NCBI GenBank assembly: GCA_963754065.1
Contig: CAVWFH010000008.1
Coordinates: 152,670-216,669 of the forward strand
Reading direction: 5' to 3'
Length of the DNA: 64,000 bases
Source: an uncultured beta proteobacterium
GTDB lineage: Bacteria > Pseudomonadota > Gammaproteobacteria > Burkholderiales > Burkholderiaceae_F
In this document: positions 1-64,000 of the stretch, in pieces
How positions within the stretch are numbered: position 1 is the stretch's first letter
Layout of the letters: each line of letters opens with the position of its first letter
The notes under the pieces: model-generated
The model's input: only the letters and a program-made list of their open reading frames with translations
What the model was told of the DNA's origin: nothing
Database searches by the model: none
Made by a program: the position numbers and the translations under genes

Positions 1-579
1 GTCGACTTCCGGCTGCCCGAGCGGAACTACTCACTGGTGCGCGTGGGCCAGACGATCGAGGTCGTTGCCGACGCGCTGCCCAATGAACGCTGGCAAGGCC
101 GCATCGAAGCGATCAACCCGAAAGTGGATGCCGACGGCCGTTCCCTGGAGATCCGGGCACTGCTTGAGAACACCAGCGGCAAGCTGCGACCGGGCATGTT
201 TGTGCGTGTGCGCGTGATCGTCGGTGAGCGTTCGAACGCATTGCTGGTTCCGGAAGAGGCAATCGTGCCGCAGGGAGCCGAGTTCTATGTCTTCAAGGTC
301 GTCGATGGCGCGGCGCGGCGTGTGCCCGTGAAGATCGGTGTGCGGCGCGATGCGATGGTCGAGATCCTCGACGGGCTGACAGCCGGCGACCAGGTGGTGA
401 CGGCAGGCATGCGGCTGTCGCGCGACGGCCAGCCCGTACGCGTGCTGGCAGCGGGGCAGGGCGGTCCGCTCAAGGGCGGCGCGGAGGCCGGCAAGGACGC
501 GACGCCGAAGGCCGGTGCTGCGCCGGCGGCGCCGAAAGACCGACGCACCCAAGGGCAGCGGTCAGTCCTGAGCGGCTGA
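1..579 (+). CDS. RND efflux periplasmic adaptor (membrane-fusion protein), C-terminal part; 5' end lies outside the window
   Basis: The frame is open from the window edge to the stop at 579. The translated C-terminus (ALLVPEEAIV..., FYVFKVVDG, VKIGVRRDAMVEILDGLTAGDQVV) resembles the distal beta-barrel end of HlyD/AcrA-type adaptors. It ends 15 nt before an RND pump gene. Confidence 0.8.
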   Translation, partial: VDFRLPERNYSLVRVGQTIEVVADALPNERWQGRIEAINPKVDADGRSLEIRALLENTSGKLRPGMFVRVRVIVGERSNALLVPEEAIVPQGAEFYVFKVVDGAARRVPVKIGVRRDAMVEILDGLTAGDQVVTAGMRLSRDGQPVRVLAAGQGGPLKGGAEAGKDATPKAGAAPAAPKDRRTQGQRSVLSG

Positions 580-594
580 TCACAGGAGAGCGCA

Positions 595-3500
595 ATGAGC
601 CTGTTCGAGCTGTGCATACGCCGTCCCGTCCTGTCGACGGTGTTGTCGGTGCTGGTGCTCGTCATCGGCCTGATCTCGTATTCGCGGCTGGCCGTGCGCG
701 AGTACCCGAAGATCGACGAACCGGTGGTGAGTGTGTCGACCGGCTACCCCGGCGCGTCGGCCGATGTGATCGAGTCACAGATCACCAAAGTCCTCGAGGA
801 CTCGCTGGCGGGCATCGAAGGCGTCGAATTGCTGACATCGTTCAGCCGCGCCGAACGCAGCAACATCAACGTGCGCTTCCGCATCACCCGCGACCCGGAT
901 TCGGCGGCGGCCGACGTGCGCGACAAGGTGGCCCGCGTACGGGCACGCCTGCCGGACAACGTCGACGAGCCGGTGATCTCGAAAGTGGAGGCCGACTCCT
1001 TCCCGGTGATCTGGATGGCGGTGACGGCCGGCAACCGCACGCCGCTCGAGGTGTCGGACTACCTGAACCGCTACGTCAAGCCACGCCTGTCGGTGCTGCC
1101 GGGGGCAGCCGATGTCTGGATCTTCGGCGAGCGCAAGACGTCGATGCGCATCAACGTCGATCGCGACCGGCTTGCTGCCTACCGCCTGACTCCGGGTGAC
1201 GTCGAGGACGCCCTGCGGCGGCAGAATATCGAGCTGCCGTCCGGTCGCATCGAATCGGCCAAGCGCGAGTTCTCGATTGTCGCGTCGACCGATGTCAGCA
1301 CGCGCGAACAGTTCGAAAACCTGATCGTCGCGACCTCGAACGGCTATCCGGTGAAGCTGCGCGATGTTGCCGATATCCGTGTCGGCCCAGCCGAGGAACG
1401 CGTCATCGCGCGATACCGGGGGGAGCCGTCGATCAACATGGGCCTGGTCAAGCAGGCCACGGGCAATCCGCTCGAACTGTCCCGGGCGCTGCGCGCCGAA
1501 GTGGACAAGATCAACGAGACGTTGCCCGCGGGCATGAAGATCAGCATCGCCTACGACTCGTCCGTGTTCATCGAACGTTCGATCAAGTCGGTGTTCACGA
1601 CGATCGCCGAGGCCGTGGTTCTGGTCGTGCTGGTGATCTTCTTCTTCCTGCGAAATCTGCGGGCCACGCTGATCCCGCTTGTGACGATCCCGGTATCGCT
1701 GGTGGGTGCCTTTGCACTGATGTATGTCTTCGGCTTCACGATCAACACGCTGACGCTGCTGGCCATGGTGCTGGCGATCGGTCTCGTGGTCGACGACGCT
1801 ATCGTCGTGCTGGAGAACATCTACCGCAACATCGAGAACGGCATGGACCGCGTCAGCGCCGCGGTCAAGGGCATCAAGGAAATCGGCTTCGCTGTCGTCG
1901 CGATGACGCTGACGCTGACCGCCGTGTATGCACCGCTGGCCTTCGCGACCGGACGGACGGGACGGCTCTTCATCGAGTTTGCACTGGCGCTGGCCGGCGC
2001 GGTGCTGGTGTCCGGCTTTGTCGCGCTGACGCTGTCGCCGATGATGTGCAGCAAGCTGCTGAAGCACGAGTCCAATCACGGCCGGGTCTTCACGCTGATC
2101 GAAGGCTGGCTCAACGGCTTGACCAGCGGCTACGCGCGTTCGCTCGCCTGGGTGCTGGACCGCCGCTGGATCGTCGTGATCGTGTGGGCGATCGTCGCCG
2201 GCCTCGGCGGACTGTTCTTTTCCCTGCTGCGATCGGAACTGGCGCCACTGGAAGATCGAGGCGTCATCTTCGGGCGCCTGCAGTCGCCGCCGGGCTCGAC
2301 CGTCGACTACACGTCCGAGCAGCTGCGCGCGGTCGAGAGCTACTACGAAACGATCCCGGAGATGGCCGCCTACAACGCGGTGGCCGGATTCCCGTCGGTC
2401 GACTTCGGCAACGCGATCCTGCGCCTGAAGCCCTGGGAGGAACGGACGCGCAAGCAGCAGGACATCGCGCGCGAACTGAACGCCAAATTTTCCCAGTTGC
2501 CGGGCGTGATCGGCTTCGCGGTCAATCCGCCATCGCTCGGGCAGTCGCCCCGTACGCTGCCGGTCGAGTACGTGATCATGGCGCAGGTCTCCTATGCCGA
2601 GCTCGATCGCATCGTGCAGGAATTCATCGCCGAGATCAGCAAGACCGGCATCGTGCAGAACCCGCAGTCGGATCTGCGCCTGAATACGCCGGAGCTGAGG
2701 GTCGATGTGAACCGCGACAAGCTCGGCGACCTCGGCATCTCGGTCGAGACCGTCGGCCGCACCTTGCAGACGATGCTCGGCGGCCGGCAGGTCACGCGCT
2801 TCAAGAAGGACGGTGAGCAGTACGACGTGATCGTGCAGGTCGCGCCGCGCGACCGCAGCCGGCCGAACGACATCAGCGACATCTACGTGCGCGGCCGCGA
2901 CGGGACGATGGTGCAGCTCGCCAACGTGGTGGACGTGCTTGAAGGCGTCTCGCCGCAATCGCTCAATCATTTCCAGCGCCTGCGCGCGGTGACGATCACG
3001 GCGCAGATCGCACCGGGCTACGCACTTGGCGACGCGCTGAAGATGATGGACGACACCGCCCGGCGCGTGCTGCCGCAAGGTGCGCTCACCGACCTCAACG
3101 GCGTCTCGCGCGAGTTCCGTGATTCGCAGGGCTCGATCTACCTGACGTTCGTGCTGGCACTGATCTTCATCTACCTGGTGCTGGCCGCGCAGTTCGAGAG
3201 CTTCGCCGACCCCTTCGTCATCATGCTGTCGGTGCCGCTGTCGATGACCGGGGCGCTGTTCGCGCTGTGGGCGACGGGCGGAACCTGGAACATCTACAGC
3301 CAGATCGGAATCATCACGCTGGTGGGGCTGATCACCAAGCACGGCATCCTGATCGTGGAGTTCGCCAACCAGTTGCAGGAACGCGGCGACAATCTCTTCG
3401 AGGCGGTCAGGCATGCGGCCGAACTGCGGCTGCGCCCGATCCTGATGACCACCGGCGCGATGGTCCTCGGCGCGGTGCCGCTGGCGCTGTCCGTCGGTGC

Positions 3501-3696
3501 CGGTGCCGAGAGCCGCATCCAGATCGGCTGGGTGATCGTCGGCGGACTGGCGTTCGGGACGCTGCTGACGCTTTACGTGGTGCCGACGATGTATACGCTG
3601 ATGGAACAATGGCTCGGCAAGTGGATGGGGTCGCATCATCATCACGCCGACGAACCGGCGCCCGAGCCCGCCCGTCACGCGTCCGGTGCCGAGTAG
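595..3696 (+). CDS. RND family efflux transporter, inner-membrane permease (AcrB/MdtB-like), 1033 aa
   Basis: Single 1033-aa ORF with the typical AcrB-family N-terminus (FELCIRRPVLSTVLSVLVLVIGLISY), duplicated 6-TM halves and large periplasmic loops. It is preceded by an adaptor gene. Confidence 0.95.
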   Translation: MSLFELCIRRPVLSTVLSVLVLVIGLISYSRLAVREYPKIDEPVVSVSTGYPGASADVIESQITKVLEDSLAGIEGVELLTSFSRAERSNINVRFRITRDPDSAAADVRDKVARVRARLPDNVDEPVISKVEADSFPVIWMAVTAGNRTPLEVSDYLNRYVKPRLSVLPGAADVWIFGERKTSMRINVDRDRLAAYRLTPGDVEDALRRQNIELPSGRIESAKREFSIVASTDVSTREQFENLIVATSNGYPVKLRDVADIRVGPAEERVIARYRGEPSINMGLVKQATGNPLELSRALRAEVDKINETLPAGMKISIAYDSSVFIERSIKSVFTTIAEAVVLVVLVIFFFLRNLRATLIPLVTIPVSLVGAFALMYVFGFTINTLTLLAMVLAIGLVVDDAIVVLENIYRNIENGMDRVSAAVKGIKEIGFAVVAMTLTLTAVYAPLAFATGRTGRLFIEFALALAGAVLVSGFVALTLSPMMCSKLLKHESNHGRVFTLIEGWLNGLTSGYARSLAWVLDRRWIVVIVWAIVAGLGGLFFSLLRSELAPLEDRGVIFGRLQSPPGSTVDYTSEQLRAVESYYETIPEMAAYNAVAGFPSVDFGNAILRLKPWEERTRKQQDIARELNAKFSQLPGVIGFAVNPPSLGQSPRTLPVEYVIMAQVSYAELDRIVQEFIAEISKTGIVQNPQSDLRLNTPELRVDVNRDKLGDLGISVETVGRTLQTMLGGRQVTRFKKDGEQYDVIVQVAPRDRSRPNDISDIYVRGRDGTMVQLANVVDVLEGVSPQSLNHFQRLRAVTITAQIAPGYALGDALKMMDDTARRVLPQGALTDLNGVSREFRDSQGSIYLTFVLALIFIYLVLAAQFESFADPFVIMLSVPLSMTGALFALWATGGTWNIYSQIGIITLVGLITKHGILIVEFANQLQERGDNLFEAVRHAAELRLRPILMTTGAMVLGAVPLALSVGAGAESRIQIGWVIVGGLAFGTLLTLYVVPTMYTLMEQWLGKWMGSHHHHADEPAPEPARHASGAE

Positions 3697-3700
3697 CGGC

Positions 3701-4414
3701 ATGACCCGCCTGGTCGTGCTCGATACCGAGACCACGGGTCTCGAGGCCAAGGAAGGCCACCGGATCATCGAGGTCGGTGCCATCGAGGTCGTGGCGCGAC
3801 GGATCACCGAGCGTCGTTTCCATCACTACGTCAATCCGGAGCGCGACAGCGACGAGGGTGCACTGGCAGTGCATGGTCTGACGCGGCACTTCCTGGAAGA
3901 CAAGCCGAAGTTCGCCGAGATCGCCGACGACCTGCTCTCGTTCGTGAAGGACGCTGAGGTCGTGATCCACAACGCGGCGTTCGACAGGGAGTTTCTCGAC
4001 GCGGAACTGGCACGGCTGGGCCGGTCGCCGTTCGCCCAGCATTGCCTGAAGGTCACCGACTCGCTGCAACTGGCGCGCGAGCAGCATCCCGGCAAGCGCA
4101 ATTCGCTCGATGCGCTGTGCGAGCGCTATCAGGTCTCGAACGCTCACCGCACGCTGCACGGGGCGCTGCTGGATGCGGGCTTGCTCGCCGAGGTGTATCT
4201 GGCGATGACGCGCGGGCAGGACAGCCTGACCATCGACGAGATGGCCGACGACGGCATGCTCGCCAACCTGGGTCCGATCGATGCCGGTCAGCTCATCGTC
4301 CTTGCGGCCGCGCCCGAGGAGATCGCCGCGCACGAAGCCGTGCTCGACGGTATCGAGAAGGAAGCGAAGACAGTGCCGGTGTGGCGCACCGCCGCGGTGC
4401 CTACCCCCGCCTGA
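3701..4414 (+). CDS. dnaQ: DNA polymerase III epsilon subunit (3'-5' proofreading exonuclease)
   Basis: DEDD exonuclease motifs are present: ExoI VLDTETTGL, ExoII HNAAFDREFL, ExoIII HGALLDAGLLAEVY. ATG at 3701 chosen (MTRLVVLDTETTG), just after the RND stop at 3694-3696. The track's earlier start at 3686 overlaps that gene. Confidence 0.9.
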   Translation: MTRLVVLDTETTGLEAKEGHRIIEVGAIEVVARRITERRFHHYVNPERDSDEGALAVHGLTRHFLEDKPKFAEIADDLLSFVKDAEVVIHNAAFDREFLDAELARLGRSPFAQHCLKVTDSLQLAREQHPGKRNSLDALCERYQVSNAHRTLHGALLDAGLLAEVYLAMTRGQDSLTIDEMADDGMLANLGPIDAGQLIVLAAAPEEIAAHEAVLDGIEKEAKTVPVWRTAAVPTPA

Positions 4415-5927
4415 TCATCTCGCGCAGTTCGCGCTTCAGTACCTTGCCGGTTGCGTTCTTGGGCAATTCGTCGACGAACACATAGCGCTTCGGGCGCTTG
4501 AAGCGCGCAATGTGTTCCAGGCAGAACAGATCGAGATCCCCGGCGTCCGGCACATGTCCTCTTTCGCGGACCAGCACGGCGACGACGGCCTCGCCCCATT
4601 CGGGATCAGGCTCGCCGATGACGGCGGCTTCCTTCACGGCCGGATGCAACAGCAGCACCTCCTCGACCTCGCGCGGATAGATGTTCGAGCCGCCCGAGAT
4701 GATGAGGTCCTTGCTGCGATCGACCAGCGTCAGGTAGCCGGTCGCGTCAACGCGTCCGAGGTCGCCGGTGTGCAGCCAGCCGCCCGCGAGCGCTTCGGCG
4801 GTCGCCTGCGGATTGCCGAGGTAGCCTGCCATCACCGTGTCGCCCCGCACGCACACTTCACCGATCGTGCCGCTCGGCACCGCGCGGCCGCGCTCGTCCA
4901 GCACCGCGACTTCGACGCCGACCTGCGCGCGGCCGACCGAACCGAGGCGCTCGAGCCGGCGGCCATCGTGATCGTCCATGTGTTCATCGGCCGTCAGTAC
5001 CGTGATCGTCATCGGCGACTCGCCCTGGCCATAGATCTGCACCAGGCGAGGTCCGAGGACTTCGAGCGCGCGCACGCTGTCGGCCACGTACATCGGTCCG
5101 CCCCCGTAGATGATGGCCTTGAGATGATCCGGAGCGTTGCCCTTGGCTGCATACGCGTCGACCAGCCGCATGACCATCGTCGGCGCGGCGAAGAACTTCG
5201 TTCGCGGAGTGAAGGCGAGGATCTGCTGGATCTCGTCCACGTCGAATCCGCGCGCGGCAGGAATCAATTGCGTTGCCCCAACGGCAATGTTCGGCACCGT
5301 GTACAGGCCCGAACCGTGCGACATCGGCGCCGCATGCAGCAGATGCTCGCCGACCGTGGCGCGGTCGACATCGGCGAGGTAGTTGAGAGTCATCGCCAGC
5401 AGGTTCCGGTGCGTCAGGAGAACGCCCTTGGGACGGCCCGTCGTGCCGCTGGTGTAGAACAGCCACGCTGCTTCGGTGGCGCGCGATTCCTCCCGCGGCG
5501 CCGCGGCTGCCGTGCGCAACAGCCTGCGGTACTCGCCGCCATCGACGTCGACGAACCGCGTTGCGCCAGCGGACCGCGCCGCGTCGATTGAGGTCGAGTC
5601 GGCATCGTCGGTCACGAAGCACACGCGGGCAGCGGCATCGTCGAGGATGAACGCGGTCTCGCGCGGATGCAGACGGGTGTTGATCGGGATCGCGCAGGCG
5701 CCGATCGTCCAGCACGCGTACAGCAGTTCGACGTACTGCGCGCAGTTCTTCATCAGCAGGCCGACGCGGTCGCCGGCGCCGACGCCGAGAGACTGCAACC
5801 CGCCCGCCAGTGCCAATACGCGGCTTGCGAGGTGCTGGTAGTCGAGCTCGATGCGATCGCGCTCGATCACCGCGATGGCGCGCGGCAACCGGCCCGCGGT
5901 TCGAAACAGCGTGTAGGCAAGGTTCAA
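4401..5927 (-). CDS. AMP-dependent synthetase/ligase (acyl-CoA synthetase family), 508 aa
   Basis: Carries the AMP-binding signature LFYTSGTTGRPKGV, later GWLHTGDLG and a C-terminal GKVLKRELR. Convergent with dnaQ, overlapping by 14 nt. Confidence 0.9.
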   Translation of the reverse strand: MNLAYTLFRTAGRLPRAIAVIERDRIELDYQHLASRVLALAGGLQSLGVGAGDRVGLLMKNCAQYVELLYACWTIGACAIPINTRLHPRETAFILDDAAARVCFVTDDADSTSIDAARSAGATRFVDVDGGEYRRLLRTAAAAPREESRATEAAWLFYTSGTTGRPKGVLLTHRNLLAMTLNYLADVDRATVGEHLLHAAPMSHGSGLYTVPNIAVGATQLIPAARGFDVDEIQQILAFTPRTKFFAAPTMVMRLVDAYAAKGNAPDHLKAIIYGGGPMYVADSVRALEVLGPRLVQIYGQGESPMTITVLTADEHMDDHDGRRLERLGSVGRAQVGVEVAVLDERGRAVPSGTIGEVCVRGDTVMAGYLGNPQATAEALAGGWLHTGDLGRVDATGYLTLVDRSKDLIISGGSNIYPREVEEVLLLHPAVKEAAVIGEPDPEWGEAVVAVLVRERGHVPDAGDLDLFCLEHIARFKRPKRYVFVDELPKNATGKVLKRELREMIRRG

Positions 5928-6038
5928 CGTTAGCTCCGGTCCATGCCGCTATCCTAGTGCGACGGCAGAAACAGCGCATCGATATGCAATAATTCGCGCC
6001 CGCGTCGACGGCTGTCGGCGCCGCCATCGCAGTCCCCC

Positions 6039-6113
6039 GGGTGGTTAGCTCAGCGGTAGAGCACTGCCTTCACACGGCAGGGGTCACAGGTTCGAACCCT
6101 GTACCACCCACCA
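6039..6113 (+). tRNA. tRNA-Val (anticodon CAC)
   Basis: Folded by hand into a 75-nt cloverleaf. Acceptor GGGTGGT/ACCACCC, D-arm GCTC-AGCGGTA-GAGC, anticodon stem CTGCC/GGCAG with loop TTCACAC, T-arm ACAGG-TTCGAAC-CCTGT, encoded CCA. Confidence 0.9.
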
Positions 6114-6497
6114 GCACAACCCAACGATGCTCCGCGGCGTGTGCAGATGGTCCACAGCTTCACGAGTACCCGAGTAAAGCCGCAGCATGAGCGGCCTGGC
6201 CCGTCACGGGAAGGCGCGACACCAGGTCTCGCCGAGCGGCGATTCGCTCATCCGAGTCTTGACGGACGGCAAGACCGTCGCTCATTGCGGTGCTCACGTT
6301 GCTTTGTTGATGGAAGTCCGGATCGCGGGAGCTCGGATTTCGCGGTGACAGTTCCTCGTTCGGCGCCTCGTGGGGTAAGGTAGACGCTGAAGCCGAGGGC
6401 TCGCCGGTGCCTGCACTGTCTCTTCGAGGATGTCGGACGCGGTGGTGGATGACGGGTCGATCGGCCGCATTGACGTAAGTCCATACGGAGATTCGCG

Positions 6498-7646
6498 ATG
6501 CCGATCAATGATGCCCAGGTTCACGATGCCCTGTCACCCGTCAGCGAGGCGTCGGACGGCAAGCCCGAGGCCGGCATGGCGCTCTGCCTGTCCGGCGGCG
6601 GCTACCGGGCGATGGTGTTCCATCTGGGTTCCCTGTGGCGCCTGAACGAGCTCGGGTATCTGTCGCGGCTCGATCGCATATCCAGTGTTTCCGGCGGCTC
6701 CATCACGGCGGGTCTCCTGGGACTGAAGTGGAGTCGCCTGCAGTTTGTCGGCGGCATTGCCCAGCGACTTGGCCCGGAGGTCATCGATCCGATCCGTGCG
6801 TTTGCGCACGAGACGGTCGACGTCGGCTCCGTGCTGAAGGGCTTCTTCCTGCCAGGCTCGATCAGTGAGAAAGTGGCGGGCGCCTATCGCAAGCATCTCT
6901 TTGGCGACGCCACGCTGCAGGACCTGCCGGACGATCCGCCGCGCTTCGTCATCAATTCGACCAACGTGCAGACCGGATCGCTGTGGCGATTCTCCAAGCC
7001 GTACATGCGCGACTATCAGGTTGGCGAGGTCAAGTCGCCGACTCTGTCGCTGGCCACGGCCGTCGCGGCTTCTTCGGCGTTTCCGCCGGTGCTGTCCCCG
7101 ACCAAGCTGGAGCTGGATCCCGCGCAGTTCAGTCCGGCCAGTGGTGAGCCGTATCACGTGCCGCCCTACACCTCGGAGGTCTACCTGTCGGACGGCGGGG
7201 TATACGACAACCTGGGGTTGGAGACGGCCTGGAAGCGCTACGAAACGATCCTGGTCAGCGATGCCGGGCTGGGAATGGCCGCTGACCCGGATCCGGGTAA
7301 CGACTGGGCGTCGCACTCCATGCGGATCCTGAACATGATCGACAACCAGGTTCGGGCACTGCGCAAGCGCCAGCTCGTCGGAAGCTACCGGGCCGGCATT
7401 CGCAAGGGCTCGTACTGGAGCATCCGCTCGGACGTGAGGGAGTACGGCCCCACGACGGGCCTGCCGTGCCCGCCGGAGCGCACGGCCGAGTTGGCCCAGG
7501 TGGCGACACGCCTGGCGGACTTGCCGGACGAGACCCAGGAACGACTGATCAACTGGGGCTATGCCATCTGCGACATCGCGCTGCGACGCTGGGTCGATCC
7601 CAGCTTGCCGGCTGCAACCCGGTTCCCGTATTCGCGAGGTGTCTAG
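6498..7646 (+). CDS. Patatin-like phospholipase, 382 aa
   Basis: Oxyanion motif SGGGYRAM, nucleophile elbow VSGGS (GxSxG) and catalytic Asp motif SDGGVYDNLG. No obvious signal peptide. First gene after tRNA-Val. Confidence 0.9.
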   Translation: MPINDAQVHDALSPVSEASDGKPEAGMALCLSGGGYRAMVFHLGSLWRLNELGYLSRLDRISSVSGGSITAGLLGLKWSRLQFVGGIAQRLGPEVIDPIRAFAHETVDVGSVLKGFFLPGSISEKVAGAYRKHLFGDATLQDLPDDPPRFVINSTNVQTGSLWRFSKPYMRDYQVGEVKSPTLSLATAVAASSAFPPVLSPTKLELDPAQFSPASGEPYHVPPYTSEVYLSDGGVYDNLGLETAWKRYETILVSDAGLGMAADPDPGNDWASHSMRILNMIDNQVRALRKRQLVGSYRAGIRKGSYWSIRSDVREYGPTTGLPCPPERTAELAQVATRLADLPDETQERLINWGYAICDIALRRWVDPSLPAATRFPYSRGV

Positions 7647-7726
7647 GAAGGGACGTAGACGCCTGAAGAACAGCGCATGCTGCGGATGTCTTCGAGCTGC
7701 AGCATGGCCGAGGAGGGGGGCAACGA

Positions 7727-10700
7727 GTGCTGAAGAACATCGTCGGTGACTGGGGCTCGGCTCTGAGCGACGGTGAGTACGCCTGCGCGCTGGCGGCCCT
7801 CGGTGTGCTCGAGGCGACCGGTTCCCATCAGCATCGCCCCGGTTCCGATCGGGCCGAACTCGTGGACGCGCTGAGGCAGGAGTTCCGCCACGGCGACAAC
7901 ACTGCGGTCTGGCGAAGGTCGCAGAACGTGAACAAGACCACCACGGTCGCTTCCTGGCGCGAGACGGAGCACACCGACGCGGCGGCGCTTGCGGAAGCGT
8001 GGCGCGAGTATCTGCGCGGGGTTACGCATCCGAGGCAGATGCCGCGGCTTGCCCTGATGGCCGACTGGCGGCATCGCTCCGATCTGTTTGACTTCGATGC
8101 GCTGTGCACATGGCTGAAGCACCGGGACGTCGGCTTGCAGGCATTCGTGCTGGCCGATGGTCGTGAATGTGAGGCCGGTGCACGCTGGCATTGGCCACTT
8201 CGAGTCGGTGTTCCGGCGGGAAAGGAATGCGCGAGCATCCTGGACGCGCTGCGCAAGGCGCAGCAACGTGAAGCTTGGATTGCGGAGCTGTCGCAATGCT
8301 TCGCCGTCGGAGACGCGCGCGACGCTTGTGACCTGTTGATCCTGACGTCCGCGGCCGCCACGGCGATCCTCAGCCAGCCGCGGTCACGAATCCGCGCCCG
8401 CTTCGTTGCCTGCATTGAAACGTCACCGCCTGTCCTTGCGCCGCTCGCCGAACGGTATGCCGGATTGCGCGCTCGCACCGGGGCCGCGGGCGTAGCCGCG
8501 GTGTATGGCGCCGACGGATCGTTTCAGCTTTCCGACTGGTTCACCGCCGTACTGCGCGAGGTGTCGCATGACCTGCCGATCCACGCGGCTGTGTGGGGCA
8601 CCGGCCAGTGGCGCTTTAACGTCGACCCACTGATATTCGGCGACCCGGGCGCTCTCGACGCATGCCGCATCCTGTCGATCGCCGAAAGGCAGGATCGCAT
8701 CGTCGCAGCGCTCGAACCAGCGGCGCTCCAGGAGCTCACGCTTACGAGATCAATCGGGTCTGGCGACGATGCCGTGCCGACATTTGGTGGGGCGACGGGC
8801 GGGGACAGGGCCATGCCCTCGGCACCCAGTCCCGGGCCGAGTCCCATCGCGCATCGCGGGCTGGCCGATGCTTTGCGAAACCGCCGGTTTGTTTCGGAGT
8901 CGGTGGACGGCATCGACACGGCGCGCGACCTGAAGGCGCAGGAAGGCGAGATCGACCAGGCGCGGCCCCCACGCTGGATACAGGCGAACGCCTGGCGCCC
9001 CGAGCAACCAGAAATTGCCGCTCGCTCGCTCGCTCCAAGGCAGTGGAATCTGCTCGGTGTGCACATCGGTCCGAGCGACGTGCCGCTGGCCGGTGCGGTT
9101 TTCAACGAAGGCGCGATCGACTTCAGCGGGGGCGAAGTTATCGTGTCGGTCCAGCTGGAACTGTCGGGCGCAAACGTGGCGCCGCTCGATGCGGCCTCGC
9201 TCGAGGCGATGTTTGGCGGTCAGCTCTTTCCCGGCGACCTGCACGACGGCGGTGAGCGGGTCGAGCAACTGCTGCGTGGACCGCTGGCGAAGCTGCCGGT
9301 GGAGCCGGAGCCTAAGAAGGGTTCGACCACCGTTGGACTGGCAGCAACGTCGATCGTCCTGCCGCCCGCCGGGGACAGCACGCTGGCGCTTTTTGCTGTC
9401 TTCCCTGAGCGCGGTAAGAAGATCGATGGCCGCATCGCGATCATCCACAAGAACCGGATTCTGCAGACGGCGCGGCTGTCGGTCGGTGTCGGCACCGCCG
9501 CGGCCCGCGGCGCTGGGCTGGATGTCATTGCGGAAGCCCCCATCCACCCCCGCGACGACGATCTCGACGAGCGGCGTGACTACGATGTCGCGATCCAGCT
9601 GAGCGACGTCGGCGGCAAGCTGCACCTGAAAGTGCATCGCAATGGCCGCGACACCCCCGTCCAGCTCGACGCGCTGCAGGGGCCGATTGGCCGGATACAG
9701 AAGGGTCTGGAAAACGCCGCACGGAGCTGGGACTACGCGAAGCCAGTGCTGCAACAGCCGGTGCTGGGCTCGAGCCTGCGAACGCTGGCTGCGGCCGGCA
9801 GCGAACTCGCCAAGCACCTGCGCGACACCTGCGGCGACGACATCGATCTCTGGGAGCGCATCCACCTCGTGCCGTACACGAAGGAGTTTCTGCCGCTGGA
9901 GTATGTCTACGACGGGCCGCCCCCGTCGATGGACGCGTCGCCGTGTCCGAACCTGCTGGGAGGTCTGGATCGCGGCGCCTGCGACCGTGCGCTGGGAACG
10001 GACGAGGCGCCGACGCCGTGTCCCAACTCGAACGACGGGGAGTTCGTGTGCCCGATGCACTTCTGGGGCTTCCGCCGGCTGATCGAACGCAACGGCGCGC
10101 TGCGTCCTGCCGCAGATGATGGGGCGGCCACGGCTTCGACTTCCAGCAGCACGCCCAGCAAGCGCACCTATGGCAAGGTTGGCTCACTGCTCTTCGCCGC
10201 CAGCGAGCGTGCATTTCGTTACGAAGCGGAGCCGGCTGCCCAGGCCGCTGAGCGGGCCGCGCTCGTTCAGGCACTCGGCGTGCTGGGCGCGACCGTGACC
10301 GACGTTGCGGACTGGAAGCAGTGGCGCACGGCCGCGCAGTCGAAGCCCGACATGCTGGTCCTGGTGGCCCATACGGATGTGGTCGACGAGACCCCGGTGC
10401 TCGAGATCGGAGCAGGCAAGATCCTCGGTCGGCATGAGATTTCCGCCAAGGTGAGCGGCGCCGCGGGTGAACCGCAGATCCTGCTGCTGCTCGGCTGCTC
10501 GGCTGCCGACGTCACCGAGAACTTCCAGCCCTATCCGGAGTGCTTCCGCGACGCCGGAGTGAGTATCGTGCTGGCTCCGGTGGCACCGATTCGGGGCAAG
10601 GACGCCGTGCCGATCGCCAAGCGCATTGTCCAGCGCCTCGCCGATCGACTCGCACAAGCCGAGCCCACCTCATTCGGCGAACTCATGCCGCTGCTGCGGC

Positions 10701-10783
10701 GCGAGTTGCTGTTCGCCGGTCACCCGGGTGTGATGGGCCTCGTCGGCTTCGGCGATGGCGACTGGCTGCTTGGAGGCCAATGA
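7727..10783 (+). CDS. Large hypothetical protein (1018 aa) with a C-terminal divergent CHAT/caspase-like domain
   Basis: Uninterrupted 1018-aa ORF with a GTG start behind GAGGAGGGGGG. The last ~200 aa align block-for-block with the canonical CHAT domain of the 22671-25367 protein: LLFAAS / ILVASA; MLVLVAHT / TIVHFIGHG (His); QILLLLGCSAA / TLVFLNACQTG (Cys); AGVSIVLAPVAPIRGKDAVPIAKRIV / HGLPALVANQYSVLDSSATQFAQHFY. I did not recognise the N-terminal 800 aa. Confidence 0.6.
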   Translation: MLKNIVGDWGSALSDGEYACALAALGVLEATGSHQHRPGSDRAELVDALRQEFRHGDNTAVWRRSQNVNKTTTVASWRETEHTDAAALAEAWREYLRGVTHPRQMPRLALMADWRHRSDLFDFDALCTWLKHRDVGLQAFVLADGRECEAGARWHWPLRVGVPAGKECASILDALRKAQQREAWIAELSQCFAVGDARDACDLLILTSAAATAILSQPRSRIRARFVACIETSPPVLAPLAERYAGLRARTGAAGVAAVYGADGSFQLSDWFTAVLREVSHDLPIHAAVWGTGQWRFNVDPLIFGDPGALDACRILSIAERQDRIVAALEPAALQELTLTRSIGSGDDAVPTFGGATGGDRAMPSAPSPGPSPIAHRGLADALRNRRFVSESVDGIDTARDLKAQEGEIDQARPPRWIQANAWRPEQPEIAARSLAPRQWNLLGVHIGPSDVPLAGAVFNEGAIDFSGGEVIVSVQLELSGANVAPLDAASLEAMFGGQLFPGDLHDGGERVEQLLRGPLAKLPVEPEPKKGSTTVGLAATSIVLPPAGDSTLALFAVFPERGKKIDGRIAIIHKNRILQTARLSVGVGTAAARGAGLDVIAEAPIHPRDDDLDERRDYDVAIQLSDVGGKLHLKVHRNGRDTPVQLDALQGPIGRIQKGLENAARSWDYAKPVLQQPVLGSSLRTLAAAGSELAKHLRDTCGDDIDLWERIHLVPYTKEFLPLEYVYDGPPPSMDASPCPNLLGGLDRGACDRALGTDEAPTPCPNSNDGEFVCPMHFWGFRRLIERNGALRPAADDGAATASTSSSTPSKRTYGKVGSLLFAASERAFRYEAEPAAQAAERAALVQALGVLGATVTDVADWKQWRTAAQSKPDMLVLVAHTDVVDETPVLEIGAGKILGRHEISAKVSGAAGEPQILLLLGCSAADVTENFQPYPECFRDAGVSIVLAPVAPIRGKDAVPIAKRIVQRLADRLAQAEPTSFGELMPLLRRELLFAGHPGVMGLVGFGDGDWLLGGQ

Positions 10784-12009
10784 TGTTGAAACTGCAGATG
10801 CTTCCCGCGGGATGTGGTGATTGCCTCTGGCTTGAATATGGCAAGGGTGCCGCGAAACGCTACGTGATCATCGATGGCGGCCTCACGGAGACCGCGACAG
10901 CGTTGCGCCAGCGCATTGAAACGGCGCGCCGGGAGCGAGGCGTCGACACGCTCGAGGTGGAACTGCTCGTCGTCACGCACATCGACAACGATCACATCCT
11001 CGGCATCATCGATCTGCTGAAGGCGGAAACCCCGGGCTTGCGCATCAAGGACATCTGGTTCAACGGGCGGCCGCAGCTCATGGGTCTGCCCACGCCGCCT
11101 CGCGGCGGCGGCAGGAAGAGCAAGGCGAGGGCGGACGGTCCGACGGACCTCATGGGCGGCGCCGACGACACGGACGAGGCTGACGATGACGACCTCGCCG
11201 CGGGTGAAACTGCAGCACCGGTCTCGGCGGCCGACCTGCTTGGGCCGCAACAGGGCGATCAGCTGTCGAAGGTGCTGGCCGCGCGCAACCTGCCCTGGAA
11301 CAAGCACGCCTTGTGGAAGGGCGGTGCCGTGATGATTCCCGACAGCGGGACCTTGCCCAGCCTGACGCTTCCCGGTGGACTCAAGCTGACCGTGCTTGGT
11401 CCGAGCATCGAGCGGCTGTACAAGCTCTGCACAGTCTGGGTCGACGTGCTCGGCGGCAACGAAGGCAACGCGGACGCACAGTCAGCCGGACCCGACGATC
11501 TGCTGGGACGCCGCGAAACCTGGCCGCCGGTCTGGAAGGACGGCGAAGGTCGCGATCCTTCGGCTGCCAACGGCTCGAGCATCATGTTGCTCGCCGAGTA
11601 CGACGGCCATGCCTTGCTGCTCTCCGGCGACGGCTATGCGCCCGACATTGTGGCGGGCATCGATCGCGTCCGCGCCGAGCGCCATCTGGCGGCCCCGTTT
11701 CCGCTGGACGCCTTCAAGTTGTCGCACCATGGCAGCGAGAACAATCTCACGCGTGCCGTTCTCGAAGGAATCGACTGCCGTCGTTTCATCGTGTCCACCA
11801 ACGGCACGGTCCATCACCATCCGGATCACCAGGCGCTGCTGCGCATCCTGCGCTATATGCCGACGCGTCCCGAGCTCCTGTTCAACTGCCGCGCCGAGAC
11901 CACGCGACGCTGGGAAGAATCGAAGCGAGATGTGACGCGGAAGTTCCAGGACTACGACACTCGTTTTCCGACCAACCCCGCAGAAGGCCTGACACTCAGT
12001 TTCGGCTGA
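10780..12009 (+). CDS. MBL-fold metallo-hydrolase (ComEC-C-terminal-like), 409 aa, with an acidic/basic low-complexity insert
   Basis: Sequence MMLKLQMLPAGCGDCLWLEY...VIIDGG, metal motif VVTHIDNDHILG, later LLSGDG and KLSHHGS. The ATG at 10780 overlaps the upstream stop (ATGA), implying translational coupling. The track's longer 10540 start lies inside the upstream gene. Confidence 0.85.
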   Translation: MMLKLQMLPAGCGDCLWLEYGKGAAKRYVIIDGGLTETATALRQRIETARRERGVDTLEVELLVVTHIDNDHILGIIDLLKAETPGLRIKDIWFNGRPQLMGLPTPPRGGGRKSKARADGPTDLMGGADDTDEADDDDLAAGETAAPVSAADLLGPQQGDQLSKVLAARNLPWNKHALWKGGAVMIPDSGTLPSLTLPGGLKLTVLGPSIERLYKLCTVWVDVLGGNEGNADAQSAGPDDLLGRRETWPPVWKDGEGRDPSAANGSSIMLLAEYDGHALLLSGDGYAPDIVAGIDRVRAERHLAAPFPLDAFKLSHHGSENNLTRAVLEGIDCRRFIVSTNGTVHHHPDHQALLRILRYMPTRPELLFNCRAETTRRWEESKRDVTRKFQDYDTRFPTNPAEGLTLSFG

Positions 12010-12242
12010 GGTCCCCAAGCGGGCGCTGTGAACTCACGGCCGTCGGTGCTGCCAGCCGATGGCCGCGCCGCACGCGTCGGGCAGTGTTTCCCTTGTGTTG
12101 CAGCCGTGAGTTCCGTTGAGGCCAAGTGCCGCCCTCGTTGCCGGCCTTGCAGTGTGGAGGTCTTGACTTGCGACGGCCGGAAGACTGGTCGTGGCGCATA
12201 CGCGAGCGCAGGTAAGGGACACGTGACCCCGGCCTTTGATCG

Positions 12243-13019
12243 TCAGGCCACGCTCAGTTCTTCGGCAGGACGCTTGCGCAACCCGCGATCCGGCGCCTCG
12301 CCGGAGACGATTGCGCGCAAGCCGTCGGGATTCACGATCCGGACATGCTTCTGATTGACCTCCAGAAGCCCGTCTTGCGCGAAGCGCGACAGGGTGCGGC
12401 TGACAGTTTCGAGTTGCAGGCCGAGGAGACTGCCAATTTCCGCGCGCGTCATCCGCAACACGAACTCGGTGCGCGAATAATGGCGCGCCTCGAAGCGCAG
12501 CGAAAGGTTGAGCAGGAACACGGCCAACCGCTCGTCTGCGTTCATTGTTCCGAGCAACAGCATCGCGCCATGTTCGCGCACGATTTCACGGCTCATTACC
12601 TTGTGAAAGTGGTTGCGCAGCTTCGGCACCGCGCTGGCGACTGCTTCAATTCCGGCGTAGGGAATGACACAGACGTCGCTGTCCTCCAGGGCCACCGCTT
12701 CGCACGTGTGCGTCCCGTCGCTGATTCCATCCATGCCAACGAGCTCGCCGGCCATGTGAAATCCCATGACCTGCTCGTGACCATCGGGCGACACCGCCGT
12801 GCTCTTCAGGAATCCCGTTCGAACCGCGTACAAGGATTCGAACGTATCGCCGGCACGGAACAGCCTCTCTCCGCGTCTGAGACGCTTGCTCGCAGCGACG
12901 AGTCTTTCCAGTCTTTCGATGTCTGGAAGCGACAGTCCGAGTGGAAGACACGATTCGCGCAGGCTACAGGTAGAGCACGCGACCTTCGGGTGCGTAATGG
13001 ACCGATTCGGAGCATTCAT
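12243..13019 (-). CDS. fnr: Crp/Fnr-family transcriptional regulator, FNR/ANR type (oxygen-sensing [4Fe-4S] class)
   Basis: N-terminal Cys cluster C-x2-C-x5-C (ACSTCSLRESC) plus a central Cys (DSDVCVIPY). Has a cNMP-like beta-roll and a C-terminal HTH with the FNR-type E--SR recognition motif (ETVSRTLSRF). ATG at 13019 chosen, giving 258 aa; the longer ORF start at 13190 adds a non-homologous extension. Confidence 0.8.
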   Translation of the reverse strand: MNAPNRSITHPKVACSTCSLRESCLPLGLSLPDIERLERLVAASKRLRRGERLFRAGDTFESLYAVRTGFLKSTAVSPDGHEQVMGFHMAGELVGMDGISDGTHTCEAVALEDSDVCVIPYAGIEAVASAVPKLRNHFHKVMSREIVREHGAMLLLGTMNADERLAVFLLNLSLRFEARHYSRTEFVLRMTRAEIGSLLGLQLETVSRTLSRFAQDGLLEVNQKHVRIVNPDGLRAIVSGEAPDRGLRKRPAEELSVA

Positions 13020-13325
13020 GAGCCGTACTCCCATGCAACCAGCGGCGTGCCCATCGCGCATGCCGTCTTGGCCGCCTGTCGACTTACTCACGAGCAGGGA
13101 GGTTTCGCTGTAAACGTGGACAGCGCATGAATTCGGACAGGGAGCGCGCGGCTGGAGTTCATGCAAGAGGCCGCGCCGAAAGGTCAGCATACAGTAACGG
13201 GGTCCGTTACAAGGAAGTTAGCCTACCGGCCCATGCCAGTTGGCGTCAGGAACCGAAACCCAATTGCATAGCGTCCCTCCTCGAATGAGGGAGAATCGAG
13301 CGAAATTCGATCCGCGAGAGCACGT

Positions 13326-14636
13326 TTGCCAACGGAAGAGCGCCCATCCGGCACGCACTGTGCCATCGATTTCGGTACGTCTAACTCGGCGGTCGCCAAG
13401 GTCAGGCCGAGTGCCGGCAATCGAGACGCCGCTCGCGGCGTCCAGCTCGCTGCGCTCGAGCACGGCGCGACAAGCATGCCGACGGCGGTGTTCTACAACG
13501 CGGAAGACGGCTCGCTCTCCTACGGGAGAGCGGCGATCGCCGCCTACGTAGATGGTCACGAGGGCCGTCTCATGCGGTCTCTCAAGAGCATTCTCGGATC
13601 CGACCTCATGGACGAGGCGACCGAACTGCCCAACGGTCTGCAGGTACGGTACCTCGATGTCGTTGTCACCTACCTGCGGCATCTGAAGCAGCAGGCTGAA
13701 GCGCATTGGAAATCGCCAATCGAACGCGTGGTGATTGGTCGACCCGTCTTCTTCGTCGATGGCGACCCGAAGCGTGACGCGCGGGCGCAGGACACGCTGC
13801 GTCGAGCAGCGAAAGCCGCCGGGATCGCAGAAGTGCAATTCCAGTTCGAGCCGATCGCAGCCGCCCTGGACTACGAATCCCGCCTGAATCCGGGCGACGG
13901 TGAGCGTCTCGTGCTGGTGGCGGACATCGGCGGCGGGACCTCCGATTTCTCACTGGTCCGCGCCAGCGCGTCGGCCCATGGGCGAACCGATCGCCGCGGC
14001 GATGTTCTGGGAAACCATGGCGTGCACATAGCCGGCACCGACTTCGATCGCTCGATCAATCTCGCGACGATCATGCCGATCCTTGGATACGGCGGAGTGG
14101 GTCCCGGAGACCGGCCCGTTCCCTCAAAGGTCTATTTCGATCTCGCCACTTGGCACCTGATCAACACCAACTACGCACCGAAACGCATGGCCGAGCTGAG
14201 GCTGATGCGCCCCATGTACAGCGATTTGCTGGCGCACGAACGTTTGATGCGCGTCCTTGAGCAGCAGCGCGGCCATGACCTATCGGCCCGTTCGGAGGCC
14301 GCCAAGATCGCCGTGTCGGAATCGGGAATTGCGAAGATTTTCCTCGATTTCATCGAACCAGGGCTGGAGAAGGAGCTCACCGAGATTCAGCAGAGCCTGG
14401 CCCTACGGCAGGACATTGAACGCGTTGTCGGCGCAGCTCACGAAACTCTCAGGTCGGCGCAGGTGGCGCCTGGTCAGGTCGATGCGCTCTACTTCACGGG
14501 CGGATCGACCGGGCTCGAGAATCTCGTGGCCAAGCTGGCGGCGACTAGCCCCTCTGCTCAGGTTGTCCGCGGCGACCGGTACGCGAGCGTAGTAAGCGGC
14601 TTGGCGATAACGGCGTCTCGCACGTTTGCAGGCTGA
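13326..14636 (+). CDS. Hsp70-family ATPase, YegD-like putative chaperone, 436 aa
   Basis: Actin/Hsp70 NBD phosphate-1 motif AIDFGTSNSAVA, phosphate-2 VLVADIGGGTSDFSLV and adenosine motif YFTGGSTG. Lacks a full DnaK substrate-binding domain. TTG start. Confidence 0.8.
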   Translation: MPTEERPSGTHCAIDFGTSNSAVAKVRPSAGNRDAARGVQLAALEHGATSMPTAVFYNAEDGSLSYGRAAIAAYVDGHEGRLMRSLKSILGSDLMDEATELPNGLQVRYLDVVVTYLRHLKQQAEAHWKSPIERVVIGRPVFFVDGDPKRDARAQDTLRRAAKAAGIAEVQFQFEPIAAALDYESRLNPGDGERLVLVADIGGGTSDFSLVRASASAHGRTDRRGDVLGNHGVHIAGTDFDRSINLATIMPILGYGGVGPGDRPVPSKVYFDLATWHLINTNYAPKRMAELRLMRPMYSDLLAHERLMRVLEQQRGHDLSARSEAAKIAVSESGIAKIFLDFIEPGLEKELTEIQQSLALRQDIERVVGAAHETLRSAQVAPGQVDALYFTGGSTGLENLVAKLAATSPSAQVVRGDRYASVVSGLAITASRTFAG

Positions 14637-14913
14637 CGGCAATGGAACGCGGACGGCGTTCGCGTGCGTGGAAACTGCCGTATGACAGATCGCCGTCAGA
14701 TCCCGAGGCCCGTTGTTCCGATTGGCTTGCTTCACAGTGGAAGCGACAACAGGTTTGAATGGCAGCAGATTCCCGAAGCCGCCGGGACCGTCATTCGACC
14801 TTCGTGAGGACGTAGAGTGAACAAACGTTGGCCAACTCCGGACCTCGCGGTTCCTCCCACAACCTTCCTGAAAGCGGACAGAATTCCGCCTTCCTCTTCG
14901 TTGGAGTAAGGAC

Positions 14914-16084
14914 TTGGCCTTTGATCCGCAGTCCGCCACGGCGGCATACATCGACGCAATCGGCACCGACAGCACTGGCCAAGTCAGCTGCCTATACCGT
15001 CGGAAATCACTGGCTACTGCTGTGGGGTTTGGTGGTCGGCATTGCGGTCGCCTGGCTGATCATCCGTTCTGGACTCCTCGAACGCATCGACGCACGACTG
15101 GGCAAGCGCGGCCCTAATGCGAGGGCATTCCTGGTGAGCGCCGTCTACTTCCTTCTCGCCGGCGTTCTTTCGCTGCCTTGGTCGATGTACGAGGATTGGT
15201 GGCGGGAGTCGAGCTACGGTCGCTCCTCACAACCGTTCGGTGATGCCTTGGGGCAGAGTCTTCTCGGTATCTCAATCTCGGCCTTGCTGGCTGGGCTCTT
15301 CTTTATGGGTGTGTACGCACTGATCCGGCGTGCGGGCAAGCGCTGGTGGGTCTGGTCGGGTGCACTGGCCGTTGCGGGGATATCGGCCGTACTGCTGGTG
15401 GCCCCTGTGGTCATCGAGCCGCTTTTCAACGACTACAAGCCGCTGCCGGAGGGTCCGGTCCGGACGTCCTTAACTGGCATGGCTGCGGAGGCTGGCATTC
15501 CGGTGGATCGAATCTTCGTATTCGACGGGTCGCGCCAGTCGAACAACTTTACGGCGAACGTCAGCGGCCTGGGTCCCTACGCCCGGATAGCCATCTCAGA
15601 CATCGCGCTGAAGGGCGCGTCGCTGGAGGAGGTCCGCGCCGTAACCGCCCACGAGATCGGGCACTACACGCTGCGCCATGTATGGCGTTCCGTGCTGCTG
15701 TTCTCCTTGATCGTCATGCTTGCCTTCTTTATCGCTGATCGCAGCTACGGCCGGGTTGCGGCGGCACTCGGCAGTCGTGCCCCGCTGTCCAGCCCGACCA
15801 GTCTGCCGGTCGTCATGGTGATGATGTCGTTGCTCTTTGTGCTGGCTCGACCGCTGATCAATGCATCTATCCGGTTTGGAGAGACACAGGCCGACCAGTA
15901 TTCGCTGGAAACCGCGAAGCTCCCCGACGCCCTGGCGAGCGCACTGGTGAAGACCGCGGAGTACCGGTACCCGCGGCCGCATCCGGTCCAGGAGATGCTC
16001 TTCTACACGCATCCTTCGGTGGAGCGGCGCGTTCGAATGGCCATGGACTGGAAGGCGGCCAATGCGGTCGAGCCGACCAAGTGA
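14914..16084 (+). pseudogene. M48-family (Ste24/HtpX-like) zinc metalloprotease, membrane-bound; frameshifted as sequenced
   Basis: HEXXH motif (AHEIGHYTLRH) and multiple TM helices lie in the 14828 frame. The family-typical N-terminus MAFDPQSATAAYIDAIG lies in the 14914 frame (TTG behind GGAG). The frames must switch near 14960-14985. Span length is 3n+1. Confidence 0.7.
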
Positions 16085-16290
16085 CTCCGTGCGGCCATGA
16101 CCGGACGCCTTCATAGGTTGCGCGGTTATGCCGAAGGCGGACGCGGGGCAATCGCCGTAACGTTGACTTCTGCTGGGCCGATGAGCGTCTCCTGCGCGAG
16201 GGCTTTGGTGCCGCAACCCGTCGCCTGAAAATCTACGAAGGGAGTTGCAAAAATGTGGTCAAGCGATAGGAGCACCTGGACAGCCGCGGC

Positions 16291-16854
16291 TTGCCAGCGT
16301 CCACGAACATGAAGGCGCGCGAACGAGAGGAATTGCTACAAGCGTTGAAGACGCGCTTCGAGGCAAACATGCATCGGCACAGAGGGATTGCATGGGCAAG
16401 CGTGCTGGCAAGGCTCCAAGGCAATCTTGTTGCAGTGAAGTCGCTAGGCGCGATGGAGGCGACCGGCGGTGAGCCGGACGTCATTAGTGCGCATGCGGAG
16501 GCCGACCCTTTCAGATTCTTCGATTGTTCCGCAGAAAGCCCACTAGGCCGCAGAAGTCTTTGCTACGACCGCGAAGCGCTGGACGCGCGCAAGGAGCACA
16601 AGCCGAGGAGTAGCGCGGTCGAGATGGCCGCAGCGATGGGAATCAAGCTGCTAACCGAAGTGCAATATCGAGAATTGCAGTCAGTCGGCGAGTTCGACAC
16701 GAAGACTTCCAGCTGGATTGAGACGCCGGCGGACATTCGCTCGCTTGGCGGAGCCATCTTCTGCGACCGACGGTATGGCAAGGTTTTCGTTTATCACAAC
16801 GGGGCCGAGTCGTACTACGCGGCCAGGGGTTTCCGCGGCTCACTACTGATCTGA
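16291..16854 (+). CDS. DUF4256-like protein, 187 aa
   Basis: Recognised pattern REELLQALKTRFEANMHRHRGIAWASV...MEATGGEPDVI, which I recall as characteristic of DUF4256. Function unknown. Confidence 0.6.
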   Translation: MPASTNMKAREREELLQALKTRFEANMHRHRGIAWASVLARLQGNLVAVKSLGAMEATGGEPDVISAHAEADPFRFFDCSAESPLGRRSLCYDREALDARKEHKPRSSAVEMAAAMGIKLLTEVQYRELQSVGEFDTKTSSWIETPADIRSLGGAIFCDRRYGKVFVYHNGAESYYAARGFRGSLLI

Positions 16855-16876
16855 GTTCACTGCACTCTGTTGCCAA

Positions 16877-17239
16877 TCAGGCCGACGCGTAGTGCACGTA
16901 CGACTCGCGGACCACGCCGTCCTTGTCGAAGAACAACACCTCGATGACATGCGTGCCCGTGATGCCCTGGTAGTGGATCGCAATGCTGTCGACGCCGCGC
17001 AGCACGTCGAGCACGGTGAACTTGATGTGGTCGAACACCTCGAAGCCTTTCTTCACGTACGCACGCAGCGCCGCCTTGCCCTGTACGGTGCCGCTGGGGT
17101 CATGGCTCAGCCGAGCAATCAGCGGGGAGTGGAAGATCACGTCGTTGGTGTAGAAGGCCAGCACGCGATCGAGATCCTTTGACTCGAATGCGGCGACCCA
17201 ACGCTTCACGTAGTCGGCAGTCTTCTCCATCGTCAGCAT
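16877..17239 (-). CDS. SnoaL/NTF2-like small protein, 120 aa
   Basis: Sequence MLTMEKTADYVKRWVAAFESKDLDRVLAFYTNDVIFHSP is typical of SnoaL-like/NTF2 folds. The ATG at 17239 is preceded by GGAGGAG; the longer track ORF is an upstream extension. Confidence 0.65.
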   Translation of the reverse strand: MLTMEKTADYVKRWVAAFESKDLDRVLAFYTNDVIFHSPLIARLSHDPSGTVQGKAALRAYVKKGFEVFDHIKFTVLDVLRGVDSIAIHYQGITGTHVIEVLFFDKDGVVRESYVHYASA

Positions 17240-17491
17240 CGATGTCTCCTCCGGTGTGGGTTGCGGCGGCCGGATCTTGGCCAAGCGTCGGCCAGTGTGC
17301 CACGCGCCACCCCACCGGTGGTAGTCGGCCAACAGCGGCCATTGCCTACGGACCCCCAGTTCGCTTGGCAGCGGACAGCAGGCGATGATCCGATATGGCC
17401 GGTTGTGGAGTTCCCAGGATTCAGTGGACACGGTCGCGACTCTCTGGGGCCGCGACCGAAGCGCGCGTGCTTCTTGCCCGCAGCTATAGAA

Positions 17492-18664
17492 CTACTTTGC
17501 GCTTCGCTCAGGTCCTGTTGTCCACGGATAGCCGCCCTTGGCGCGCTCGAATCCAAGCTCGAGCAGCTTGCGCATGTAGGCGGGGTCGAATTTCTCGCTT
17601 GGACGATCCCTGAACGATGCGGGAATGTAGGCCAGGTTGTAATTCAGACCATCCCTTTGCGTGAGCAGATAGATCTGGGCGAGGTCACCGATTCCTTGTG
17701 TGCGGATCAGCGAATCGACGGTACGCATAAGGATCGGCACGATTCGACGCGTCACGCCCTCCCAGGCGAGCTCGCCATGCGCGTTGCTGATGATGTACAA
17801 GGACGGACGGCCCTGGATGCCGAGCCGGCGCTCCACCGCCTTCCAGTCCAGCCCACTCGGGTAAACAAATACCTGTGCGGTTACACCGCCGTCGACGTGG
17901 ATCTCATCGAAGGAGCGACCGTTCGCCTCTACGTCGATCATGACTGGCGGAAAAATCCCCGGAATCGATGCCGACGCCAAGATCACGTTGTGAATCAGGA
18001 CCCGCGCACGAGGTGATCCGCTGGCTGCAATCCGCGTGACGTTCCAGGTAACCGGACGTGCAGCATCCAAGTTGGTCGTGCCGACCAGCAAAGACCGTCC
18101 ACGACGGTATTCCCCCGCAAGCTCTGCGATCACCTCGTCGTTGATGTATTGCTCGATCAGCCGTCGCAAAGGGGCGGAACTCGTTGCAGAATCATTTCGC
18201 AGAATGTCGAGCAAGCCGCGCGGCTCGACCAGATCGGATGTCGACAGGTTTGTGTAGAGCTTACGCAGCGTCTCGTCGTACTTGGGGCCGAGGAATGCAA
18301 AGGGGGCGATCAACGCACCGGTACTGATTCCGGTGACGATGGTGAACTCCGGACGTGTGCCGTGCGCAGTCCATCCAATCAGCACTCCCGCCCCATAAGC
18401 CCCGTCGGCGCCTCCACCTGAGAGGGCAAGATAGTTATGTGGGCGATTGCTGATGCCTCCGAAATTGCTTGCGATAGCGGAATCGGGAAGCTTCAGCCAG
18501 GTATCGAAGCCGGCTGGCCGGGCATCGCCCCAGTAGCGAGCGCCAGGGACTCCCGGTATCGAGGCGGCGTCCGCGTACTCTTCTGGAAGTGGAGAAACCC
18601 GAGAGGGAGCCGACGCGCATGCGGTCAGAAGGGCGGCAGCAAGCAAGGCAGTAAGACGGTGCAC
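17492..18664 (-). CDS. Patatin-like phospholipase, probable lipoprotein
   Basis: LSGGGADGAYGAGVL (oxyanion), GISTGALIA (GxSxG) and VDGGV (Asp). A GTG at 18664 behind AGGAGA gives the signal peptide VHRLTALLAAALLTAC with a lipobox Cys. Confidence 0.8.
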   Translation of the reverse strand: MHRLTALLAAALLTACASAPSRVSPLPEEYADAASIPGVPGARYWGDARPAGFDTWLKLPDSAIASNFGGISNRPHNYLALSGGGADGAYGAGVLIGWTAHGTRPEFTIVTGISTGALIAPFAFLGPKYDETLRKLYTNLSTSDLVEPRGLLDILRNDSATSSAPLRRLIEQYINDEVIAELAGEYRRGRSLLVGTTNLDAARPVTWNVTRIAASGSPRARVLIHNVILASASIPGIFPPVMIDVEANGRSFDEIHVDGGVTAQVFVYPSGLDWKAVERRLGIQGRPSLYIISNAHGELAWEGVTRRIVPILMRTVDSLIRTQGIGDLAQIYLLTQRDGLNYNLAYIPASFRDRPSEKFDPAYMRKLLELGFERAKGGYPWTTGPERSAK

Positions 18665-18977
18665 ATTGTCTCCTATGCAGTCGGCGGCGGTGAGCGAAAT
18701 CGCGGAATCTGAAATTATCTCCGAGTGCAAAATTCACCCGGGTCGCTCGCAGGCAAGCTTCGATGGACTGAATGCGGCCAGGAGCGGTAGTTGGTCCAAC
18801 TGCGCTAAAGCGGTCAGTGAACGGGTAAATGGCCACTGAGTGGGAACGTCAGAAAGCGGCCGTCATCGACCAAGCAGCAGCGCATCTACGCCTCGACATA
18901 CCGCATCACCGTTCCCGCTCGCTAACTCGATGAGGAAATCGGCAGGAACTCAGAGTTTCCATGGGAACATCTTCGTC

Positions 18978-19943
18978 ATGAAACGGTTTGCGCAAGGCAT
19001 TCTTCTCACCTGCGCGCTCATCTGGCTGCCCGCCACCGCCCAGGCCCAGCCGTTCCCCACCGGCCCGATAAGTCTTGTGGTTCCGCTTGCCCCGGGTGAC
19101 GCTGCAGACATTGCCGCGCGCGCCCTTGGCGAAGATATCTCAAGACAACTGAAGACGCCGGTGCTCACGATCAATCGTCCGGGCGCCGGGGGCGCGGTCG
19201 GCACCAACTCCGTCGTCCAGGCCAGACGGGACGGTTACACGATTCTGTTTGCGCAAAACAGCGCGCTCACCTTTCGTGCCGTTCTCGACCCAAAATCGGT
19301 CACCTACGATGCGCTCCGGGATCTGGTGCCACTCGGCACCGCCTCACGCACGCCGACCATCCTCGTCGTGCGCAGCGACGCACCGTACAGGAACTTCGCA
19401 GAGTTCATCGATTACTCGAAGAAGAATCCGGGCCGGGTGCGTATTGGTCACCCCGGCTCCGGCTCAGTCGGTGATTTCTGCGTGCAATTGATCAACGCGC
19501 TAACAGGTTCGGAGCTCGTGCCGGTTCCCTATACCGGCGCTGCCCCCGCCATCGTCGCATTGCGCGGAGAACACATCGAGGGGGTCGTGCTGTCGCTCGG
19601 TGCGCTGAGCGCTCACATCAAGTCAGGGGCGTTCCGGGGTCTCGCCGCTTCGAGCCGATTTCCTGAGTTTGTCGACATACCCACGCTGCGCGAGCTCGGC
19701 TATCAAGAGGAACTGTTCGGCATCTGGTTCAGCTTTCTCGCGCCGGCAGGGATCCCCGAAGACGCGAGGAAAGTCCTCGTCGGCGCGATCGAACAGGCGG
19801 TCAAAGCTCCGGCGATCACGGCGAGACTGGCGTCGCTCGGCATCTTGCAGAGTTACGCCACACCCGAGCAGACCGCGGCCGAGATCCGCGCGGAGTTCAA
19901 GCGGGCAGGCGAGATAGCCAAGAAGACCGGTTTGGTCAAATGA
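18978..19943 (+). CDS. Bug-family (TctC-like) tripartite tricarboxylate transporter periplasmic binding protein
   Basis: Signal peptide MKRFAQGILLTCALIWLPATAQA followed by FPTGPISLVVPLAPGDAADIAARAL and NRPGAGGAVG, both typical of the Bug family. ATG at 18978 chosen. Confidence 0.85.
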   Translation: MKRFAQGILLTCALIWLPATAQAQPFPTGPISLVVPLAPGDAADIAARALGEDISRQLKTPVLTINRPGAGGAVGTNSVVQARRDGYTILFAQNSALTFRAVLDPKSVTYDALRDLVPLGTASRTPTILVVRSDAPYRNFAEFIDYSKKNPGRVRIGHPGSGSVGDFCVQLINALTGSELVPVPYTGAAPAIVALRGEHIEGVVLSLGALSAHIKSGAFRGLAASSRFPEFVDIPTLRELGYQEELFGIWFSFLAPAGIPEDARKVLVGAIEQAVKAPAITARLASLGILQSYATPEQTAAEIRAEFKRAGEIAKKTGLVK

Positions 19944-20092
19944 AGCTGTTCATGCAGGCGCGGAAAGAGATTCAGTGCAGCAGGCCTGCCGCGGGGGCGC
20001 GCGCATCCGGCACCACGTCGCAGACTTACCGCCGCGGCTCATATTGAACCGTTTGGCGGTCGCAGAGTGCACACTAATTCTGGAGCATCAAA

Positions 20093-20912
20093 GTGAGCAA
20101 GCCGGATCCGTATTTTCTCGGCTACCGACAGGCCGAGCAGGAACGACTGGAGCAACAATCGCACCAGCTCGCTCACGAATCAGAGTGGCTATTCGAGCAG
20201 ATTGGCGTTCGCGAGGGGTGGCGAGTGGTCGAGATCGGCTGCGGCCCGCGAGGCTGCCTCGATCTTCTCTCCAAGCGCGTCGGTGGCGCGGGAAGGGTAG
20301 TTGGGGTGGAACGAAGTACCGAGCAAGTGGAACGCGCCCGGCACTTCGTCTCCGATCAGCCAGTTGATGAACGTCGAAGTCCTTGATGCGGATGCTCGCG
20401 CCACAGCACTTCCCGAGAAGACGTTCGATCTCGCAACGGCGCGCCTGGTTCTTGTGAATGTGCCGCGACCGGAGGAGATCGTTGCGGAGATGATCCGTCT
20501 CGTGAAGCCTGGCGGCGTCATCGCCCTACATGAGCCGGATTCATCGGCGCAGCGATGCGATCCTCCTCTCGCCGCTCAGACACGTCTCTTGCAGATTCTG
20601 AACACCTATGCGGAGATGAACGGTATTGATCGATCTATCGGTCTCCGAACGCCGCGGCTGCTGCGAGAGTTGGGCCTCCTCGATGTCCGTGTGAACCCTC
20701 TGGTTCACGTGTATCCCCCAGGCCACGCACGTCGCATGCTGTTACTCGAGTTCGTCGAGAACGCGCGGAGTCGAATCTTGGAGAAGGAGCTGATTGAGGA
20801 AGCTGAGCTCGATGAACTCATGGCGGCACTAAGGCAGCACCTGGAGAATCCCTCCACACTGGTCGTCTCCTCGCTCTTCCTTCAGACGTGGGGACGGATG
20901 CCGGAGCGGTAG
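20093..20912 (+). pseudogene. Class I SAM-dependent methyltransferase; frameshifted as sequenced
   Basis: SAM motif I (VVEIGCGPRG) is in ORF 20093-20386. Motifs II/III (FDLATARLVLVNV, LVKPGGVIAL) are in ORF 20301-20912. One fold is split over two frames, with the switch near 20340-20365. Span length is 3n+1. Confidence 0.7.
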
Positions 20913-21349
20913 TCAGCGCCGCCCAGCAATGTGCTGCACTTGAAGCGGCCGAGTGGCGCTGCATCGTGGCGTGATGGCGTCAGGATTTGCTTCGGCCAGT
21001 GCTCAGCGGCCGCTAGGCCGCGCAGGTGAGCACCGAGCCGTTTAACGTCTGCTATCGGCGTCAAATTCGCGTCCGCTTTACGGCGACGCGTATGTCTGCT
21101 CGGGGTCGGGTTGTGCCGATAGGCGACTCCCGACGATAGTCACTCGATTGCCGGTTGCTTTCGGGTGCTGAAAACGCGTCGGCGGTGCGACGAACGCAAT
21201 GTCAGCAGTGGTTTGGTCTCGGTCGATGCAAGCGTCAACCTGGCAGCGGTCAAGGACTTCCGACCTCCGAGTTCTATCTAACCCGCCCGCGCAGCCACCC
21301 AGCCCCGGCAGGGTTACAGTCCGCGCGCCTGCCTCGCTTGATCCGTAGC

Positions 21350-22459
21350 TCACGACAAGTCGACAGCGATCCGGCGTGCCGGGCGATCTCGGTGGGTCGC
21401 GCTTTCGATGGCGAGGTGGCTGAAATCAGTCACGACGTCGGCGCGCTCGAGCGAACCCATGAAGGCATGCACACAGCGAACGCCGTCGGATTCATTCGGA
21501 TCTGCGTCTTTCGCCTTGAGCAATGCGCGTGGGTCGCGAAGACTCCATAGCGCGGCGGCGATCTCGACATATTGGTTCCGGTCGGGAGCCGGCGCAAAGC
21601 TGGCCATGAAGCTCTTTGCAAGATCGAGCGCCAGCATGAAGTTCCCGATCGTCCAGTCCTGGGTCAGAAGCAGCGACGCGCGCCTGACTTTCCCGGCTGG
21701 ATCGCATTCGACTTCCAGCGCGATGTCCTGCTGGAACGCACCGGGTGCAAAGGTTCGTTGTGTACGGTCGCCAGCGGCGCGTTCGTCAAGCTGCTTCAGG
21801 CGAAAGAACTTGACGAACTCGCTGTCCTTCCACGAGTCGTAGCGGATGTCGAAGTCCTGACCCCGCACCCGCGCCCACTGGCTCGGAAAGATGAAGGCGG
21901 CAAACGCGACGCGTTCGAGCTCCTGCGCGGTCACGCTCCAGCGATTTCCTTCGGGCTGGGCATCGACCCCGGCCGGATTGTTTTCCTTCGCGAGCAGCGA
22001 GCGCTCGGGCCACGGGTCGTGATAAATGAAGCGATCGCGCCCACGGTCGTAGGCCGTGATGCGGATGCAGTGCCCGGTCTTTCCGTCATGGTAGGCGAGC
22101 GGTACGTTGACTTCCCCGTTGGCCGCCTGGATCGTCTCGAGCGCCTCGATGATCTGTATTGCCTTGCAGTTCACGAGCCGCGAGATGCGCTTTGTCGAGG
22201 CAGTGGGCAATGGGCGGGCAAGAAGGCAATACGGTTCGATGCCGAAGAGCGTATGGACGAGCCAGATCTGCTCGATCGTCGCACCGCCGCCTTTGGGGTC
22301 GGCGTAGATGCCAGCGTTTTCCGGCAGGACGGCGAACTGCTCATACGCACGCTCGATGAGCCGGGCCCACTCGGGATTGTTGCGACGGGCCTGTTCGAAC
22401 ACCTCGGGCGCTGGAGTGGAAGGCATTCCGCCAAAACGCGGCTCTGCATCGTTGGACAT
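21350..22459 (-). CDS. Hypothetical protein, 369 aa; possible papain-like (C39-like) peptidase fold in the N-terminal half
   Basis: The ATG at 22459 is preceded by GAGGAGGA. A candidate Cys helix start (VNCKAIQIIEAL) is followed by GHCIRITAYDRGRDRFIYHDPWP, resembling the His...Asp-Pro block of C39-like peptidases. The fold call is weak. Divergent from the astacin-CHAT gene. Confidence 0.4.
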   Translation of the reverse strand: MSNDAEPRFGGMPSTPAPEVFEQARRNNPEWARLIERAYEQFAVLPENAGIYADPKGGGATIEQIWLVHTLFGIEPYCLLARPLPTASTKRISRLVNCKAIQIIEALETIQAANGEVNVPLAYHDGKTGHCIRITAYDRGRDRFIYHDPWPERSLLAKENNPAGVDAQPEGNRWSVTAQELERVAFAAFIFPSQWARVRGQDFDIRYDSWKDSEFVKFFRLKQLDERAAGDRTQRTFAPGAFQQDIALEVECDPAGKVRRASLLLTQDWTIGNFMLALDLAKSFMASFAPAPDRNQYVEIAAALWSLRDPRALLKAKDADPNESDGVRCVHAFMGSLERADVVTDFSHLAIESATHRDRPARRIAVDLS

Positions 22460-22670
22460 GACGCACGTCCTCCTCGGTGACCGTTGCTGAAGCGGAAGGG
22501 CGCAGGCGATTGCGCACCCTGCGGCCCCGTCCGGGGCCATTGTGGCAGCGCGTCCCTCCGGCCGGTTGAAAACGCTCTGGTTCTGCGATCGGTCAAGACG
22601 CGGAACTTGGCAGCCTGATCAAAATGGGAACATGATTTGGTGTCGACCACGCCACTGATTCACACTGCTC

Positions 22671-25367
22671 ATGTCCAAGATCGTCTGCAGGCCGAGGGCA
22701 CTCACGCCGACCCAGGCGGCAAAGGTTCTACGTCGCAGCATCGAGATCAATCCGGCCAACGCGGATGAGCAGCGCGTCCTTGCCCGTACACCGGTCGGTC
22801 GGCGCGGCGGGCCCCGGCGCCTCGCGGTCGTGATCGGACACAAGTGGCCCGAGACCGGCGTTCGGCTGACCGTACAGTTCCTCGACAGTCCATCGCGCGA
22901 CCTGCGCGCCCGCATCCTGCTGCACATGAATGCCTGGTCGAAGACCACGAACGTGCAGTTCGTGGAGACCGCAAGCGTAGGGCAGGTGCGCATTGCACGG
23001 CTCGATGAGCCCGACGACATGGCGGGCTACTGGTCGTATGTCGGAACGGAGATCCTCGGGATCGAGGAAGATCAGCCGACCTTCAACCTCGAGGGCTTCA
23101 CGATGCGCACGCCCGAGGCGGAGTTCCGACGCGTGGTGCGGCACGAGGCCGGTCACACGCTGGGATTCGAGCACGAGCACATGCGCGCCGAGCTCATCAA
23201 GAAGATCGACCGGCGCAAGGCCTTCGCGTACTTCGACCGTACCGAAGGCTGGACCGCACAGGAGACCCTCGAGCAGGTCCTGACGCCGCTCGCCAAGTCG
23301 TCGATCATGGGGACGACCGAGTCCGATCCGCACTCGGTCATGTGCTACCAGATCCCCGGCGAAATCACGAAGGACGGCAAGACCATTCCGGGCGGCAAGG
23401 ACATCACCGCCAAGGACTACGCGTTCGCCGCGACCATCTACCCGCGTGCCAGGCCTGCGCGGGACACAACGGCGACCTCGCCTGACAGCGCGACATCGGT
23501 CCCTGCGGTCTGGACGCCACCGGCCCTCGTGACGCTGCCCACCGTCCTGGCGCCGGCCTTGGACGGCGACACCTTCCACATTGTCGTCATGGATCGGTTC
23601 GAGCCCGACGTGGCGGGGTCGGCTGCGGCGGCGAGGCGGCAAAAGTACGCGCGCGTCTTCGCAACCTACGGTGGTGCCCGGGTCACCATTCCGATGCGAC
23701 TCAATACCGACAAGGGCGAAGAGCACACGCGATTCCGCGCGATCATCGACATGCATGAGCGCATCAAGGCGTACACCAACCGGGATACGGGCACGCTGCC
23801 CAACGACGCGCAGCTGATCGCCTTCGGCACGGATCTGTTCGAGACGCTCTTCCAGGGTGACGTGCGGCGCTTGTACGACGAGGCGCGCTCGCGGCAGCAC
23901 GGCCGCAAGCTCGATTTCGTCTTCACGTCGATGGTGTCGTGGATCGCGGAGAAACCCTGGGAGTTCGCCTACGACGCATCACGCCGCAGCTTCCTCGCCA
24001 CCGAAGACATCCACTTCGTCCGCAATGTTCTGACCGCCATTCCCGCCGATGTGATCCCGCCGCGCGCGGGGCCGCTGCGGATCCTGGTGGCGTCGGCCCA
24101 GCCGGCGGGTTTTGGGCGCCTCTCGGTCGAGCAGGAACTCGAAGTCATCCGACGCGGATTCGATCCGCTGATTGACGCGGGGCTGGCCGAGGTCGAGGTG
24201 CTGCCCCGCGCCACGCCGAGCAGCATCCACGCACGGCTGTCCACGGGCAGCTTCACCATCGTGCACTTCATCGGCCATGGCGTGTTCAACGACAGGACGC
24301 AGGAAGGCTCGCTGGTGTTCGAAGATGCCTCCGGCGGCGAGTACCTGCTCGGCGAACGCTCGGTGCGCGAGATCTTTTGCCAGCGTGGGGTCACGCTGGT
24401 GTTCCTGAACGCGTGCCAGACGGGCTCCGGCGGTCGCGCCGACTTCAACAAGGGCGTGGCGCAGTCGCTCGTGGCGCATGGCCTGCCGGCGCTGGTCGCC
24501 AACCAGTACAGCGTGCTGGATTCGTCGGCCACCCAGTTTGCACAGCACTTCTACTGGGCGCTGGCACAGGGAATGACGATCGGGCAGGCGTCCCGCGAAG
24601 CACGCATTGCTGTCAACTACTCGCTGCAGGGCGAGATGATCGACTGGGCGGTTCCGGTCGTGTACGCCCGCAATCCGAACATGACGCTGTCGGCTCGACC
24701 GCGGGGGCTCACCGAACCCGCTTCGACCCAGGTGCGCGCGAAGAGCCGCCGCACCCTCATGCCCCGGTCGGTCGAGGTCGGGGTCTGGGACATCGACAAC
24801 GTCTTCCCGTCTCTGAAGGACACGCTGGCACGCCTGACGGGGGCGCAGGAGCAATTCGGTTTCGATCTGGTGGATCTCTCGGCCCCGATCGATGCGTGGG
24901 ACCTTGAGCAGAGGGCCGACGACGGCACGCCGTATCTGTGGGCGGAAAAACTCGCGAAGCGGCTGGGCCGCGTGCCGCTGGAACTCCACGTGAACGTTCT
25001 GGCCTGTGTCACGCGGCACTGGATGCGCGATGACGAGACCCTCAATATCTACGGCTGGTGGCCGGAAAAGGGCGAGGGGCCCGTGGTGATCTTCTCGGTG
25101 GCCGGCTTCGATGAGCTGCCGCCGGCAGGCCCTGAAACCGACCGCGCGATTGCGAACGTGCTGGTGTCCGGCCTGGCCGGCTATCTCGGCGGGATTGACG
25201 CGCATGAGCGTGGCGCGAAGGATTGTCCGATGGCCGCCAATGACGCGCGTGACCTGAAGCACATAGTGGGGCGGCAGCTGTTCGACCGCAGTTGCCGGGC
25301 GAAGCTGGCCAAGGTGATCCCGGACAAGCTGCCGGCTCTCGACGCATTGCTGAAGGTCTTCCGCTGA
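22671..25367 (+). CDS. Astacin-like metzincin fused to a CHAT (caspase-like) protease domain, 898 aa
   Basis: Extended zinc motif HEAGHTLGFEHEH with Met-turn SVMCY (astacin/M12A style) near 23141-23330. Canonical CHAT dyad HFIGHG (about 24264-24282) and FLNACQTG (about 24409-24425). A further ~230-aa C-terminal region is unassigned. No signal peptide. Confidence 0.85.
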   Translation: MSKIVCRPRALTPTQAAKVLRRSIEINPANADEQRVLARTPVGRRGGPRRLAVVIGHKWPETGVRLTVQFLDSPSRDLRARILLHMNAWSKTTNVQFVETASVGQVRIARLDEPDDMAGYWSYVGTEILGIEEDQPTFNLEGFTMRTPEAEFRRVVRHEAGHTLGFEHEHMRAELIKKIDRRKAFAYFDRTEGWTAQETLEQVLTPLAKSSIMGTTESDPHSVMCYQIPGEITKDGKTIPGGKDITAKDYAFAATIYPRARPARDTTATSPDSATSVPAVWTPPALVTLPTVLAPALDGDTFHIVVMDRFEPDVAGSAAAARRQKYARVFATYGGARVTIPMRLNTDKGEEHTRFRAIIDMHERIKAYTNRDTGTLPNDAQLIAFGTDLFETLFQGDVRRLYDEARSRQHGRKLDFVFTSMVSWIAEKPWEFAYDASRRSFLATEDIHFVRNVLTAIPADVIPPRAGPLRILVASAQPAGFGRLSVEQELEVIRRGFDPLIDAGLAEVEVLPRATPSSIHARLSTGSFTIVHFIGHGVFNDRTQEGSLVFEDASGGEYLLGERSVREIFCQRGVTLVFLNACQTGSGGRADFNKGVAQSLVAHGLPALVANQYSVLDSSATQFAQHFYWALAQGMTIGQASREARIAVNYSLQGEMIDWAVPVVYARNPNMTLSARPRGLTEPASTQVRAKSRRTLMPRSVEVGVWDIDNVFPSLKDTLARLTGAQEQFGFDLVDLSAPIDAWDLEQRADDGTPYLWAEKLAKRLGRVPLELHVNVLACVTRHWMRDDETLNIYGWWPEKGEGPVVIFSVAGFDELPPAGPETDRAIANVLVSGLAGYLGGIDAHERGAKDCPMAANDARDLKHIVGRQLFDRSCRAKLAKVIPDKLPALDALLKVFR

Positions 25368-25383
25368 AAGCGAGGTAATGCAC

Positions 25384-26559
25384 ATGGCAACGAAATCACG
25401 ATCGAAATCCAAGGCAAGTCCCAAGGCAAGGACCAAAGCGAGGCCGATGACCAAGCCGAAAGCGAAACCGGTCGCGAAGGCAAAGGCCCGAGGCAAGCTG
25501 CCAGCAAAGCCCGCCGCGGTGCCGCGCAAGGCGTTGGCCGTCGGCGGTCCTGTCACGCTCGAAGAGGCCCGCGCACTGTCGCGCGCGCGGCAGCCGAAGC
25601 GTGCGCTGCGGCGCGCCGTAGCCGGACCTCCCGCGACCCCGGCGAGCGTCGGGGCCGAACGCGAACGCCTCGAGCAGGAACGTCGTGCCGAACGTGCGCG
25701 CCGGATGCGCGAATACACGGAGACGATGGAAATCATGAAGCGGCGCGGAGCCCGACGGTCGGGTCCGAAGCGCGCGGCGACCGGTCGGCGCCGCGCGCCG
25801 AGCGCCGCCGCATCGTTCCAGCCGCTGCAGGTGTTCGCAGAAGGCGATTCGTGGTTCGACTATCCGCCGTTTCTCATCAAGGGCGGCGTCATTCCGCGGC
25901 TCGAGAGCCGCCTCGGCGTTCCGATCCTGAACATGGCGAAAGCCGGCGACGAGGTGCGTTTCATGCTCGGAGTCGAACAGCGCATTCGTCTGGCCGAGTG
26001 CCTGACGGAGGGCTGCCCGGCCGGCGGACCGTGGGACGCGCTGCTGTTCTCCGGCGGTGGCAATGACATTGTCGACAACCCGATGGCGCTGTGGGTGCGC
26101 GACTGGAATCCGGCCGTCCCGCCGGCAACGCTCATCAATCAACCGCGTTTCGATGTGGCGCTGGCGCTGGTGCGTGCCGGCTACGAAGACCTCATTACCC
26201 TGCGGGATCAGTTGAGTCCCGGCACCCACCTCGTGTTCCACGGCTACGACTTCGCGATCCCCGATGGCCGCGGCATCTGCCATCTGGGTCCTTGGCTGAA
26301 GCCGACCTTCGACCTGAGAGGTTTTCCGACGCGCGCCTCCGCGTTCGCGGTGGTGGAAGCGATGCTGAAGCAGTTTGCAGCGATGCTGACGACGCTGACC
26401 GCGCACCCGAAGGTGACCTTCATCAACGGCCAGGGAACCCTCGCGCCGCAGCCGAGCGCCTGGCACAACGAGCTCCATCCGAACAAGGACGGATTCGAGA
26501 AGTTTGCGGACCTCTTTCACCAGGAGCTGCGCGCGATATTCCCCGGTCGCGTGCTCTAG
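25384..26559 (+). CDS. SGNH/GDSL-type hydrolase (esterase/lipase) with a ~60-aa Lys/Ala/Pro-rich N-terminal tail
   Basis: SGNH blocks are present: I AEGDSWFDY, III FSGGGNDIV, V NELHPN. N-terminus is MATKSRSKSKASPKARTKARPMTKPKAKPVAKAKARGKLPAKP. Starts 17 nt after the astacin-CHAT stop, with GAGG 8 nt upstream of the ATG at 25384. Confidence 0.85.
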   Translation: MATKSRSKSKASPKARTKARPMTKPKAKPVAKAKARGKLPAKPAAVPRKALAVGGPVTLEEARALSRARQPKRALRRAVAGPPATPASVGAERERLEQERRAERARRMREYTETMEIMKRRGARRSGPKRAATGRRRAPSAAASFQPLQVFAEGDSWFDYPPFLIKGGVIPRLESRLGVPILNMAKAGDEVRFMLGVEQRIRLAECLTEGCPAGGPWDALLFSGGGNDIVDNPMALWVRDWNPAVPPATLINQPRFDVALALVRAGYEDLITLRDQLSPGTHLVFHGYDFAIPDGRGICHLGPWLKPTFDLRGFPTRASAFAVVEAMLKQFAAMLTTLTAHPKVTFINGQGTLAPQPSAWHNELHPNKDGFEKFADLFHQELRAIFPGRVL

Positions 26560-26595
26560 CGGCCGTTGCAGAGGTCAAGGCACGCGTTGAGGCGG

Positions 26596-28053
26596 TTACC
26601 GTGACCCCAGCTTCAGGTCGGCGATGAACTTCGGCGCGTCGGACTCGAGCTTGGCGATGACCTCGTTGCGGCGGCGTGCATAGAAGTCGGAGTTGAGCGT
26701 CATGCGCTGGGCTGCGGTCCAGAAGTTCACCTGCTGCGCGCCCCACTTGAAGAAGAGAAACCGCTTCCGTTCGTCGACGCTGCGGAAGTAGAACGCCCCG
26801 GCCGCCATGGTGAGGGCACCGTTGGCCGTACGCTGCACGGCGCCCAGCTGGAAGTTGCCGCTGCCTTCCATCGAGGAGTGGAAGTCGAAGAGTTGAATCG
26901 TGCCGTCGTCTTCCGCCAGCTTGGAAAGCGCCGCCACGGATTCCTGCAGCACCGCCAGCTGGTTCTGCGTGGCGATGGCCGTAATGATCGCCAGTGCCGC
27001 CTGGTCCATGCGGAACTCGCCCTCGGTCTGGTCAAAGCGGGTGAACGCAAACTGCTCGGTCGCCCAGCCCAGGTTCTCCAGGATCTCGACGTACTTCTGA
27101 TACCAGAACTGCGATTGCGTGAAGCGGTCGAAGGCACCACTCGCCCCGCGCTGCGCCAGCTGGATGGAATAGAGGACGTCGTTCTTTTCCTGTTCGCTGA
27201 CGCCTTCGACGAAGGACATCAGGCTGCCGACATTCACCTTCGCGTCGTAGGCGGGAGCCAGTCCCGCAGCGCGTCGGCGCATCGGTGCCACCTTCCTGGC
27301 GCGCGCCTTTCGACGCGAGGGAGCAGGGCTCGGTGCAGCCACGGCGGGCGGCAACGACAGGTCCCTTATGTAGGCGCCAACGCCCAGCGGCACGACGCCG
27401 TGATCCGGCATCGTTGACTCGGGGGCTCGCCTCGGTCCCTTGCCGCGTTGCATCCTCGAGGGCAGCGCGGGCGGTTCCGGTGCGATCAGGCGACCGGCCG
27501 TGTCGAACGTCGCCTCCAGGAGGAACGCCACCTCAGGTTGTGTGTAAGCGGGGTCCCAATGCGAGTTTTCCGGAACGTGGCAGTGACCGTAGTGTCCGCT
27601 CTCGCTGTCCCAGATCCCGGGGTCCCGGTTGTGCCCGCCCGGATCGCGGCCATTGCGTGCAGGCCGGGGCAGGCCAGCGGGCCACGTCCGCGGAACACCG
27701 TGCGTGGCTTCGATCCAGCGGCACAGGCGCGCCAGATTCGTGAGCGCGCGTCGATCCTTCGGCAGGTGCGCGAAGCCCACGAGTTCGATCTGCACCGCGG
27801 AATCGCGGTTGGTCTGCACACCGCCCGCTTCATTGCGCAGAGCTCGTGCGCCTTCCGACGTATCGATGTGCTGGAAAATGTTCGTCGCATCCACGGTGAA
27901 GTGAGGATCCGAACGGTTCGAGCGAAACGCGTTCATCGCGCCTTCGGCAGAGCTCCCCTCGGTCGTGTGATGGACGATCTTGAAGGGGCCGCCAAGGTTG
28001 GGACCGCATGATCCCGAAATGGGACGCCACGTCGCAAATGGACATCGTGCCAC
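26596..28053 (-). CDS. N-acetylmuramoyl-L-alanine amidase (Amidase_2/PGRP fold) fused to an unrecognised ~250-aa C-terminal domain
   Basis: N-terminal CPFATWRPISG...FKIVHHTTEGSS...DPHFTVD...FQHID...VQIELVGFA matches the Amidase_2 pattern. GTG at 28053 chosen because GGAGG lies 5 nt upstream. No signal peptide. A basic linker (SRRKARARKVAPMRRRAAG) is followed by a domain I cannot assign. Confidence 0.75.
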   Translation of the reverse strand: MARCPFATWRPISGSCGPNLGGPFKIVHHTTEGSSAEGAMNAFRSNRSDPHFTVDATNIFQHIDTSEGARALRNEAGGVQTNRDSAVQIELVGFAHLPKDRRALTNLARLCRWIEATHGVPRTWPAGLPRPARNGRDPGGHNRDPGIWDSESGHYGHCHVPENSHWDPAYTQPEVAFLLEATFDTAGRLIAPEPPALPSRMQRGKGPRRAPESTMPDHGVVPLGVGAYIRDLSLPPAVAAPSPAPSRRKARARKVAPMRRRAAGLAPAYDAKVNVGSLMSFVEGVSEQEKNDVLYSIQLAQRGASGAFDRFTQSQFWYQKYVEILENLGWATEQFAFTRFDQTEGEFRMDQAALAIITAIATQNQLAVLQESVAALSKLAEDDGTIQLFDFHSSMEGSGNFQLGAVQRTANGALTMAAGAFYFRSVDERKRFLFFKWGAQQVNFWTAAQRMTLNSDFYARRRNEVIAKLESDAPKFIADLKLGSR

Positions 28054-28277
28054 TTTGACCTCCAGGGATTGGGACGGAGACGGCTGAGACGAGGAGTGTA
28101 TGCGCCTGCCGCTCGGTGCGCGGAAAGCGCATCGCGCGCTCCGGTCGGGATCGCACAGCATCGCGTACCGGTCCATCCATCCGCTGCCACTGCCATATCG
28201 GCGCCGTTCAGGCATCCTCTGCCTGCGGTGCCGTCCGGCCGCGCAGCCCATCCGTCCTGGCTATGTCCTGAGGTCCG

Positions 28278-28866
28278 ATGCGCGTACTGCTGTTCAGTGG
28301 CCACATGGTCGACCGACCCGATCGCAGGCTGCCGCGGTTTCCGGCGAGCCGGGTCGCGGCGGCGGGGCGTGCCATCGAATGCCGAACTCGACAGGCTCGG
28401 TGTCGGGACAGAGGATCGGGCAGTGACCAGCGGAGCAAGTGGTGGCGATCTGCTGTTTGCACTGGGCTGTCTGGCCCGTGGCGCCGCCATCGAGGTCTAC
28501 CTGCCGTTTGCGCGAGACCGCTTCGTGCAGTCATCGGTGTTGCCCGGCGGTGCTCATTGGCTGCCGATGCTGGACGAAGTGCTGGCGCACCCGCTGACCG
28601 TGCTGCACGTGATGCCACCGGCTGACGACGACGCGGAGGATGGCAACGCCTTCGCACGTTGCAACCTGGCGATGCTGCAGCGTGCGCTGAAACTGGCCCG
28701 CGGGCCGATCGACCTGGTTTGCCTGTGGGACGGCAGCGTCGGTGACGGGCCAGGCGGTACGGAGCACATGGTCAGCTCCGTGCGCGCGCGAGGAGGGCGC
28801 GTGCACTGGATCGACATCCGGACGCTGCCGGACTCAACCGACGTGCGGCTCCCCGGCCAGGTATGA
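28278..28866 (+). pseudogene. Small Rossmann-like protein, possibly SLOG/LOG-like nucleotide-binding; frameshifted as sequenced
   Basis: MRVLLFSGHMVDRPDRRLPRFPASRVAAAGRAIE (frame of 28278) continues sensibly only in the 28069 frame (AELDRLGVGTEDRAVTSGASGGDLLFAL...LWDGSVGDGPGGTEHMV). The switch is near 28370-28385. The Gly-rich GASGGD and GxGGT blocks suggest a LOG/SLOG-type fold; this assignment is an inference. Confidence 0.45.
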
Positions 28867-29890
28867 GGCAGTGAACTCGGTCAGTCCGTGGCGGCCGCCG
28901 TTGACGTAGCGGCGCGCCAGCGCGAAGTCGCGGTCCAGCAGCGCCTGCTTGATCTTCAGTTCGCGATCCTTCAGGAAGCGCGCCAGCACGCGCGCCGCGA
29001 CCAGCGGTTCGTTGGCCCGTTCCGGTTCGCGCACCAGCAGTTCACCGAGTCCGAGCGCGCGCCCGATCTGTTCGTAGTTCGCGCGGCCCGTCAACTGCAC
29101 GAAACCACGACCCTTGTAGGCGGCGCCGTCATGCGGGCCTCGGTTGCCGAGGTCGCGCCGGTGGTCGTACAGGTCAAAAAACGGCGAGCGCGCGTTCGGT
29201 GACGTGTTGTAGCGCGAGCGGTACTCGTCGAGCGGAGTGAAGCGGCCGGTTTCTGCGCAGATCGTCGCCACGGCCATCAGCAGCATCGACTTGTCGACGA
29301 GTCCGAGCTCGGTCATGGCCTCGATCACCGCGGGCAGGTAGGACTTGATATTGCCGAGCGGAGCGCCCGGGCACATGGCTGAAACGACCTGCACCGTCAG
29401 TTCCCCGGTGGACGACGGCAGGCGGTCGTCGTCCATCAGCCCGAGCGCGGTCAGCGTCCGCGGGCCGGCGACGCCGTCTGGCAGCAGGCTCTCGCTCATC
29501 TGGAAGGCGATGACCGCGGCCTCGGTGCCTTGTCCGAATTCGCCGTCGATGGTGCCGCACTTGAACCCCTTCTCCGACAGGCGGCGCTGCAGGCGCGCGA
29601 CGGCGTCGCCCGTGGCGCCGAGCCGCAGGGTGGTGAACGCCGCCAGCGGTGCGCGTGTCGCGGCACGGGGCGCGCGACGCCCGGTCGGGCGGGGTGCCGG
29701 AGGCAGTCCTTTCGGGAGCGTGTGCGGCGCGCCGACGTCGAGGCGCCGGTGTCGCCACTACGGGCGATTTCGATGCGGTCCTGCGGGCTTTCGATGGCTT
29801 GCGTGGACTGGCAATGCGCTGCTTCTTCGCGCGCGAGATAACGCCGCGCCGGGTCCGTTCACTCCTGCTTCGCTTCTTTGCTGTGGCCAT
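28834..29890 (-). pseudogene. Peptidoglycan-binding domain + GH19-like muramidase/chitinase-fold lysin, with an Arg/Lys-rich N-terminal tail; frameshifted as sequenced
   Basis: GH19 signature YKGRGFVQLTGRANYEQIG. My own translation upstream of the annotated Met (29499) gives a complete PG_binding_1 domain (GDAVARLQRRLSEKGFKCGTIDGEFGQGTEAAVIAFQMSESLLPDGVAGPRTLTALGL). That frame has no ATG/GTG/TTG before its stop at 29758-29760. The only start is the ATG at 29890 in another frame (MATAKKRSRSERTRRGVISRAKKQRIASPRKPSKARR). The switch lies somewhere in 29650-29757. Confidence 0.7.
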
Positions 29891-30030
29891 CGCAACGACT
29901 CCTCACCCGTCGAATTCCTCACCCATGAATCGATCGTGCAACGCTACAAGCGGCTGGGTTGCATGACCACCCGTCATTGCGGGACGCCACGGCGCCTATG
30001 GTTCCCTTGCAATGGCTGCCGCGGCATCCG

Positions 30031-30297
30031 TCAGTCCACGCACTCGATTCGATCCACCAGCAGCAGGTAGGAGGTCACCGTGCCGTCGCACTCGACGGCG
30101 TGACCCACGAAGCGCGTGAGCGTTGCATCGCCGTAGCTGGGTCCACCGCGCCGCCGCAACAGATAGCGCTGGTCTGCCGTCAGCAGGAACGGAGCATTGC
30201 GCTCGCTCTTGCTGCCACGCGCGAACTCGGCCTCGATGACGGTGCCGCGCAGTCCGTGCACGGCGCGAGGGGCGTTGTCGGCGTTGTCGCTCTTCAC
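30031..30297 (-). CDS. Small hypothetical protein (~88 aa), translationally coupled to the upstream C25-like gene
   Basis: The GTG at 30297 overlaps the TGA of the upstream gene (GTGA). The C-terminal part has protein-like composition (FLLTADQRYLLRRRGGPSYGDATLTRFVGHAVECDGTVTSYLLLVDRIE). The start is uncertain and the SD is weak. Confidence 0.45.
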   Translation of the reverse strand: MKSDNADNAPRAVHGLRGTVIEAEFARGSKSERNAPFLLTADQRYLLRRRGGPSYGDATLTRFVGHAVECDGTVTSYLLLVDRIECVD

Positions 30298-31823
30298 TTC
30301 TGCACGTAGACGCGGTAGCCGACCACTCGTGCAGCGGCTTCCTTCGCGACGATGGCGACACGCCCTCCGAGATCGCTCTTGCGTCGCCCCGGAAGCGCGG
30401 CAATCATCACGTGGTAGCGCTCGCACTGCATGCTCGCCTTGGCGAGCGAGCGCCGGGCCGGTAGACCACCACTGACTTCGAAAGTCATGAACCGCGCCTT
30501 GGCATCGAGCCCTACGGAACGCGCGATCGAACGCAGCGACTTTTCCACTTTACCGCTCGGCCGTTCCGTCGAGGCCCGCGATGCCGTCGGCTTGCTCTGC
30601 TGCAGCATGTCGCCCGACTGGCGCATCTTGGCGCGCCGCTCGGCCCGTGCGTAACGGCGGGCCTCAACGGGGTCGACACCGCGCGGCACGGTGGTCGGTG
30701 AGTCGCGTTCGACCGGATGGACGCTCGGGTCGCCGTAGATGCAGAACTGTGCCAGGGTCTTGAGATCGATCGGGTCCATTTCGGCCGACTGTCGCACGTA
30801 CTCCAGCCGTGCATCGAGCATCGCGCGACCGATCGAGGCGCCCTTGTGGATCTCGATCAGGAAGTACTGCGTGATCAGGTCTGCCGCGCCGTTGCCGCGC
30901 GCCGGACCATAGGCGATTGTCGTGCTGCCAAGGAAGCCATAGGCGCCCTGCGCGAGGTAGCTTTGGCAGATCGGCTCGTCGACTGCGAGCGCCACGGAGT
31001 CGTAGAGTTCGCCGCCATAGCAGCATTCGACTGCTGCGATCGTGCCTTGCGCTATCTTGCCGCGTGTGTGGCGTGTCGCCATGGCCACCGGGAACTTGCG
31101 GCGGTACTCACCGTAGAACTGCGGATCCGCCAGGCCCCCGTGGCAGTTGATGAAATGGCTCAGTCGACCCAGCGAACGGCTGCGCGCCGCGCTGCTGGGC
31201 GGCGAGATCGCGAGCGCGTCGTCGTTGCCGAAAATGTTCTCCAGGCTCTGCGCGGTCGAGTGTTTCCACAGCCGTACCGAAAGCGCGAAGCAGGGCGCGT
31301 ACTCCTTCAGCGGCCGGCAGCGGTAGTGCGTCGCGGTCGCCAGCAGCTTCAGCAGGTGCGCCGGTTCACGTGCGCCGGTCAGGTCGGGGAGGCGGGCGAC
31401 CACGCGCGTCGGGCCGATGAAATCGGCGATGTCGCGCGAGTACGCAGCGTCGCAGGCATACGGAATGTCGCTCCACGCCTTGGGATCGTCTTCCTTGTCA
31501 TCGGCATACACCGGGTTGGCCAGATCCTGATGCGGGATCACGTCGATCGAACCGAGCAGCATCAGGTAGTCGGGTTCGAGTGCGCGGAACACGCCATCGA
31601 TTGCGTCCTTGTTCTGCTTCGGATGCAGCGCATCGGTGACCACCGGAGCGTTCAGTCGCTTCATCGTGGCAACCGACGACAGGTCGACCAGTCGGGCAGC
31701 CAGCCCGCGCTTGCGGTCGGCGGCGATCAACGCGGCGACGGCGCCCATGACTTTCCGCAGGCCGGCGGCGCCGTACTTGGTGCGCAGTGCCGCCTTGTTG
31801 GTCACGATCAGCTTGTCCGTCAT
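30294..31823 (-). CDS. Clan-CD cysteine peptidase, C25 (gingipain)-like, 509 aa
   Basis: The N-terminal subdomain has the C25-typical block DYLMLLGSIDVIPHQ. Putative catalytic His (HFINCHGG) and Cys (AAVECCYGGEL) are in caspase/gingipain order. No signal peptide. ATG at 31823 (MTDKLIVTNK) preferred over 31847. Confidence 0.7.
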   Translation of the reverse strand: MTDKLIVTNKAALRTKYGAAGLRKVMGAVAALIAADRKRGLAARLVDLSSVATMKRLNAPVVTDALHPKQNKDAIDGVFRALEPDYLMLLGSIDVIPHQDLANPVYADDKEDDPKAWSDIPYACDAAYSRDIADFIGPTRVVARLPDLTGAREPAHLLKLLATATHYRCRPLKEYAPCFALSVRLWKHSTAQSLENIFGNDDALAISPPSSAARSRSLGRLSHFINCHGGLADPQFYGEYRRKFPVAMATRHTRGKIAQGTIAAVECCYGGELYDSVALAVDEPICQSYLAQGAYGFLGSTTIAYGPARGNGAADLITQYFLIEIHKGASIGRAMLDARLEYVRQSAEMDPIDLKTLAQFCIYGDPSVHPVERDSPTTVPRGVDPVEARRYARAERRAKMRQSGDMLQQSKPTASRASTERPSGKVEKSLRSIARSVGLDAKARFMTFEVSGGLPARRSLAKASMQCERYHVMIAALPGRRKSDLGGRVAIVAKEAAARVVGYRVYVQK

Positions 31824-31997
31824 CCCCTGGCCTTTGCGCAACGCCAAACCTCGGCACCATAGCGCTCGCTACGCACTTCGCAAAGTCCGGTGCCGCGTGT
31901 CGCGCCGCGAGTCCGGGCGCGCCGTCGGGCAGCGCTCATCCGCTAGACTGCGCGCCCGCGCGTCCAAGCTGACCCGATCCGACGCCGGCCACTTCCA

Positions 31998-33413
31998 ATG
32001 ACGACCGTCCGCACCCGCATCGCCCCCAGCCCGACCGGCATGCTGCACCTGGGCACTGCCCGCACGGCGCTGTTCTGCTGGGCATTCGCCCGCCATCACG
32101 GTGGCGAGTTCATCCTGCGCATCGAGGACACGGACCTCGAACGTTCGACCGAGGAAGCCGTGCAGGTCATCCTCGACAGCATGCAGTGGCTCGCCCTCGA
32201 CTACGACGAGGGCCCGGTGCGGCAGACGGGCCGGCTCGACCGATATCGCGCGGCGGTAGAGCGCCTGCTGGCCGATGGGAAGGCCTACCAGTGCTACGCG
32301 AGCAAGGCAGAACTCGAACAGCTGCGTGAGACGCAGATGGCGCGCGGCGAGAAACCGCGTTACGACGGTCGCTGGCGGCCGGAGAACGCGCGCGGCAAGA
32401 CGCCGCCGGCAGGCGTGAAGCCGGTTGTGCGCTTCCGCAATCCGGATGAAGGTGATGTCGGCTGGAACGACCTGGTCAAGGGTCCGATCGCCTTTTCCAA
32501 CACTGAACTCGACGACCTCGTGATCGCGCGCGGCGACGGCGTGCCGACCTACAACTTTGCCGTCGTGGTCGATGACATCGACATGGCGATCACACACGTG
32601 CTGCGCGGCGATGATCACGTCAACAACACGCCGCGCCAGATCAACATCTACCGCGCCTTGTTGGGCCCGGGCGCATCACTGCCGCAGTTCGGCCACCTGC
32701 CGATGATCCTCGGTCCCGACGGGCAGAAGCTGTCGAAGCGCCACGGCGCGGTGAGTGTGTTGCAGTACGACGTGGACGGATTCCTGCCCGAGGCGCTATT
32801 CAACTACCTCGCACGGCTGGGCTGGAGCCACGGCGATGCCGAGAAGTTCACGCGGGAGCAACTGGTCGAGTGGTTCGACCTCGAGCACGTCAACCGCGCG
32901 CCGGCACAGTACAACCTCGACAAGCTGCTGTGGCTGAACGGCGAGTACATGAAGGAAGCCGACAATGCGCGCCTCGCGCGGCTTGCAGCGCCGCGTATCG
33001 AAGCGCGCGGCGGAGTGCTCGCGAACGGACCGGCACTCGACCGCGTCGTCGCCCTGCTGAAGGACCGTTCGCGGACCCTGAACGAACTGGCCGACGCAGC
33101 CTTGCTGTTCTATCGCGACGTCGCGCGCGAACCGGCACTGCTCGCCGAACACCTGCAGGGTGTCAGCCGGGACGCCGTTCGGATGTTCCGCGAGCGGGCC
33201 GTTGGGTTGGTGTGGGAGCGGACTGCCATCAATGGCCTGATCAAGCAGGTTGTCGGAGAACTGAAGCTCAAGATGCCGCAGGTCGCGGTGCCGTTGCGTG
33301 TGGCCGTCACCGGCCAGACGCAGACGCCGTCGATCGATGCGGTGCTCGAACTGATTGGACGCGACACCGTGGTGACTCGGCTCGATGCCGCGCTCGAGCA
33401 GATCGTGGGGTAG
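31998..33413 (+). CDS. gltX: Glutamate--tRNA ligase
   Basis: Class I aaRS motifs: HIGH variant ([14 protein letters not shown]) and KMSKS (KLSKRHG). 471 aa, followed by a tRNA-Ala/tRNA-Glu pair as in many beta-proteobacteria. Confidence 0.95.
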
Positions 33414-33426
33414 GGGAGCAGCTCCA

Positions 33427-33456
33427 TTGTGATGTCGATCTGAAAACGGCTATACT
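33427..33456 (+). promoter_or_regulatory. Putative sigma-70 promoter for the tRNA-Ala/tRNA-Glu operon
   Basis: TTGTGA (33427-33432), an 18-nt spacer, then TATACT (33451-33456). A GC-rich discriminator (CCGCGGC) follows, and the tRNA starts 15 nt further on. Confidence 0.5.
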
Positions 33457-33470
33457 CCGCGGCTCTCCGT

Positions 33471-33546
<76 letters not shown>

Positions 33547-33591
33547 AAGACCGCTTCCAAAGCCCGCTCACGCGGGCTTTGAATTGAAACG

Positions 33592-33667
33592 GTCCCCTTC
33601 GTCTAGAGGCCTAGGACACCGCCCTTTCACGGCGATAACAGGGGTTCGAATCCCCTAGGGGACGCCA
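33592..33667 (+). tRNA. tRNA-Glu (anticodon UUC)
   Basis: 76 nt, near-identical in pattern to enterobacterial tRNA-Glu (GTCCCCTTCGTCTAGAGGCCTAGGACACCGCCCTTTCACGGCG...). Anticodon loop CTTTCAC, encoded CCA. Confidence 0.95.
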
Positions 33668-33676
33668 GTCAATTCA

Positions 33677-33708
33677 AGGGGTTATCGGGAGATAACCCCT
33701 TTTTCTTT
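33677..33708 (+). terminator. Rho-independent terminator of the tRNA operon
   Basis: Perfect 10-bp stem AGGGGTTATC / GATAACCCCT with loop GGGA, followed by TTTTTCTTT. Confidence 0.75.
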
Positions 33709-33824
33709 GTGTCGTGTTTGGGTTGTGACTGAAAGGCGTCGCATTGACGAGCGCGTTTTCACGGGCGCATGGGTGCCGTTGGAAGGCCTCGTCCCGCAGC
33801 GGAACTCCGCAACACAAGTGCCAC

Positions 33825-34271
33825 TCAGCGGCGCGCGCTCTTCTCGAAGATCCACTCGTACTTCTTGCCGGCCGGTGTCTCCCACGACAGCACGAGATGC
33901 GAGCCGTTAAAGGTAAGGTCGCGCCATAAAGCTGAAGTGTCGGATAGGCGCATTTCCAGTTGGTTGCCAATGAGAGCTATGCGTACTCCGTCGTCTTTCC
34001 AGTACGCGACCGATTCGCCCGGTGCGAGTTGGCGCTTATCGGCCTTAAAGCCCATCAGCGGCACCTCAACCTTCGCGTGTCCAACCGAGTCGCTCTCGGC
34101 AGTGATCGTCATTCCCCCGCGCACCGAACGCATGTCCGTGGCTCGAATCAGAGCGTAGTCGCCCGTGAGGTCGCGCATCGTTAGTTGAGCACGTTTCGCA
34201 GGCGTCAAAGAAGGTGCGGAATCTTGAGTGACACGCCTGGCTTCTTTGTCCGTCCCGACTGTCTCGGGCAA
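33825..34271 (-). CDS. Hypothetical protein (up to 148 aa; start uncertain)
   Basis: ORF with protein-like composition (LEMRLSDTSALWRDLTFNGSHLVLSWETPAGKKYEWIFEK) in a lower-GC stretch. No motif recognised. The internal Met at 34178 is an alternative start. Confidence 0.45.
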   Translation of the reverse strand: MPETVGTDKEARRVTQDSAPSLTPAKRAQLTMRDLTGDYALIRATDMRSVRGGMTITAESDSVGHAKVEVPLMGFKADKRQLAPGESVAYWKDDGVRIALIGNQLEMRLSDTSALWRDLTFNGSHLVLSWETPAGKKYEWIFEKSARR

Positions 34272-34323
34272 TCATGGCGATTGATGTCGATCGGTGCGTC
34301 CTTGTCAGCACGCGACATCAGGT

Positions 34324-35280
34324 TCAGTGCGTTCGTGCCGCCAGCGGCTGATCGATGTTGCTGCGGAAAATGTTCTGCTGAAAGATCTTGCGCAAGGCAA
34401 CCTGCAGCACGTTGGCAACAACCGCGAGAAAGAGCGAGATGATCAGCAGCCCGAGAAAGGCCGTCACGTTGCTTTCAGTCGTTCCTTCCGTGACGAGTGC
34501 AGGGGCGCTTCCGATAGCCAGCACAGCAAAGTAGGAAGCAAACGACCTGCCTGAAAAAATGCTCCGGTTCAAACGGGCGTTGCGCACAGCGATGACAAGC
34601 ATGTAGCTGAAGAATGCGATGGAGCTCAATCCCAGTCCCGCACTCTTGTCGTCGCCCTCGCCGAAGATGCCTATCAGGAACCCGGCAGCCAGTACCGGCA
34701 CAAGGACATACAGGTCGTATCGTTTCAGCGGGAACCAGCTCTCGTCCCTGCCTTTCGCCGGCGCAGAAGGTGCGGAGGCTTCGAAACGTGCAGCTCTTGG
34801 TAGTTGGTTCTGGATGCTGGTCGCGGATTGGGGCGCAGGCTCACGGGTCATGCCGGCCGGTGCGGGCGAGGGAGCGGCCTCGCCGAAATCAATCTCGGTC
34901 AGGAGTTTTTCAATGAGCGACGCCAGGCGTGATTCAGGATTGGGGTGAAGGTTGACCCAATTGCGCGACGCCAATTCATAGAGATAAGCACCTCGCGGCT
35001 GACAGCTGGCAATCAGGACCGGGATCACGGTTTTTTGGAAGTTATCCGCGATCGCGAGCTCTTTGATGAGTTGGCGCGAGGCATTGGAGTGGTCAGAAAA
35101 GAGAATGACCAGAGCCCGGGCCGAACTCACTGCATCCACGATCTTCGATCGCCAATCGTCTCCACCCTCGATCATCTGGTCGTACCAGACGCTCAACCCT
35201 CGATCGGATGCAAACGTGACGAACTGATCCGCGAGCTGCTGATCGGCGCGGCAGTAACTCAGGAAGATGTCGCTGGCCAT
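34324..35280 (-). CDS. TIR-domain protein with C-terminal transmembrane helices (TIR-TM)
   Basis: N-terminal TIR_2 pattern: DIFLSYCRADQQLADQFV...GLSVWYDQMIEGGDDW...ARALVILFSDHSNASRQLIKELAIA, with the conserved Glu retained. The C-terminal third has 3-4 hydrophobic helices (YVLVPVLAAGFLIGIF, IAFFSYMLVIAV, FAVLAIGSAPALV, FLGLLIISLFLAVVANVL). Confidence 0.8.
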   Translation of the reverse strand: MASDIFLSYCRADQQLADQFVTFASDRGLSVWYDQMIEGGDDWRSKIVDAVSSARALVILFSDHSNASRQLIKELAIADNFQKTVIPVLIASCQPRGAYLYELASRNWVNLHPNPESRLASLIEKLLTEIDFGEAAPSPAPAGMTREPAPQSATSIQNQLPRAARFEASAPSAPAKGRDESWFPLKRYDLYVLVPVLAAGFLIGIFGEGDDKSAGLGLSSIAFFSYMLVIAVRNARLNRSIFSGRSFASYFAVLAIGSAPALVTEGTTESNVTAFLGLLIISLFLAVVANVLQVALRKIFQQNIFRSNIDQPLAARTH

Positions 35281-35502
35281 GTGCGTTCGGATCTGTTCGA
35301 AAGCCTTACACGCCGTTTGCAAATCGTTTGCCCAGATCGCTTGCCTATAGAGCGGTCGCAGGCGACCTTCCAGGTCGGCCCGCGGCCGGCATTCATCCTA
35401 GTCCTGCAAACGATGCCGGTCAGCACTGCAGGGCTTCCAAGGCACTGCGTGTTCGGGTGACCCGCAGGGATCGTGTCCAGATGTCGAGGCGTCCGCCGAG
35501 AG

Positions 35503-35534
35503 CAGAAAGAAAAAACCCGCCACATGGGCGGGTT
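35503..35534 (-). terminator. Rho-independent terminator after the PEP-CTERM gene
   Basis: On the minus strand: AACCCGCC-CATGT-GGCGGGTT followed by TTTTTTCTTTCT, 22 nt after the stop at 35556. Confidence 0.7.
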
Positions 35535-35555
35535 CGTCTTTGTGCGTTCGTGTGC

Positions 35556-36236
35556 TCAGTGCCGGCGGCGACGCGCGAAGGCCAGGCCGGCGAGGCCCAG
35601 GCTCAGCACCGCCAGGGTGCCCGGCTCCGGAACCGCCGTGGCTGCGAAACCGAACGTGAAGGCGTGCCAGTTCTCGTTCGGGGAGGTCGTGAAGCTCAGC
35701 GACGAGATCGGGCCAGCGAAGGACAGCACGCCGTGGAATTCGTCCATCGCCAGCGTATCGCCGGCACCCAGCACGTAGCTGCCGTCGCCCCAGAAGCCGC
35801 GGCCCTCGCTGTCGATCGTGAACGCCGTGTCGAAGTCGTAAGTAACTGTGTAATTCGGCTGCCCGACGCTCAGGAGCGCCATGTAGAGATTGCTGACCGG
35901 TGCCGAAAACGTGACAGTGATTGCTACAGGTGAGTTGAGACCGACCTGCTCGCAGGCCGTCGGCGCGTTGCTGACACTGCCGCCCGTATAGGCCGGATTG
36001 CCCGGATCGGGTTGGGTCCACCAGTTGCTTCCGCAGGCTGTTTGCGACGGTCCATTCATCGGGCCGCTGGTCGCCGTTGCAGTGACGGTCACGCCACCCA
36101 TGTTGCCCAATGCGACAGGACTGGAAATGGTGAGCCAGTCCGTCCAGGTGACGGGAACGGCCGCAGCACTGCCCGTCAAGAACGGGCTTGCCACCGCCAC
36201 CAGGGCACCTAGTACGAAGTTTCGTTTCGCCATCAC
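35556..36236 (-). CDS. PEP-CTERM sorting-domain secreted protein, 226 aa
   Basis: Signal peptide MMAKRNFVLGALVAVASPFLTGSAAA. The C-terminus VPEPGTLAVLSLGLAGLAFARRRRH is the PEP motif plus a TM helix plus a basic tail (exosortase substrate). Confidence 0.85.
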   Translation of the reverse strand: MMAKRNFVLGALVAVASPFLTGSAAAVPVTWTDWLTISSPVALGNMGGVTVTATATSGPMNGPSQTACGSNWWTQPDPGNPAYTGGSVSNAPTACEQVGLNSPVAITVTFSAPVSNLYMALLSVGQPNYTVTYDFDTAFTIDSEGRGFWGDGSYVLGAGDTLAMDEFHGVLSFAGPISSLSFTTSPNENWHAFTFGFAATAVPEPGTLAVLSLGLAGLAFARRRRH

Positions 36237-36461
36237 CTTCCCCTCAGTCGATCAACTACGTTGCTTGCAAGCACATGTTGCGCCAACCTATAGGAATCAA
36301 TGCTTTAGGGGCTCTTATGCATTTGGGGGAGGAAGACTGTAATCAATTTCGACGTAAATTCGGACACTCCGCTGGCATGCCCCGAGCTGTTTGCGCAGGC
36401 AAGGGCGGCCATCGGGGATTCGGGCTGGGAAGCCTTGGCCTGGCTCGCTGCCAGGCCCGGC

Positions 36462-37019
36462 TCAAGCCGGCCGGTACACCGCGGACTCTGAAGTTTGACC
36501 GGTTGGCGACCGGTTCCTGTGGCTGGTCGATCCGGGCGCAAGCGCTGCGTGTATCGCCGCTTCATCGGGCATTGCGTCGACACTCCAGCGCAGCAGGCGC
36601 ACACCGGCCGCATCGAGCGCCCGTTCCTTCCTTTCGTCGGCGCTGACACGGTCTGGTCGCTGGTGCGATGCGTCGTCGAGCTCGATCGCTGCAATCACGC
36701 TCGCATCCTTGTTGCACACCAGAAAGTCGACGCTCATGCGGTTGATGCGGTTGTGCCAAGTGCGCGGATCGTGGCCTTTCTTTACGGCCAGAAAGCGCGA
36801 AAGGCCGACCTGTGCGAGCACCAGGTGGTCAGGCAGCGCCTGGCACAGACGGTAGTACAGCACCTGTTCGGGTTCCGACAGGGGCCTGCGCAGGCTGAAA
36901 GGCCAACGACCCGCTGGAAGCGTGGACTGGGATCTCGCCCGCAACACGACGAGCGTGACTCCGGCGACGAACGCCAGCATCACGACGAACACAACCCCAC
37001 CCACAAGGACTTCCAGCAT
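36462..37019 (-). CDS. DUF2726-like protein (restriction-endonuclease-like fold) with an N-terminal TM helix
   Basis: N-terminal TM helix, then LSEPEQVLYYRLCQALPDHLVLAQV...RMSVDFLVCNKDASVIAAIELDDASH...RDERKERALDAAGVRLLRW. This matches the D...(D/E)xK-like core I associate with DUF2726. Confidence 0.7.
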   Translation of the reverse strand: MLEVLVGGVVFVVMLAFVAGVTLVVLRARSQSTLPAGRWPFSLRRPLSEPEQVLYYRLCQALPDHLVLAQVGLSRFLAVKKGHDPRTWHNRINRMSVDFLVCNKDASVIAAIELDDASHQRPDRVSADERKERALDAAGVRLLRWSVDAMPDEAAIHAALAPGSTSHRNRSPTGQTSESAVYRPA

Positions 37020-37187
37020 GCGTTCCCGAGCAGTCGAAATGACGGCCGCAAAGGTAGCCGGCGTCGTGGTCCGGCAAACGCTTGATGTACCGGGACTTCG
37101 GCTCCCGACTTAAGCGCTTGAAGTCGCGCCTAGGACGGGCTTCGGGCCGTGCCGCGTGGCGCTGGCGCGGTCAGCGGTCGCGCAGTA

Positions 37188-37682
37188 CTACCGCGCGGCG
37201 TTTCTCGCTGCGTGGGCCTTGGTGAGCCGCGACTCGGCATCGGTCACTTCCCTTTCCAGGCCGGCCACGCGTGCTTCGTACTCGGGTGACAAGCGGCTGC
37301 CGCCACCGGCCAGTCCGAGTCGTTCGCCCGGAAGCGGTTCGCGACCCAGCTCGAGACGTCGTTTGGCGACTTGAACTGCGCGCTCCGCGGCATCGATTTC
37401 CTGCATTGCTGCATCGATCGGCCGAACCTTGGGCACGGCCGCTGGCGCCGGTTCACCCAACGGGCCGGGCATGGGTTGCCGGGCTGCACCGCTCGTCGGC
37501 GTCGCTGTCCGTGCAGCAGGCCGCGGGCTGGACTTTGCCTCGCGCTCTTCGAGCACCTTTGCATCGGGCGGCGGAGTATCCGTGAACATGATGCTGCCGT
37601 CGGGCAACTGGACTTTGTAAATGCTCTGCGCAACGGCCAGGCACGGCAGCGCGCAGGTGATGGCAATCAGAAGTCGAAGCAT
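37188..37682 (-). CDS. DUF4124-like periplasmic protein
   Basis: Signal peptide MLRLLIAITCALPCLAVAQ followed by SIYKVQLPDGSIMFTDTPP (DUF4124 pattern). Coiled-coil-like C-terminus. ATG at 37682 chosen. Confidence 0.65.
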   Translation of the reverse strand: MLRLLIAITCALPCLAVAQSIYKVQLPDGSIMFTDTPPPDAKVLEEREAKSSPRPAARTATPTSGAARQPMPGPLGEPAPAAVPKVRPIDAAMQEIDAAERAVQVAKRRLELGREPLPGERLGLAGGGSRLSPEYEARVAGLEREVTDAESRLTKAHAARNAAR

Positions 37683-37863
37683 CAGGCAGTTACTCCCAGT
37701 GGGTCTGAAGGACGATAACCGGTCCGGCGCCGGGTCGAAATCACTGTCGGGCTGAAAAGCACCGCTCAATCCCACGTTTCAGATCAACGCCTTAGGACGT
37801 GAATGCGCTGACGCGTCGGCTTATCCACAGAGTCGGCGACCGCCGGGTGGCAGAATCCTTGCC

Positions 37864-41328
<3,465 letters not shown>

Positions 41329-41383
41329 TTGCCGGCAGACATCGCTCGGCGCGCTCGCGCGTCGAGGGGATGGCGCGACCGTC

Positions 41384-43132
41384 GTGGCAAGCGCCATTGT
41401 CCGTGGCACTGGACAGCTACTAGCGCAAGCAACGCCCTTGACCCAGCTTTTCATCAGCTACGCCCGCGAGAATCGCGACACGGCAGAGCGAGTCGCGCAC
41501 GCGCTCGGTGAAACGGGTATCGACGTCTGGTGGGACCGCGATATTCCGGGCGGCTCGGAGTTCGCCGAAGTCATCGAGCAACGCCTGACCGAGGCAAGGG
41601 TGGTGATCGTGCTGTGGTCGGAGTCGTCGACCCGGTCGGGTTTCGTGCGCGACGAGTCGATGCGCGCGCTCGAAGCCGGCAAGCTGCTGCCGGTGCGCAT
41701 CGAAGTGGTGGTGCCGCCGCTCGGGTTCGGCCAGATTCATGCGCTGGATCTGCTCGACTGGGACGGCGCGACCGACGATCCCGCCTTCGTCGAGGTGGTC
41801 AATGAAGTACGCCAGCGGCTCGGCCAGGCTCCGGTTGCGCGGCCGCAACCGCCTCGACCGCGTCCGCGCTGGCAGCGCCGGGCCATCTTCGCGGCAGTGG
41901 GTGTGCTGCTGGCCGCTGCAGCCGCGGCCGGAGGTTGGCACTTCTATCAACAGGGCGAGTCGCGCCGCAACCTGCGGCTCGGCCTCGAGGAACACTTCGG
42001 TCGCGAACCCAACCTGCAGGCGGCGCGCAACTACTACCTCGACGCGCTCGACCACGACTCAGGCAATGCGCGGGCGCGTTATTACCTCGGTCACGTGTAT
42101 GCGCAGTTGGGAGAGCTTGAACTGGCACGAACGTCGTTCGAGCGAGCGGCGCGCGATGGCGAGGGGCTCGACCAAGCCCAGCTGGCGGACGCCTCGTCGC
42201 GTGTCGCGGCCCTGTCGCCGTCGCTCGAACCCGTGGCACTGGTTCGCGCGGGCGCGACATCGTCGGCCAAGGATGTCCCTGCGCCCCCGGCAATGCCGAC
42301 TCCGGCCCCGCCGCCGCTTGCTGCGGACAAGTCGGTTCAGCCGGGAACGAAGTCGACGGGCTCGACGACCCTGAGCACGACGGTACCGAGTTTCGCCGGG
42401 ACGAGCGCAGTGGCATCGGTCACCCGCCTGCCACGCATCGCGCCGACTCCGGACGTGCGCCGTCAGGCGACAACGCTCGTCGAACAGATGTTCAGCGACG
42501 ACAGCCAGACGCGCATCACGTCGACCACTTCGCTTGTGACCGACCCGAATCTGCTCTCGGACGCGGTGCCCATCGCGGTCGAGCAGGCGCTGGACCGGTT
42601 GGTTGCCGCGCGCGGCAAGCCGAGCGCCTCGGTGCAGTCGGGTGTGGTGAACACGCTGGTGCTGCTGCAATCCGCACTGCCCGGCACGTTGCTGGTGAAC
42701 CGGGCGGAAATCGAGCGGCTGCTCAAGCGCGCTGAGCCGATCGGCAAGTACACCGCCGCGCAGGCCGAAAAGGTGCAGGCTCTGCTGAAGAGCGCGGCCG
42801 ACCGGCGGCCCCTGGCCTTCATCCAGATTGCCAACGAGGCGCAGCGCCCGATGGCCGAGGCGCTGGCGGTGCGGCTGCGTGCCGCCGGGTATGACGCGCC
42901 GGGCATTGAACTGGTGGGCGAGCGCGCACCGGCAAGCAGCCAGGTGCGCGTGCAGGGCAAGAGCGAGCGCGGTTTTGCCCGCTGGATCGCCAAGGTGGTC
43001 GGCGACGCCGATGGCGAAGCGGTCGCGGTGCAAACGCTGCGCAACGTCAATCCCAAGACCGATACCTTCGAGATCTGGTTCGATCGCGATCTGTGCACGC
43101 CGGGACGCAGCGCGCCACAGTGCGCCCGCTAG
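41384..43132 (+). CDS. TIR-domain protein with one TM helix, TPR-like repeats and a LytR_C-like C-terminal domain, 582 aa
   Basis: TIR_2 pattern LFISYARENRDTAERVAHALGETGIDVWWDRDIPGGSEF...VVIVLWSESSTRSGFVRDES. TM helix AIFAAVGVLLAAAAAAGGW. TPR-like ARNYYLDALDHDSGNARARYYLGHVYAQLGELELA. The C-terminal block FIQIANEAQRPMAEALAVRLRAAGYDAPGIELV resembles LytR_C. GTG start. Confidence 0.75.
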   Translation: MASAIVRGTGQLLAQATPLTQLFISYARENRDTAERVAHALGETGIDVWWDRDIPGGSEFAEVIEQRLTEARVVIVLWSESSTRSGFVRDESMRALEAGKLLPVRIEVVVPPLGFGQIHALDLLDWDGATDDPAFVEVVNEVRQRLGQAPVARPQPPRPRPRWQRRAIFAAVGVLLAAAAAAGGWHFYQQGESRRNLRLGLEEHFGREPNLQAARNYYLDALDHDSGNARARYYLGHVYAQLGELELARTSFERAARDGEGLDQAQLADASSRVAALSPSLEPVALVRAGATSSAKDVPAPPAMPTPAPPPLAADKSVQPGTKSTGSTTLSTTVPSFAGTSAVASVTRLPRIAPTPDVRRQATTLVEQMFSDDSQTRITSTTSLVTDPNLLSDAVPIAVEQALDRLVAARGKPSASVQSGVVNTLVLLQSALPGTLLVNRAEIERLLKRAEPIGKYTAAQAEKVQALLKSAADRRPLAFIQIANEAQRPMAEALAVRLRAAGYDAPGIELVGERAPASSQVRVQGKSERGFARWIAKVVGDADGEAVAVQTLRNVNPKTDTFEIWFDRDLCTPGRSAPQCAR

Positions 43133-43138
43133 CCCGTT

Positions 43139-43957
43139 TCAGCCTGCCCCCGGATACTGGTCGAGTCCGCGTTCGGCCCATGTGGCGCGATCGCGGATGC
43201 GTTGCTGCAGGCGGTTCCAGTTTTCGCCCTCGGCACGTCGGTCGTTCTCGCGGTGCCACAGATGCAGCACGCCGGTCGCATACGCCCCTTCCTTGCGGCG
43301 CACGCCGGCATTGATCAGCCGGACTGCAAGGTCCGAATCCTCGTAACCCCAGCCCTCGAAAGTCTCGTCGAATCCGTTGACGCGCTTGAGGTCGCGGCGC
43401 CAGACGCCGAGATTGCAGGTGCGCACGCGCTGCCACCGCGACGCGGCCAGCTTGCGCAGCGGTCCGAGCGCAAGTCGGCGCAGCGGCAGCATCCGATTGA
43501 TGTCGCCGCGTCGATGGGCGGCGCGCCACTGCTCATCGGTCCACTCGTGCAATGGCGTGTGTGCTGCCAGTGCCTCCCGCGTGAATGGCTCCGACAGCAG
43601 CACTCGATTGCCGGCGACCATCCAGCCGCGCCCGATCAGCGAACGGTGGCGCTCGATGAACTCCGGACGCGGCACGCAGTCGCCGTCGAGGAACACGACG
43701 TAGTCGCCGTAGGCCACGGCCGTCGCGCGATTGCGCGCGGCACCTGCGCGGAACCCTCGGTCTTCCTGCCACACATGGCGCACCGGCATCGGCGCACCGC
43801 GGGCAAAGGACTCGACCAGTTCGCGGGTGTCATCGCGCGAGCCGTCATCGGCGACAAGTACTTCGAACGCGCGGTCTGTCTGCGCGCCCAGGCCGTCGAG
43901 GACGGCTCGGAGTGCATCGGGCCGGTTGTAGGTGGTTACGACCACCGAAATGGACAT
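43139..43957 (-). CDS. Glycosyltransferase family 2
   Basis: SISVVVTTYNRPDALRAVLDGLGAQT...EVLVADDGSRDDT and a DGD motif (FLDGDC). Confidence 0.85.
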   Translation of the reverse strand: MSISVVVTTYNRPDALRAVLDGLGAQTDRAFEVLVADDGSRDDTRELVESFARGAPMPVRHVWQEDRGFRAGAARNRATAVAYGDYVVFLDGDCVPRPEFIERHRSLIGRGWMVAGNRVLLSEPFTREALAAHTPLHEWTDEQWRAAHRRGDINRMLPLRRLALGPLRKLAASRWQRVRTCNLGVWRRDLKRVNGFDETFEGWGYEDSDLAVRLINAGVRRKEGAYATGVLHLWHRENDRRAEGENWNRLQQRIRDRATWAERGLDQYPGAG

Positions 43958-43976
43958 CAGGATTTCCGGGCGGGCG

Positions 43977-44765
43977 TCAGTTCTTCAGGCTGGGTGGCAG
44001 TGGTGGCTCGTGCGTCAGGTTCTGCATGCGTTCGGTGTACTTGGCGTATCGATAGAACGTGCCCTCGAAGTTCGAGAACGCAATGACGAAACCGGCCCAC
44101 CCATCGAGGAAGCCGAGCCGAACGACGTAGTGACGGAAGAACGCACCGAGTCCGTGGGCGAGCGCCTTGCCCATCGACGGCCGCGTTCTGCGCTGGGTCA
44201 GTCGTTCGACGCCGAGTGTCGAATAGCGCTGCATCTTGTGCACGATCTGCGCGAGATCCTTGAACGGCACCTGCGCAATCGGTTCGCTCAGGGTTCCCAG
44301 TGTGCCGTCGAGGACGTAAGACTCGTGCACCGCATCGGCCGTGTAGTGCAGTTTGCCGCGCCGGAACAGCTGCGGCTGCCGATAGTCAGGAAACCAGCCG
44401 GAATGGCGAATCCAGCGTCCGAGCAGGAAGTTTCGCCGCGGGACGCGGTAGGCATCGGCGGCGTCGGGTTGCGCGACGATGCGTCGGATCTCCGCGGCGG
44501 CGGCCTCGGTGCAGCGTTCGTCGGCGTCTAGCGAGAAGATCCAGTCTCCGTCCAGTTGCGCGAGGACGTCGTTGCGCAGCTTGCCGAAGCCCTCGAAGGG
44601 CAGCTGCAGCACGCGATCGGTGTACTTGCGCGCGATCTCGGGCGTGCCATCGGTCGAGAAGGAGTCGGCCACGACGATTTCGTCGGCCCAGGCAACGCTC
44701 TTGAGCGCGGCCTCGATCTTGTCGGCTTCGTTGTACGCAATGATGTAGACGGAAATGCGCGCCAT
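43977..44765 (-). CDS. Glycosyltransferase family 2
   Basis: ISVYIIAYNEADKIEAALKSV.WADEIVVADSFSTDGT and SLDADE. ATG at 44765 chosen; the track ORF carries a 63-codon upstream extension. Confidence 0.85.
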   Translation of the reverse strand: MARISVYIIAYNEADKIEAALKSVAWADEIVVADSFSTDGTPEIARKYTDRVLQLPFEGFGKLRNDVLAQLDGDWIFSLDADERCTEAAAAEIRRIVAQPDAADAYRVPRRNFLLGRWIRHSGWFPDYRQPQLFRRGKLHYTADAVHESYVLDGTLGTLSEPIAQVPFKDLAQIVHKMQRYSTLGVERLTQRRTRPSMGKALAHGLGAFFRHYVVRLGFLDGWAGFVIAFSNFEGTFYRYAKYTERMQNLTHEPPLPPSLKN

Positions 44766-44917
44766 TGCCGCTCCAGGTTCCCGCTCGAAGTCGCCGCTCC
44801 AAGTGCCAGATGCAAGCTTAACGGCAGCACTGCCGCCGAGAGTACAAGCGTGTTCGCATACACTACGCATTGCGTGCGCACGGGCTCGGTCTGCGGGCGA
44901 GCGCACGGCTCCGCGAC

Positions 44918-46696
44918 ATGAGTTCAGCCCACCCCCGCCTGCTCGATGATCCAAACCTGCGCCGCCTGCTGCGCATGGTGCTGTCGCATCGTCGCCTGCT
45001 GGTGTATGGGCTCATCGCCACCGCCATCAGTGCCGCCACCGAACCGCTGATCGCACGCCTGGCCGGCGTCCTGACCGACCAGGCAATGTTCCAGAAGGAC
45101 TTTGCCTCGGTAATCTGGATGCCGATCGCGTTCGTCGGTCTGTTCATCGTCCGCGGCTTGGCGATCTTCGGAGGTTCGTACCTGCTGAATCGGGTCTCGC
45201 AGGCGGTGCTGGTCGACCTGCGCATGTCGATGTTCGACCGCATGCTGCACTGGCCGACAACGACGTTTGAAAACACGCCGTCGGGCATCGTGATCTCCAA
45301 GTTCGTCAACGAGGCAAGCAACGCGCTCAATCTTGCAGCCGAGGTGATGAGCTCGGCCGTGCGCGACTCGCTGATCGTGATCGGCCTGCTCGTCATGCTT
45401 TTCTACTACAACTGGCAACTGACGCTGTTGACCATGGTTGTCGCGCCGCCGATCGGCATCGCGCTGCGCGCGTTCAGTCGCCGGCTGCGCCGCCTCAACC
45501 TGGAAAATCAGGCGATGCTGGGGGAAATGACGCGCGCAATCCAGGAGGCGCACGAAGGCCAGCGCGTGATCAAGGTGTACGAAGGCGCGGCCTACGAAAG
45601 CGGCCGCTTCCGGCAGATCAATGACAAGCTGCGCGGGTTCGCGATGCGCATGCAGGTCGCCTGGTCGGCGGCGACGCCCATCGCGCAGGTGCTTGGCGCC
45701 ATCGGCGTGGCGATCGTGATGACGGTGGCGCTGTGGCAGGCAAAGAACACGCGCATGTCGCCGGGCGATTTCGCCACGTTTCTCGCGGCGGCGCTGCTGC
45801 TGTTGCCGGCACTTCGGCACCTGTCGTCGCTCAACGGCCCGCTCGCACGGATGGCCGCGGCGTCCGAAAGCGTCTTCCGGATGATCGACACGGCCCCCGA
45901 ATCGGACGCCGGAACACGTGACATCGGCCGGTCGCGCGGTGAAGTGGAGTTCCGTCGCGTGTCGTTCCGGTACGGAGGTGCCGATGCCGATGCACTGACC
46001 GACTTCAGTCTGCTGGTCCGGCCGGGCGAGATGGTTGCCTTCGTCGGACCGTCCGGCGCGGGCAAGACCACGGCGGTCCATCTGGTGCCGCGCTTCGTCC
46101 GGCCGACGGCGGGCGAGATCCTTCTTGATGGAGTCCCGCTGGAGGAACTGACGCTCGACAGCCTGCGCCGCCAGATCGCACTGGTGTCGCAGGACGTGGT
46201 GCTCTTCGACGACACCATTGCCGCCAACATCGCCTACGGCGCGCAGCGCGACGCGACGGTCGAGCGCATACGGGAGGCGGCCGACGCGGCCTACCTGCTG
46301 TCGTTCATCGATTCGCTGCCGGCGGGATTCGAAACGCGCATCGGCGAAAATGCGGTCAAGCTCTCGGGCGGGCAGCGTCAGCGCCTGTCGATCGCGCGCG
46401 CGCTGCTGAAGGATGCGCCGATCCTGCTGCTCGACGAAGCCACGTCCGCGCTCGACTCGGAGTCGGAACGCTACATCCAGTCGTCGTTACAGCGCTTGAT
46501 GAAAGGGCGGACCACCTTTGTCGTCGCGCACCGGCTGTCGACGATCGAGCGTGCCGATCGCATCGTCGTGCTCGAACGCGGACGTGTGGTCGAAATCGGC
46601 TCGCACCGAGAACTGATCGGTCAGGGCGGTCTGTACTCGCGACTGCACGGGATCCAGTTCGCCTCGACCGACACTCCGCTGGAGGAAGCGCAATGA
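44918..46696 (+). CDS. msbA: Lipid A export ABC transporter, fused permease/ATPase
   Basis: Six-TM exporter domain followed by Walker A GPSGAGKTT, signature LSGGQRQR and Walker B ILLLDEATSALD. Located in an LPS-core gene cluster. ATG at 44918 chosen. Confidence 0.85.
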   Translation: MSSAHPRLLDDPNLRRLLRMVLSHRRLLVYGLIATAISAATEPLIARLAGVLTDQAMFQKDFASVIWMPIAFVGLFIVRGLAIFGGSYLLNRVSQAVLVDLRMSMFDRMLHWPTTTFENTPSGIVISKFVNEASNALNLAAEVMSSAVRDSLIVIGLLVMLFYYNWQLTLLTMVVAPPIGIALRAFSRRLRRLNLENQAMLGEMTRAIQEAHEGQRVIKVYEGAAYESGRFRQINDKLRGFAMRMQVAWSAATPIAQVLGAIGVAIVMTVALWQAKNTRMSPGDFATFLAAALLLLPALRHLSSLNGPLARMAAASESVFRMIDTAPESDAGTRDIGRSRGEVEFRRVSFRYGGADADALTDFSLLVRPGEMVAFVGPSGAGKTTAVHLVPRFVRPTAGEILLDGVPLEELTLDSLRRQIALVSQDVVLFDDTIAANIAYGAQRDATVERIREAADAAYLLSFIDSLPAGFETRIGENAVKLSGGQRQRLSIARALLKDAPILLLDEATSALDSESERYIQSSLQRLMKGRTTFVVAHRLSTIERADRIVVLERGRVVEIGSHRELIGQGGLYSRLHGIQFASTDTPLEEAQ

Positions 46697-47280
46697 CCCC
46701 ACCCACCCGACCGATCAGTCGCTGGCCCGTGCCTGAACTGGCCGCGTTGCCTGAGGACATCCGCCTGCGCATCAAGGAAGTCCAGGACAAGGCCGGCTTC
46801 GTGCCGAACGTCTTCCTGACGCTGGCGCACCGTCCCGACGAGTTCCGCGCCTTTTTCGCCTATCACGACGCGCTGATGCTGAAGGAGTCTGGGCTCACCA
46901 AGGGCGAGCGCGAGATGATCGTCGTGGCCACCAGCGGCGCGAACGACTGTGTCTACTGCGTTGTTGCGCACGGCGCGATCCTGCGTGTCTATGAGAAGAG
47001 TCCGCTCATCGCGGACCAGGTGGCGACGAACTACCGCAAGGCGGACATCACGCCGCGCCAGCGTGCGATGCTCGCGTTCGCGCTCAAGGTCGCGACCGAA
47101 TCCGCCGCGATCGAGCCGTCGGACTTCGAACCGCTGCGCACGCACGGGTTCAGCGATGAGGACATCTGGGACATCGGCGCCATCGCGGCGTTCTTCGCGC
47201 TGTCGAACCGCATGGCGAACCTGATCAGCATGCGGCCCAACGACGAGTTCTATCTGCTCGGGCGCCTGCCGCGCAAGTGA
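46693..47280 (+). CDS. AhpD/carboxymuconolactone-decarboxylase-like peroxidase-related protein
   Basis: CxxC-type motif in the AhpD-like core (SGANDCVYCVVAHG). The start overlaps the msbA stop (ATGA). Confidence 0.75.
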   Translation: MTPPTRPISRWPVPELAALPEDIRLRIKEVQDKAGFVPNVFLTLAHRPDEFRAFFAYHDALMLKESGLTKGEREMIVVATSGANDCVYCVVAHGAILRVYEKSPLIADQVATNYRKADITPRQRAMLAFALKVATESAAIEPSDFEPLRTHGFSDEDIWDIGAIAAFFALSNRMANLISMRPNDEFYLLGRLPRK

Positions 47281-48038
47281 CTGCCAGTGCCGGTTGCGAG
47301 GTGGAGGATCGTGGTGCGCTGCGTGCGCTCGGACTTGATTCGATCCTGATCATCAACGTCAAGGACTTCGTCGAGCGCCGGCGGCACGTCGAGGCGCAGC
47401 TCGCGCGTTTCGGCCTTGCCGGCGAGTTCGTCCATGATTTCGACGCCGACGAGATCACGCCCGAACTCGACCGTCGCTGGTTTGCGGGCAGTGAGCTCAA
47501 CCGCGGACAGAAGTCGTGCGCGCTGAAGCACATTGCTGTACTCGAACGGGTCGTCGAGCGCGGCTGGCAGCGCTGCCTCGTACTGGAGGACGATGTCGTC
47601 CTGGCCGACGACTTCCTCGAAGGCGTGCGGGCCGCGCTGGCCGAAACGCGCGATCAGCCGCGACCGTACATCGTCTACCTTGGCGCGGGCGGTAACTTCT
47701 ATACGCCCGCCAGTCAGCGCGAGCCGGGGCGGCGGATCTATCCGGCGACCAAGGGCCGCTTCACTGATTCCTATCTGATCGGCGCGCAGGAAGCGGCACT
47801 GAGGTTGGCGCACATCAAGACGCAGCCGATGATCAAGCCGATCGATGTCGTGTTCGACACGGTCGACACGGCGGCGGGCATCCGCTTCCTTTGGCTCGAA
47901 GATCCGGTGGTCGAGCAGGGCAGCAAGCTCGGCATGTTCCGTACCTCGCTGGAGGCGGCGCCGCCGAACTGGCTGCAAGCGCTGCGCTACCGCCTCGAAC
48001 GCCTCCGGCGCAAGTATCTTTACCAGCTATGGCGATGA
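47277..48038 (+). CDS. Glycosyltransferase family 25 (LPS core beta-glycosyltransferase type)
   Basis: ILIINVKDFVERRRHVEAQLARFGL..FVHDFDADE, LKHIAVLERVVERGWQRCLVLEDDVVL and a late KPIDVVFD block are typical of GT25. The start codon is uncertain (GTG at 47277 overlapping the upstream stop). Confidence 0.7.
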   Translation: MTASAGCEVEDRGALRALGLDSILIINVKDFVERRRHVEAQLARFGLAGEFVHDFDADEITPELDRRWFAGSELNRGQKSCALKHIAVLERVVERGWQRCLVLEDDVVLADDFLEGVRAALAETRDQPRPYIVYLGAGGNFYTPASQREPGRRIYPATKGRFTDSYLIGAQEAALRLAHIKTQPMIKPIDVVFDTVDTAAGIRFLWLEDPVVEQGSKLGMFRTSLEAAPPNWLQALRYRLERLRRKYLYQLWR

Positions 48039-49301
48039 GCATCGGGTCCGACCGGACCTTGGAACCAGGCGTGCAATCCCGAGCATCGCGCTGGATCGAG
48101 GTATCGCGCTGGGCGGCCGTGGTCGGCGCCTGCACGGTGATGATCTCGCCGCCGCTCGGCAACGCGGCGATCGTCGTGATGCTGGTCTGCTTCTTCGCCA
48201 GCGGTCGAGGCGACGGAACGACTGCGGCAGGCCATCACGCAGCCGCTCGCGCTCGGTGCCGCGCTCGTTGTGGCGGTGGTCGCATTGGGCATGCTGTGGA
48301 GCGACGTACCTTGGGCCGAGCGCCTGCGTGCCTTCTGGACCTGGCGCAAGCTGTGGATCATCCCTGTGGTGCTCGCCCTGTTCGGGCCGGCCCTGTGGAA
48401 GCGACGCATCGTCGTCGCCTATGTCGCCGTCTGCACCGCGGCCGTGATGGCGTCGTTTGCGATAGTCGCCGTCACCGGCCGCCTGCCGACCGAGGTCACC
48501 GATCTGGCGGGTTCGCTGCTGCGCAATCACAGCGCGCAGTCGATGGCGTTTGCGACTGCCGCGTTCCTGGCGCTGATGCTGGCGCTTGAACAGGAACTCG
48601 CACCGAAGTGGCGCTGGGCCGCGGCGGGGGCGGCGGCACTGTTCGCGTTGAACATGGCGTTCGTTACGCCGGGGCGCAGCGGCTACCTCGCGCTCGCGGT
48701 GATGCTGGCGGTGCTGGTTGCGGGCCGGGTCCGCGGCTGGCGTCAGCTCGCGCTGGTCGCGACCCTCGGCATTCTTTTCGCCGGTGCGCTGGCGCTGTCG
48801 CCGCTGGCGCGCGATCGACTGGACTCAGCCGTCCGAGAATGGCGCACCGTGACCACCGCCGGCATCAAGACGCCGATGGGTATCCGCGCGAACCTCTACG
48901 AGAACACACTGGAACTGATCCAGGAGCGCCCGTGGTTCGGTGTCGGCAGCGGCGGCTTCGAGCAAGCGTATTCCGCTCATGTGAAGGACAAGTACACGGA
49001 CTGGCGCGTGCTGTCATCGGGCGATCCGCACAACCAGTACCTGTTCTTTCTCGCGGAGCAGGGCATGCTGGGGCTGCTCGCCTTCTTCGCGTTCATCGCG
49101 CTGGCACTGTCAGACCGTGGTGACGGCGGGCGCAACCGAATCATTGCCGTGGGCATGCTGCTGGCGTGGTGCGCCACATCCCTGCTGAGTTCGCATTTCC
49201 AGACCTTCGCCGAGGGACATCTGCTCGCGTTCTTCCTCGCAGCCATGCTGGCACGGCCTGTGCCGAAACTCGACGCACCGGCGCAGACCGGCGCGCGATG
49301 A
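48029..49301 (+). pseudogene. O-antigen ligase (WaaL)-like polytopic membrane protein; frameshifted as sequenced
   Basis: The N-terminal TM segment (MAMSIGS...WAAVVGACTVMISPPLGNAAIVVMLVCFFAS) is in the 47891 frame. The remainder (VEATERLRQAITQPLALGAALVVAVVALGMLWSD..., with the Wzy_C-like GRSGYLALAVMLAVL and a periplasmic loop DPHNQYLFFLAEQG) is in the 48270 frame. The switch is near 48197-48206. Span length is 3n+1. Confidence 0.7.
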
Positions 49302-49308
49302 TGTCGGC

Positions 49309-50246
49309 GTGACGACCGTACTTGTCCGGCTGCCGAATCACGTCGGCGACGCCTGCATGGCGTTGCCGGCAATCCACGCGCTGCGAGTGGCCGGATGGCC
49401 GTGTGCGCTGGTGGGCAAGGCATGGGGCGAGAGCCTTTACGCCGGACTGCGCCTGCCTTTCGTGGTCATCGAAGGTAGCGGGCCTTTGCCGATCGCACGC
49501 GCGTGCGCGAGTTGCGCCAAACGAACGGCGATGTGTGCGGACTCATCCTGCCCAATTCGTTCGGTTCTGCTCTGGGGTTTGCGCTGGCGCGCGTGCCCAG
49601 CGCGGGTCTCGCGGCCGACGGTCGTCGCATCCTGCTCCGATGGCCGATTCAGGACCCCGGTCCGCTGCACGAGGTCGAGCGATTCCACGCGGCCGCGGTG
49701 GGCGCGTTGAGGGCCTGGGGCAGTCGCGGCGAATTCCCAGTGCCAGCGGCCTTGGGACTGCCGGTCACTGCGGAGCAGGCGGCCCATGCGCAGAAGTCGC
49801 TGCACGAGCAAGGCGTGCAAGGTGCCTATGCGTTGCTGGCACCGATCGCCACCGGGCTGCACCACGGTCGGGTCAAGCACTGGGCACAATTCGCCGCACT
49901 ACTGCCCGAGTTGCAGAAGCGTGGACTGCAGGCGGTGGCTGCCCCTCCATCTCAGGAAGCCGACGCAGTGCGCGCGGCGGTGCCCGAGGCGACGCTGATG
50001 CGGCCGGTGCCGCTGGGCGTCTACGCTGCACTGGCCCAGCAGGCGGCAATTGTGATTGCCAACGATTCGGGCTCGAGCCACGTCGCCGCCGCGGTGGGCG
50101 CACGCCAGGTCACGATCTTCGGCGTCACCGACCGGAAGCGAACCGGTCCGTGGTCGAAGCGCGCCGTCTGCGTCGGAGACAACGGCGCGTGGCCCGACGT
50201 CGCACAGGTGCTCGATGCGATCGACCAGGCGCTGGCGCTGCCGTGA
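49309..50246 (+). pseudogene. Glycosyltransferase family 9 (LPS heptosyltransferase); frameshifted as sequenced
   Basis: VLVRLPNHVGDACMALPAIHAL (GT9 N-terminal motif) is in frame 1. RELRQTNGDVCGLILPNSFGSAL...HHGRVKHW...AIVIANDSGSSHVAAAVG is in frame 3. The switch is near 49478-49486. Confidence 0.75.
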
Positions 50247-50257
50247 CGGGTGCCGCC

Positions 50258-51352
50258 ATGAATTTCGATCATCCGCCGCGCCGCGTGCTCGTGGTCACGC
50301 TGCGTTTTCTCGGTGATGCACTGCTGTCGACACCGTTGGTGCGATCGCTCAAGCAGCGCTGGCCCGACAGCGCAATCGATGTACTGGTGTTTGCCGGGAC
50401 CGAAGGTGTGTTCGAGGGCAATCCCGATGTGGCGCAGGTGCTCGCCGTGGCGGAGTCGGCGAGTGCCGGCGCCACCTTCCGTCAGGCAGTGGCGCTGTGG
50501 CGCCGTTACGATCTCGCGGTCATCGCACAGACCGGGACACGGCCTTTCCTGTTCGGCTGGGCGGCGGGCCGGCATCGGATCGGACTCGTGTCACCGGACG
50601 TCGGCAAGTCCTGGTGGAAGCGCGCGTTGCTCGATCGCTATGCCGTGTTCGACGGCGGTGCAGCGCGCGTGCTGGAGAACCAGCGTATCGCCGCATTGCT
50701 GGGGCTGGACGCGGCGCCGATCGTCGTGCCGCCCTCGGCGGGCTGGGGGCCGCTCGAAGTGGGTCGCGCGCTCGGCTTCGATCCGACAGCGAACCGGTAC
50801 GCCGTCGTGCATCCATCGCCGCGCTGGCGCTACAAGCAGTGGACCCGAGCAGGCTGGCAGGCGACTGATCGGTGCGCTGCAAGCGCAGCACCTGCGCGTC
50901 GTCGTCACCGGCGGACCCGGTGCCGTCGAACGCGAGTATCTCGACACAGTGTTGCCGGGGTGCCGCCGGACGCGGTCGTTCGCGTTGATGGCCGATGGTC
51001 GCTGGCACAGACCGCCGACGTGCTTCGCTGTGCGGCGCTCTTCGTCGGGCCGGACACCGCCACGACACATCTTGCAGCGGCCTGCGGGACGCCGACCGTG
51101 GCGATCTATGGCCCGACCGATCCTGCGATCTGGGGCCCATGGCCCGCGCGCGATGGTTCACCCTACGTGCAGGTCGCCGCGCAGCAGCGCCGCGGCAATG
51201 TGCTCTTGCTGCAAAACCCGGACCTCGCCTGCGTGCCGTGCCAGCTCGAAGGCTGCGACCGGCATCGCGAGAGTCACTCGGAATGCCTTGATCGTCTTCC
51301 GGCCGAACGCGTCATCGACGCCTCGCGCCTGCTCATGCGCGCGCCGCGCTGA
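50258..51352 (+). pseudogene. Glycosyltransferase family 9 (LPS heptosyltransferase); two compensating frameshifts as sequenced
   Basis: GT9 motifs VLVVTLRFLGDALLSTPLVRSLK and LFVGPDTATTHLAAACGTPTVAIYGP are in frame 2. The conserved central block LIGALQAQHLRVVVTGGPGAVEREYLDTV is readable only in frame 3, between about 50863 and 50958. Confidence 0.75.
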
Positions 51353-51367
51353 GCCGCCACTTCGCCG

Positions 51368-52825
<1,458 letters not shown>

Positions 52826-52834
52826 TCGGGCGAA

Positions 52835-53186
52835 GTGTACGCATCGGCTTCGCCGATGCACGTGCACTTCGCCCGCTAGGATTTGTCGGCTCGCTCCGGA
52901 GCGGCCGCGCGCTCCACCGAAGTACAAAGGCGAGCACTCCACCCCGCGATGCTCCATGCAGTGCCAGGATTTCCCTTCCCTCCTCGCCGGGCGAGGAGGG
53001 TGCAGGGAGGAGTGCGTCATTCCCTCTCGCTTTGCGAGAGGGTTAGGGTGAATGCCGTGAACTTGTCAGTCGGCGGAGCGCGCGGCCGATCCGGAGTGGA
53101 GCCGACTGATCAGTGGTTGCGCTTCTCGCGCAGCGAGAGGTGTGCCGGAGCGAGTGCACGTGCATCGGCGCAGCCGATGCGTACAC
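52835..53186. repeat. 352-bp composite palindrome (MITE/REP-like element or structured leader) between maf and rng
   Basis: The terminal 33-nt arms GTGTACGCATCGGCTTCGCCGATGCACGTGCAC (52835-52867) and GTGCACGTGCATCGGCGCAGCCGATGCGTACAC (53154-53186) are reverse complements at 32/33 positions. Each arm contains its own 8-bp hairpin. A second, imperfect inner inverted repeat lies at about 52884-52920 and 53069-53106. Two related 9-bp-stem hairpins sit at the centre (CCCTCCTCG..CGAGGAGGG, CCCTCTCGC..GCGAGAGGG). Confidence 0.75.
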
Positions 53187-53194
53187 TGGCGACG

Positions 53195-53824
53195 CTACAA
53201 GACCTTGATTCCGGCTTGTTGCAGCAGCCGCGCGGTCTCGAAGAGCGGGAGGCCCATCACGCCGGTGTAGCTGCCTTCGATGCGTTCGACGAACACGGCG
53301 GCAAGGCCCTGGATGCCGTAGCCGCCGGCCTTGTCATAGGGCTCCGTGGTCGCGCAGTAGCGCTTGATCTCTTCGTCGTCGACTTTGCGGAACATCACGG
53401 TGGACACCGACGTGGCGGTCAGCAGCGGGCCCTGGATGGCCAGTGCAATGGCGGTGCGGACCTCGTGCGTGCGGCCGGAAAGACGGCGCATGAAGGCGGC
53501 GGCTTCCTCTGCATTGGCGGGCTTCGCCAGCACCTCGCCATCGACGATCACGACCGTATCGGCCGCCAGCACCGGACGGAAGATCATCGAGCGCATGCTC
53601 AGCACTTCGAGTCCGAAGCTGGCTTTCTCGCGTGCGGTGCGCTCGACATAGTCGGCCGGCGATTCGCCGCCATGCTGGGCCTCGTCGACATCGGGGCCAC
53701 GCGGGGTCGCCAGCCGCAACAGCAGCGGATCGAACTTCACGCCGATCTGCTTCAGCAATTCGCGTCGCCGTGGACTGCGTGAAGCCAGGTAGATGGGAGT
53801 AGCCATCGGACCGGGAATAGCCAT
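53195..53824 (-). CDS. maf: Maf-like nucleoside triphosphate pyrophosphatase (septum formation protein Maf)
   Basis: IYLASRSPRRRELLKQIG...VLAADTVV...GKP....A...L..LSGR.H.V.TA and a C-terminal AGGYGIQG. Start either 53824 (overlapping the rlmH stop) or 53806. Confidence 0.85.
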   Translation of the reverse strand: MAIPGPMATPIYLASRSPRRRELLKQIGVKFDPLLLRLATPRGPDVDEAQHGGESPADYVERTAREKASFGLEVLSMRSMIFRPVLAADTVVIVDGEVLAKPANAEEAAAFMRRLSGRTHEVRTAIALAIQGPLLTATSVSTVMFRKVDDEEIKRYCATTEPYDKAGGYGIQGLAAVFVERIEGSYTGVMGLPLFETARLLQQAGIKVL

Positions 53825-54297
53825 CAGGCGCGGTGGTACGGATGGCGAGCGAGGATGGACCAGGCTCGATAGAGTTGCTCGGCCAGCACGACGCGGGCCA
53901 GTGCATGCGGCAGGGTCAGGCTGGACAACTTCAGTTGCATGCGGGCTTCGCGCTTGAAGGCCTCGTCGAGGCCGTCCGGTCCGCCGATCACGAAGGCGAC
54001 CGATTCCGCACCGTCGCGCCAGCGCTGCAATTGGTCGGCGAGTTGCTGTGTGCTCCAGTCTTTGCCGCGTTCATCGAGCGCAACGACGGCGCTGCCAACC
54101 GGCAGTGCCGCGCGCAGCCGCTTCGCTTCGGCGGCGCGGCAGCGCTCGCCTTCGTCGGCGCGTCCGGTGCGGGCTTCTGCCTTCACTTCCTTGAGTTCCA
54201 CGCTGAAGTCCGCCGGAAAGCGGGCCAGATAGTCGTTTACCGCTGCGTCGGCCCAAGCCGGCTGCTTCTGCCCGATCGCCACGATCGAGATCCTCAT
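53824..54297 (-). CDS. rlmH: 23S rRNA (pseudouridine1915-N3)-methyltransferase
   Basis: 156-157 aa SPOUT protein: MRISIVAIGQK...YL.R......VELKEVK...LDERGK..ST..LA..L..W...G...V.FVIGGPDGL...LSLS.LT.PH...RV.L.EQLYRAW.I. Follows rsfS as usual. Confidence 0.9.
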   Translation of the reverse strand: MRISIVAIGQKQPAWADAAVNDYLARFPADFSVELKEVKAEARTGRADEGERCRAAEAKRLRAALPVGSAVVALDERGKDWSTQQLADQLQRWRDGAESVAFVIGGPDGLDEAFKREARMQLKLSSLTLPHALARVVLAEQLYRAWSILARHPYHRA

Positions 54298-54326
54298 TCG
54301 GCCGCCGCTGCCGTCGTCGGGGCCGC

Positions 54327-54728
54327 TCAGGCGGTCCGGCGCGCAGGCGCCTTGCGGCTCTTCTTACCCGCTATCGACGCCGGCGCGGAAGACTTGAGTC
54401 GCACGGATTTGTCGCCCCAGATCTCCTCGAGGTTGTAGTACGCGCGGATGGCCGGTTGCAGGACGTGCACGACCGCGTCGCCGCAATCGACCAGGACCCA
54501 TTCGCCGGTGTCTTCGCCCTCCATGCTGATGACGCTGCCGCCGGCGGCCTTGACCTTCTCGGCCACCGAGGAGGCGAGCGCGCGGGTCTGCCGGTTGGAA
54601 GTGCCGCTGGCGATGACGATGCGGTCGAACATGTCCGACAGATGCGTCGTGTTGAAGACCTTGATGTCCTGTCCCTTGACGTCCTCGAGCGCGTCGACGA
54701 TGACGCGCTGCAGCTTCCTAATGTCCAT
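54327..54728 (-). CDS. rsfS: Ribosome silencing factor RsfS (Iojap-like)
   Basis: VIVDALEDVKGQDIKVFNT..LSDMFDRIVIASGTSNRQTRALA..V....K.........EG...GEWVLVDCGDAVVHVLQP..R.YYNLEEIW. Confidence 0.9.
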   Translation of the reverse strand: MDIRKLQRVIVDALEDVKGQDIKVFNTTHLSDMFDRIVIASGTSNRQTRALASSVAEKVKAAGGSVISMEGEDTGEWVLVDCGDAVVHVLQPAIRAYYNLEEIWGDKSVRLKSSAPASIAGKKSRKAPARRTA

Positions 54729-55398
54729 GCCGTCCCGTGTAGAGGTGATGCGAGTGAATATAGTCGAGCACCGGCGGCGGGACCATCGCGGCCAACCGTG
54801 CCGCGTCAGCCGATGTCGCGGGCTGCGCGAGCAGGCGTCGCACTTCCGTGGCCGACGCGTCGACCGGTGTCATCGCGAGGTCGACGATGTGGCCGGCGGG
54901 GCTGTCCACGAGGTCTCCGGGGTACTTCAGGTAGCGCGCATCACGCAGCCGCTGCAGCGCGGGTCCAAGCGAGGGCACTGCGCCGGCGCGGCGCGCGATC
55001 GCCAGGTGAGCGAGTTCGGGGATGCGTTCCCATTCGCGCCAGGTCTCGAAGCGCTCGAACTGGTCCGCGCCCATGACGAGCACCAGCGGCGTGTCCGGGC
55101 CGACCAAGCCGCGCTGCTCGCGCAACGTGTCGATCGTGTAGGTCGGGCCGCCGCGCTCGATCTCGCTCAGGTTGAGCACCATGCGGCGGCGCGTGAACGG
55201 CAATTCGTTGTCGATCGCCAGTCGAATCATCTGCGCGCGCTGCAGCGCGTCGGTCATCTCTTCCTTCTGCCAGGGTTGGGCCGCCGGGATCAGATGGATC
55301 TCCGCGATCGGCAGATTGGCCAGCGCGTCGCGCGCAAGCTGCAGATGCCCGACGTGGATCGGGTCGAAGCTGCCTCCAAGGAGTCCGATCGGTTCGAT
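54718..55398 (-). CDS. nadD: Nicotinate-nucleotide adenylyltransferase; start codon unresolved
   Basis: My translation upstream of the track's Met (55257) gives the NadD N-terminus IGLLGGSFDPIHVGHLQLARDAL...IHLIPAAQPWQK in the same frame. That frame opens immediately after the hemF TAG (55402-55404) and has no ATG/GTG/TTG before the GGSFDPIH motif. Confidence 0.8.
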   Translation of the reverse strand: MEPIGLLGGSFDPIHVGHLQLARDALANLPIAEIHLIPAAQPWQKEEMTDALQRAQMIRLAIDNELPFTRRRMVLNLSEIERGGPTYTIDTLREQRGLVGPDTPLVLVMGADQFERFETWREWERIPELAHLAIARRAGAVPSLGPALQRLRDARYLKYPGDLVDSPAGHIVDLAMTPVDASATEVRRLLAQPATSADAARLAAMVPPPVLDYIHSHHLYTGRHGH

Positions 55399-55401
55399 GG
55401 T

Positions 55402-56295
55402 CTACACCCAATCGCGCGGCGCCAGGAAGTCCGTGTACAGCCGCGCCTCCGGACTGCCGGGCTCGGGATGCCAGTCGTACTTCCAGTGCACCACCGGTGG
55501 CAGCGACATCAGGATCGACTCGGTTCGGCCGCCCGACTGCAGGCCGAACAGCGTGCCGCGGTCGAACACGAGGTTGAACTCGACATAGCGTCCGCGTCGA
55601 TAGGCCTGGAACTCGCGCTCGCGCGGGCCGTAGTCGCGGTGGCGGTGGCGTTCGACGATCGGGACGTAGGCTTCGAGAAAGGCATCCCCGACCGCTCGCA
55701 TCAGAGCAAAGCTCGAATCAAAGCCGAGTTCATGAAAGTCGTCGAAGAACACGCCACCGATGCCGCGCGGTTCGTTGCGGTGCTTCAGGAAGAAGTATTC
55801 GTCGCACCATTTCTTGAAGCGCGGGTGCTTGTCTGCACCGAACGGCATCAGTGCCTTCTGGCAGGTCGCGTGGAAGTGTCTCGCGTCTTCTTCGGTCGCA
55901 TAGTAGGGCGTCAGATCCATACCCCCGCCGAACCAGTAGACGTCGGATTCGCCGGCCTTCTTCGCAATGAAGAACCGCACGTTCATGTGCACGGTTGGCA
56001 CAAAAGGATTGCGCGGATGAAAGACCAGCGACACGCCCATCGCCTCGAAGCCTCGCCCTGAGAGTTCGGGGCGCTGTGCGGTCGCCGAGGGTGGAAGCGT
56101 TGTGCCGACCACGTGCGAGAAACCGACGCCGCCGCGCTCGAGCAGGTTGCCGTCCTCGATGATGCGCGTGAGTCCGCCGCCACCGAGCGGGGCGCCGGCC
56201 GGCTTCTCCCAGGTGTCGGCGAGGAAGGGCTTGCCGTCGAGATTTTCGAAGGTGCCGACGATGCGCTGCTGGAGCCCCAGCAGGTACTCGCGCAC
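55402..56295 (-). CDS. hemF: Oxygen-dependent coproporphyrinogen III oxidase
   Basis: Typical HemF blocks: [66 protein letters not shown] start at 56295. An out-of-frame ATG at 56329 would supply 11 more plausible residues if one base were removed. Confidence 0.9.
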
Positions 56296-56335
56296 CGACT
56301 GCGAATCGACGAACTCGGGCGTCGACCATGCGCGC

Positions 56336-58336
56336 TCATGCCGCCTTCAAGTGCCGGCCGATGAAGCCGAGCACTGTGTCGTACCAGGCGACGATGTTGC
56401 GCGGCTTCAGGATCCAGTGGTTCTCGTCCGGGAAGATCAGCAGTTCGCTCGGCACGCCGTGGTACTGCAGAGCTTCGAAGAGATTGAGGCCCTCGCTGAT
56501 CGGGCAGCGGTAGTCGAGCTCGCCGTGGATGATCAGTGCCGGTGTCTTCCACTGCTTGACGTGGCGGATCGGCGCATAGCGGTCGAATGCGGCCTGGTCG
56601 GCGTACGGATCTTCGCCGCCCATTTCCAGGTACCACCAGGCCGGATGGTCGGTCGTGCCGGTGAATTGCGCCATCGTCGTCACACAAGCATGCGTGATCA
56701 GGCACTTGAAGCGCTGGGTCTGTGTGCCGATCCAGTTGGTCATGTAACCACCGAAGCTGCCGCCCATCGCCATCACGCGTTGCGGATCGACGTCCGGGCG
56801 CTTTTCCACGGCGTCGGTCACGGCCATCAGGTCTTCGTAACACTGCTTGCCCCAGACGTTGCCCCAGATGCCCTGCACGAAGTCCTGGCCGAAGCCGGTC
56901 GAGCCACGCGGGTTCGGCTGCACGACGGCGTAGCCCGCTGCGACGGCCAGCAGGGGATTCCAGCGCCAGTGCCAGGCGTCGGACGACATGCCGATCGGGC
57001 CGCCGTGGATCCACAGCAGCGTCGGCATCTTGCCCTGCGCCTTCGCTGGTCGGGTCACGAAGTACTGGATCGATGCACCGTCGGTCGACGTCGCGGTGCA
57101 GTGCTCGACTTCGACCCAGTCGGGGAAGGCGAACCCGGACAGGCGCGCCAGAACCTGCGGTGGCGATCCGGGCTGGTTCGTGACGGCAAACGCCTCAGGT
57201 GGCTCACGAAAGGTCGAACGGATACCGACGATGCGGCCGTCCTTCAGGACTTGTATATCGCTGTGCGCGCCGCCGCTGCGCGCCACCGTGATGCGATCGA
57301 CCTTGTCACTGGCAACATCGAGCGTGAACACGGGCACCTGACCGTCCAGATCGCAGGTGAACACGATTTGTTTTCCGTCGGCCGTCCAGGCGCCGGGATG
57401 AGGCCACGCGTCGAACGCCTTGCCGAGTTCGCGCATCGACCCGGTGGCTACATCGATCAGCGTCAGTGTCGGTCGCATCGCCGTCGTCGAAGAGCGCGTC
57501 GAGCGCACCACCGCCAGCGTGCTGCCGTCGGGCGACAGCAGCGGCACCTCGTTGTTCGTGTTGGTCGCGGCGCCGAGCGTTCGCGCTGACTTCGTCGAAA
57601 TGTCGATCAGACGGATCGCGGTGTCGATTTCCCGATCCTGTCCGGGCGTCTGCCACGTGACGGCGACCCGCGTGCCATCCGAAGAAACGTCCAGCGCCGG
57701 TTCGATCGACAGTTCGCGCTTCGCTTCCGGCGTCAGGTCGACGCGGCCGGTCCCGTCGGCCGCGTACGCAATCAGGTGCGTGTCGGCCATGTTGTCGTTC
57801 TGGTGCAGCCAGTGGTCCCAGTGGCGCACCGGCTGATGCCGGAAGTGGCGTGCGCTGGTGTGCTTCTTGCGACGCTCGCTCGCTGTCTCGCGCTGCTTGT
57901 CGTGTTCGACGTCCGGCAGTACCGGCGCAAACAGCGCCAGCACGGCCGCGCTCTTCGCGAAGTGGAAGGACTCGACTCCGAGCGGCTCGTCGGTCAGTTG
58001 CTGCGGCTCGCCGCCTCCGGCCGGCAGGATCCACACCTGCATGCGCTTTTCCGCGTCTTCGTCCGGCTTGATTTCGGTTGGCTGACGATTGGACAGGAAC
58101 CCGAGCGCGCCGTCATGGCGGAAGCCCGGGGCTGCATCCTTGCTGTCGCCGCGTGTCAGTTGCGTCGGCGCGGTGCCGTCAGTAGGAACTTTCCATAGAT
58201 CGGAGACGTACTTCGCGCCGTCTCGGTCGAGGCGTTGCACGGCCACCGCCAACCACGTTCCATCAGGGGAGGGTGCGATCGACGAAACGCGTTTCAGCGC
58301 AACGTGTTGTTCAACGGTATAGGGAGCGGCACTCAT
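56336..58336 (-). CDS. S9-family serine peptidase (prolyl oligopeptidase / acylaminoacyl-peptidase type), 666 aa
   Basis: N-terminal beta-propeller-like region and a C-terminal alpha/beta hydrolase with the nucleophile motif GGSFGGYM, later Asp/His blocks ([18 protein letters not shown]). Confidence 0.9.
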
Positions 58337-58453
58337 GGGTCGGTCAGGTCCGGGATCTGGGTAGCCGAAAAGTCGGTCATTGTGGACGAAAGCCCGAGGC
58401 CGGGCACAGGTTCAGCCCGCAGAAAAGGAATCGGCAAGGGAGGCAATCGCGGG

Positions 58454-59732
58454 CTAAAGGGTTCGGGGCCGCAGCGCCCGATGACCGATGTCGCGGCGGA
58501 ACTGCATGCCGTCGAACTCGACCTTCTCGACGGCATCGTAGGCGGACTTCTGCGCTGCTCTAACGGTGTCTCCAAGCGCGGTCACGCACAGGACCCGGCC
58601 GCCGCTGGTAACGAGCTGCTCACCGCTGAGTGCTGTGCCAGCATGAAAGGTGACGCAGTCATCGCGATCCTCAGGCAACCGGGCGATCGCGTCGCCCTTG
58701 CGCGGTGCATCGGGATAGCCTGCCGCCGCCACGACGACGCCGAGTGCAGTGCGTCGATCCCATTCGGCCTCGACCTGGTCGAGTCGTCCATCGATCGCCG
58801 CGTCGAGCAGCACGGTGAAATCCGTTTTCAACCGCGCCATGATCGGCTGAGTTTCAGGATCACCCATGCGGCAGTTGAACTCGAGCGTGCGGGCCTGGCC
58901 ATGGCTGTCGATCATCAGGCCGGCATACAGGAACCCGGTGTACGGAATGCCGTCGGCGGCCATTCCCTGGATCGTCGGCAGGATGATCTCGCGCATCACC
59001 CGCGCATGGATTGTCGGCGTCACGATCGGCGCGGGCGAATAGGCGCCCATGCCGCCGGTGTTCGGGCCGAGGTCGCCGTCGAGCAGCCGCTTGTGATCCT
59101 GGCTGGTGGCGAGCGCCAGTGCATTGCGGCCATCGCTCATCACGATGAAGCTCGCTTCCTCGCCCAGCAGGAAATCCTCGACGACCACCCGAGCGCCACT
59201 TTGTCCGAGCGTATTGCCGATCAGCATCGAGTCGATGGCCGCTTCGGCTTCGGCGACGGTGCCGGCAACGACGACGCCCTTGCCGGCTGCCAGTCCGTCG
59301 GCCTTGACCACGATCGGCGCGCCGCGCAGTCGCACGTAGGCCCGCGCTTCAGCGGCATCGGTGAAGGTCTGGTACTCGGCGGTCGGGATGCCGTGGCGCT
59401 GCATGAAGGACTTGGCGAAGTCCTTCGAGCTCTCAAGCTGTGCGGCCGCACGCGTCGGGCCGAAGACGCGCAGTCCATGCAGACCGGAACACGTCGACGA
59501 TGCCGCTGGCCAGGGGTGCTTCGGGGCCGACCACCGTCAGTGCAATGTCTTCGGACTTCACGAAGGCCGCCAGCGACTCGTGGCTGTCGTGCGGAACGTT
59601 GCGCAGGTGCCGGTCGCGTGCGGTGCCACCGTTGCCCGGCGCAACGTAGACACGCTGCACGCGCGGTGACTGCGCCAGCCGCCATGCCAGCGCGTGCTCG
59701 CGGCCTCCGCCGCCGACGACCAGGACCTTCAT
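58454..59732 (-). pseudogene. purD: Phosphoribosylamine--glycine ligase; frameshifted as sequenced
   Basis: The N-terminus MKVLVVGGGGREHALAWRLAQSP...VVGPEAPLASGIVDVF is in ORF 59433-59732. The continuation GLRVFGPTRAAAQLESSKDFAKSFMQRHGIPTAEY... is in the 58454-59404 frame. The reading is restored if one base near 59477 (within TCCATGC) is removed. Span length is 3n+1. Confidence 0.85.
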
Positions 59733-59754
59733 CGCCGTGGACCCCGGTTCTCGC

Positions 59755-60480
59755 TCATTCCTCGAGCGCGGCCGTGCTGTAAACCTGCTGCACGTCGTCG
59801 AGATCGTCGAGCGCGTCGATCAGCCGCTGCATCTTCAGCGCATCGTCGCCGGTCAGCACGGTCTCGGCGAGTGGTTTCATCGTCACCTCGGCGATCTCGG
59901 GCTTCAGCCCCGACTTGTCCAGCGCCTCGCGCACGGCCTCGAAGTCAGCCGGTGCCGTGATCACCTCGATCGTGCCGTCGTCGTTGCTGACCACGTCCTC
60001 GGCGCCGGCCTCGAGCGCGGCGTCCATCACTTTCTCTTCGGACGTGCCCGGCGCAAACACGAGCTGGCCGCAATGCTTGAAGTTGAACGCCACCGAACCG
60101 TCCGTCCCGAGATTGCCGCCATTCTTGGACAGCGCGTGGCGCACCTCGGCGACGGTCCGGGTGCGGTTGTCGGTCATGCAATCGATCATCAGGGCTGCGC
60201 CGCCGATGCCGTAGCCCTCGTAGCGGATTTCCTCGTAGCTCGCGCCTTCCAGCTTGCCGGCGCCGCGCTGGATCGCACTGGTGAGCTTGTCCTTGGGGAC
60301 ATTGCCGAGCCGCGCCTTGTCGAGCGCGAGCCGCAGGCGTGGGTTCATCGCCGGGTCGGGCCCGCCGTCGCGCGAGGCGACCGTGACTTCGCGAATGATC
60401 TTGGTCCAAAGCGAACCGCGCTTGTTGTCCTGGCGGTTCTTGCGGTGCTGGATGTTGGCCCATTTGGAATGGCCGGCCAT
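59755..60480 (-). CDS. yebC: YebC/PmpR-family DNA-binding transcriptional regulator
   Basis: [40 protein letters not shown], a hallmark N-terminus. 241 aa. Confidence 0.9.
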
Positions 60481-60607
60481 GGTGCTGCTTTCGCGGTGAA
60501 ATCGGGTGAATCGGAAGGACCGGGAGTCTAGCGGACGGCTGACCCCCCGCGCCCGCGGCCGCCGACTGCATTGGCTAGACTCTGCCCGGCTTCAAGGGGA
60601 GAAGAGC

Positions 60608-62137
60608 ATGTCCGATCCGCTGATCATTGCAATGACAGGCCAGACCGAGCTGGCGTTGCTGCCGGCACTCGCGAATCGGCATGGGTGCATCACCGGCGCG
60701 ACCGGCACCGGCAAGACGGTCACGCTGCAGAAGCTGGCGGAGAGCTTCTCGCGCATCGGTGTGCCGGTGTTCATGGCCGACGTGAAGGGCGACCTGACCG
60801 GGATCGCCAAGGCCGGTGCGCTCAGCGACAAGATGAAGGCACGGCTGCAGGAGCATGGCCTGCCTGAGCCGCGGTGGGACGCCTGTCCGGTGACGTTCTG
60901 GGACGTCTGGGGCGAGCAGGGCCATCCCGTTCGCGCCACCGTGTCCGACATGGGACCGCTGCTGCTTTCGCGCCTGCTGGGGCTGAACGAGACGCAGGAG
61001 GGCGTGCTCGCCATTGTCTTCAAAGTCGCCGACGACAACGGCCTGCTGCTGCTCGACCTCAAGGACCTGCGCGCGATGGTGCAGTTCATCGGCGACAACG
61101 CGGCCAAGATCAAGACGGAGTACGGCAACGTGTCGTCGGCTTCGATCGGGGCGATCCAGCGCGGCCTGCTGCAGATCGAGGAGCAGGGCGGTGACCGGTT
61201 CTTCGGCGAGCCGATGCTCGACATCGCTGACCTGATGCAGACGGTCGACGGCAAGGGTGTGGTGAACATCCTCGCGGCCGACAAGCTGATGAACTCGCCG
61301 CGCCTGTACTCGACCTTCCTGCTGTGGCTGCTGTCTGAACTCTTCGAGAACCTGCCCGAGGTGGGGGACCGCGACAAGCCGAAGCTCGTGTTCTTCTTCG
61401 ACGAGGCGCACCTGCTTTTTTCGGAGGCGCCGCCGGCGCTGCTGGAAAAGGTCGAACAGGTGGTGCGATTGATCCGCTCCAAGGGTGTGGGTGTCTTCTT
61501 TGTCACGCAGAACCCGCTCGACATACCGGAGAAAGTGCTGGGCCAGCTCGGCAATCGAGTCCAGCACGCATTGCGTGCCTTCACGCCACGCGACCAGAAG
61601 GCGGTCAAGTCGGTGGCCGAGACGATGCGCGCGAACCCCAAGATCGACGCGACGAAGGCGATCACCGAACTCGGCGTTGGCGAAGCGCTGGTGTCGCTGC
61701 TGGATGCGAAGGGCACGCCCGGGATCACCGAGCGCGCGTGGGTGCTGGCGCCGGGATCGCAACTCGGGCCGATCACACCCGACGATCGCAAGCGGCTGAT
61801 CGCCGGCTCCGTGGTGGGCAGCACGTACGAGAAGACTGTCGATCGTGAATCGGCGCACGAGCAGCTCAAGGCCCGCGCAGGGGGCGGCGAGACGCTGCCC
61901 ACTGGAAAGGACGCCGCGGAAGCGGCAACCCCGGGACAACCGGCGGGCGGCGGCCTGATGGGAAGCCTGGGTGATCTGCTGTTCGGCTCGACCGGGCCGC
62001 GCGGTGGCCGGCGCGAAGGCGTGGTCGAAGCCGCCGCGAAGAGCGCTGCGCGATCCGTGGGTTCATCTCTGGCGCGCGAAATCACGCGTGGCGTGCTCGG
62101 CGGCCTGCTCGGCGGTTCGACTCGCAAGCGGCGCTGA
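60608..62137 (+). CDS. DUF853 / HerA-like P-loop ATPase (YjgR family)
   Basis: [20 protein letters not shown] (Walker A), [13 protein letters not shown] (Walker B) and [14 protein letters not shown] at 60608 chosen. Confidence 0.8.
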
Positions 62138-62167
62138 ACCAGCGTTTCGAACCTTGAGCGTTGGCAG

Positions 62168-62620
62168 GTGATCGACTGGTCCATGCTCGAAGCCTGGCCG
62201 CTCGCGGAGGCGATTCGCCGATCCGTCTGGGCCTATCCGGTGCTCGAGACACTGCACATCGGGGCCTTTGCAACCTTGGTGGGCAGTCTGCTGGTCCTGG
62301 AGCTGCGCGTCTTCGGTGCGCAGCCGGCGCTTTCGCTGACCGCGCTGGCGCGACTGGCCGTGCGTGCCGCGCTGGCCGGTTTCACATTCGCGGTGCTGAG
62401 CGGGTCGCTGCTCTTTGTCTCGGGCGCGGCGGAATTCGCCGCCAATCCCGCATTCCAGGTCAAATTGGTGTTGATCCTGATGGCCGGTGCCAACGCGCTG
62501 GTGTTCCATGCGCGGGACTCGTTGCGACGGCACGATGGCGGCGCGCGCCTTCAGGCAGGGCTGTCGCTCCTGCTGTGGTTTGGCGTGATCGCGGCCGGTC
62601 GGCTGATTGCCTATGTTTAG
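62168..62620 (+). CDS. Hypothetical integral membrane protein, 150 aa
   Basis: Four predicted hydrophobic helices (LHIGAFATLVGSLLVL, LAVRAALAGFTFAVLSGSLLFV, FQVKLVLILMAGANALVF, LSLLLWFGVIAAGRLIAY). Family not recognised. Confidence 0.55.
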   Translation: MIDWSMLEAWPLAEAIRRSVWAYPVLETLHIGAFATLVGSLLVLELRVFGAQPALSLTALARLAVRAALAGFTFAVLSGSLLFVSGAAEFAANPAFQVKLVLILMAGANALVFHARDSLRRHDGGARLQAGLSLLLWFGVIAAGRLIAYV

Positions 62621-62654
62621 TACCGGGTGGGTAAACCTTGAGCGGAGTACTCGC

Positions 62655-63122
62655 ATGAATCATCGTCGCCGTCTCGTCATCGTCGGGCTCGCACTGGCTT
62701 GCGCGCCGGTTCTCGCGCATCACGGGTGGTCGAGTTTCGATCAGGACAAGCCGCTGTTTCTCTCCGGCACGGTCAAGTCCGTACGCTGGCAGAACCCGCA
62801 TGTCGAGTTCGTACTGTCTGTCGCACCCGGGATGGCGAAGCCTGCCGATCTGGCGAGCCGGAAGGCGCCGGCACAAAGCCAGTCGGTCGACGGCAGCGCC
62901 ATTCTCGGAAAGGCCGCCGTGCCGGCCCAGCCCGCCGGCGACTGGGAGATCGAGCTTGCGCCGCTGTCACGAGTTTCCGCATGGGGCGTGGCCGAACTGA
63001 AACCCGGCGAGCGCGTGGAAGTCGTCGGCTACGCATTGGCCAGTGGAGAAAAGCGAGTGCTGCGGGTCGAGTACCTGTTCGCCCAGGGCAAGTCCTTCGG
63101 CATGCGATCGAGCCCGCAATAG
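62655..63122 (+). CDS. Small secreted protein (DUF6152-like)
   Basis: Signal peptide MNHRRRLVIVGLALACAPVLA followed by HHGWSSFD...GTVKSVRWQNPHVEF, a pattern I associate with DUF6152. The assignment is tentative. Confidence 0.5.
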   Translation: MNHRRRLVIVGLALACAPVLAHHGWSSFDQDKPLFLSGTVKSVRWQNPHVEFVLSVAPGMAKPADLASRKAPAQSQSVDGSAILGKAAVPAQPAGDWEIELAPLSRVSAWGVAELKPGERVEVVGYALASGEKRVLRVEYLFAQGKSFGMRSSPQ

Positions 63123-63161
63123 CAGAGGAATGGCGCGCCGCCTGACCGCGGCGCTTCCGCT

Positions 63162-64000: not shown

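Follow-up and report, generated by a model that had tools for sequence, protein, structure and literature searches.

A tRNA-Val-linked cassette of a predicted protease and MBL nuclease in an uncultured beta proteobacterium as a probable variant of the caspase-nuclease design

The MBL proteins HamM, Avs1a, CanC and VcMBL become DNases once two gating loops have been cut away (PMC12799240; bioRxiv 10.1101/2025.11.14.688446). CanC belongs to Canu (caspase-nuclease), whose prototype is KaeCanABC of Klebsiella aerogenes (Tuck et al., Science 2025; PMC12799240), and KaeCanABC protects against phage T4 (PMC12799240). Evans et al. describe an 'MBL clade 2, adjacent to caspase-like proteases' (bioRxiv 10.1101/2025.11.14.688446), and Canu corresponds to this clade.

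We have analysed a window of 64,000 nucleotides (the whole stretch of DNA under study) from an uncultured beta proteobacterium, in which a patatin gene (A), a large gene (B) and an MBL gene (C) lie downstream of a tRNA-Val. According to the original prediction this combination matched no system that could be named. It does match the kind described in 2025, an MBL pro-nuclease with an adjacent caspase/CHAT-family protease (canu, PMC12799240; clade 2, 10.1101/2025.11.14.688446). We regard it as fairly probable that B and C work as a caspase-nuclease module, in which a protease licenses the nuclease, with an infection-sensing B, a facultative patatin effector and a further linked gene, D. The features of the locus are as follows.

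6039..6113, plus strand: tRNA-Val (anticodon cac), by ARAGORN
6498..7646, plus strand: gene A, patatin-like phospholipase, 382 aa (Pfam PF01734)
7727..10783, plus strand: gene B, 1018 aa, predicted sensor and clan-CD (CHAT/caspase-fold) protease (AF2 model, Foldseek, conservation)
7727..9691, plus strand: B residues 1-655, putative sensor/oligomerisation region (separate AF2 model, Foldseek)
9944..10051, plus strand: four conserved Cys of B (C740, C752, C765, C775; residues 740-775; alignment A5)
10370..10498, plus strand: predicted catalytic dyad codons of B (conservation, model strands)
10780..12009, plus strand: gene C, ComEC-like MBL-fold predicted pro-nuclease, 409 aa, ATG start (Pfam, PADLOC, BLASTP)
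11068..11259, plus strand: MBL insertion 1 (about residues 97-160), predicted gating loop and cleavage sites (alignment A2)
11443..11508, plus strand: MBL insertion 2, predicted second gating loop and cleavage site (alignment with HamM)
12011..21340, no strand: lineage-specific 9.33-kb insertion between genes C and D (blastn collinearity, GC)
21350..22459, minus strand: gene D, 369 aa (homology to the post-MBL gene in relatives)

The trio is present with the features that had been predicted, including the gap of exactly 80 nt from gene A to gene B and the ATGA in which the stop of gene B overlaps the start of gene C (CAATGATG), an overlap which suggests that B and C are translationally coupled. 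The cassette was said to follow immediately after the tRNA-Val; it does lie downstream, but 384 nt separate the end of the tRNA from the start of the patatin gene. The predicted host-like GC content and lack of an integrase agree with our data, as GC is 0.64-0.67 across 6-12 kb, similar to the remaining window, and no integrase or transposase domains were detected among the ORFs scanned (0.6-28 kb). A search of the window for a repeat of the tRNA 3' end gave none. The tRNA-Val marks a variable hotspot in the betaproteobacterial lineage of the window. The cassette is flanked by the same tRNA-Val in L005, L006 and L024, and in L001 the tRNA and the patatin gene are separated by 6.3 kb with nSTAND1-WD40 and CHAT-SIR2 genes. 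Further lipase and protease genes are found in the hotspot region, namely a second patatin and an astacin-CHAT gene adjoining a GDSL lipase.

B is followed directly by an MBL gene in all 31 of the first loci and in 79/82 assessable non-redundant loci, a set that covers several phyla and B identities between 25 and 99%. Among the exceptions, L090 has its MBL gene 0.7 kb off, beyond an inserted PIN-like ORF, and L076 and L099 have no MBL gene within 5 kb. B identity co-varies with MBL identity (Spearman 0.97, n=17). Because the pair recurs to this extent in related loci, the arrangement of B and MBL is far from chance, and the conserved core is these two genes. Among 55 assessable loci, 26 have a patatin gene immediately upstream of B and in the same orientation, Acidobacteria and Deltaproteobacteria included, which makes the patatin a facultative partner of the core pair. 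The three-gene cassette first proposed is thus reduced to a conserved unit of two genes, with the patatin in only about half of the related loci. Gene A itself scores 80 bits against Pfam PF01734 (3.5e-22; cut-off 27.7) and carries the oxyanion motif GGGYR at 33-37, the nucleophile Ser65 in VSGGS and the catalytic Asp232 in DGG; among 36 non-redundant patatins adjoining B, conservation is at least 95% for S65/G66/G67/S68 and D232/G233/G234.

Gene C scores 29.7 bits against Pfam Lactamase_B (cut-off 22.7). The PADLOC models it matches are LmuA-type MBL (PDLC03854; 2.5e-56), RT-associated MBL (2e-38) and Avs1a (7e-38), which represent MBL effectors from the Lamassu, DRT and AVAST systems. The closest characterised nuclease is KaeCanC, with 29.6% identity over 406 columns (BLASTP, E=1.4e-49), and an HMM of C from alignment A2 ranks KaeCanC (227.8 bits) above HamM (150) and Avs1a (145). 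The catalytic motifs H-x-D-x-D-H, HH and H-P-D are kept in the alignment; the metal motif of gene C is THIDNDH (H67, D69, D71, H72; nt 10978-10995), and further metal residues are D284, H316/H317 and H347/D349. The C profile matches ComEC nuclease domains in PDB as two separate segments, and the stretch of about 110 residues that lies between these in C is lacking in ComEC.

Insertion 1 of C is variable and rich in Lys, Arg and Asp, and is flanked by a conserved P-x-D-L-M-G (123-126; nt 11146-11157) and A-D-L-L-G (152-155; nt 11233-11244), the Leu154 of which aligns with Ile118 of HamM, a mapped P1 residue, and with Leu103 of KaeCanC. Insertion 2 holds D-V-L-G (222-225) and P-D-D-L-L-G (240-243), and here Leu241 aligns with another mapped P1 residue of HamM, Ile218. 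Of 31 C orthologs, 24 contain the pattern D-[LIVMF]-[LIVMF]-G 3-4 times, where 0.2 would be expected from shuffles, and the D-L-L-G motifs of C are enriched 15-20-fold relative to shuffles; the motif fades in the most distant sub-families. No D-L-L-G motif was found in the patatin, B or D, and therefore nothing ties the patatin to the predicted specificity of B. As this combination matches MBL pro-nucleases activated by an adjacent caspase/CHAT-family protease, we predict that C is a protease-gated zymogen rather than a free-standing effector.

Gene B starts with GTG about 9 nt past GGAGG, and the N-terminal MxKNIxGDWG common to all B homologs backs this start. The family comprises 1948 clusters at 50% identity, and B found no family match in Pfam, PADLOC or NCBIfam. 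When the AF2 model of B (pLDDT 81.6, pTM 0.78) was compared with PDB by Foldseek, the TPR-CHAT protease Csx29 came out best (3.7e-8), followed by separase (3e-5), DdvA, gingipain (1e-4), SAVED-CHAT and caspases (about 1e-3), with MALT1 ranked only 49th. The residues H882, G923 and C924 are invariant in alignments A1 (49 sequences) and A5 (44 sequences, 22-49% identity). His882 (codon 10370-10372, in LVLVAHTD) and Cys924 (codon 10496-10498, in LLLLGCSA) form the ends of beta-strands 876-886 and 918-924 in the model, and catalytic His and Cys at beta-strand ends are the caspase layout. Since the Foldseek output comes without residue-level superposition, this placement of the active site is drawn from conservation and strand positions. 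Against Pfam CHAT PF12770 B gave no match above the gathering score, and hhalign detected no similarity between B and the canonical CHAT protein of the same window. Weak Pfam CHAT matches were found in 5/44 B relatives (best 4.5e-5) and Peptidase_C25 in one; scanned singly, the relatives P0221 and P0261 score 19-22 bits against a CHAT cut-off of 24, and these sub-threshold matches span the aligned His and Cys. Along with the fold matches and the invariant dyad they speak for the CHAT-like C-terminus first proposed, which we predict to be a clan-CD protease domain of CHAT/caspase fold, and the suggested logic of an effector with a sensor/protease holds as well.

Residues 1-655 of B begin with a helical N-terminus that bears the conserved motif GDWG...YACALAALG; an alpha/beta domain follows (about 100-330) and, beyond a disordered linker (332-372), a beta-sandwich of Ig-like type (about 416-646). 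Modelled separately (pLDDT 81.2), this region of about 650 residues matched nothing in PDB at E<=1e-3 by Foldseek, with weak matches only to beta-sandwiches (CARDB, adhesins) and SAVED-CHAT (E=0.03). It is thus without a known fold, as expected beforehand, but measures about 650-700 aa instead of the 800 first assumed. No Walker A motif is present in B. The four conserved Cys probably bind zinc, judging from the invariance of C740 and C775 and the conservation of at least 90% of C752 and C765 in the broad alignment A5 (22-49% identity).

A fourth linked gene, D, was missed in the original prediction. It shares 72% identity with the gene that comes next after MBL in L001; in relatives D is convergent, 20-60 nt past the MBL gene, and a homolog directly abuts MBL in 11 non-redundant loci. 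The D family counts 91 clusters, all named 'hypothetical', many of which share contigs with B homologs. The residues C78, H130 and D148 are invariant and Pfam Peptidase_C39_2 is found below threshold in all 10 aligned members (best 6.7e-4); D is probably a papain-like (C39-like) cysteine peptidase. By blastn, window positions 6487-12010 are collinear with L022, L019, L013, L014 and L001, and the alignment resumes at 21341. The 9.33 kb in between have a GC of 0.60-0.63, lower than the cassette, and hold genes assigned by Pfam as Crp, Hsp70-like, M48 peptidase, DUF4256, SnoaL, the second patatin, TctC and methyltransferase; no flanking repeats were found. This insertion has split the ancestral cassette and displaced D from C.

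Some genomic surroundings speak for the module. Genes for CHAT-SIR2 and nSTAND1-WD40 adjoin the cassette in L001 and L017, L004 has fragments of HsdR from a type I restriction system, and a Sinorhizobium plasmid copy is surrounded by HNH endonucleases, IS66 and Vsr. Against it, many related loci have ordinary metabolic neighbours and no recognised defence genes. There were no matches in 50,697 phage records, and none of A, B, C and D shows a hydrophobic run suggestive of a signal peptide or membrane segment.

By analogy with the characterised relatives, the most likely function is the abortion of infection by a protease-licensed DNase. C would be made as an inactive pro-DNase, in which the two inserted loops with repeated P-x-D-L-L-G block the ComEC-like active site. 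B would be a cytoplasmic non-ATPase of about 1000 aa. Its CHAT/caspase-fold domain at the C-terminus (His882/Cys924) would stay inactive unless an infection cue is sensed, probably by way of oligomerisation, by the alpha/beta and Ig-like region at the N-terminus. The cuts that B may then make in C would fall at the Leu-Gly of the D-L-L-G motifs or beside it, and with the gating loops removed an indiscriminate zinc-dependent DNase would be freed, which kills or arrests the cell so that phage replication stops. We propose that patatin A acts as a facultative second effector, co-inherited with B and C in about half of the loci, and that the papain-like peptidase D belongs to the linked components in this sub-family as well, where it would have a regulatory role.

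It is possible, though we doubt it, that only B and C form the system, and that the patatin and D travel along in some lineages without a mechanistic part, for instance as independent effector or toxin genes sharing the hotspot. The patatin is not directly upstream in 29/55 assessable loci, it is separated from B by 80 nt where B and C overlap, and it has no D-L-L-G motif; D is on the opposite strand, confined to the closer sub-family and 9.3 kb off in the window, and the hotspot holds the other lipase and protease genes described above. However, neither the position nor the strand of the patatin changes among loci of Betaproteobacteria, Deltaproteobacteria, Acidobacteria and metagenomes, even where B identity is as low as about 27% (L021, L023, L028, L029, L032 and many of L033-L112), and patatin and B diverge in parallel (Spearman 0.88, n=9). 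The frequent presence of D homologs on B-homolog contigs, and the 11 loci where they abut MBL, likewise argue for a linked component.

An unlikely reading is that the module is a device for regulated cell death or antagonism and not primarily anti-phage, serving developmental or stress suicide in floc-forming or soil bacteria, or with products that are delivered or used in interbacterial conflict. Neighbours typical of other conflicts do occur: L007 has Pvc16_N and a peptidase of the cell wall, L011 has a Tle1-like T6SS lipase, and the window and its relatives carry amidase_2, astacin and GDSL lipases; further, few loci sit in recognisable defence islands and the phage records gave no matches. 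On the other hand CanC, the closest characterised homolog, and the wider family of HamM, Avs1a and VcMBL act in phage defence, all four proteins are without a hydrophobic run suggesting export or membrane insertion, and an obligatory cytoplasmic pairing of protease and zymogen suits a self-directed abortive infection. We find it very improbable that B is an inert scaffold or pseudo-protease and C an ordinary metal-dependent hydrolase (ComEC-like DNA-processing or small-molecule) with no proteolytic licensing. Such a view could appeal to B staying below the Pfam CHAT threshold and being unlike the window's canonical CHAT protein by hhalign, and to Lactamase_B being a very broad superfamily, but His882 and Cys924 are invariant in more than 40 sequences at 22-49% identity, the fold match of B is specific to clan-CD proteases, the relatives of C are specifically protease-gated nucleases and not lactamases or glyoxalases, and the conserved repeated motifs of C sit exactly at mapped cleavage positions.

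Several known systems resemble the protease-licensed nuclease module in part. The trypsin-MBL modules (Hachiman HamMAB, AVAST Avs1/2/4, Lamassu, DRT and others) use the same nuclease family and dual-loop zymogen layout, but with a trypsin-like serine protease in place of a clan-CD cysteine protease, with the nuclease gene upstream instead of downstream, and with STAND NTPase, helicase, SMC or reverse transcriptase sensors that are not present here. AVAST type 1 was rejected, as C scores 169.6 bits on NCBIfam NF041809 (cut-off 420) and B has no Walker A, STAND or trypsin match, and so was Lamassu, where C matches the LmuA model but its neighbours have no LmuB/LmuC model match or P-loop. The CHAT-protease defence systems (type III-E Craspase Csx29-Csx30, CBASS/type III SAVED-CHAT, caspase-gasdermin) share the structural proximity of B to Csx29 and the logic, predicted here, of a sensor-controlled clan-CD protease cleaving a latent effector encoded alongside; unlike them the cassette has no gRAMP/CRISPR, SAVED domain, cyclase or gasdermin, and its predicted substrate is an MBL nuclease. 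CBASS with a patatin effector (CapV) has in common a patatin with intact Ser-Asp dyad in a putative immune operon, and gene A weakly matches the PADLOC phospholipase-effector model (6.6e-6), but here the patatin is dispensable in half of the loci and a CD-NTase cyclase or signal-binding domain is lacking; this candidate was rejected, with no cyclase found by Pfam (ORFs scanned, 0.6-28 kb) or PADLOC (cassette and six neighbouring ORFs).

The likeness to Canu is closest. In both, a gene for a caspase-family protease with a conserved catalytic His/Cys dyad is followed at once by that for an MBL nuclease, the window nuclease best matches CanC, and two insertions with conserved hydrophobic-Gly motifs are found at the same aligned positions (LEGL|G and LESM|G in CanC, ADLL|G and DDLL|G here). 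CanA, a MALT1-like caspase with an Ig-like domain and CanB as partner, has 390 aa, whereas B is a single polypeptide of 1018 aa with its fold nearest to CHAT proteases and separase; B also has an Ig-like beta-sandwich. No BLAST or HMM similarity was seen between B and KaeCanA, or between A, B or D and KaeCanB, and a tblastn search of the whole window with CanA and CanB gave nothing at E<=0.01. As B is unlike CanA in sequence and the window has no CanB homolog, it is the nuclease and the likeness of the protease at the level of the fold that support a transfer of mechanism. The window family further differs in the N-terminal region of about 650 aa in B that matches no known fold, a third (and fourth) D-x-x-G motif in the nuclease, the patatin upstream in about half of the loci and the papain-like D downstream in a sub-family. 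The cassette is thus a variant of the 2025 caspase-nuclease design, with an extra lipase gene and a putative sensor region of its own.

The cassette comprises three co-oriented genes, coding for a patatin (gene A), a 1018-aa predicted protease (gene B) and an MBL-fold predicted pro-nuclease (gene C):

6039-6113, tRNA-Val(cac), upstream of the cassette
6498-7646, gene A, patatin, 382 aa, co-oriented with B and C
7727-10783, gene B, 1018 aa, GTG start
10780-12009, gene C, MBL-fold protein, its ATG at 10780 overlapping the TGA of B

The ORF coordinates confirmed the trio described in the original prediction, including the 80 nt between A and B and the overlapping stop and start of B and C. The cassette does not follow immediately after the tRNA-Val as had been claimed; a 384-nt spacer lies between them. 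The GTG start of B is supported by a preceding GGAGG and by an N-terminus conserved across all homologs. A promoter and terminator scan was uninformative, with two promoter-like and two terminator-like sites and none of them at gene boundaries.

The predicted host-like GC was borne out by the GC profile of the window, and as predicted no integrase was found among the ORFs scanned for domains (0.6-28 kb). As the tRNA-Val 3' end is not repeated either, we rejected an origin as an integrative element; no att-like repeat was found at the tRNA-Val junction in the window. The junction behaves as a variable hotspot, since the gene content between tRNA and patatin varies: tRNA-Val(cac) lies beside the cassette in four related genomes, and at the related locus L001 the space is filled by nSTAND1-WD40 and CHAT-SIR2 genes. 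The CHAT-SIR2 fusion is encoded shortly before the cassette and on the strand opposite to it (within L001 455-6422; related locus L017 3626-5770), and gives PADLOC SAVED_CHAT and ThsA STALD matches.

Close homologs of B form 64 clusters in a collection of 5.8 billion proteins, and B is present in 20 of 185,579 species representatives. The carriers are mostly betaproteobacterial MAGs, along with Zoogloea ramigera, Acidobacteria and Deltaproteobacteria. When 1.84 billion representatives were searched by profile, a wider family emerged, with 1948 clusters (50% identity) at E<=1e-3, of which 1138 reach E<=1e-30; its members are of ~900-1000 aa and share an N-terminal motif and the catalytic motif LLLGCET. 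No B homologs were found in 50,697 phage records.

To describe the gene neighbourhood we gathered 112 loci, searched their six-frame ORFs by HMMs and merged near-identical loci (95% identity over the last 200 residues of B), which left 87. It should be noted that the co-occurrence denominators are limited by the metagenomic contigs, most of which are short. The MBL gene lies directly 3' of B in 79 of 82 assessable non-redundant loci, the exceptions being two loci without it and one (L090) where it is 0.7 kb off. At this metagenomic locus the B homolog and the MBL gene are separated by a small inserted PIN/VapC-like ORF (1416-1823, minus strand). A patatin gene stands directly 5' of B on the same strand in only 26 of 55 assessable loci; among the patatin-bearing loci are the phylogenetically distant L021, L023, L028 and L029, along with L032 (B 27% identical). 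The three-gene co-occurrence proposed as a check hence holds for B and MBL, and in part for the patatin. Identities covary strongly (Spearman 0.97 for B versus MBL and 0.88 for B versus patatin), which, as judged from these sequence comparisons, shows co-inheritance and is not by itself proof of functional co-evolution. From the locus counts, the phylogenetic spread and the covariation we conclude that the core is a two-gene unit of B and MBL, with the patatin as a frequent, ancient and dispensable companion.

A distant B homolog (846 aa) followed by an MBL gene was seen on the Sinorhizobium medicae plasmid pMl1 (locus L113, NZ_CP140902.1 98294-101859), with HNH endonucleases, IS66 and a Vsr endonuclease as neighbours. 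RefSeq labels the pair on the Sinorhizobium plasmid 'hypothetical protein' and then 'MBL fold metallo-hydrolase'. Azospirillum oryzae has similar matches too, as does an S. meliloti plasmid record (NZ_CP066361.1, 1.58 Mb).

Neither Pfam nor PADLOC nor NCBIfam has a model that matches B, which is why it escapes current defence finders. Searches of PDB sequences with the single sequence and with profiles of the close-family alignment (49 sequences) and the broad alignment (44 sequences) gave nothing usable, the broad profile reaching chance-level matches only (a designed binder at E=0.09 and FbpC at E=0.47). The AlphaFold2 model built from 49 homologs was confident (pLDDT 81.6, pTM 0.78), and its best PDB fold matches by Foldseek, whose output came without residue superposition, were clan-CD proteases throughout. 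The top match was Csx29, the TPR-CHAT protease of type III-E CRISPR (3.7e-8), and further matches were separase, the CHAT anti-sigma factor DdvA, gingipain, SAVED-CHAT and animal caspases. His882 (LVLVAHTD) and Cys924 (LLLLGCSA) lie at beta-strand ends in the model and are invariant both in the close family and in the broad alignment (22-49% identity). Weak Pfam CHAT matches appeared in 5 of 44 relatives and Peptidase_C25 in one of 44; in two of the relatives (P0221 and P0261) the CHAT-matching segment includes the aligned His and Cys. No relation was found by hhalign between the B family and the canonical astacin-CHAT protein of the window. The prediction that the large protein is CHAT-like thus stands at the level of fold, by the Foldseek matches and the weak Pfam hits in relatives, and fails at the Pfam threshold and in the hhalign comparison. 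Just before the catalytic domain, C740, C752, C765 and C775 (9944-10051; residues 740-775) are conserved and probably form a zinc-binding insert; the adjoining loop 794-811 is modelled as disordered.

Modelled separately (pLDDT 81), residues 1-655 of B are predicted to begin with a helical head, followed by an alpha/beta domain, then a disordered linker and finally an Ig-like beta-sandwich. A fold search of this region against the PDB returned no matches at E<=1e-3, and neither a Walker A motif nor hydrophobic runs were found in the B sequence. Naming the N-terminal domain from beta-sandwich or SAVED-CHAT matches was rejected as too weak. We regard the region as a candidate new sensor module.

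Gene C lies above the Pfam Lactamase_B threshold and matches the PADLOC MBL-effector models of Lamassu (2.5e-56), defence reverse transcriptases (2e-38) and AVAST Avs1a (7e-38), with a score far under the NCBIfam Avs1a equivalog cut-off. Compared with the proteins from Table S1 of Tuck et al. (PMC12799240), C was nearest to KaeCanC, the nuclease of the Klebsiella aerogenes Canu prototype (29.6% identity, E=1.4e-49), followed by PflHamM and the Citrobacter Avs1a. HamM and Avs1a, the Hachiman and AVAST nucleases, are 'gated' pro-nucleases: a trypsin-like partner protease cleaves HamM after Ile118 and Ile218, which excises two inserted loops that the ComEC nuclease domain lacks and sets the DNase free (PMC12799240). 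A further nuclease clade, 'canu', lies downstream of caspase-family proteases, and KaeCanABC protects against T4, both catalytic sites and both predicted cut sites being required (PMC12799240). Evans et al. (bioRxiv 10.1101/2025.11.14.688446) independently defined an MBL clade 2 adjoining caspase-like proteases, and showed double cleavage and Zn-dependent dsDNase activity.

The match of the C-family profile to ComEC nuclease domains of known structure is split in two by ~110 extra residues, which hold a variable Lys/Arg/Asp-rich segment and repeated P-x-D-L-(L/M)-G motifs (residues 123, 152, 222 and 240). Three to four copies of the motif occur in 24 of 31 C orthologs, against 0.2 expected by shuffling, and the D-L-L-G-type motif is absent from A, B and the papain-like candidate gene D. 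By MAFFT, HamM Ile118 aligns with C Leu154 (AADLL/GPQQ) and CanC Leu103 (LEGL/GAVQ), and HamM Ile218 with C Leu241 (PDDLLGRR) and CanC Leu185. The most economical reading is a scheme in which a cue would be received by the N-terminal region of B and activate it; by homology, B would then cut C at the D-L-L-G sites, and the cut C would be an unlocked DNase causing cell death or arrest. We find it fairly probable that B and C work together as a module of a caspase-type protease and a pro-nuclease, its most likely role being defence against phages. The interpretation given in the original prediction is supported in part, and can now be stated far more specifically.

Gene A codes for a true patatin (PF01734, 80 bits; GGGYR, Ser65, Asp232). 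The following features lie beyond the cassette:

12011-21340, lineage-specific insertion of 9.33 kb, holding Crp, Hsp70-like, M48 peptidase, DUF4256, SnoaL, second patatin, TctC and methyltransferase genes
17492-18730, minus strand, second patatin, within the insertion (PADLOC phospholipase effector, 2.4e-14)
21350-22459, minus strand, gene D, 369 aa, 72% identical to its L001 counterpart

The limits of the insertion come from blastn alignments with five related genomes, which are collinear with the window over 6487-12010 and then again from 21341 (D), on through 22606-25984. It coincides with a GC dip (0.60-0.63), and neither a mobility gene nor notable direct or inverted flanking repeats were found in it. 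Its Hsp70-like gene has a weak PADLOC PDC-M61B match. Gene D is hence 9.3 kb from the MBL gene in the window, whereas it directly follows it in relatives; within the closer sub-family, 11 non-redundant loci have a convergent ~370-aa D gene 20-60 nt past the MBL gene. The D family comprises 91 clusters, 'hypothetical' throughout, many of which share contigs with B homologs. Gene D has no Pfam match above threshold. All 10 aligned members give sub-threshold Peptidase_C39_2 matches over GHC...YD...DRFxYHDPWP, with Cys78, His130 and Asp148 invariant, hence D is probably a papain-like peptidase. That the patatin and D are functional parts of the module is conceivable, and we lean slightly against it.

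Support for a defence island is moderate, as some loci adjoin restriction or SIR2 genes and many adjoin ordinary genes. Further downstream in the window the following is found:

within 22671-26559, plus strand, astacin and canonical CHAT protein, 898 aa (PF12770, 2e-35)

A GDSL lipase starts 10 nt after this gene, and the two may possibly be a second protease-plus-lipase effector pair. Near B-family genes astacin-CHAT was found in 18 of 87 loci and the GDSL lipase in 7 of 87, the distant loci L073 and L088 included, which points to a second protease-lipase pair often accompanying the module. Two more genes of the window are immune candidates: one encodes a TIR-domain protein (34324-35322, minus strand) and lies where GC falls to 0.59, shortly after the genes for tRNA-Ala and tRNA-Glu (region 33471-35322), and the other encodes a TIR-TPR protein (41384-43132) directly after dnaE.

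A broader reading would take the B family as stand-alone immune proteases, with the N-terminal alpha/beta and Ig-like region as a new NTPase-independent infection sensor, and in this sub-family B would control two effectors of different chemistry, a DNase and a membrane phospholipase, with D as a second peptidase, serving as a further step or brake. We hold this to be unlikely; if true, it would amount to a bacterial death cascade with two proteases and multiple effectors. Since some loci naturally have the patatin and others lack it, they could reveal if a single protease arms two effectors. The candidate recognition motif P-x-D-L-L-G, repeated in the predicted substrate, and the defined predicted catalytic residues offer testable handles.

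Several known systems were considered because of the PADLOC and NCBIfam hits of the MBL protein or the patatin, and were rejected as the defining partner gene is absent: for AVAST type 1 there is no STAND NTPase (and the Avs1a score is under cut-off), for Lamassu no SMC protein, for DRT no reverse transcriptase and for CBASS no cyclase. In the papers on MBL-protease modules that we searched we found no mention of a patatin or of a B-type architecture. Protease-licensed nucleases have been known only since 2025, and the caspase-linked branch has one tested example, KaeCanABC. Its protease CanA is MALT1-like and of 390 aa, and B has no sequence relation to it; in fold, B resembles CHAT proteases and separase more closely, MALT1 coming 49th in the fold ranking, and CanB was not found anywhere in the window. 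The locus would define a second, much larger protease architecture (~1000 aa, CHAT-like fold) coupled to the nuclease family of KaeCanC. With Canu it shares this nuclease family and the gene order, and we liken its working mode to that of Canu.

Follow-up and report, generated by a model that had tools for sequence, protein, structure and literature searches.

Endolysins reach peptidoglycan through holin lesions, and Cyt toxins are made as protoxins, become active once proteases have trimmed them, and act on lipid membranes. Defence systems are already known to license latent effectors by proteolysis (Evans et al., PMC12642450), and a bacterial caspase-like defence protease strictly requires arginine at P1 and prefers small residues next to it (Rousset et al., bioRxiv 10.1101/2024.10.24.620036). 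Here, we analysed a block of eight genes, A to H, within a 64,000-nucleotide stretch of DNA from an uncultured beta proteobacterium (the window). Three of these genes, B, C, and D, together look like a self-lysis device triggered by a protease, of a kind that we have not found described.

Gene content of the block

All eight genes recognised by an earlier, sequence-only reading of this DNA are present (Table 1). Its CHAT, astacin, SGNH, Amidase_2, and PG_binding_1 assignments all exceed the Pfam thresholds; its C39, C25, and GH19 labels score below them, and the SLOG label given to E found no support in Pfam, NCBIfam, PADLOC, or PDB-sequence searches. The GC content of the block, described as host-like, is 0.63 to 0.68, the same as in the remainder of the window, and no mobility genes were found in the block, again as described. 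The statement that the hydrolases carry no export signal agrees with a crude check by Kyte-Doolittle hydrophobicity (not SignalP), in which no hydrophobic stretch above a cut of 1.6 was found in any protein. The gap between B and C, given before as 17 nt, measures 10 nt, or 16 nt when C is started at MATK. When PADLOC was run on the window, the system was not recognised as any defence system, which fits the description as undescribed and is not evidence for a defence function.

Table 1 Coordinates of the genes, domains, and motifs in the window
Feature	Position (nt unless stated)	Strand	Description
Patatin	6498-7646	+	Patatin, E 3.5e-22; outside the block
1018-aa protein	7727-10783	+	CHAT-like His/Cys by eye only; outside the block
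MBL-fold effector	10780-12009	+	Outside the block
A	21350-22540, conserved from M28 (22459)	-	~369 aa; weak C39-like C-terminal His motif
B	22671-25367	+	898 aa; astacin-type metzincin, CHAT clan-CD protease, archaemetzincin-fold C-terminal domain
B domains	aa ~52-260; aa 386-663; aa ~700-898		Astacin; CHAT; archaemetzincin fold without HExxH
B, GRRGG(P/Q)RR[L/I]A	22800-22826	+	Near-invariant, directly upstream of the first astacin-domain strand
B, HEAGHTLGFEH	23142-23174	+	Astacin motif
B, SVMCY	23334-23348	+	Met-turn
B, HFIGHG	24264-24281	+	CHAT His motif
B, LNACQTG	24405-24425	+	CHAT Cys motif
C	25384-26559 (alternative ORF start 25378)	+	SGNH/GDSL hydrolase with ~150-aa N-terminal leader
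C, GRRRAPS	25783-25803	+	15-20 aa upstream of SGNH block I
C, EGDSWF	25840-25857	+	SGNH block
D	26596-28053	-	485 aa; Amidase_2 (PGRP/T7-lysozyme/AmpD-type) peptidoglycan amidase, linker, domain modelled as Cyt-toxin fold
D, Cyt-like module	26599-27375	-	Helix AYIRDLSL, Arg-rich linker, ~215-aa alpha/beta domain
D, PMRRRAAGLAP	27253-27285	-	Arg-rich linker
D, AYIRDLSL	27352-27375	-	Short helix
E	28369-28866 (alternative start 28297)	+	~165-190 aa; member of E-F-G-H cassette
F	28834-29890	-	Endolysin-like: basic N-leader (MATAKKRSRS...PRRRR), PG_binding_1, GH19-like lysozyme domain
G	30031-30297	-	88 aa, small conserved; translationally coupled to H
H	30294-31847	-	~510 aa; putative clan-CD (C25-like) protease

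B is a widely conserved three-domain protease

The catalytic motifs of both the CHAT domain (Pfam E = 1.9e-35) and the astacin domain (Pfam 26 bits, cut-off 22.5) of B are intact. The C-terminal domain, modelled by AF2 with a pLDDT of 94.3, finds its best Foldseek match in AmzA (2x7m; E = 2.5e-6, TM 0.66/0.76), and ANVLVSGLAG stands where HExxH would be; judged by this model, the metzincin-fold domain is inactive. A sensor, for example STAND, TPR, or SAVED, could not be recognised in B. Full-length identity of B is 55 to 94% across 78 loci from many phyla, including 55 to 77% across Acidobacteriota, Verrucomicrobiota, Planctomycetota, Nitrospirales, Gemmatimonadota, and alpha-, beta-, and gammaproteobacteria, and B is by far more strongly conserved than the neighbouring genes. 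The GRRGG(P/Q)RR[L/I]A motif is kept in about 50 homologues from all phyla, and the bond between R50 and L51 is a candidate internal activation cut.

C and D carry effector domains behind Arg-rich motifs

C exceeds the Pfam cut-off for Lipase_GDSL_2 (34.6 versus 32.9 bits) and also contains the blocks GGGNDIV and ELHPN. Its leader runs from a basic MATK(S/K)-rich start through GPVTLEEARAL and a helical ERERL..REYKATMEIMKRRG segment to RRRAP; this arrangement is kept across phyla and, as far as found, occurs on SGNH proteins only. Of 35 C homologues, 34 have a motif of the form RR[RK]?[AGS] at a constant offset. RRRAP itself is not universal, being replaced by KRGARRPRPK in some of them. The bond between R139 and A140 in GRRRAPS is a candidate protease site.

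The start of D is placed at the GTG at 28053 rather than at 28251, based on alignment with Aquabacterium WP_230181232.1. Its Amidase_2 domain (40 bits, nt 27550-27978) matches the PHROG endolysin family phrog_17214 (E = 4e-13), and by eye its zinc ligands follow an AmpD-like His/His/Asp pattern, so that a cytoplasmic substrate is possible; NCBIfam gave no AmpD match. The C-terminal ~260 residues had no match in a Pfam search, Bac_thur_toxin included (E <= 1). Nevertheless, the AF2 model of this domain, which is of moderate confidence (pLDDT 71.8, pTM 0.70), retrieved Cyt1Aa (6t14, E = 1e-8), 3ron, Cyt2Aa (1cby), Evf (2w3y), volvatoxin A2 (1pp0), and Cyt2Ba (2rci) from the PDB with Foldseek, with TM-scores of 0.4 to 0.58, E values of 1e-8 to 1e-4, and a probability of 1.0 against Cyt-type structures, and no gasdermin was among the 50 matches listed. 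The domain thus models as a Cyt-toxin fold. An RRR[A/T/S] motif is kept in the linker of D homologues that are linked to B. Taken together, the effector domains of C and D are each preceded at a constant offset by an Arg-rich motif with small residues, as are the PG-binding domain of F and the astacin domain of B; because these regions are Arg-rich in general, this evidence is one of positional conservation and not of statistics.

B, C, and D are linked across genomes

Among 58 informative loci, which are the B loci with enough downstream sequence, an SGNH gene adjoins B in approximately 37. It lies upstream in 2 and downstream in approximately 35, where it shares the strand of B at a distance of 10 to 30 nt. 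The identity matrices of B and C are correlated (Mantel r = 0.74, reached by 0 of 2000 permutations), showing that the two genes have co-evolved, and both subfamilies of C span several phyla. D adjoins B in 13 loci and stands alongside both B and C in at least 7 loci beyond the lineage of the window; tight same-strand D-B-C operons are present in Panacagrimonas (L034) and in distant Burkholderiales (L044, L028, and L072). B has no SGNH neighbour in approximately 21 of the 58 loci, and D is missing from most B loci, indicating that B may act on other substrates or alone. In the lineage of the window, B-C-D occupies a constant chromosomal site beside gltX rather than an obviously mobile island. 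Three further genes outside the block, encoding a patatin, a 1018-aa protein, and an MBL-fold protein, directly abut A-B-C-D in relatives and adjoin D-B-C in L034 and L044. The MBL protein matches the LmuA-type MBL model of PADLOC (E = 2.5e-56) as well as those for Avs1a and RTasMBL. A TIR gene occurs no nearer than approximately 9 kb away, past gltX and two tRNA genes, and only in L044 does one lie near D.

The Cyt-like domain of D belongs to a family of 1,449 clusters at 50% identity, made up of unannotated proteins of ~250 aa, and 219 close matches to standalone members were found. In seven of nine sampled contexts, the standalone gene is immediately adjacent to a gene for a CHAT protein, and in one more to an S8 protease gene; such genes lie upstream of those for CHAT-STAND-TPR proteins. 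One Cyt-like-CHAT pair (L101) adjoins DUF1156 and SNF2 genes. The family also occurs in fusions. One protein (P0260) joins a trypsin to a Cyt-like domain, and four others (P0274, P0294, P0329, and P0351) combine SGNH, Peptidase_C14, Peptidase_M15, and Cyt-like domains in one ORF of ~1,100 aa. Their SGNH domain is a specific homologue of C (E = 4e-21) and their Cyt-like domain one of D (E = 1e-49), while their linkers carry Arg-rich motifs with small residues as in C and D. As far as domain architecture can speak, these single-chain SGNH/caspase/peptidoglycan-peptidase/Cyt-like fusions decisively support B-C-D as a functional unit.

The remaining genes of the block

A is confined to nine closely related betaproteobacterial loci; it matches Peptidase_C39_2 below threshold (E = 0.009, 17 bits, cut-off 24), and a catalytic Cys is not evident. 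By its distribution, A is a lineage-specific neighbour outside the conserved module. E was found only in L003, L047, and L082; it had no match in Pfam, NCBIfam, PADLOC, PHROG, or PDB sequences, and an SGASGGD motif seen by eye is the only hint of SLOG. F matches PG_binding_1 (E = 5e-17), GH19 below threshold (19 bits), and the endolysin family phrog_181 (E = 9e-35). In the window a +1 frameshift near 29727, a 1-nt insertion relative to L047, interrupts the gene; the orthologues in L047 and L082 are intact and carry an RRAP-type motif (RRAP and ARRA, respectively) ~11 to 14 aa ahead of PG_binding_1. H matches Peptidase_C25 below threshold (E = 0.0075, 16 bits, cut-off 23) and had no match among PDB sequences, and by eye it contains the clan-CD-like motifs FINCHGG and VECCYGG. 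The GTG start of G, whose conserved motif is GSKSE..Y(L/V)LRR.GG, overlaps the stop codon of H (GTGA). G lies downstream of H in all eight metagenome loci that have downstream sequence, and H-G pairs occur in genomes of 45 to 69% GC.

The sequence-only reading had treated the 10-kb block as one unit. This does not hold, because relatives (L001, L014, L046, and L050) carry A-B-C-D directly at gltX with E-H missing, and E-F-G-H recurs elsewhere on its own. Co-localisation of orthologues across genomes, which that reading proposed as a check, is seen for B-C-D but not for the block as a whole: E-F-G-H forms a cassette of its own, H-G a separate pair, and A the property of one lineage. Judged by gene order, A, E, F, G, and H are separate cassettes adjoining B-C-D. 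Likewise, the idea that a clan-CD protease licenses signal-less envelope enzymes gains strong support for B-C-D from linkage, co-evolution, fold, and fusions, and is not supported for the eight genes as a whole.

Discussion

We consider it reasonably probable that B-C-D is one functional module, spread by horizontal transfer, that serves as a proteolysis-licensed lysis device. An alternative is that B acts as executioner in its own right, being a promiscuous protease comparable to the PCaspase of type IV Thoeris, possibly acting via its astacin domain, with C and D as accessories or co-transferred genes rather than substrates. The loci that lack C or D, the far greater conservation of B, the near-invariant GRRGGPRR before the astacin domain, which suggests self-activation, and the precedent of indiscriminate Arg-specific degradation (Rousset et al., bioRxiv 10.1101/2024.10.24.620036) are all in its favour. 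However, B and C have co-evolved, C and D keep their arrangement of leader and motif, and fusions join SGNH, peptidoglycan hydrolase, Cyt-like, and caspase domains in one chain, and we regard this alternative as unlikely. Somewhat less probable still is a housekeeping or developmental role in wall and membrane remodelling, such as AmpD-like peptidoglycan recycling, peptidoglycan de-O-acetylation, or HetF-like division control, in which no conflict would be involved. The constant position at gltX, the AmpD-like zinc ligands of D, the lack of detected export signals, and a weak NCBIfam match of B to HetF (E = 8.6e-7, far under the cut-off) point in that direction. Against it stand the patchy phyletic spread, in which horizontal transfer dominates and most relatives within any given phylum lack the module, the cross-phylum identity of 60 to 70%, the missing AmpD match, the joining of an amidase to a Cyt-toxin-fold domain in D, and the company that Cyt-like genes keep with STAND-CHAT proteins and defence-type neighbours.

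It is very unlikely that A to H form one system in which two clan-CD proteases gate three hydrolases. The genes are contiguous, F shares with C a basic N-leader and an RRAP-like motif, and the closest relatives, L047 and L003, have the same order; nonetheless, the reading is already contradicted by the comparative data, namely the four relatives without E-H beside gltX, H-G-F-E in an unrelated context in L082, seven other loci with H-G and none of the other block genes, the restriction of A to one lineage, and the absence of F from L003. We likewise give little credence to a battery of interbacterial or exported toxins in which the hydrolases would be delivered to competitors by some route. 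Lipase, amidase, and muramidase activities are common among antibacterial effectors, and classical signal peptides are absent as in many secretion-system cargoes, but in the window these genes have no neighbours encoding a secretion system, PAAR/VgrG, Rhs, or immunity proteins, no conserved small immunity-like ORFs were found adjacent, and the effectors are fused to or co-encoded with intracellular caspase-like proteases. Least credible of all is a degenerate prophage lysis cassette: the endolysin matches of the D amidase and F and the frameshift in F are what it would predict, yet no other phage genes were found, PHROG gave no match for B, C, G, or H, the Cyt-like profile has no match in IMG/VR viral contigs, and B-C-D is kept together in many non-prophage contexts.

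In the proteolysis-licensed device that we favour, B would be a cytoplasmic multi-protease whose CHAT domain is activated by a trigger and cuts after Arg in the conserved Arg-rich linkers with small flanking residues. A cut between GRRR and AP would separate the basic, helical N-leader of C from its SGNH esterase domain, and one between MRRR and AA would part the amidase and AYIRDLSL helix of D from the Cyt-like domain. B may also cut itself between GRRGGPRR and LA before the astacin domain, creating a caspase-to-metzincin cascade. The freed Cyt-fold domain would then perforate the inner membrane from within, as Cyt toxins perforate membranes once proteolysis has activated them, and the endolysin-type amidase of D would gain access to peptidoglycan; F, the PG_binding-GH19 lysin, might do so too in this lineage. 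For the SGNH esterase, the substrate would be membrane lipid or a different ester. The end result would be cell lysis, most plausibly as abortive infection or altruistic cell death.

Comparison with known systems

With the protease-effector modules (PMC12642450), B-C-D shares close linkage between a protease gene and a latent toxic effector. In both, a single site-specific cut is predicted to release a pore former, and a hydrolase is predicted to be a zymogen. Proteases are swapped in both, with CHAT, C14, S8, and trypsin all found with the Cyt-like domain, and Cyt-like genes stand upstream of CHAT-STAND-TPR genes exactly like gasdermin and EACC1 genes. However, Cyt-fold, SGNH, and peptidoglycan hydrolase effectors are outside the ten module families of that paper, B lacks STAND, TPR, and SAVED and has two metzincin-fold domains, and several effectors, a membrane perforator and wall hydrolases, appear to act jointly. 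The variable linker is N-terminal to the Cyt-like domain, whereas it is C-terminal in gasdermin.

The predicted fold of the D domain resembles that of Cyt1Aa, Cyt2Aa, and Cyt2Ba of Bacillus thuringiensis, volvatoxin A2, and Erwinia Evf, and its model has the secondary-structure order of Cyt toxins, beta-alpha-alpha-beta-alpha-alpha-beta-beta-beta. Unlike these toxins, D has no detectable sequence-family membership in this domain, is intracellular, neither secreted nor crystal-forming, has a cytoplasmic protease dedicated to it, and would target the membrane of the producer itself. As in phage holin-endolysin lysis, the signal-less Amidase_2 and PG_binding_1/GH19-like enzymes require a membrane lesion; here, however, the lesion would come from a soluble Cyt-fold domain in place of a holin-like transmembrane protein, proteolysis rather than holin triggering would set the timing, and a phage context is absent. 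Type IV Thoeris (TIR and PCaspase; Rousset et al. 2024) also uses a clan-CD bacterial protease for cell death, and the Arg-P1, small-flank preference of PCaspase agrees with the conserved RRR/A-type motifs. In contrast, the B operon has no TIR gene, the architecture of B is unlike that of PCaspase, and B has dedicated candidate substrates encoded next to it. B-C-D would extend the known protease-effector defence logic with membrane and cell-wall lysis.

Block content and domain assignments

The eight genes of the block, A to H, lie between a split methyltransferase gene and gltX, in the order and orientation given by the sequence-only reading. The window has a GC content of ~65% and carries a TctC/Bug-family gene, and its closest relatives are betaproteobacterial MAGs. 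Profile searches upheld the earlier labels CHAT, Astacin, Lipase_GDSL_2, Amidase_2, and PG_binding_1, all of which scored above their cut-offs, whereas C39, C25, and GH19 fell below theirs. The protease B matches Pfam CHAT (PF12770, clan CD) at E = 1.9e-35 and 123 bits, above the curated cut-off, and its His/Cys dyad is intact (HFIGHG and LNACQTG). The astacin domain of B scores 26 bits against a cut-off of 22.5 over profile positions 2 to 103 of 189 only, and its M12A metzincin motifs are intact, namely the zinc motif HEAGHTLGFEHE (family pattern HExxHxxGFxHE) and the Met-turn SVMCY. The last ~200 residues of B were modeled with a pLDDT of 94.3 and have an archaemetzincin-like fold (2x7m, E = 2.5e-6, TM 0.66/0.76). 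Since ANVLVS stands where HExxH is expected, this part is probably a domain for binding or regulation that lacks activity. No STAND, TPR, or SAVED domain was recognized in B, and its exact sequence was not on record in the look-up.

The esterase C scores 34.6 bits with Lipase_GDSL_2 (cut-off 32.9) and retains the SGNH blocks I (GDSW), III (GGGND), and V (ELHPN), the last with Asn/Glu in the usual place of Asp. The amidase domain of D matches Amidase_2 at 40 bits, above the cut-off, and the phage endolysin family phrog_17214 at E = 4e-13; the true start of D is a GTG (MARCPF...), as in the Aquabacterium protein WP_230181232.1. Likewise, the lysin F matches PG_binding_1 above the cut-off (E = 5e-17) and the phage endolysin family phrog_181 (E = 9e-35), with a GH19 match below the Pfam cut-off. 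F has a +1 frameshift near 29727 when compared with its unbroken orthologues in L047 and L082. Single-base frameshifts were seen both in F of the window and in B of several related long-read MAGs (L003, L045, L053, and L073); because B is likewise split there, the frameshifts in the window may be assembly indels rather than real pseudogenes.

The remaining assignments are less firm. The putative protease H scores 16 bits with Peptidase C25 (cut-off 23), in a match restricted to the C-terminal part of the profile; HG and C motifs like those of clan CD can be seen by eye, and a PDB sequence search gave no match. A is not C39-like by profile (17 bits, cut-off 24, with the match confined to the last 29 positions of the profile), and by eye a His motif is present and the catalytic Cys motif was not found. 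The SLOG label of E did not hold in any library searched (Pfam at E ≤ 1, NCBIfam, PADLOC, PHROG, and PDB sequences). Pfam at E ≤ 1 also gave nothing relevant for G or for the C-terminal domains of B and D, and PDB sequence searches with A, E, H, and the 1018-aa protein upstream of the block gave nothing usable. A crude hydropathy scan found no signal-peptide-like or transmembrane-like hydrophobic stretch in the block proteins. PADLOC and NCBIfam searches with all eight proteins returned generic CHAT and metzincin matches only, and no system was recognized.

Features in and around the block, with positions in the window
Feature	Position	Strand	Remark
Patatin phospholipase	6498-7646	+	
1018-aa protein	7727-10783	+	No Pfam match; C-terminal caspase/CHAT-like LVLVAHTD...LLLLGCSAAD by eye
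MBL-fold protein	10780-12009	+	PADLOC LmuA-type/Avs1a/RTasMBL effector models, E = 2.5e-56
Lower-GC insertion	12010-21350		GC 0.59-0.63, lower GC3
Crp-family regulator	within 12010-21350		
Hsp70-like protein	13326-14636		PADLOC PDC-M61B, E = 3.5e-10
M48 peptidase, DUF4256, SnoaL-like protein, TctC	within 12010-21350		
Second patatin	17492-18730		Within the insertion
Split methyltransferase	19975-20912 (19975-20367/20301-20912)		Within the insertion, at one flank of the block; apparent frameshift
GTG start of D	28053		
H-G pair	30031-31847	-	
gltX	31998-33413		Other flank of the block
tRNA-Ala and tRNA-Glu	33471-33667		
Lower-GC TIR patch	33825-37019		
TIR gene	34324-35322	-	One side of dnaE
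DUF2726/REase-like gene	36462-37019		In the lower-GC patch
TIR-TPR gene	41384-43132	+	Other side of dnaE

The block is a mosaic in which B, C, and D form a unit

A one-genome-per-species scan returned 171 relatives of B, from which 78 loci were kept; all block proteins were compared with these loci by tblastn, and neighboring ORFs were clustered without prior assumptions. Within the 10-kb block, which is a mosaic, B-C-D alone forms a unit. A is confined to one lineage of nine closely related betaproteobacterial loci, and E, F, G, and H occur among the B loci only in the two closest relatives, L003 (without F) and L047. In L001, L014, L046, and L050, E-H is missing and A-B-C-D abuts gltX directly, while a metagenome scan with H found the H-G-F-E cassette again in an unrelated context (L082). 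Because of this absence beside gltX and this recurrence elsewhere, E-H is recognized as a separate insert of ~3.6 kb. The observation made in the sequence-only reading is largely borne out. Its interpretation, which had taken all eight genes as one system, is correct in its general idea for three of them but wrong on the unit.

H-G is an independently conserved pair inside the E-H insert; in the scan with H, G follows H in all eight loci with downstream sequence, in genomes of 45-69% GC. The pair was seen in diverse metagenome contigs spanning that range (L082-L092), usually without F or E. The 88-aa protein G has a conserved motif, GSKSE...Y(L/V)LRR.GG, and belongs to no known family. H-G could be another protease and small-effector module.

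Linkage and co-evolution of B, C, and D

Full-length B (898 aa) keeps 55-77% identity across phyla, with hosts in Acidobacteriota, Verrucomicrobiota, Planctomycetota, Nitrospirales, Gemmatimonadota, and the alpha-, beta-, and gammaproteobacteria, a pattern indicative of horizontal transfer under strong constraint. Full-length B was not found in PLSDB plasmids, which gave separate M12 or CHAT proteins only. In 58 loci, the sequence downstream of B extends for 1.2 kb or more. About 35 of them have an SGNH gene behind B in the same orientation, typically after 10-30 nt (30 identified by script and five that overlap the end of B added from tblastn), and in two more the SGNH gene precedes B, for a total of about 37. 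Pairwise identities among the B proteins correlate with those among the C proteins (Mantel r = 0.74, reached by 0 of 2000 permutations), and C falls into two subfamilies that each span several phyla, implying that the B-C pair is transferred and evolves as a unit. In the loci without C, the genes downstream of B are unrelated and of housekeeping type, and thus B can stand alone. A D-type protein, with the amidase and the C-terminal domain, adjoins B in 13 loci, among them tight same-strand D-B-C operons in Panacagrimonas (L034) and in distant Burkholderiales (L044, L028, and L072).

Predicted Cyt-like fold of the C-terminal domain of D

The C-terminal domain of D was modeled with AlphaFold2 from a 50-sequence alignment (pLDDT 71.8, pTM 0.70), with a confident core. 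When the model was compared with the PDB by Foldseek, the top matches were the Cyt1Aa protoxin (6t14, E = 1.1e-8; 3ron, TM 0.46/0.58), followed by Cyt2Aa (1cby), Evf (2w3y), volvatoxin A2 (1pp0), and Cyt2Ba (2rci), all with a probability of 1.0. The order of secondary-structure elements is that of the Cyt toxins (beta, alpha-alpha, beta, alpha-alpha, beta-beta-beta), and the domain thus appears to adopt the Cyt alpha/beta fold, a likeness at the level of the fold only and drawn from a model of moderate confidence; a Pfam scan of the region at E ≤ 1 gave no Cyt family. Cyt toxins are membrane-perforating protoxins that are activated by proteolysis. A gasdermin reading of this domain was rejected, as no gasdermin was among the 50 Foldseek matches listed.

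A search with D residues 335-551 (long-ORF numbering) returned 219 proteins, most of them ~260 aa long, without a Pfam domain and 60-70% identical to the query. These standalone relatives begin with a short conserved peptide, MSIERYIESLTL, followed by a variable linker. Against 1.84 billion cluster representatives, the Cyt-like profile gave 1,449 matches at E ≤ 1e-3, of which 949 reach E ≤ 1e-10, so that the family comprises at least 1,449 clusters at 50% identity; no relatives were found in viral contigs. Nine genomic contexts of the family were sampled. The Cyt-like gene lies directly beside a gene for a CHAT protein, usually CHAT-AAA_16(STAND)-TPR, in seven of them (L079, L080, L081, L093, L094, L097, and L101, the last also with DUF1156 and SNF2 genes). 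In addition, the amidase-fused form adjoins a Peptidase_S8 gene in L100, bringing the contexts with a protease neighbor to eight.

In Azoarcus indigens (L095 and L096), the Cyt-like gene is followed by a GDSL lipase gene of 410 aa and preceded by a DDE transposase gene, with an Rhs/AHH toxin gene and an Imm11 immunity gene next door. Its product has a basic MAT... leader in place of the MSIERYI peptide. Here a cultured strain may carry the module in a disrupted form or in one without B.

An incomplete check of the literature on astacin with CHAT, Cyt-like proteins with caspases or defense, and SGNH with CHAT gave nothing relevant. Two papers from the Aravind group reportedly define CATASP, protease-associated small proteins, and the Cyt-like family may already have a name within that class.

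Single-chain fusions of the four activities

Several representatives of Cyt-like clusters combine the domain with other activities. P0252, from Aquabacterium sp. CECT 9606, has the same architecture as D, and P0260 joins Trypsin_2 to the Cyt-like domain. In P0274, P0294, P0329, and P0351 (1075-1142 aa), a single ORF encodes Lipase_GDSL_2, Peptidase_C14 (caspase), Peptidase_M15_3 (peptidoglycan peptidase), and the Cyt-like domain. In P0274, the SGNH domain is specifically homologous to C, with 29% identity over 238 aa (E = 4e-21), and the Cyt-like part together with the AYIRDLSL-like helix is homologous to that of D (38% over 257 aa, E = 1e-49). The four activities of these fusions are those that the window distributes over B (clan-CD protease), C (SGNH), and D (peptidoglycan hydrolase and Cyt-like domain). 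Their union in one chain is the strongest evidence that B, C, and D work together. Immediately before the P0274 gene lies a gene for a 720-aa protein without a Pfam match (L102, 204-2366), which could be a sensor or regulator of P0274.

Arg-rich motifs as candidate cleavage sites

The homologues of C share a leader of ~150 aa, with a basic MATKxKSK start, then GPVTLEEARAL, a helical ERERL...REYKATMEIMKRRG segment, and (K/R)RRAP(G/S)A 15-30 residues before SGNH block I. The pattern RR[RK]?[AGS] is present in 34 of 35 homologues, at subfamily-specific offsets, and some have KRGARRPRPK in place of RRRAP. Similarly, B-linked homologues of D carry RRR[A/T/S] ~12 residues before the Cyt-like domain, where the standalone proteins linked to STAND-CHAT have a P.DLQAAVD segment instead. 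Intact F orthologues have a basic leader, MAT(A/L)KKRS, and RRAP-type motifs shortly ahead of PG_binding_1, and the fusion proteins contain Arg-rich linkers with small residues (e.g. GPRRTRSGGG and ARARS). In B itself, a near-invariant GRRGG(P/Q)RR[L/I]A directly precedes the first strand of the astacin domain, a position that matches the one at which astacin zymogens are cut. These motifs are candidate cleavage sites on the basis of their positional conservation, in regions that are Arg-rich overall. The predicted cuts fall at R139|A140 of C, at R327|A328 of D in long-ORF numbering (R261|A262 from the true start), and at R50|L51 of B. An Arg-P1-specific bacterial caspase-like defense protease that prefers small neighboring residues has been described (Rousset et al. 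2024, bioRxiv 10.1101/2024.10.24.620036).

Other readings of the C leader were set aside. RRRAP as a Tat signal is at odds with its distance of ~140 aa from the N terminus, with the conservation of the upstream leader at the protein level, and with the overlap between the putative h-region and SGNH block I. When the leader was considered as a tag carried by many effector types, only SGNH proteins or their frameshifted fragments were returned.

Discussion

We tentatively propose, with somewhat less than even confidence, that the ~250-aa Cyt-fold proteins are a large unrecognized class of protease-licensed, membrane-perforating death effectors and that B-C-D and the single-chain fusions are a self-contained intracellular lysis machine. 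The class would be a bacterial gasdermin counterpart, tied evolutionarily or structurally to the Bt Cyt toxins and fungal volvatoxin. In the machine, a caspase-like protease would fire a cascade that includes activation of its own astacin domain and releases the pore former together with cell-wall and lipid hydrolases; the holin-endolysin principle would have arisen anew here, in the service of programmed cell death or anti-phage defense. Beyond the linkage, fold, motifs, and fusions described here, the mechanism that we infer would begin with a signal of some kind that activates B. Its CHAT domain would cut the linkers of C and D, and perhaps that of F, on the C-terminal side of Arg, and B might also cut its own pro-segment, thereby activating the astacin domain. 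Once freed, the Cyt-like domain would perforate the cytoplasmic membrane from within, after which the amidase and lysin, both of endolysin type, would reach the peptidoglycan; the SGNH esterase would hydrolyze lipid or another ester substrate, and the cell would lyse. Because many genomes carry B-C only, the SGNH target should be reachable from the cytoplasm and would most simply be membrane phospholipid.

Several other explanations were weighed against this cascade. That B itself is the executioner would fit its frequent occurrence alone, although we consider it unlikely. A housekeeping or remodeling role for B-C-D is more doubtful still, in view of the patchy distribution by horizontal transfer and of the fusion to a toxin fold. 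A single system of all eight genes is contradicted by the comparative data and is very unlikely. We regard an exported toxin battery as highly improbable, given that a secretion or immunity context is absent, and a prophage remnant, for which the phage context is absent, as the least probable of all.

If the proteolytic lysis model is right, the Cyt-like domain would be a new and abundant effector fold for proteolysis-gated bacterial cell death, acting in a new combination of pore former, peptidoglycan hydrolase, and SGNH esterase. It would tie an insecticidal and fungal cytolysin family to self-directed bacterial immunity, as happened earlier with gasdermins, and would mean that bacteria can kill themselves with endolysin-type enzymes in the absence of a holin. 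Experiments could then start directly from the single-chain fusions and from the isolate Aquabacterium sp. CECT 9606 (WP_230181232.1). Together with its Cyt-fold effector family and the single-chain fusions, B-C-D merits experimental follow-up.

The genomic context is compatible with a role in defense. In relatives, the patatin, 1018-aa, and MBL-fold genes sit immediately upstream of A and so abut A-B-C-D. The MBL-fold and 1018-aa genes co-localize with D-B-C in L034, L044, L037, and close relatives, joined by the patatin gene in L044, and these genes adjoin D-B-C in L034 and L044. They probably make up a protease-MBL module similar to those described by Evans et al. 2025 (PMC12642450). The lower-GC segment between the MBL-fold gene and the block is an insertion in this genome, because it is not found between that gene and A in relatives. 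On the other side of the block, TIR genes flank dnaE, and a DUF2726/REase-like gene and a PEP-CTERM protein are present as well. The position of this lower-GC patch right after tRNA-Ala and tRNA-Glu suggests that it may be a defense islet associated with tRNA genes.

B-C-D differs from several known systems. Type IV Thoeris is an operon of TIR and a caspase-like protease, whereas B is flanked by A and C, and the TIR gene nearest to B lies beyond gltX and two tRNA genes. Type III-E Craspase combines the TPR-CHAT protein Csx29 with Cas7-11 and a CRISPR array; B has no TPR and only generic CHAT matches in PADLOC, and no cas genes are among those annotated around the block. In bacterial gasdermins (bGSDM) the inhibitory peptide is C-terminal, whereas the variable linker and short helix of the Cyt-like domain of D are N-terminal. 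As for a sensor, no STAND, TPR, or SAVED domain was recognized in B, and standalone Cyt-like genes do pair with CHAT-AAA_16-TPR. None of the ten protease-effector module families listed by Evans et al. 2025 (PMC12642450) is Cyt-like, SGNH, or a peptidoglycan hydrolase. Across distant taxa, protease and effector genes are neighbors or fused (B-C, D-B-C, Cyt-like with protease, and the single-chain fusions), the same arrangement as in proteolysis-gated protease-effector defense modules.

Follow-up and report, generated by a model that had tools for sequence, protein, structure and literature searches.

A cytoplasmic astacin-CHAT fusion protein with a catalytically dead archaemetzincin-like domain and a linked SGNH hydrolase gene

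Gene content of the locus

The window, i.e., the whole stretch of 64,000 nucleotides that we analyzed, derives from a soil bacterium and carries a chromosomal gene adjoining gltX and tRNA genes that encodes an astacin-CHAT-pseudo-archaemetzincin protein of 898 amino acids (22671..25367, + strand; ORF listing, profiles, and alignment). An earlier reading, made from the letters alone (the sequence-only reading), had assigned two proteases to this single open reading frame (ORF) and had placed the start of the next gene 17 nucleotides downstream; both statements hold. The downstream gene encodes an SGNH/GDSL hydrolase, recognized by profile. Its ORF was listed as 25378..26559 (+ strand), and we take the ATG at 25384 as the real start because of the N-termini of homologues (MA..K) and a GAGG Shine-Dalgarno sequence (25372..25375, + strand) located 8 nucleotides 5′ of this codon, which gives a gene of 391 codons (25384..26559, + strand). 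A third linked gene, found by profiles and homologues, lies on the opposite strand and encodes an Amidase_2-X260 fusion (26596..28053, − strand), whose real start is probably the GTG at 28053 (MARCPF).

Neither a signal peptide nor a transmembrane segment is detectable in the 898-aa protein (the highest hydropathy over its first 30 windows is 0.14), and the protein is cytoplasmic. Within positions 22300-26800, where 0.4 are expected in shuffled sequences, a single promoter-like site was found (TTGGCA-18-CATGAT; 22607..22636, + strand; consensus match only); it lies 5′ of the protease gene, and the scan detected none between the protease and SGNH genes. The two genes are co-transcribed as one operon.

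An intact astacin domain that is probably a zymogen

The astacin catalytic domain (M12A, myroilysin-like; residues 51-262, 22821..23456, + strand) was recognized by Pfam, PDB searches, and Foldseek. Its Pfam Astacin score exceeds the curated cutoff of 22.5 bits both in the whole protein (26.0 bits) and in a search of the first third (29.4 bits), and it matches structures of the family at a Foldseek TM-score of 0.8. The closest solved relative is myroilysin (PDB 5gwd, 5czw, and 5zjk; E = 1.3e−23 by sequence and 1.2e−28 by profile), which is homologous over the whole catalytic domain and shares with it both HExxHxxGxxHE and a Met-turn with Tyr. Here, the zinc motif HEAGHTLGFEHEH (23142-23180, + strand) includes the family-specific Glu (H158-E-A-G-H162-T-L-G-F-E-H168-E169-H170), and the SxMxY Met-turn, with its Tyr zinc ligand, reads SVMCY (23334-23348, + strand) and aligns with SIMHY of myroilysin. 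Invariance of residues was scored on an alignment of 40 full-length fused members from several phyla, in which H158, E159, H162, H168, E169, and H170 of the zinc motif and S222, M224, C225, and Y226 of the Met-turn never vary. The complete astacin zinc site and Met-turn noticed by the sequence-only reading are supported by both the Pfam score and the invariant motif residues.

The myroilysin propeptide is cut after an Arg, and an aligned Arg is present here: the maturation site R39|G40 of myroilysin aligns with R50|L51, and the first residue of mature myroilysin (5zjk) aligns with L51. From this alignment, residues 1-50 (22671..22820, + strand) are predicted to form a propeptide. It ends in the near-invariant segment G43-R-R-G-G-P-R-R50 (22797-22820, + strand), a low-confidence loop (pLDDT < 50 around R49/R50) in which R49 and R50 are invariant both in the 40 fused members and in stand-alone astacins. 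Cys6 (22686-22688, + strand), which never varies among the 40 full-length fused members, is a candidate cysteine switch, and a propeptide Cys that could serve as a switch is likewise a feature of myroilysin. We suggest that astacin is probably made as a zymogen with a predicted propeptide of ~50 residues. Myroilysin, in contrast, is a secreted single-domain elastase; the domain described here lacks a signal peptide, forms part of a fusion with CHAT, and occurs in free-living soil phyla, while bacterial astacins have been described in a review as rare and host-associated (PMC9848320).

A CHAT protease followed by a dead metzincin

The CHAT caspase-like cysteine protease region (residues 300-683, 23568..24719, + strand; Pfam, Foldseek, and profile) scores 123 bits against a Pfam cutoff of 24. 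Its Foldseek matches include SAVED-CHAT, separase, and DdvA, and its profile matches SAVED-CHAT 8tl0 (E = 4.9e−9); the PADLOC SAVED_CHAT model matched over the CHAT part only (profile positions 101-280 of 498). H532, G535, and H536 of HFIGHG (His536; 24264-24281, + strand) and N580 and C582 of FLNACQTG (Cys582; 24402-24425, + strand) are invariant in the 40-sequence alignment, as is the catalytic dyad, H536-G537 plus C582. Among 56 wider representatives searched with regular-expression patterns, all have the Cys motif and 55 have the His motif. The His/Cys dyad is thus as complete as first read. The catalytic domains of astacin and CHAT are both genuine and intact.

The remaining third had been called faintly archaemetzincin-like, with a DCPM...C pattern and no HExxH, and a structural model agrees (pLDDT 90 for the domain at ~698-898). 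The top five Foldseek matches of this domain (residues 698-898, 24762..25364, + strand; model, Foldseek, and alignment) are archaemetzincins of family M54 (3lmc, 3zvs, 4axq, and 2x7m; E ~ 1e−6, TM-scores 0.57-0.74), while Pfam, M54 included, gives no match to this third at E values up to 10. Compared with the archaemetzincin His/Cys signature and its spacing (PMC3427221), the domain has the degenerate form L835AGYLGGIDAH845-E-x5-C852-P-M854-x17-D872-x-x-C875 (25173-25295, + strand). The HEXXHXXGXXH position reads LAGYLGGIDAH, with LAGYLGGI in place of HExxHxxG, and the four-Cys site CX4CXMX17CXXC appears as E846, C852-P-M854, x17, and D872-x-x-C875, leaving two of four cysteines. The x17 spacing is nevertheless retained, ending in D-x-x-C here, and many of the 56 representatives keep the full H..C-P-x-x17-C-x-x-C pattern. 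None of the 56 has an HExxH in this domain. The Met-turn survives, as does part of the Cys-rich zinc site, but the catalytic HExxH is gone; since only the third His is left, the domain cannot be a zinc protease. Across 293 clusters at 50% identity, it was found only behind CHAT.

A widespread, patchily distributed family

A sequence search returned more than 120 full-length homologues of the 898-aa protein at 61% identity or above. A collection of 185,579 species-representative genomes contains 171 matches, which are spread patchily over many phyla. Given these numbers, the pairing of astacin and CHAT in one ORF is a conserved architecture and not a chance event. The sequence-only reading had not seen this pairing described, and our literature search likewise turned up no paper on the architecture; this type of protein is widespread yet unstudied. 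Searches of plasmids and phages yielded no full-length member, and one member of the family has an N-terminal WD40 propeller.

Apart from the SGNH gene, clustering of the neighborhoods of 78 loci revealed no widely conserved neighbor genes, including no conserved NTPase or obvious sensor. PADLOC recognized no known defense system at the locus, neither PADLOC nor Pfam matched a gasdermin among the neighbor genes, and the ORFs of the window include no cas genes. Some relatives do have defense-type neighbors: at seven related loci, the operon is located beside an MBL-fold protein (PADLOC LmuA match of 184 bits; also Avs1a) and a patatin phospholipase.

The SGNH partner and other linked hydrolases

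The SGNH protein matches Lipase_GDSL_2 at 34.6 bits (cutoff, 32.9). It has the GDSW nucleophile block (25843-25854, + strand), the GGGND block (26053-26067, + strand), and His367 (26476-26478, + strand). Among its homologues, G156, S158, G226-G-G-N229-D230, and H367 do not vary, and D157 hardly does; the acidic residue before the His is Glu365 at −2, not Asp at −3. Of the 55 astacin-type loci with enough flanking sequence, 41 have a homologue of this gene next door, across at least seven phyla (Proteobacteria, Acidobacteriota, Verrucomicrobiota, Planctomycetota, Gemmatimonadota, and Nitrospirales are represented), with gaps usually between −8 and +28 nucleotides. The SGNH gene is therefore a true syntenic partner, although its absence beside the other 14 loci indicates that the esterase is not obligatory.

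The catalytic domain is preceded by a conserved N-terminal extension composed of a basic tail, a motif, a helix, and a linker (25384..25827, + strand). The sequence-only reading was right about a K/A/P-rich stretch and underestimated the extension, at about 60 residues: only ~55 of its ~150 residues form a variable K/R/A/P tail, and ~95 are conserved, including the invariant PVTL.EA (GPVTLEEA here; 25546-25569, + strand) and MKRRGARR at the end of the helix (KRRGARR; 25738-25758, + strand). The earlier idea that this N-terminus may be a propeptide or tether for the protease is only made more plausible by these sequences, as the extension is conserved and carries an RRG-type motif like the predicted astacin maturation site.

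In the Amidase_2-X260 protein, an endolysin/AmpD-like Amidase_2 domain (27550-27978, − strand; profile) is joined by a linker with a conserved RRGKG..STMPDH segment to an unannotated domain of ~260 amino acids, X260 (26599-27411, − strand; homologues). The fusion gene is linked to the protease locus in many Proteobacteria. All five free-standing X260 homologues that we looked up are encoded just 5′ of CHAT(-AAA_16/STAND-TPR) genes, and STAND ATPases were seen only with such free-standing relatives. The X260 profile had no gasdermin match among PDB sequences. The locus also encodes a GH19-like enzyme with a PG_binding_1 domain.

The presence of an esterase, an Amidase_2 protein, and a GH19-like muramidase at one locus, none with a signal peptide, could indicate an exported antibacterial toxin cluster, whose products would be processed by the protease before being delivered like type VI Tle/Tae/Tge effectors. 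The similar basic tails at the start of two of the three (MATKSRSK and MATLKKRSRK) could be a delivery tag. No secretion-system, PAAR, VgrG, Rhs, or small immunity genes are conserved nearby, however, and the GH19 and C25-like genes are confined to the closest relatives, and we regard this explanation as very improbable.

The same three enzymes point to the cell wall. A housekeeping operon for envelope turnover, in which a cytoplasmic AmpD-like amidase, an esterase (e.g., for muropeptide de-O-acetylation), and peptidases act together in peptidoglycan recycling, or one for HetF/separase-type developmental proteolysis, would have no role in conflict. It would fit the chromosomal position beside gltX and tRNA genes, a weak NCBIfam HetF match, and conservation of at least 60% across phyla, which is unusually high for a conflict-system protein. 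Yet the occurrence is patchy and the neighborhood, except for SGNH, is not conserved, while a zymogen combined with a dead protease domain would suit a tightly latent enzyme better than constitutive metabolism. Together with the association of X260 with STAND-type CHAT proteins and the defense-type neighbors of some relatives, these observations make a housekeeping role unlikely in our view; the X260-STAND-CHAT link, those neighbors, and the WD40 propeller of one member count for a role in conflict.

Domain swapping and RRG-type motifs

In some relatives, astacin is encoded by its own gene, and an α/β-hydrolase (DUF7379) is fused to CHAT and the C-terminal domain. At loci L059, L062, and L078, a separate astacin gene is followed by a DUF7379-CHAT-C-terminal domain gene. 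An SGNH gene is beside none of the four split-type loci with enough flank (none of six when short flanks are counted; Fisher's exact test, P ~ 0.008). This variant, the probable zymogen state of astacin, and the Amidase_2-X260 partner gene had all escaped the sequence-only reading. Caspase-superfamily proteases and α/β-hydrolases also share a polypeptide in the NTP-dependent conflict systems of Kaur et al. 2020 (PMC7159879), a likeness drawn at the α/β-hydrolase level. Effector-style domain swapping is common to those systems and to this family; unlike them, it has no MoxR, vWA, VMAP, iSTAND, or GTPase component conserved beside it.

An RRG-type motif is found N-terminal to astacin (GRRGGPRR, aligned with the myroilysin maturation site) and to SGNH of class 1 (KRRGARR) and class 2 (ARRRG), and another is in the Amidase_2-X260 linker. 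DUF7379 is preceded, in ~30 of 39 sequences and always at the same spacing, by RRG[LIV]. Because Arg/Gly-rich proteins often contain RRG tripeptides (2.7 per 1,000 residues in DUF7379-type homologues), the argument rests on conservation and position of the motif and not on its rarity.

An alternative with no such processing is that CHAT and/or astacin are themselves executioners that, after a trigger, degrade cellular or phage proteins promiscuously in the manner of the type IV Thoeris caspase and PCaspase, and that SGNH is an unprocessed parallel co-effector or regulator whose extension serves docking or localization. In its favor, neither catalytic site varies, the 14 loci without SGNH show that the protease can do without this partner, the invariant PVTL.EA resembles an interaction motif more than a linker, and a promiscuous Arg-specific caspase-like effector is known from type IV Thoeris (10.1101/2024.10.24.620036). 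This alternative leaves unexplained the mutually exclusive placement of a serine hydrolase, in a neighboring gene or within the fusion, and the RRG-type motif ahead of every hydrolase module; we consider it rather doubtful.

A proposed proteolytic activation module

We tentatively favor, with less than even confidence, a module of a conflict or cell-death system in which CHAT drives activation by proteolysis. The constant core, CHAT plus the dead metzincin, would act as a switchable processing protease that, on a trigger, cuts conserved Arg-Arg-Gly-type sites on the N-terminal side of every hydrolase module. Cleavage at or near R50|L51 would strip astacin of its Cys6-bearing propeptide and so expose the zinc site; it would occur in cis in the 898-aa protein, and in trans in relatives with a stand-alone astacin gene. 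Elsewhere, cleavage would separate the SGNH esterase from the extension at its N-terminus and probably also split X260 off Amidase_2. Once active, these hydrolases would attack proteins, lipids, or the cell envelope, with abortive infection or programmed cell death in an anti-phage system as the likely role. Several observations count against this reading: PADLOC names no known defense system at the locus, neither an NTPase nor a clear sensor is conserved beside the family, sequence conservation across phyla is high, plasmids and phages yielded no full-length member, and SGNH is missing from 14 of the 55 loci.

Not every CHAT protease with a known specificity cleaves after Arg: the Runella site, the one CHAT cleavage site met in the literature covered, is after a Leu, and Craspase cuts after Leu or Met. 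Arg specificity of the CHAT protease is therefore an assumption here. The caspase-like protease of type IV Thoeris is Arg-specific (10.1101/2024.10.24.620036). In gasdermin operons, where CHAT activates a bacterial gasdermin (10.1101/2021.06.07.447441), in the SAVED-CHAT cascade that activates PCaspase (10.1101/2023.06.23.546230), and in Craspase-Csx30, a CHAT protease is found beside a latent effector, as we propose for this locus. They set a precedent both for cascades in which one protease activates another and for cell death as the outcome. The locus differs from them in having no gasdermin, SAVED, TPR, CRISPR, or STAND modules, an SGNH esterase as the partner, a second protease that is a metalloprotease fused in cis, and a dead metzincin as the accessory domain.

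More speculatively, and as a possibility that we hold with considerable doubt, the family would represent an undescribed NTPase-free cell-death or anti-phage module that houses a complete two-step protease cascade in one polypeptide, CHAT as the initiator and astacin, latent under a cysteine switch, as the executioner, with the dead archaemetzincin as a sensor or substrate-presenting domain and RRG motifs as "cut-here" tags. If so, RRG sites would arm envelope- and lipid-degrading pro-enzymes (the SGNH esterase or the DUF7379 hydrolase, and Amidase_2-X260), and the X260 domains would form a new effector family that CHAT activates, comparable to the bacterial gasdermins.

Two catalytic domains in one cytoplasmic polypeptide

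The 898-aa protein is encoded at 22671..25367 (+) and is followed by a 393-aa SGNH/GDSL hydrolase ORF at 25378..26559 (+), both as the sequence-only reading had claimed. Profile searches recovered the two catalytic domains proposed there: Pfam Astacin scores 26.0 bits against the entire 898-aa sequence and 29.4 bits against the first third alone (cut-off, 22.5 bits), while Pfam CHAT scores 123 bits. The motif residues quoted in support of these assignments are all invariant in an alignment of 40 sequences from several phyla. They comprise the zinc-motif residues H158, E159, H162, H168, E169, and H170, the Met-turn residues S222, M224, C225, and Y226, and the CHAT dyad region H532, G535, H536, N580, and C582. 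Fold comparison relates the CHAT region to SAVED-CHAT (8tl0), separases, and the anti-sigma factor DdvA, and its profile match to 8tl0 has an E value of 4.9e-9. An exact-sequence look-up gave no 100%-identical protein.

The nearest solved structure to the astacin domain is myroilysin (E = 1.3e-23 in a single-sequence search and 1.2e-28 for the family profile; Foldseek TM-score, ~0.8), whose mature N-terminus docks on a family-specific Glu (PMC9848320, PMC9629494). In alignments, mature myroilysin (5zjk) begins opposite residues 51-52 of the 898-aa protein, and the myroilysin maturation site R39/G40 pairs with R50/L51. Upstream of this point Cys6 is invariant across the 40 aligned sequences, as are R49 and R50 of the stretch G43-R-R-G-G-P-R-R50, in which the other positions are at least 90% conserved. 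The AlphaFold model has pLDDT values below 50 across residues 34-55. Because GRRGGPRR is highly conserved inside a flexible loop, it looks like a recognition or cleavage motif. The N-terminal domain is a myroilysin-type astacin, probably in zymogen form, in which Cys6 may contact the zinc site. Hydropathy analysis detected no signal peptide or transmembrane segment in the 898-aa protein, which is predicted to be cytoplasmic. Its astacin differs in this respect from characterized astacins, none of which is cytoplasmic.

A dead archaemetzincin-like domain accompanies CHAT

The C-terminal third of the protein has no Pfam match at E values up to 10 and no PDB match in a profile search of sequences. 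Its last ~200 residues are modeled confidently (pLDDT 90), and the five top structural matches of this domain are archaemetzincins (E ~1e-6, TM-score up to 0.74), with other metzincins next. Since the sequence searches were empty, the archaemetzincin kinship is revealed by fold comparison only. The archaemetzincin signature is HEXXHXXGXXHCX4CXMX17CXXC (PMC3427221); the corresponding region here reads L835-A-G-Y-L-G-G-I-D-A-H845, E, 5 residues, C852-P-M854, exactly 17 residues, and D872-x-x-C875, and many relatives retain the complete C-x-x-C. These remnants, together with the fold matches, bear out the earlier impression of a faint resemblance to archaemetzincins that lacks HExxH. Given that HExxH is absent from the C-terminal domain in all 56 diverse representatives, the domain is a dead protease, possibly with a metal site retained for structure.

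Among 1.84 billion representative proteins, a profile search located the C-terminal domain in 293 clusters. It occupies the C terminus in all of the 150 clusters listed, and lies behind CHAT in every protein whose architecture was checked.

The family is widespread and linked to serine hydrolases

More than 120 full-length homologues are at least 61% identical to the 898-aa protein, and most are unnamed or called "CHAT domain-containing protein." The nearest relatives are from uncultured betaproteobacterial MAGs (88-94% identity). A collection with one genome per species yielded 171 matches that span Beta-, Alpha-, and Gammaproteobacteria, Acidobacteriota, Verrucomicrobiota, Planctomycetota, Gemmatimonadota, Nitrospirales, and Binatia, and cultured carriers include Bradyrhizobium sp. 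DOA9, Taklimakanibacter albus, and Rudaea sp. Carriage by mobile elements was rejected: plasmid and phage collections hold no full-length member, and the plasmid matches are stand-alone astacins or unrelated CHAT proteins. An apparent 1901-aa fusion in one locus (L027) is an out-of-frame ORF artifact. The astacin/CHAT pairing had been flagged as one not seen described, and we likewise found no description of the family in the searchable literature; searches for CHAT with astacin, CHAT with SGNH, and DUF7379 returned no relevant paper.

The protease and SGNH genes form an operon, with one promoter-like site 5′ of the protease gene and none between the two genes. SGNH homologues have N-termini that read "MA..K," and GAGG lies 8 nt 5′ of the ATG at 25384, which places the SGNH start at this ATG, 17 nt past the protease stop codon, the spacing first proposed. 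The SGNH protein matches Lipase_GDSL_2 (34.6 bits; cut-off, 32.9), and its nucleophile-block residues G156 and S158, GGGND block, and H367 are invariant. Synteny with the protease extends to other genomes: of the 55 astacin-fused loci whose flanks are long enough, 41 have an SGNH homologue as the immediate neighbor. It nearly always follows the protease gene in the same orientation, with -8 to +28 nt between them; in two loci it is upstream. These homologues fall into two classes, one 55-90% identical to the window protein and the other with ~33% identity that is confined to the catalytic part. They share one layout: basic tail, conserved helix, RRG/RRRG motif, short linker, and GDSW block. 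In two Rhizobiales loci (L006 and L008), the place of SGNH just after the protease gene is taken by a gene that overlaps the protease stop codon and encodes a serine hydrolase of the Beta-lactamase family (381 aa, with a signal peptide), possibly a third type of serine-hydrolase partner.

The pairing is real, and wider than the sequence-only reading saw, as it also includes a DUF7379 variant and an Amidase_2 partner. In three loci (L059, L062, and L078), the domains are shuffled: the astacin is a separate gene of ~280 aa directly upstream of a ~1140-aa protein in which the alpha/beta-hydrolase-like domain DUF7379 (136 bits) is joined to CHAT and the C-terminal domain. GRRGGPRR is invariant in all three separate astacins, and the propeptide Cys is kept in those of L062 and L078. 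The DUF7379 form retains the THSRGG serine motif and the CHAT dyad, is more diverse than the astacin-fused form at the 50%-identity level, and has gained a WD40 propeller in one member. No SGNH gene lies beside it in four loci with enough flank, or in six when short flanks are included, a significant difference from the astacin-fused loci (Fisher's test, P ~0.008). That the metalloprotease, the CHAT/dead-metzincin pair, and a serine hydrolase stay together in varied fusions is strong evidence that they cooperate.

An Amidase_2 partner carries a CHAT-linked domain

The third partner is a convergent gene (26596-28053, -) that encodes an Amidase_2 domain, a linker in which the segment RRGKG...STMPDH is conserved, and an unannotated domain of ~260 aa, X260 (26599-27411, -). 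The gene adjoins the protease in 13 loci, Gammaproteobacteria among them, and heads a three-gene operon in two (L034 and L044). X260 is mostly a free-standing protein of ~260 aa. In all five loci examined for this form (L079-L083), the next gene encodes CHAT, usually fused to or before AAA_16/STAND and TPR, at a distance of 32-74 nt in four loci and ~1 kb in the remaining one. X260 thus forms a CHAT-linked family of its own. We detected no PDB sequence relative of X260, and its single PADLOC match, in one of three homologues, is below threshold (PDC-M05B, E = 0.0085). X260 may represent a new class of CHAT-controlled effector.

The Amidase_2 domain matches endolysin families in PHROGs, as does the product of a nearby GH19-like lysozyme gene (28834-29890, -), which would fit a prophage lysis cassette. 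We rejected this explanation: there are no phage structural genes, and conservation of the amidase and GH19-like genes alongside the protease is limited to close relatives.

The GH19-like gene is split into two overlapping frames in the window, through either a frameshift or an assembly error. An intact 356-aa ortholog (L047) has a ~97-residue K/R-rich tail starting MATLKKRSRK, which resembles the SGNH protein's start MATKSRSKSK, followed by PG_binding_1 (59.6 bits) and a GH19/endolysin-like domain. Between the amidase and GH19-like genes, two further overlapping frames (28278-28866, +), "MRVLLFSGHMVDRPD..." and then "...GASGGDLLFALGC...", look like a single frameshifted gene; Pfam gives no match for either, and L003 and L047 conserve the second part. 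These two closest relatives are also the only ones to share a 517-aa protein (30294-31847, -) with a weak match to Peptidase_C25 (gingipain-like, clan CD), whose HFINCHGG and VECCYGG motifs suggest that the island has a second protease of caspase fold. The island's edge on this side is gltX (31998-33667, +), then tRNA-Ala and tRNA-Glu. Because the amidase gene directly abuts gltX in some relatives, the GH19/C25-like segment is a variable insert. On the other side, a divergently transcribed gene (21350-22540, -) encodes a 396-aa protein with only a weak Peptidase_C39_2 match, conserved beside the protease only in the nine closest relatives, and a patatin-like phospholipase gene (17492-18730, -; 84.6 bits) lies 4 kb upstream of the locus. 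In seven other loci (L001, L014, L044, L046, L050, L069, and L077), three genes precede the operon: one encodes an MBL-fold protein that matches PADLOC LmuA (184 bits), Avs1a, and RTasMBL, and the others a ~1000-aa protein without a family match and a patatin-like phospholipase. This defense-island-like context is absent from the window.

A possible CHAT-driven activation mechanism

The 898-aa family fits best among protease-activated effector systems built around CHAT. Bacterial gasdermins are activated by CHAT proteases (10.1101/2021.06.07.447441), and a second protease is activated by SAVED-CHAT (10.1101/2023.06.23.546230). Unusual in this family are the putative intracellular astacin zymogen, the CHAT-dedicated dead archaemetzincin domain, and the esterase partners. 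We hypothesize that activation proceeds by cutting at RRG-type sites: the constant CHAT/dead-metzincin core would act as a processing protease on conserved sites N-terminal to each hydrolase module, and cleavage would remove the astacin propeptide and free the esterase. The candidates are GRRGGPRR ahead of the astacin domain; KRRGARR or ARRRG ahead of SGNH; RRG[LIV], which in ~30 of 39 sequences lies ~80 residues N-terminal to the oxyanion motif of DUF7379; and RRGKG within the Amidase_2-X260 linker. One bacterial caspase-like effector is strictly Arg-specific (10.1101/2024.10.24.620036). Arg specificity of CHAT is not guaranteed, because the Runella CHAT protease cleaves after Leu. The RRG tripeptide is also not rare among these proteins, and in a quarter of loci no SGNH gene adjoins the protease.

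A role in conflict or cell death is backed by the link of X260 to CHAT-STAND genes, by the WD40-fused relative, and by the LmuA- and Avs1a-type MBL and patatin neighbors in the seven related loci. Against such a role, neither the protease nor the SGNH protein has a system-level match to a known defense or phage system (PADLOC, PHROGs), no sensor NTPase is conserved near the protease loci, and the sequence conservation of the family is unusually high. The reading as a whole is tentative.

If true, it would extend the known caspase-like systems of bacterial immunity and cell death by a cascade that combines a cysteine protease with a metalloprotease, is contained within a single protein, and works without a nucleotide-signaling or STAND component. 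Targets for mutagenesis are C6, R49/R50, E159, C582, and SGNH R123/G124, and both the SGNH proteins with a conserved N-terminal extension and X260 are candidate families of protease-activated effectors. Bacterial astacins are currently regarded as few in number and as acquisitions from animal hosts (PMC9848320); in contrast, the astacin-family proteases found here form a large, apparently intracellular radiation among free-living soil bacteria.
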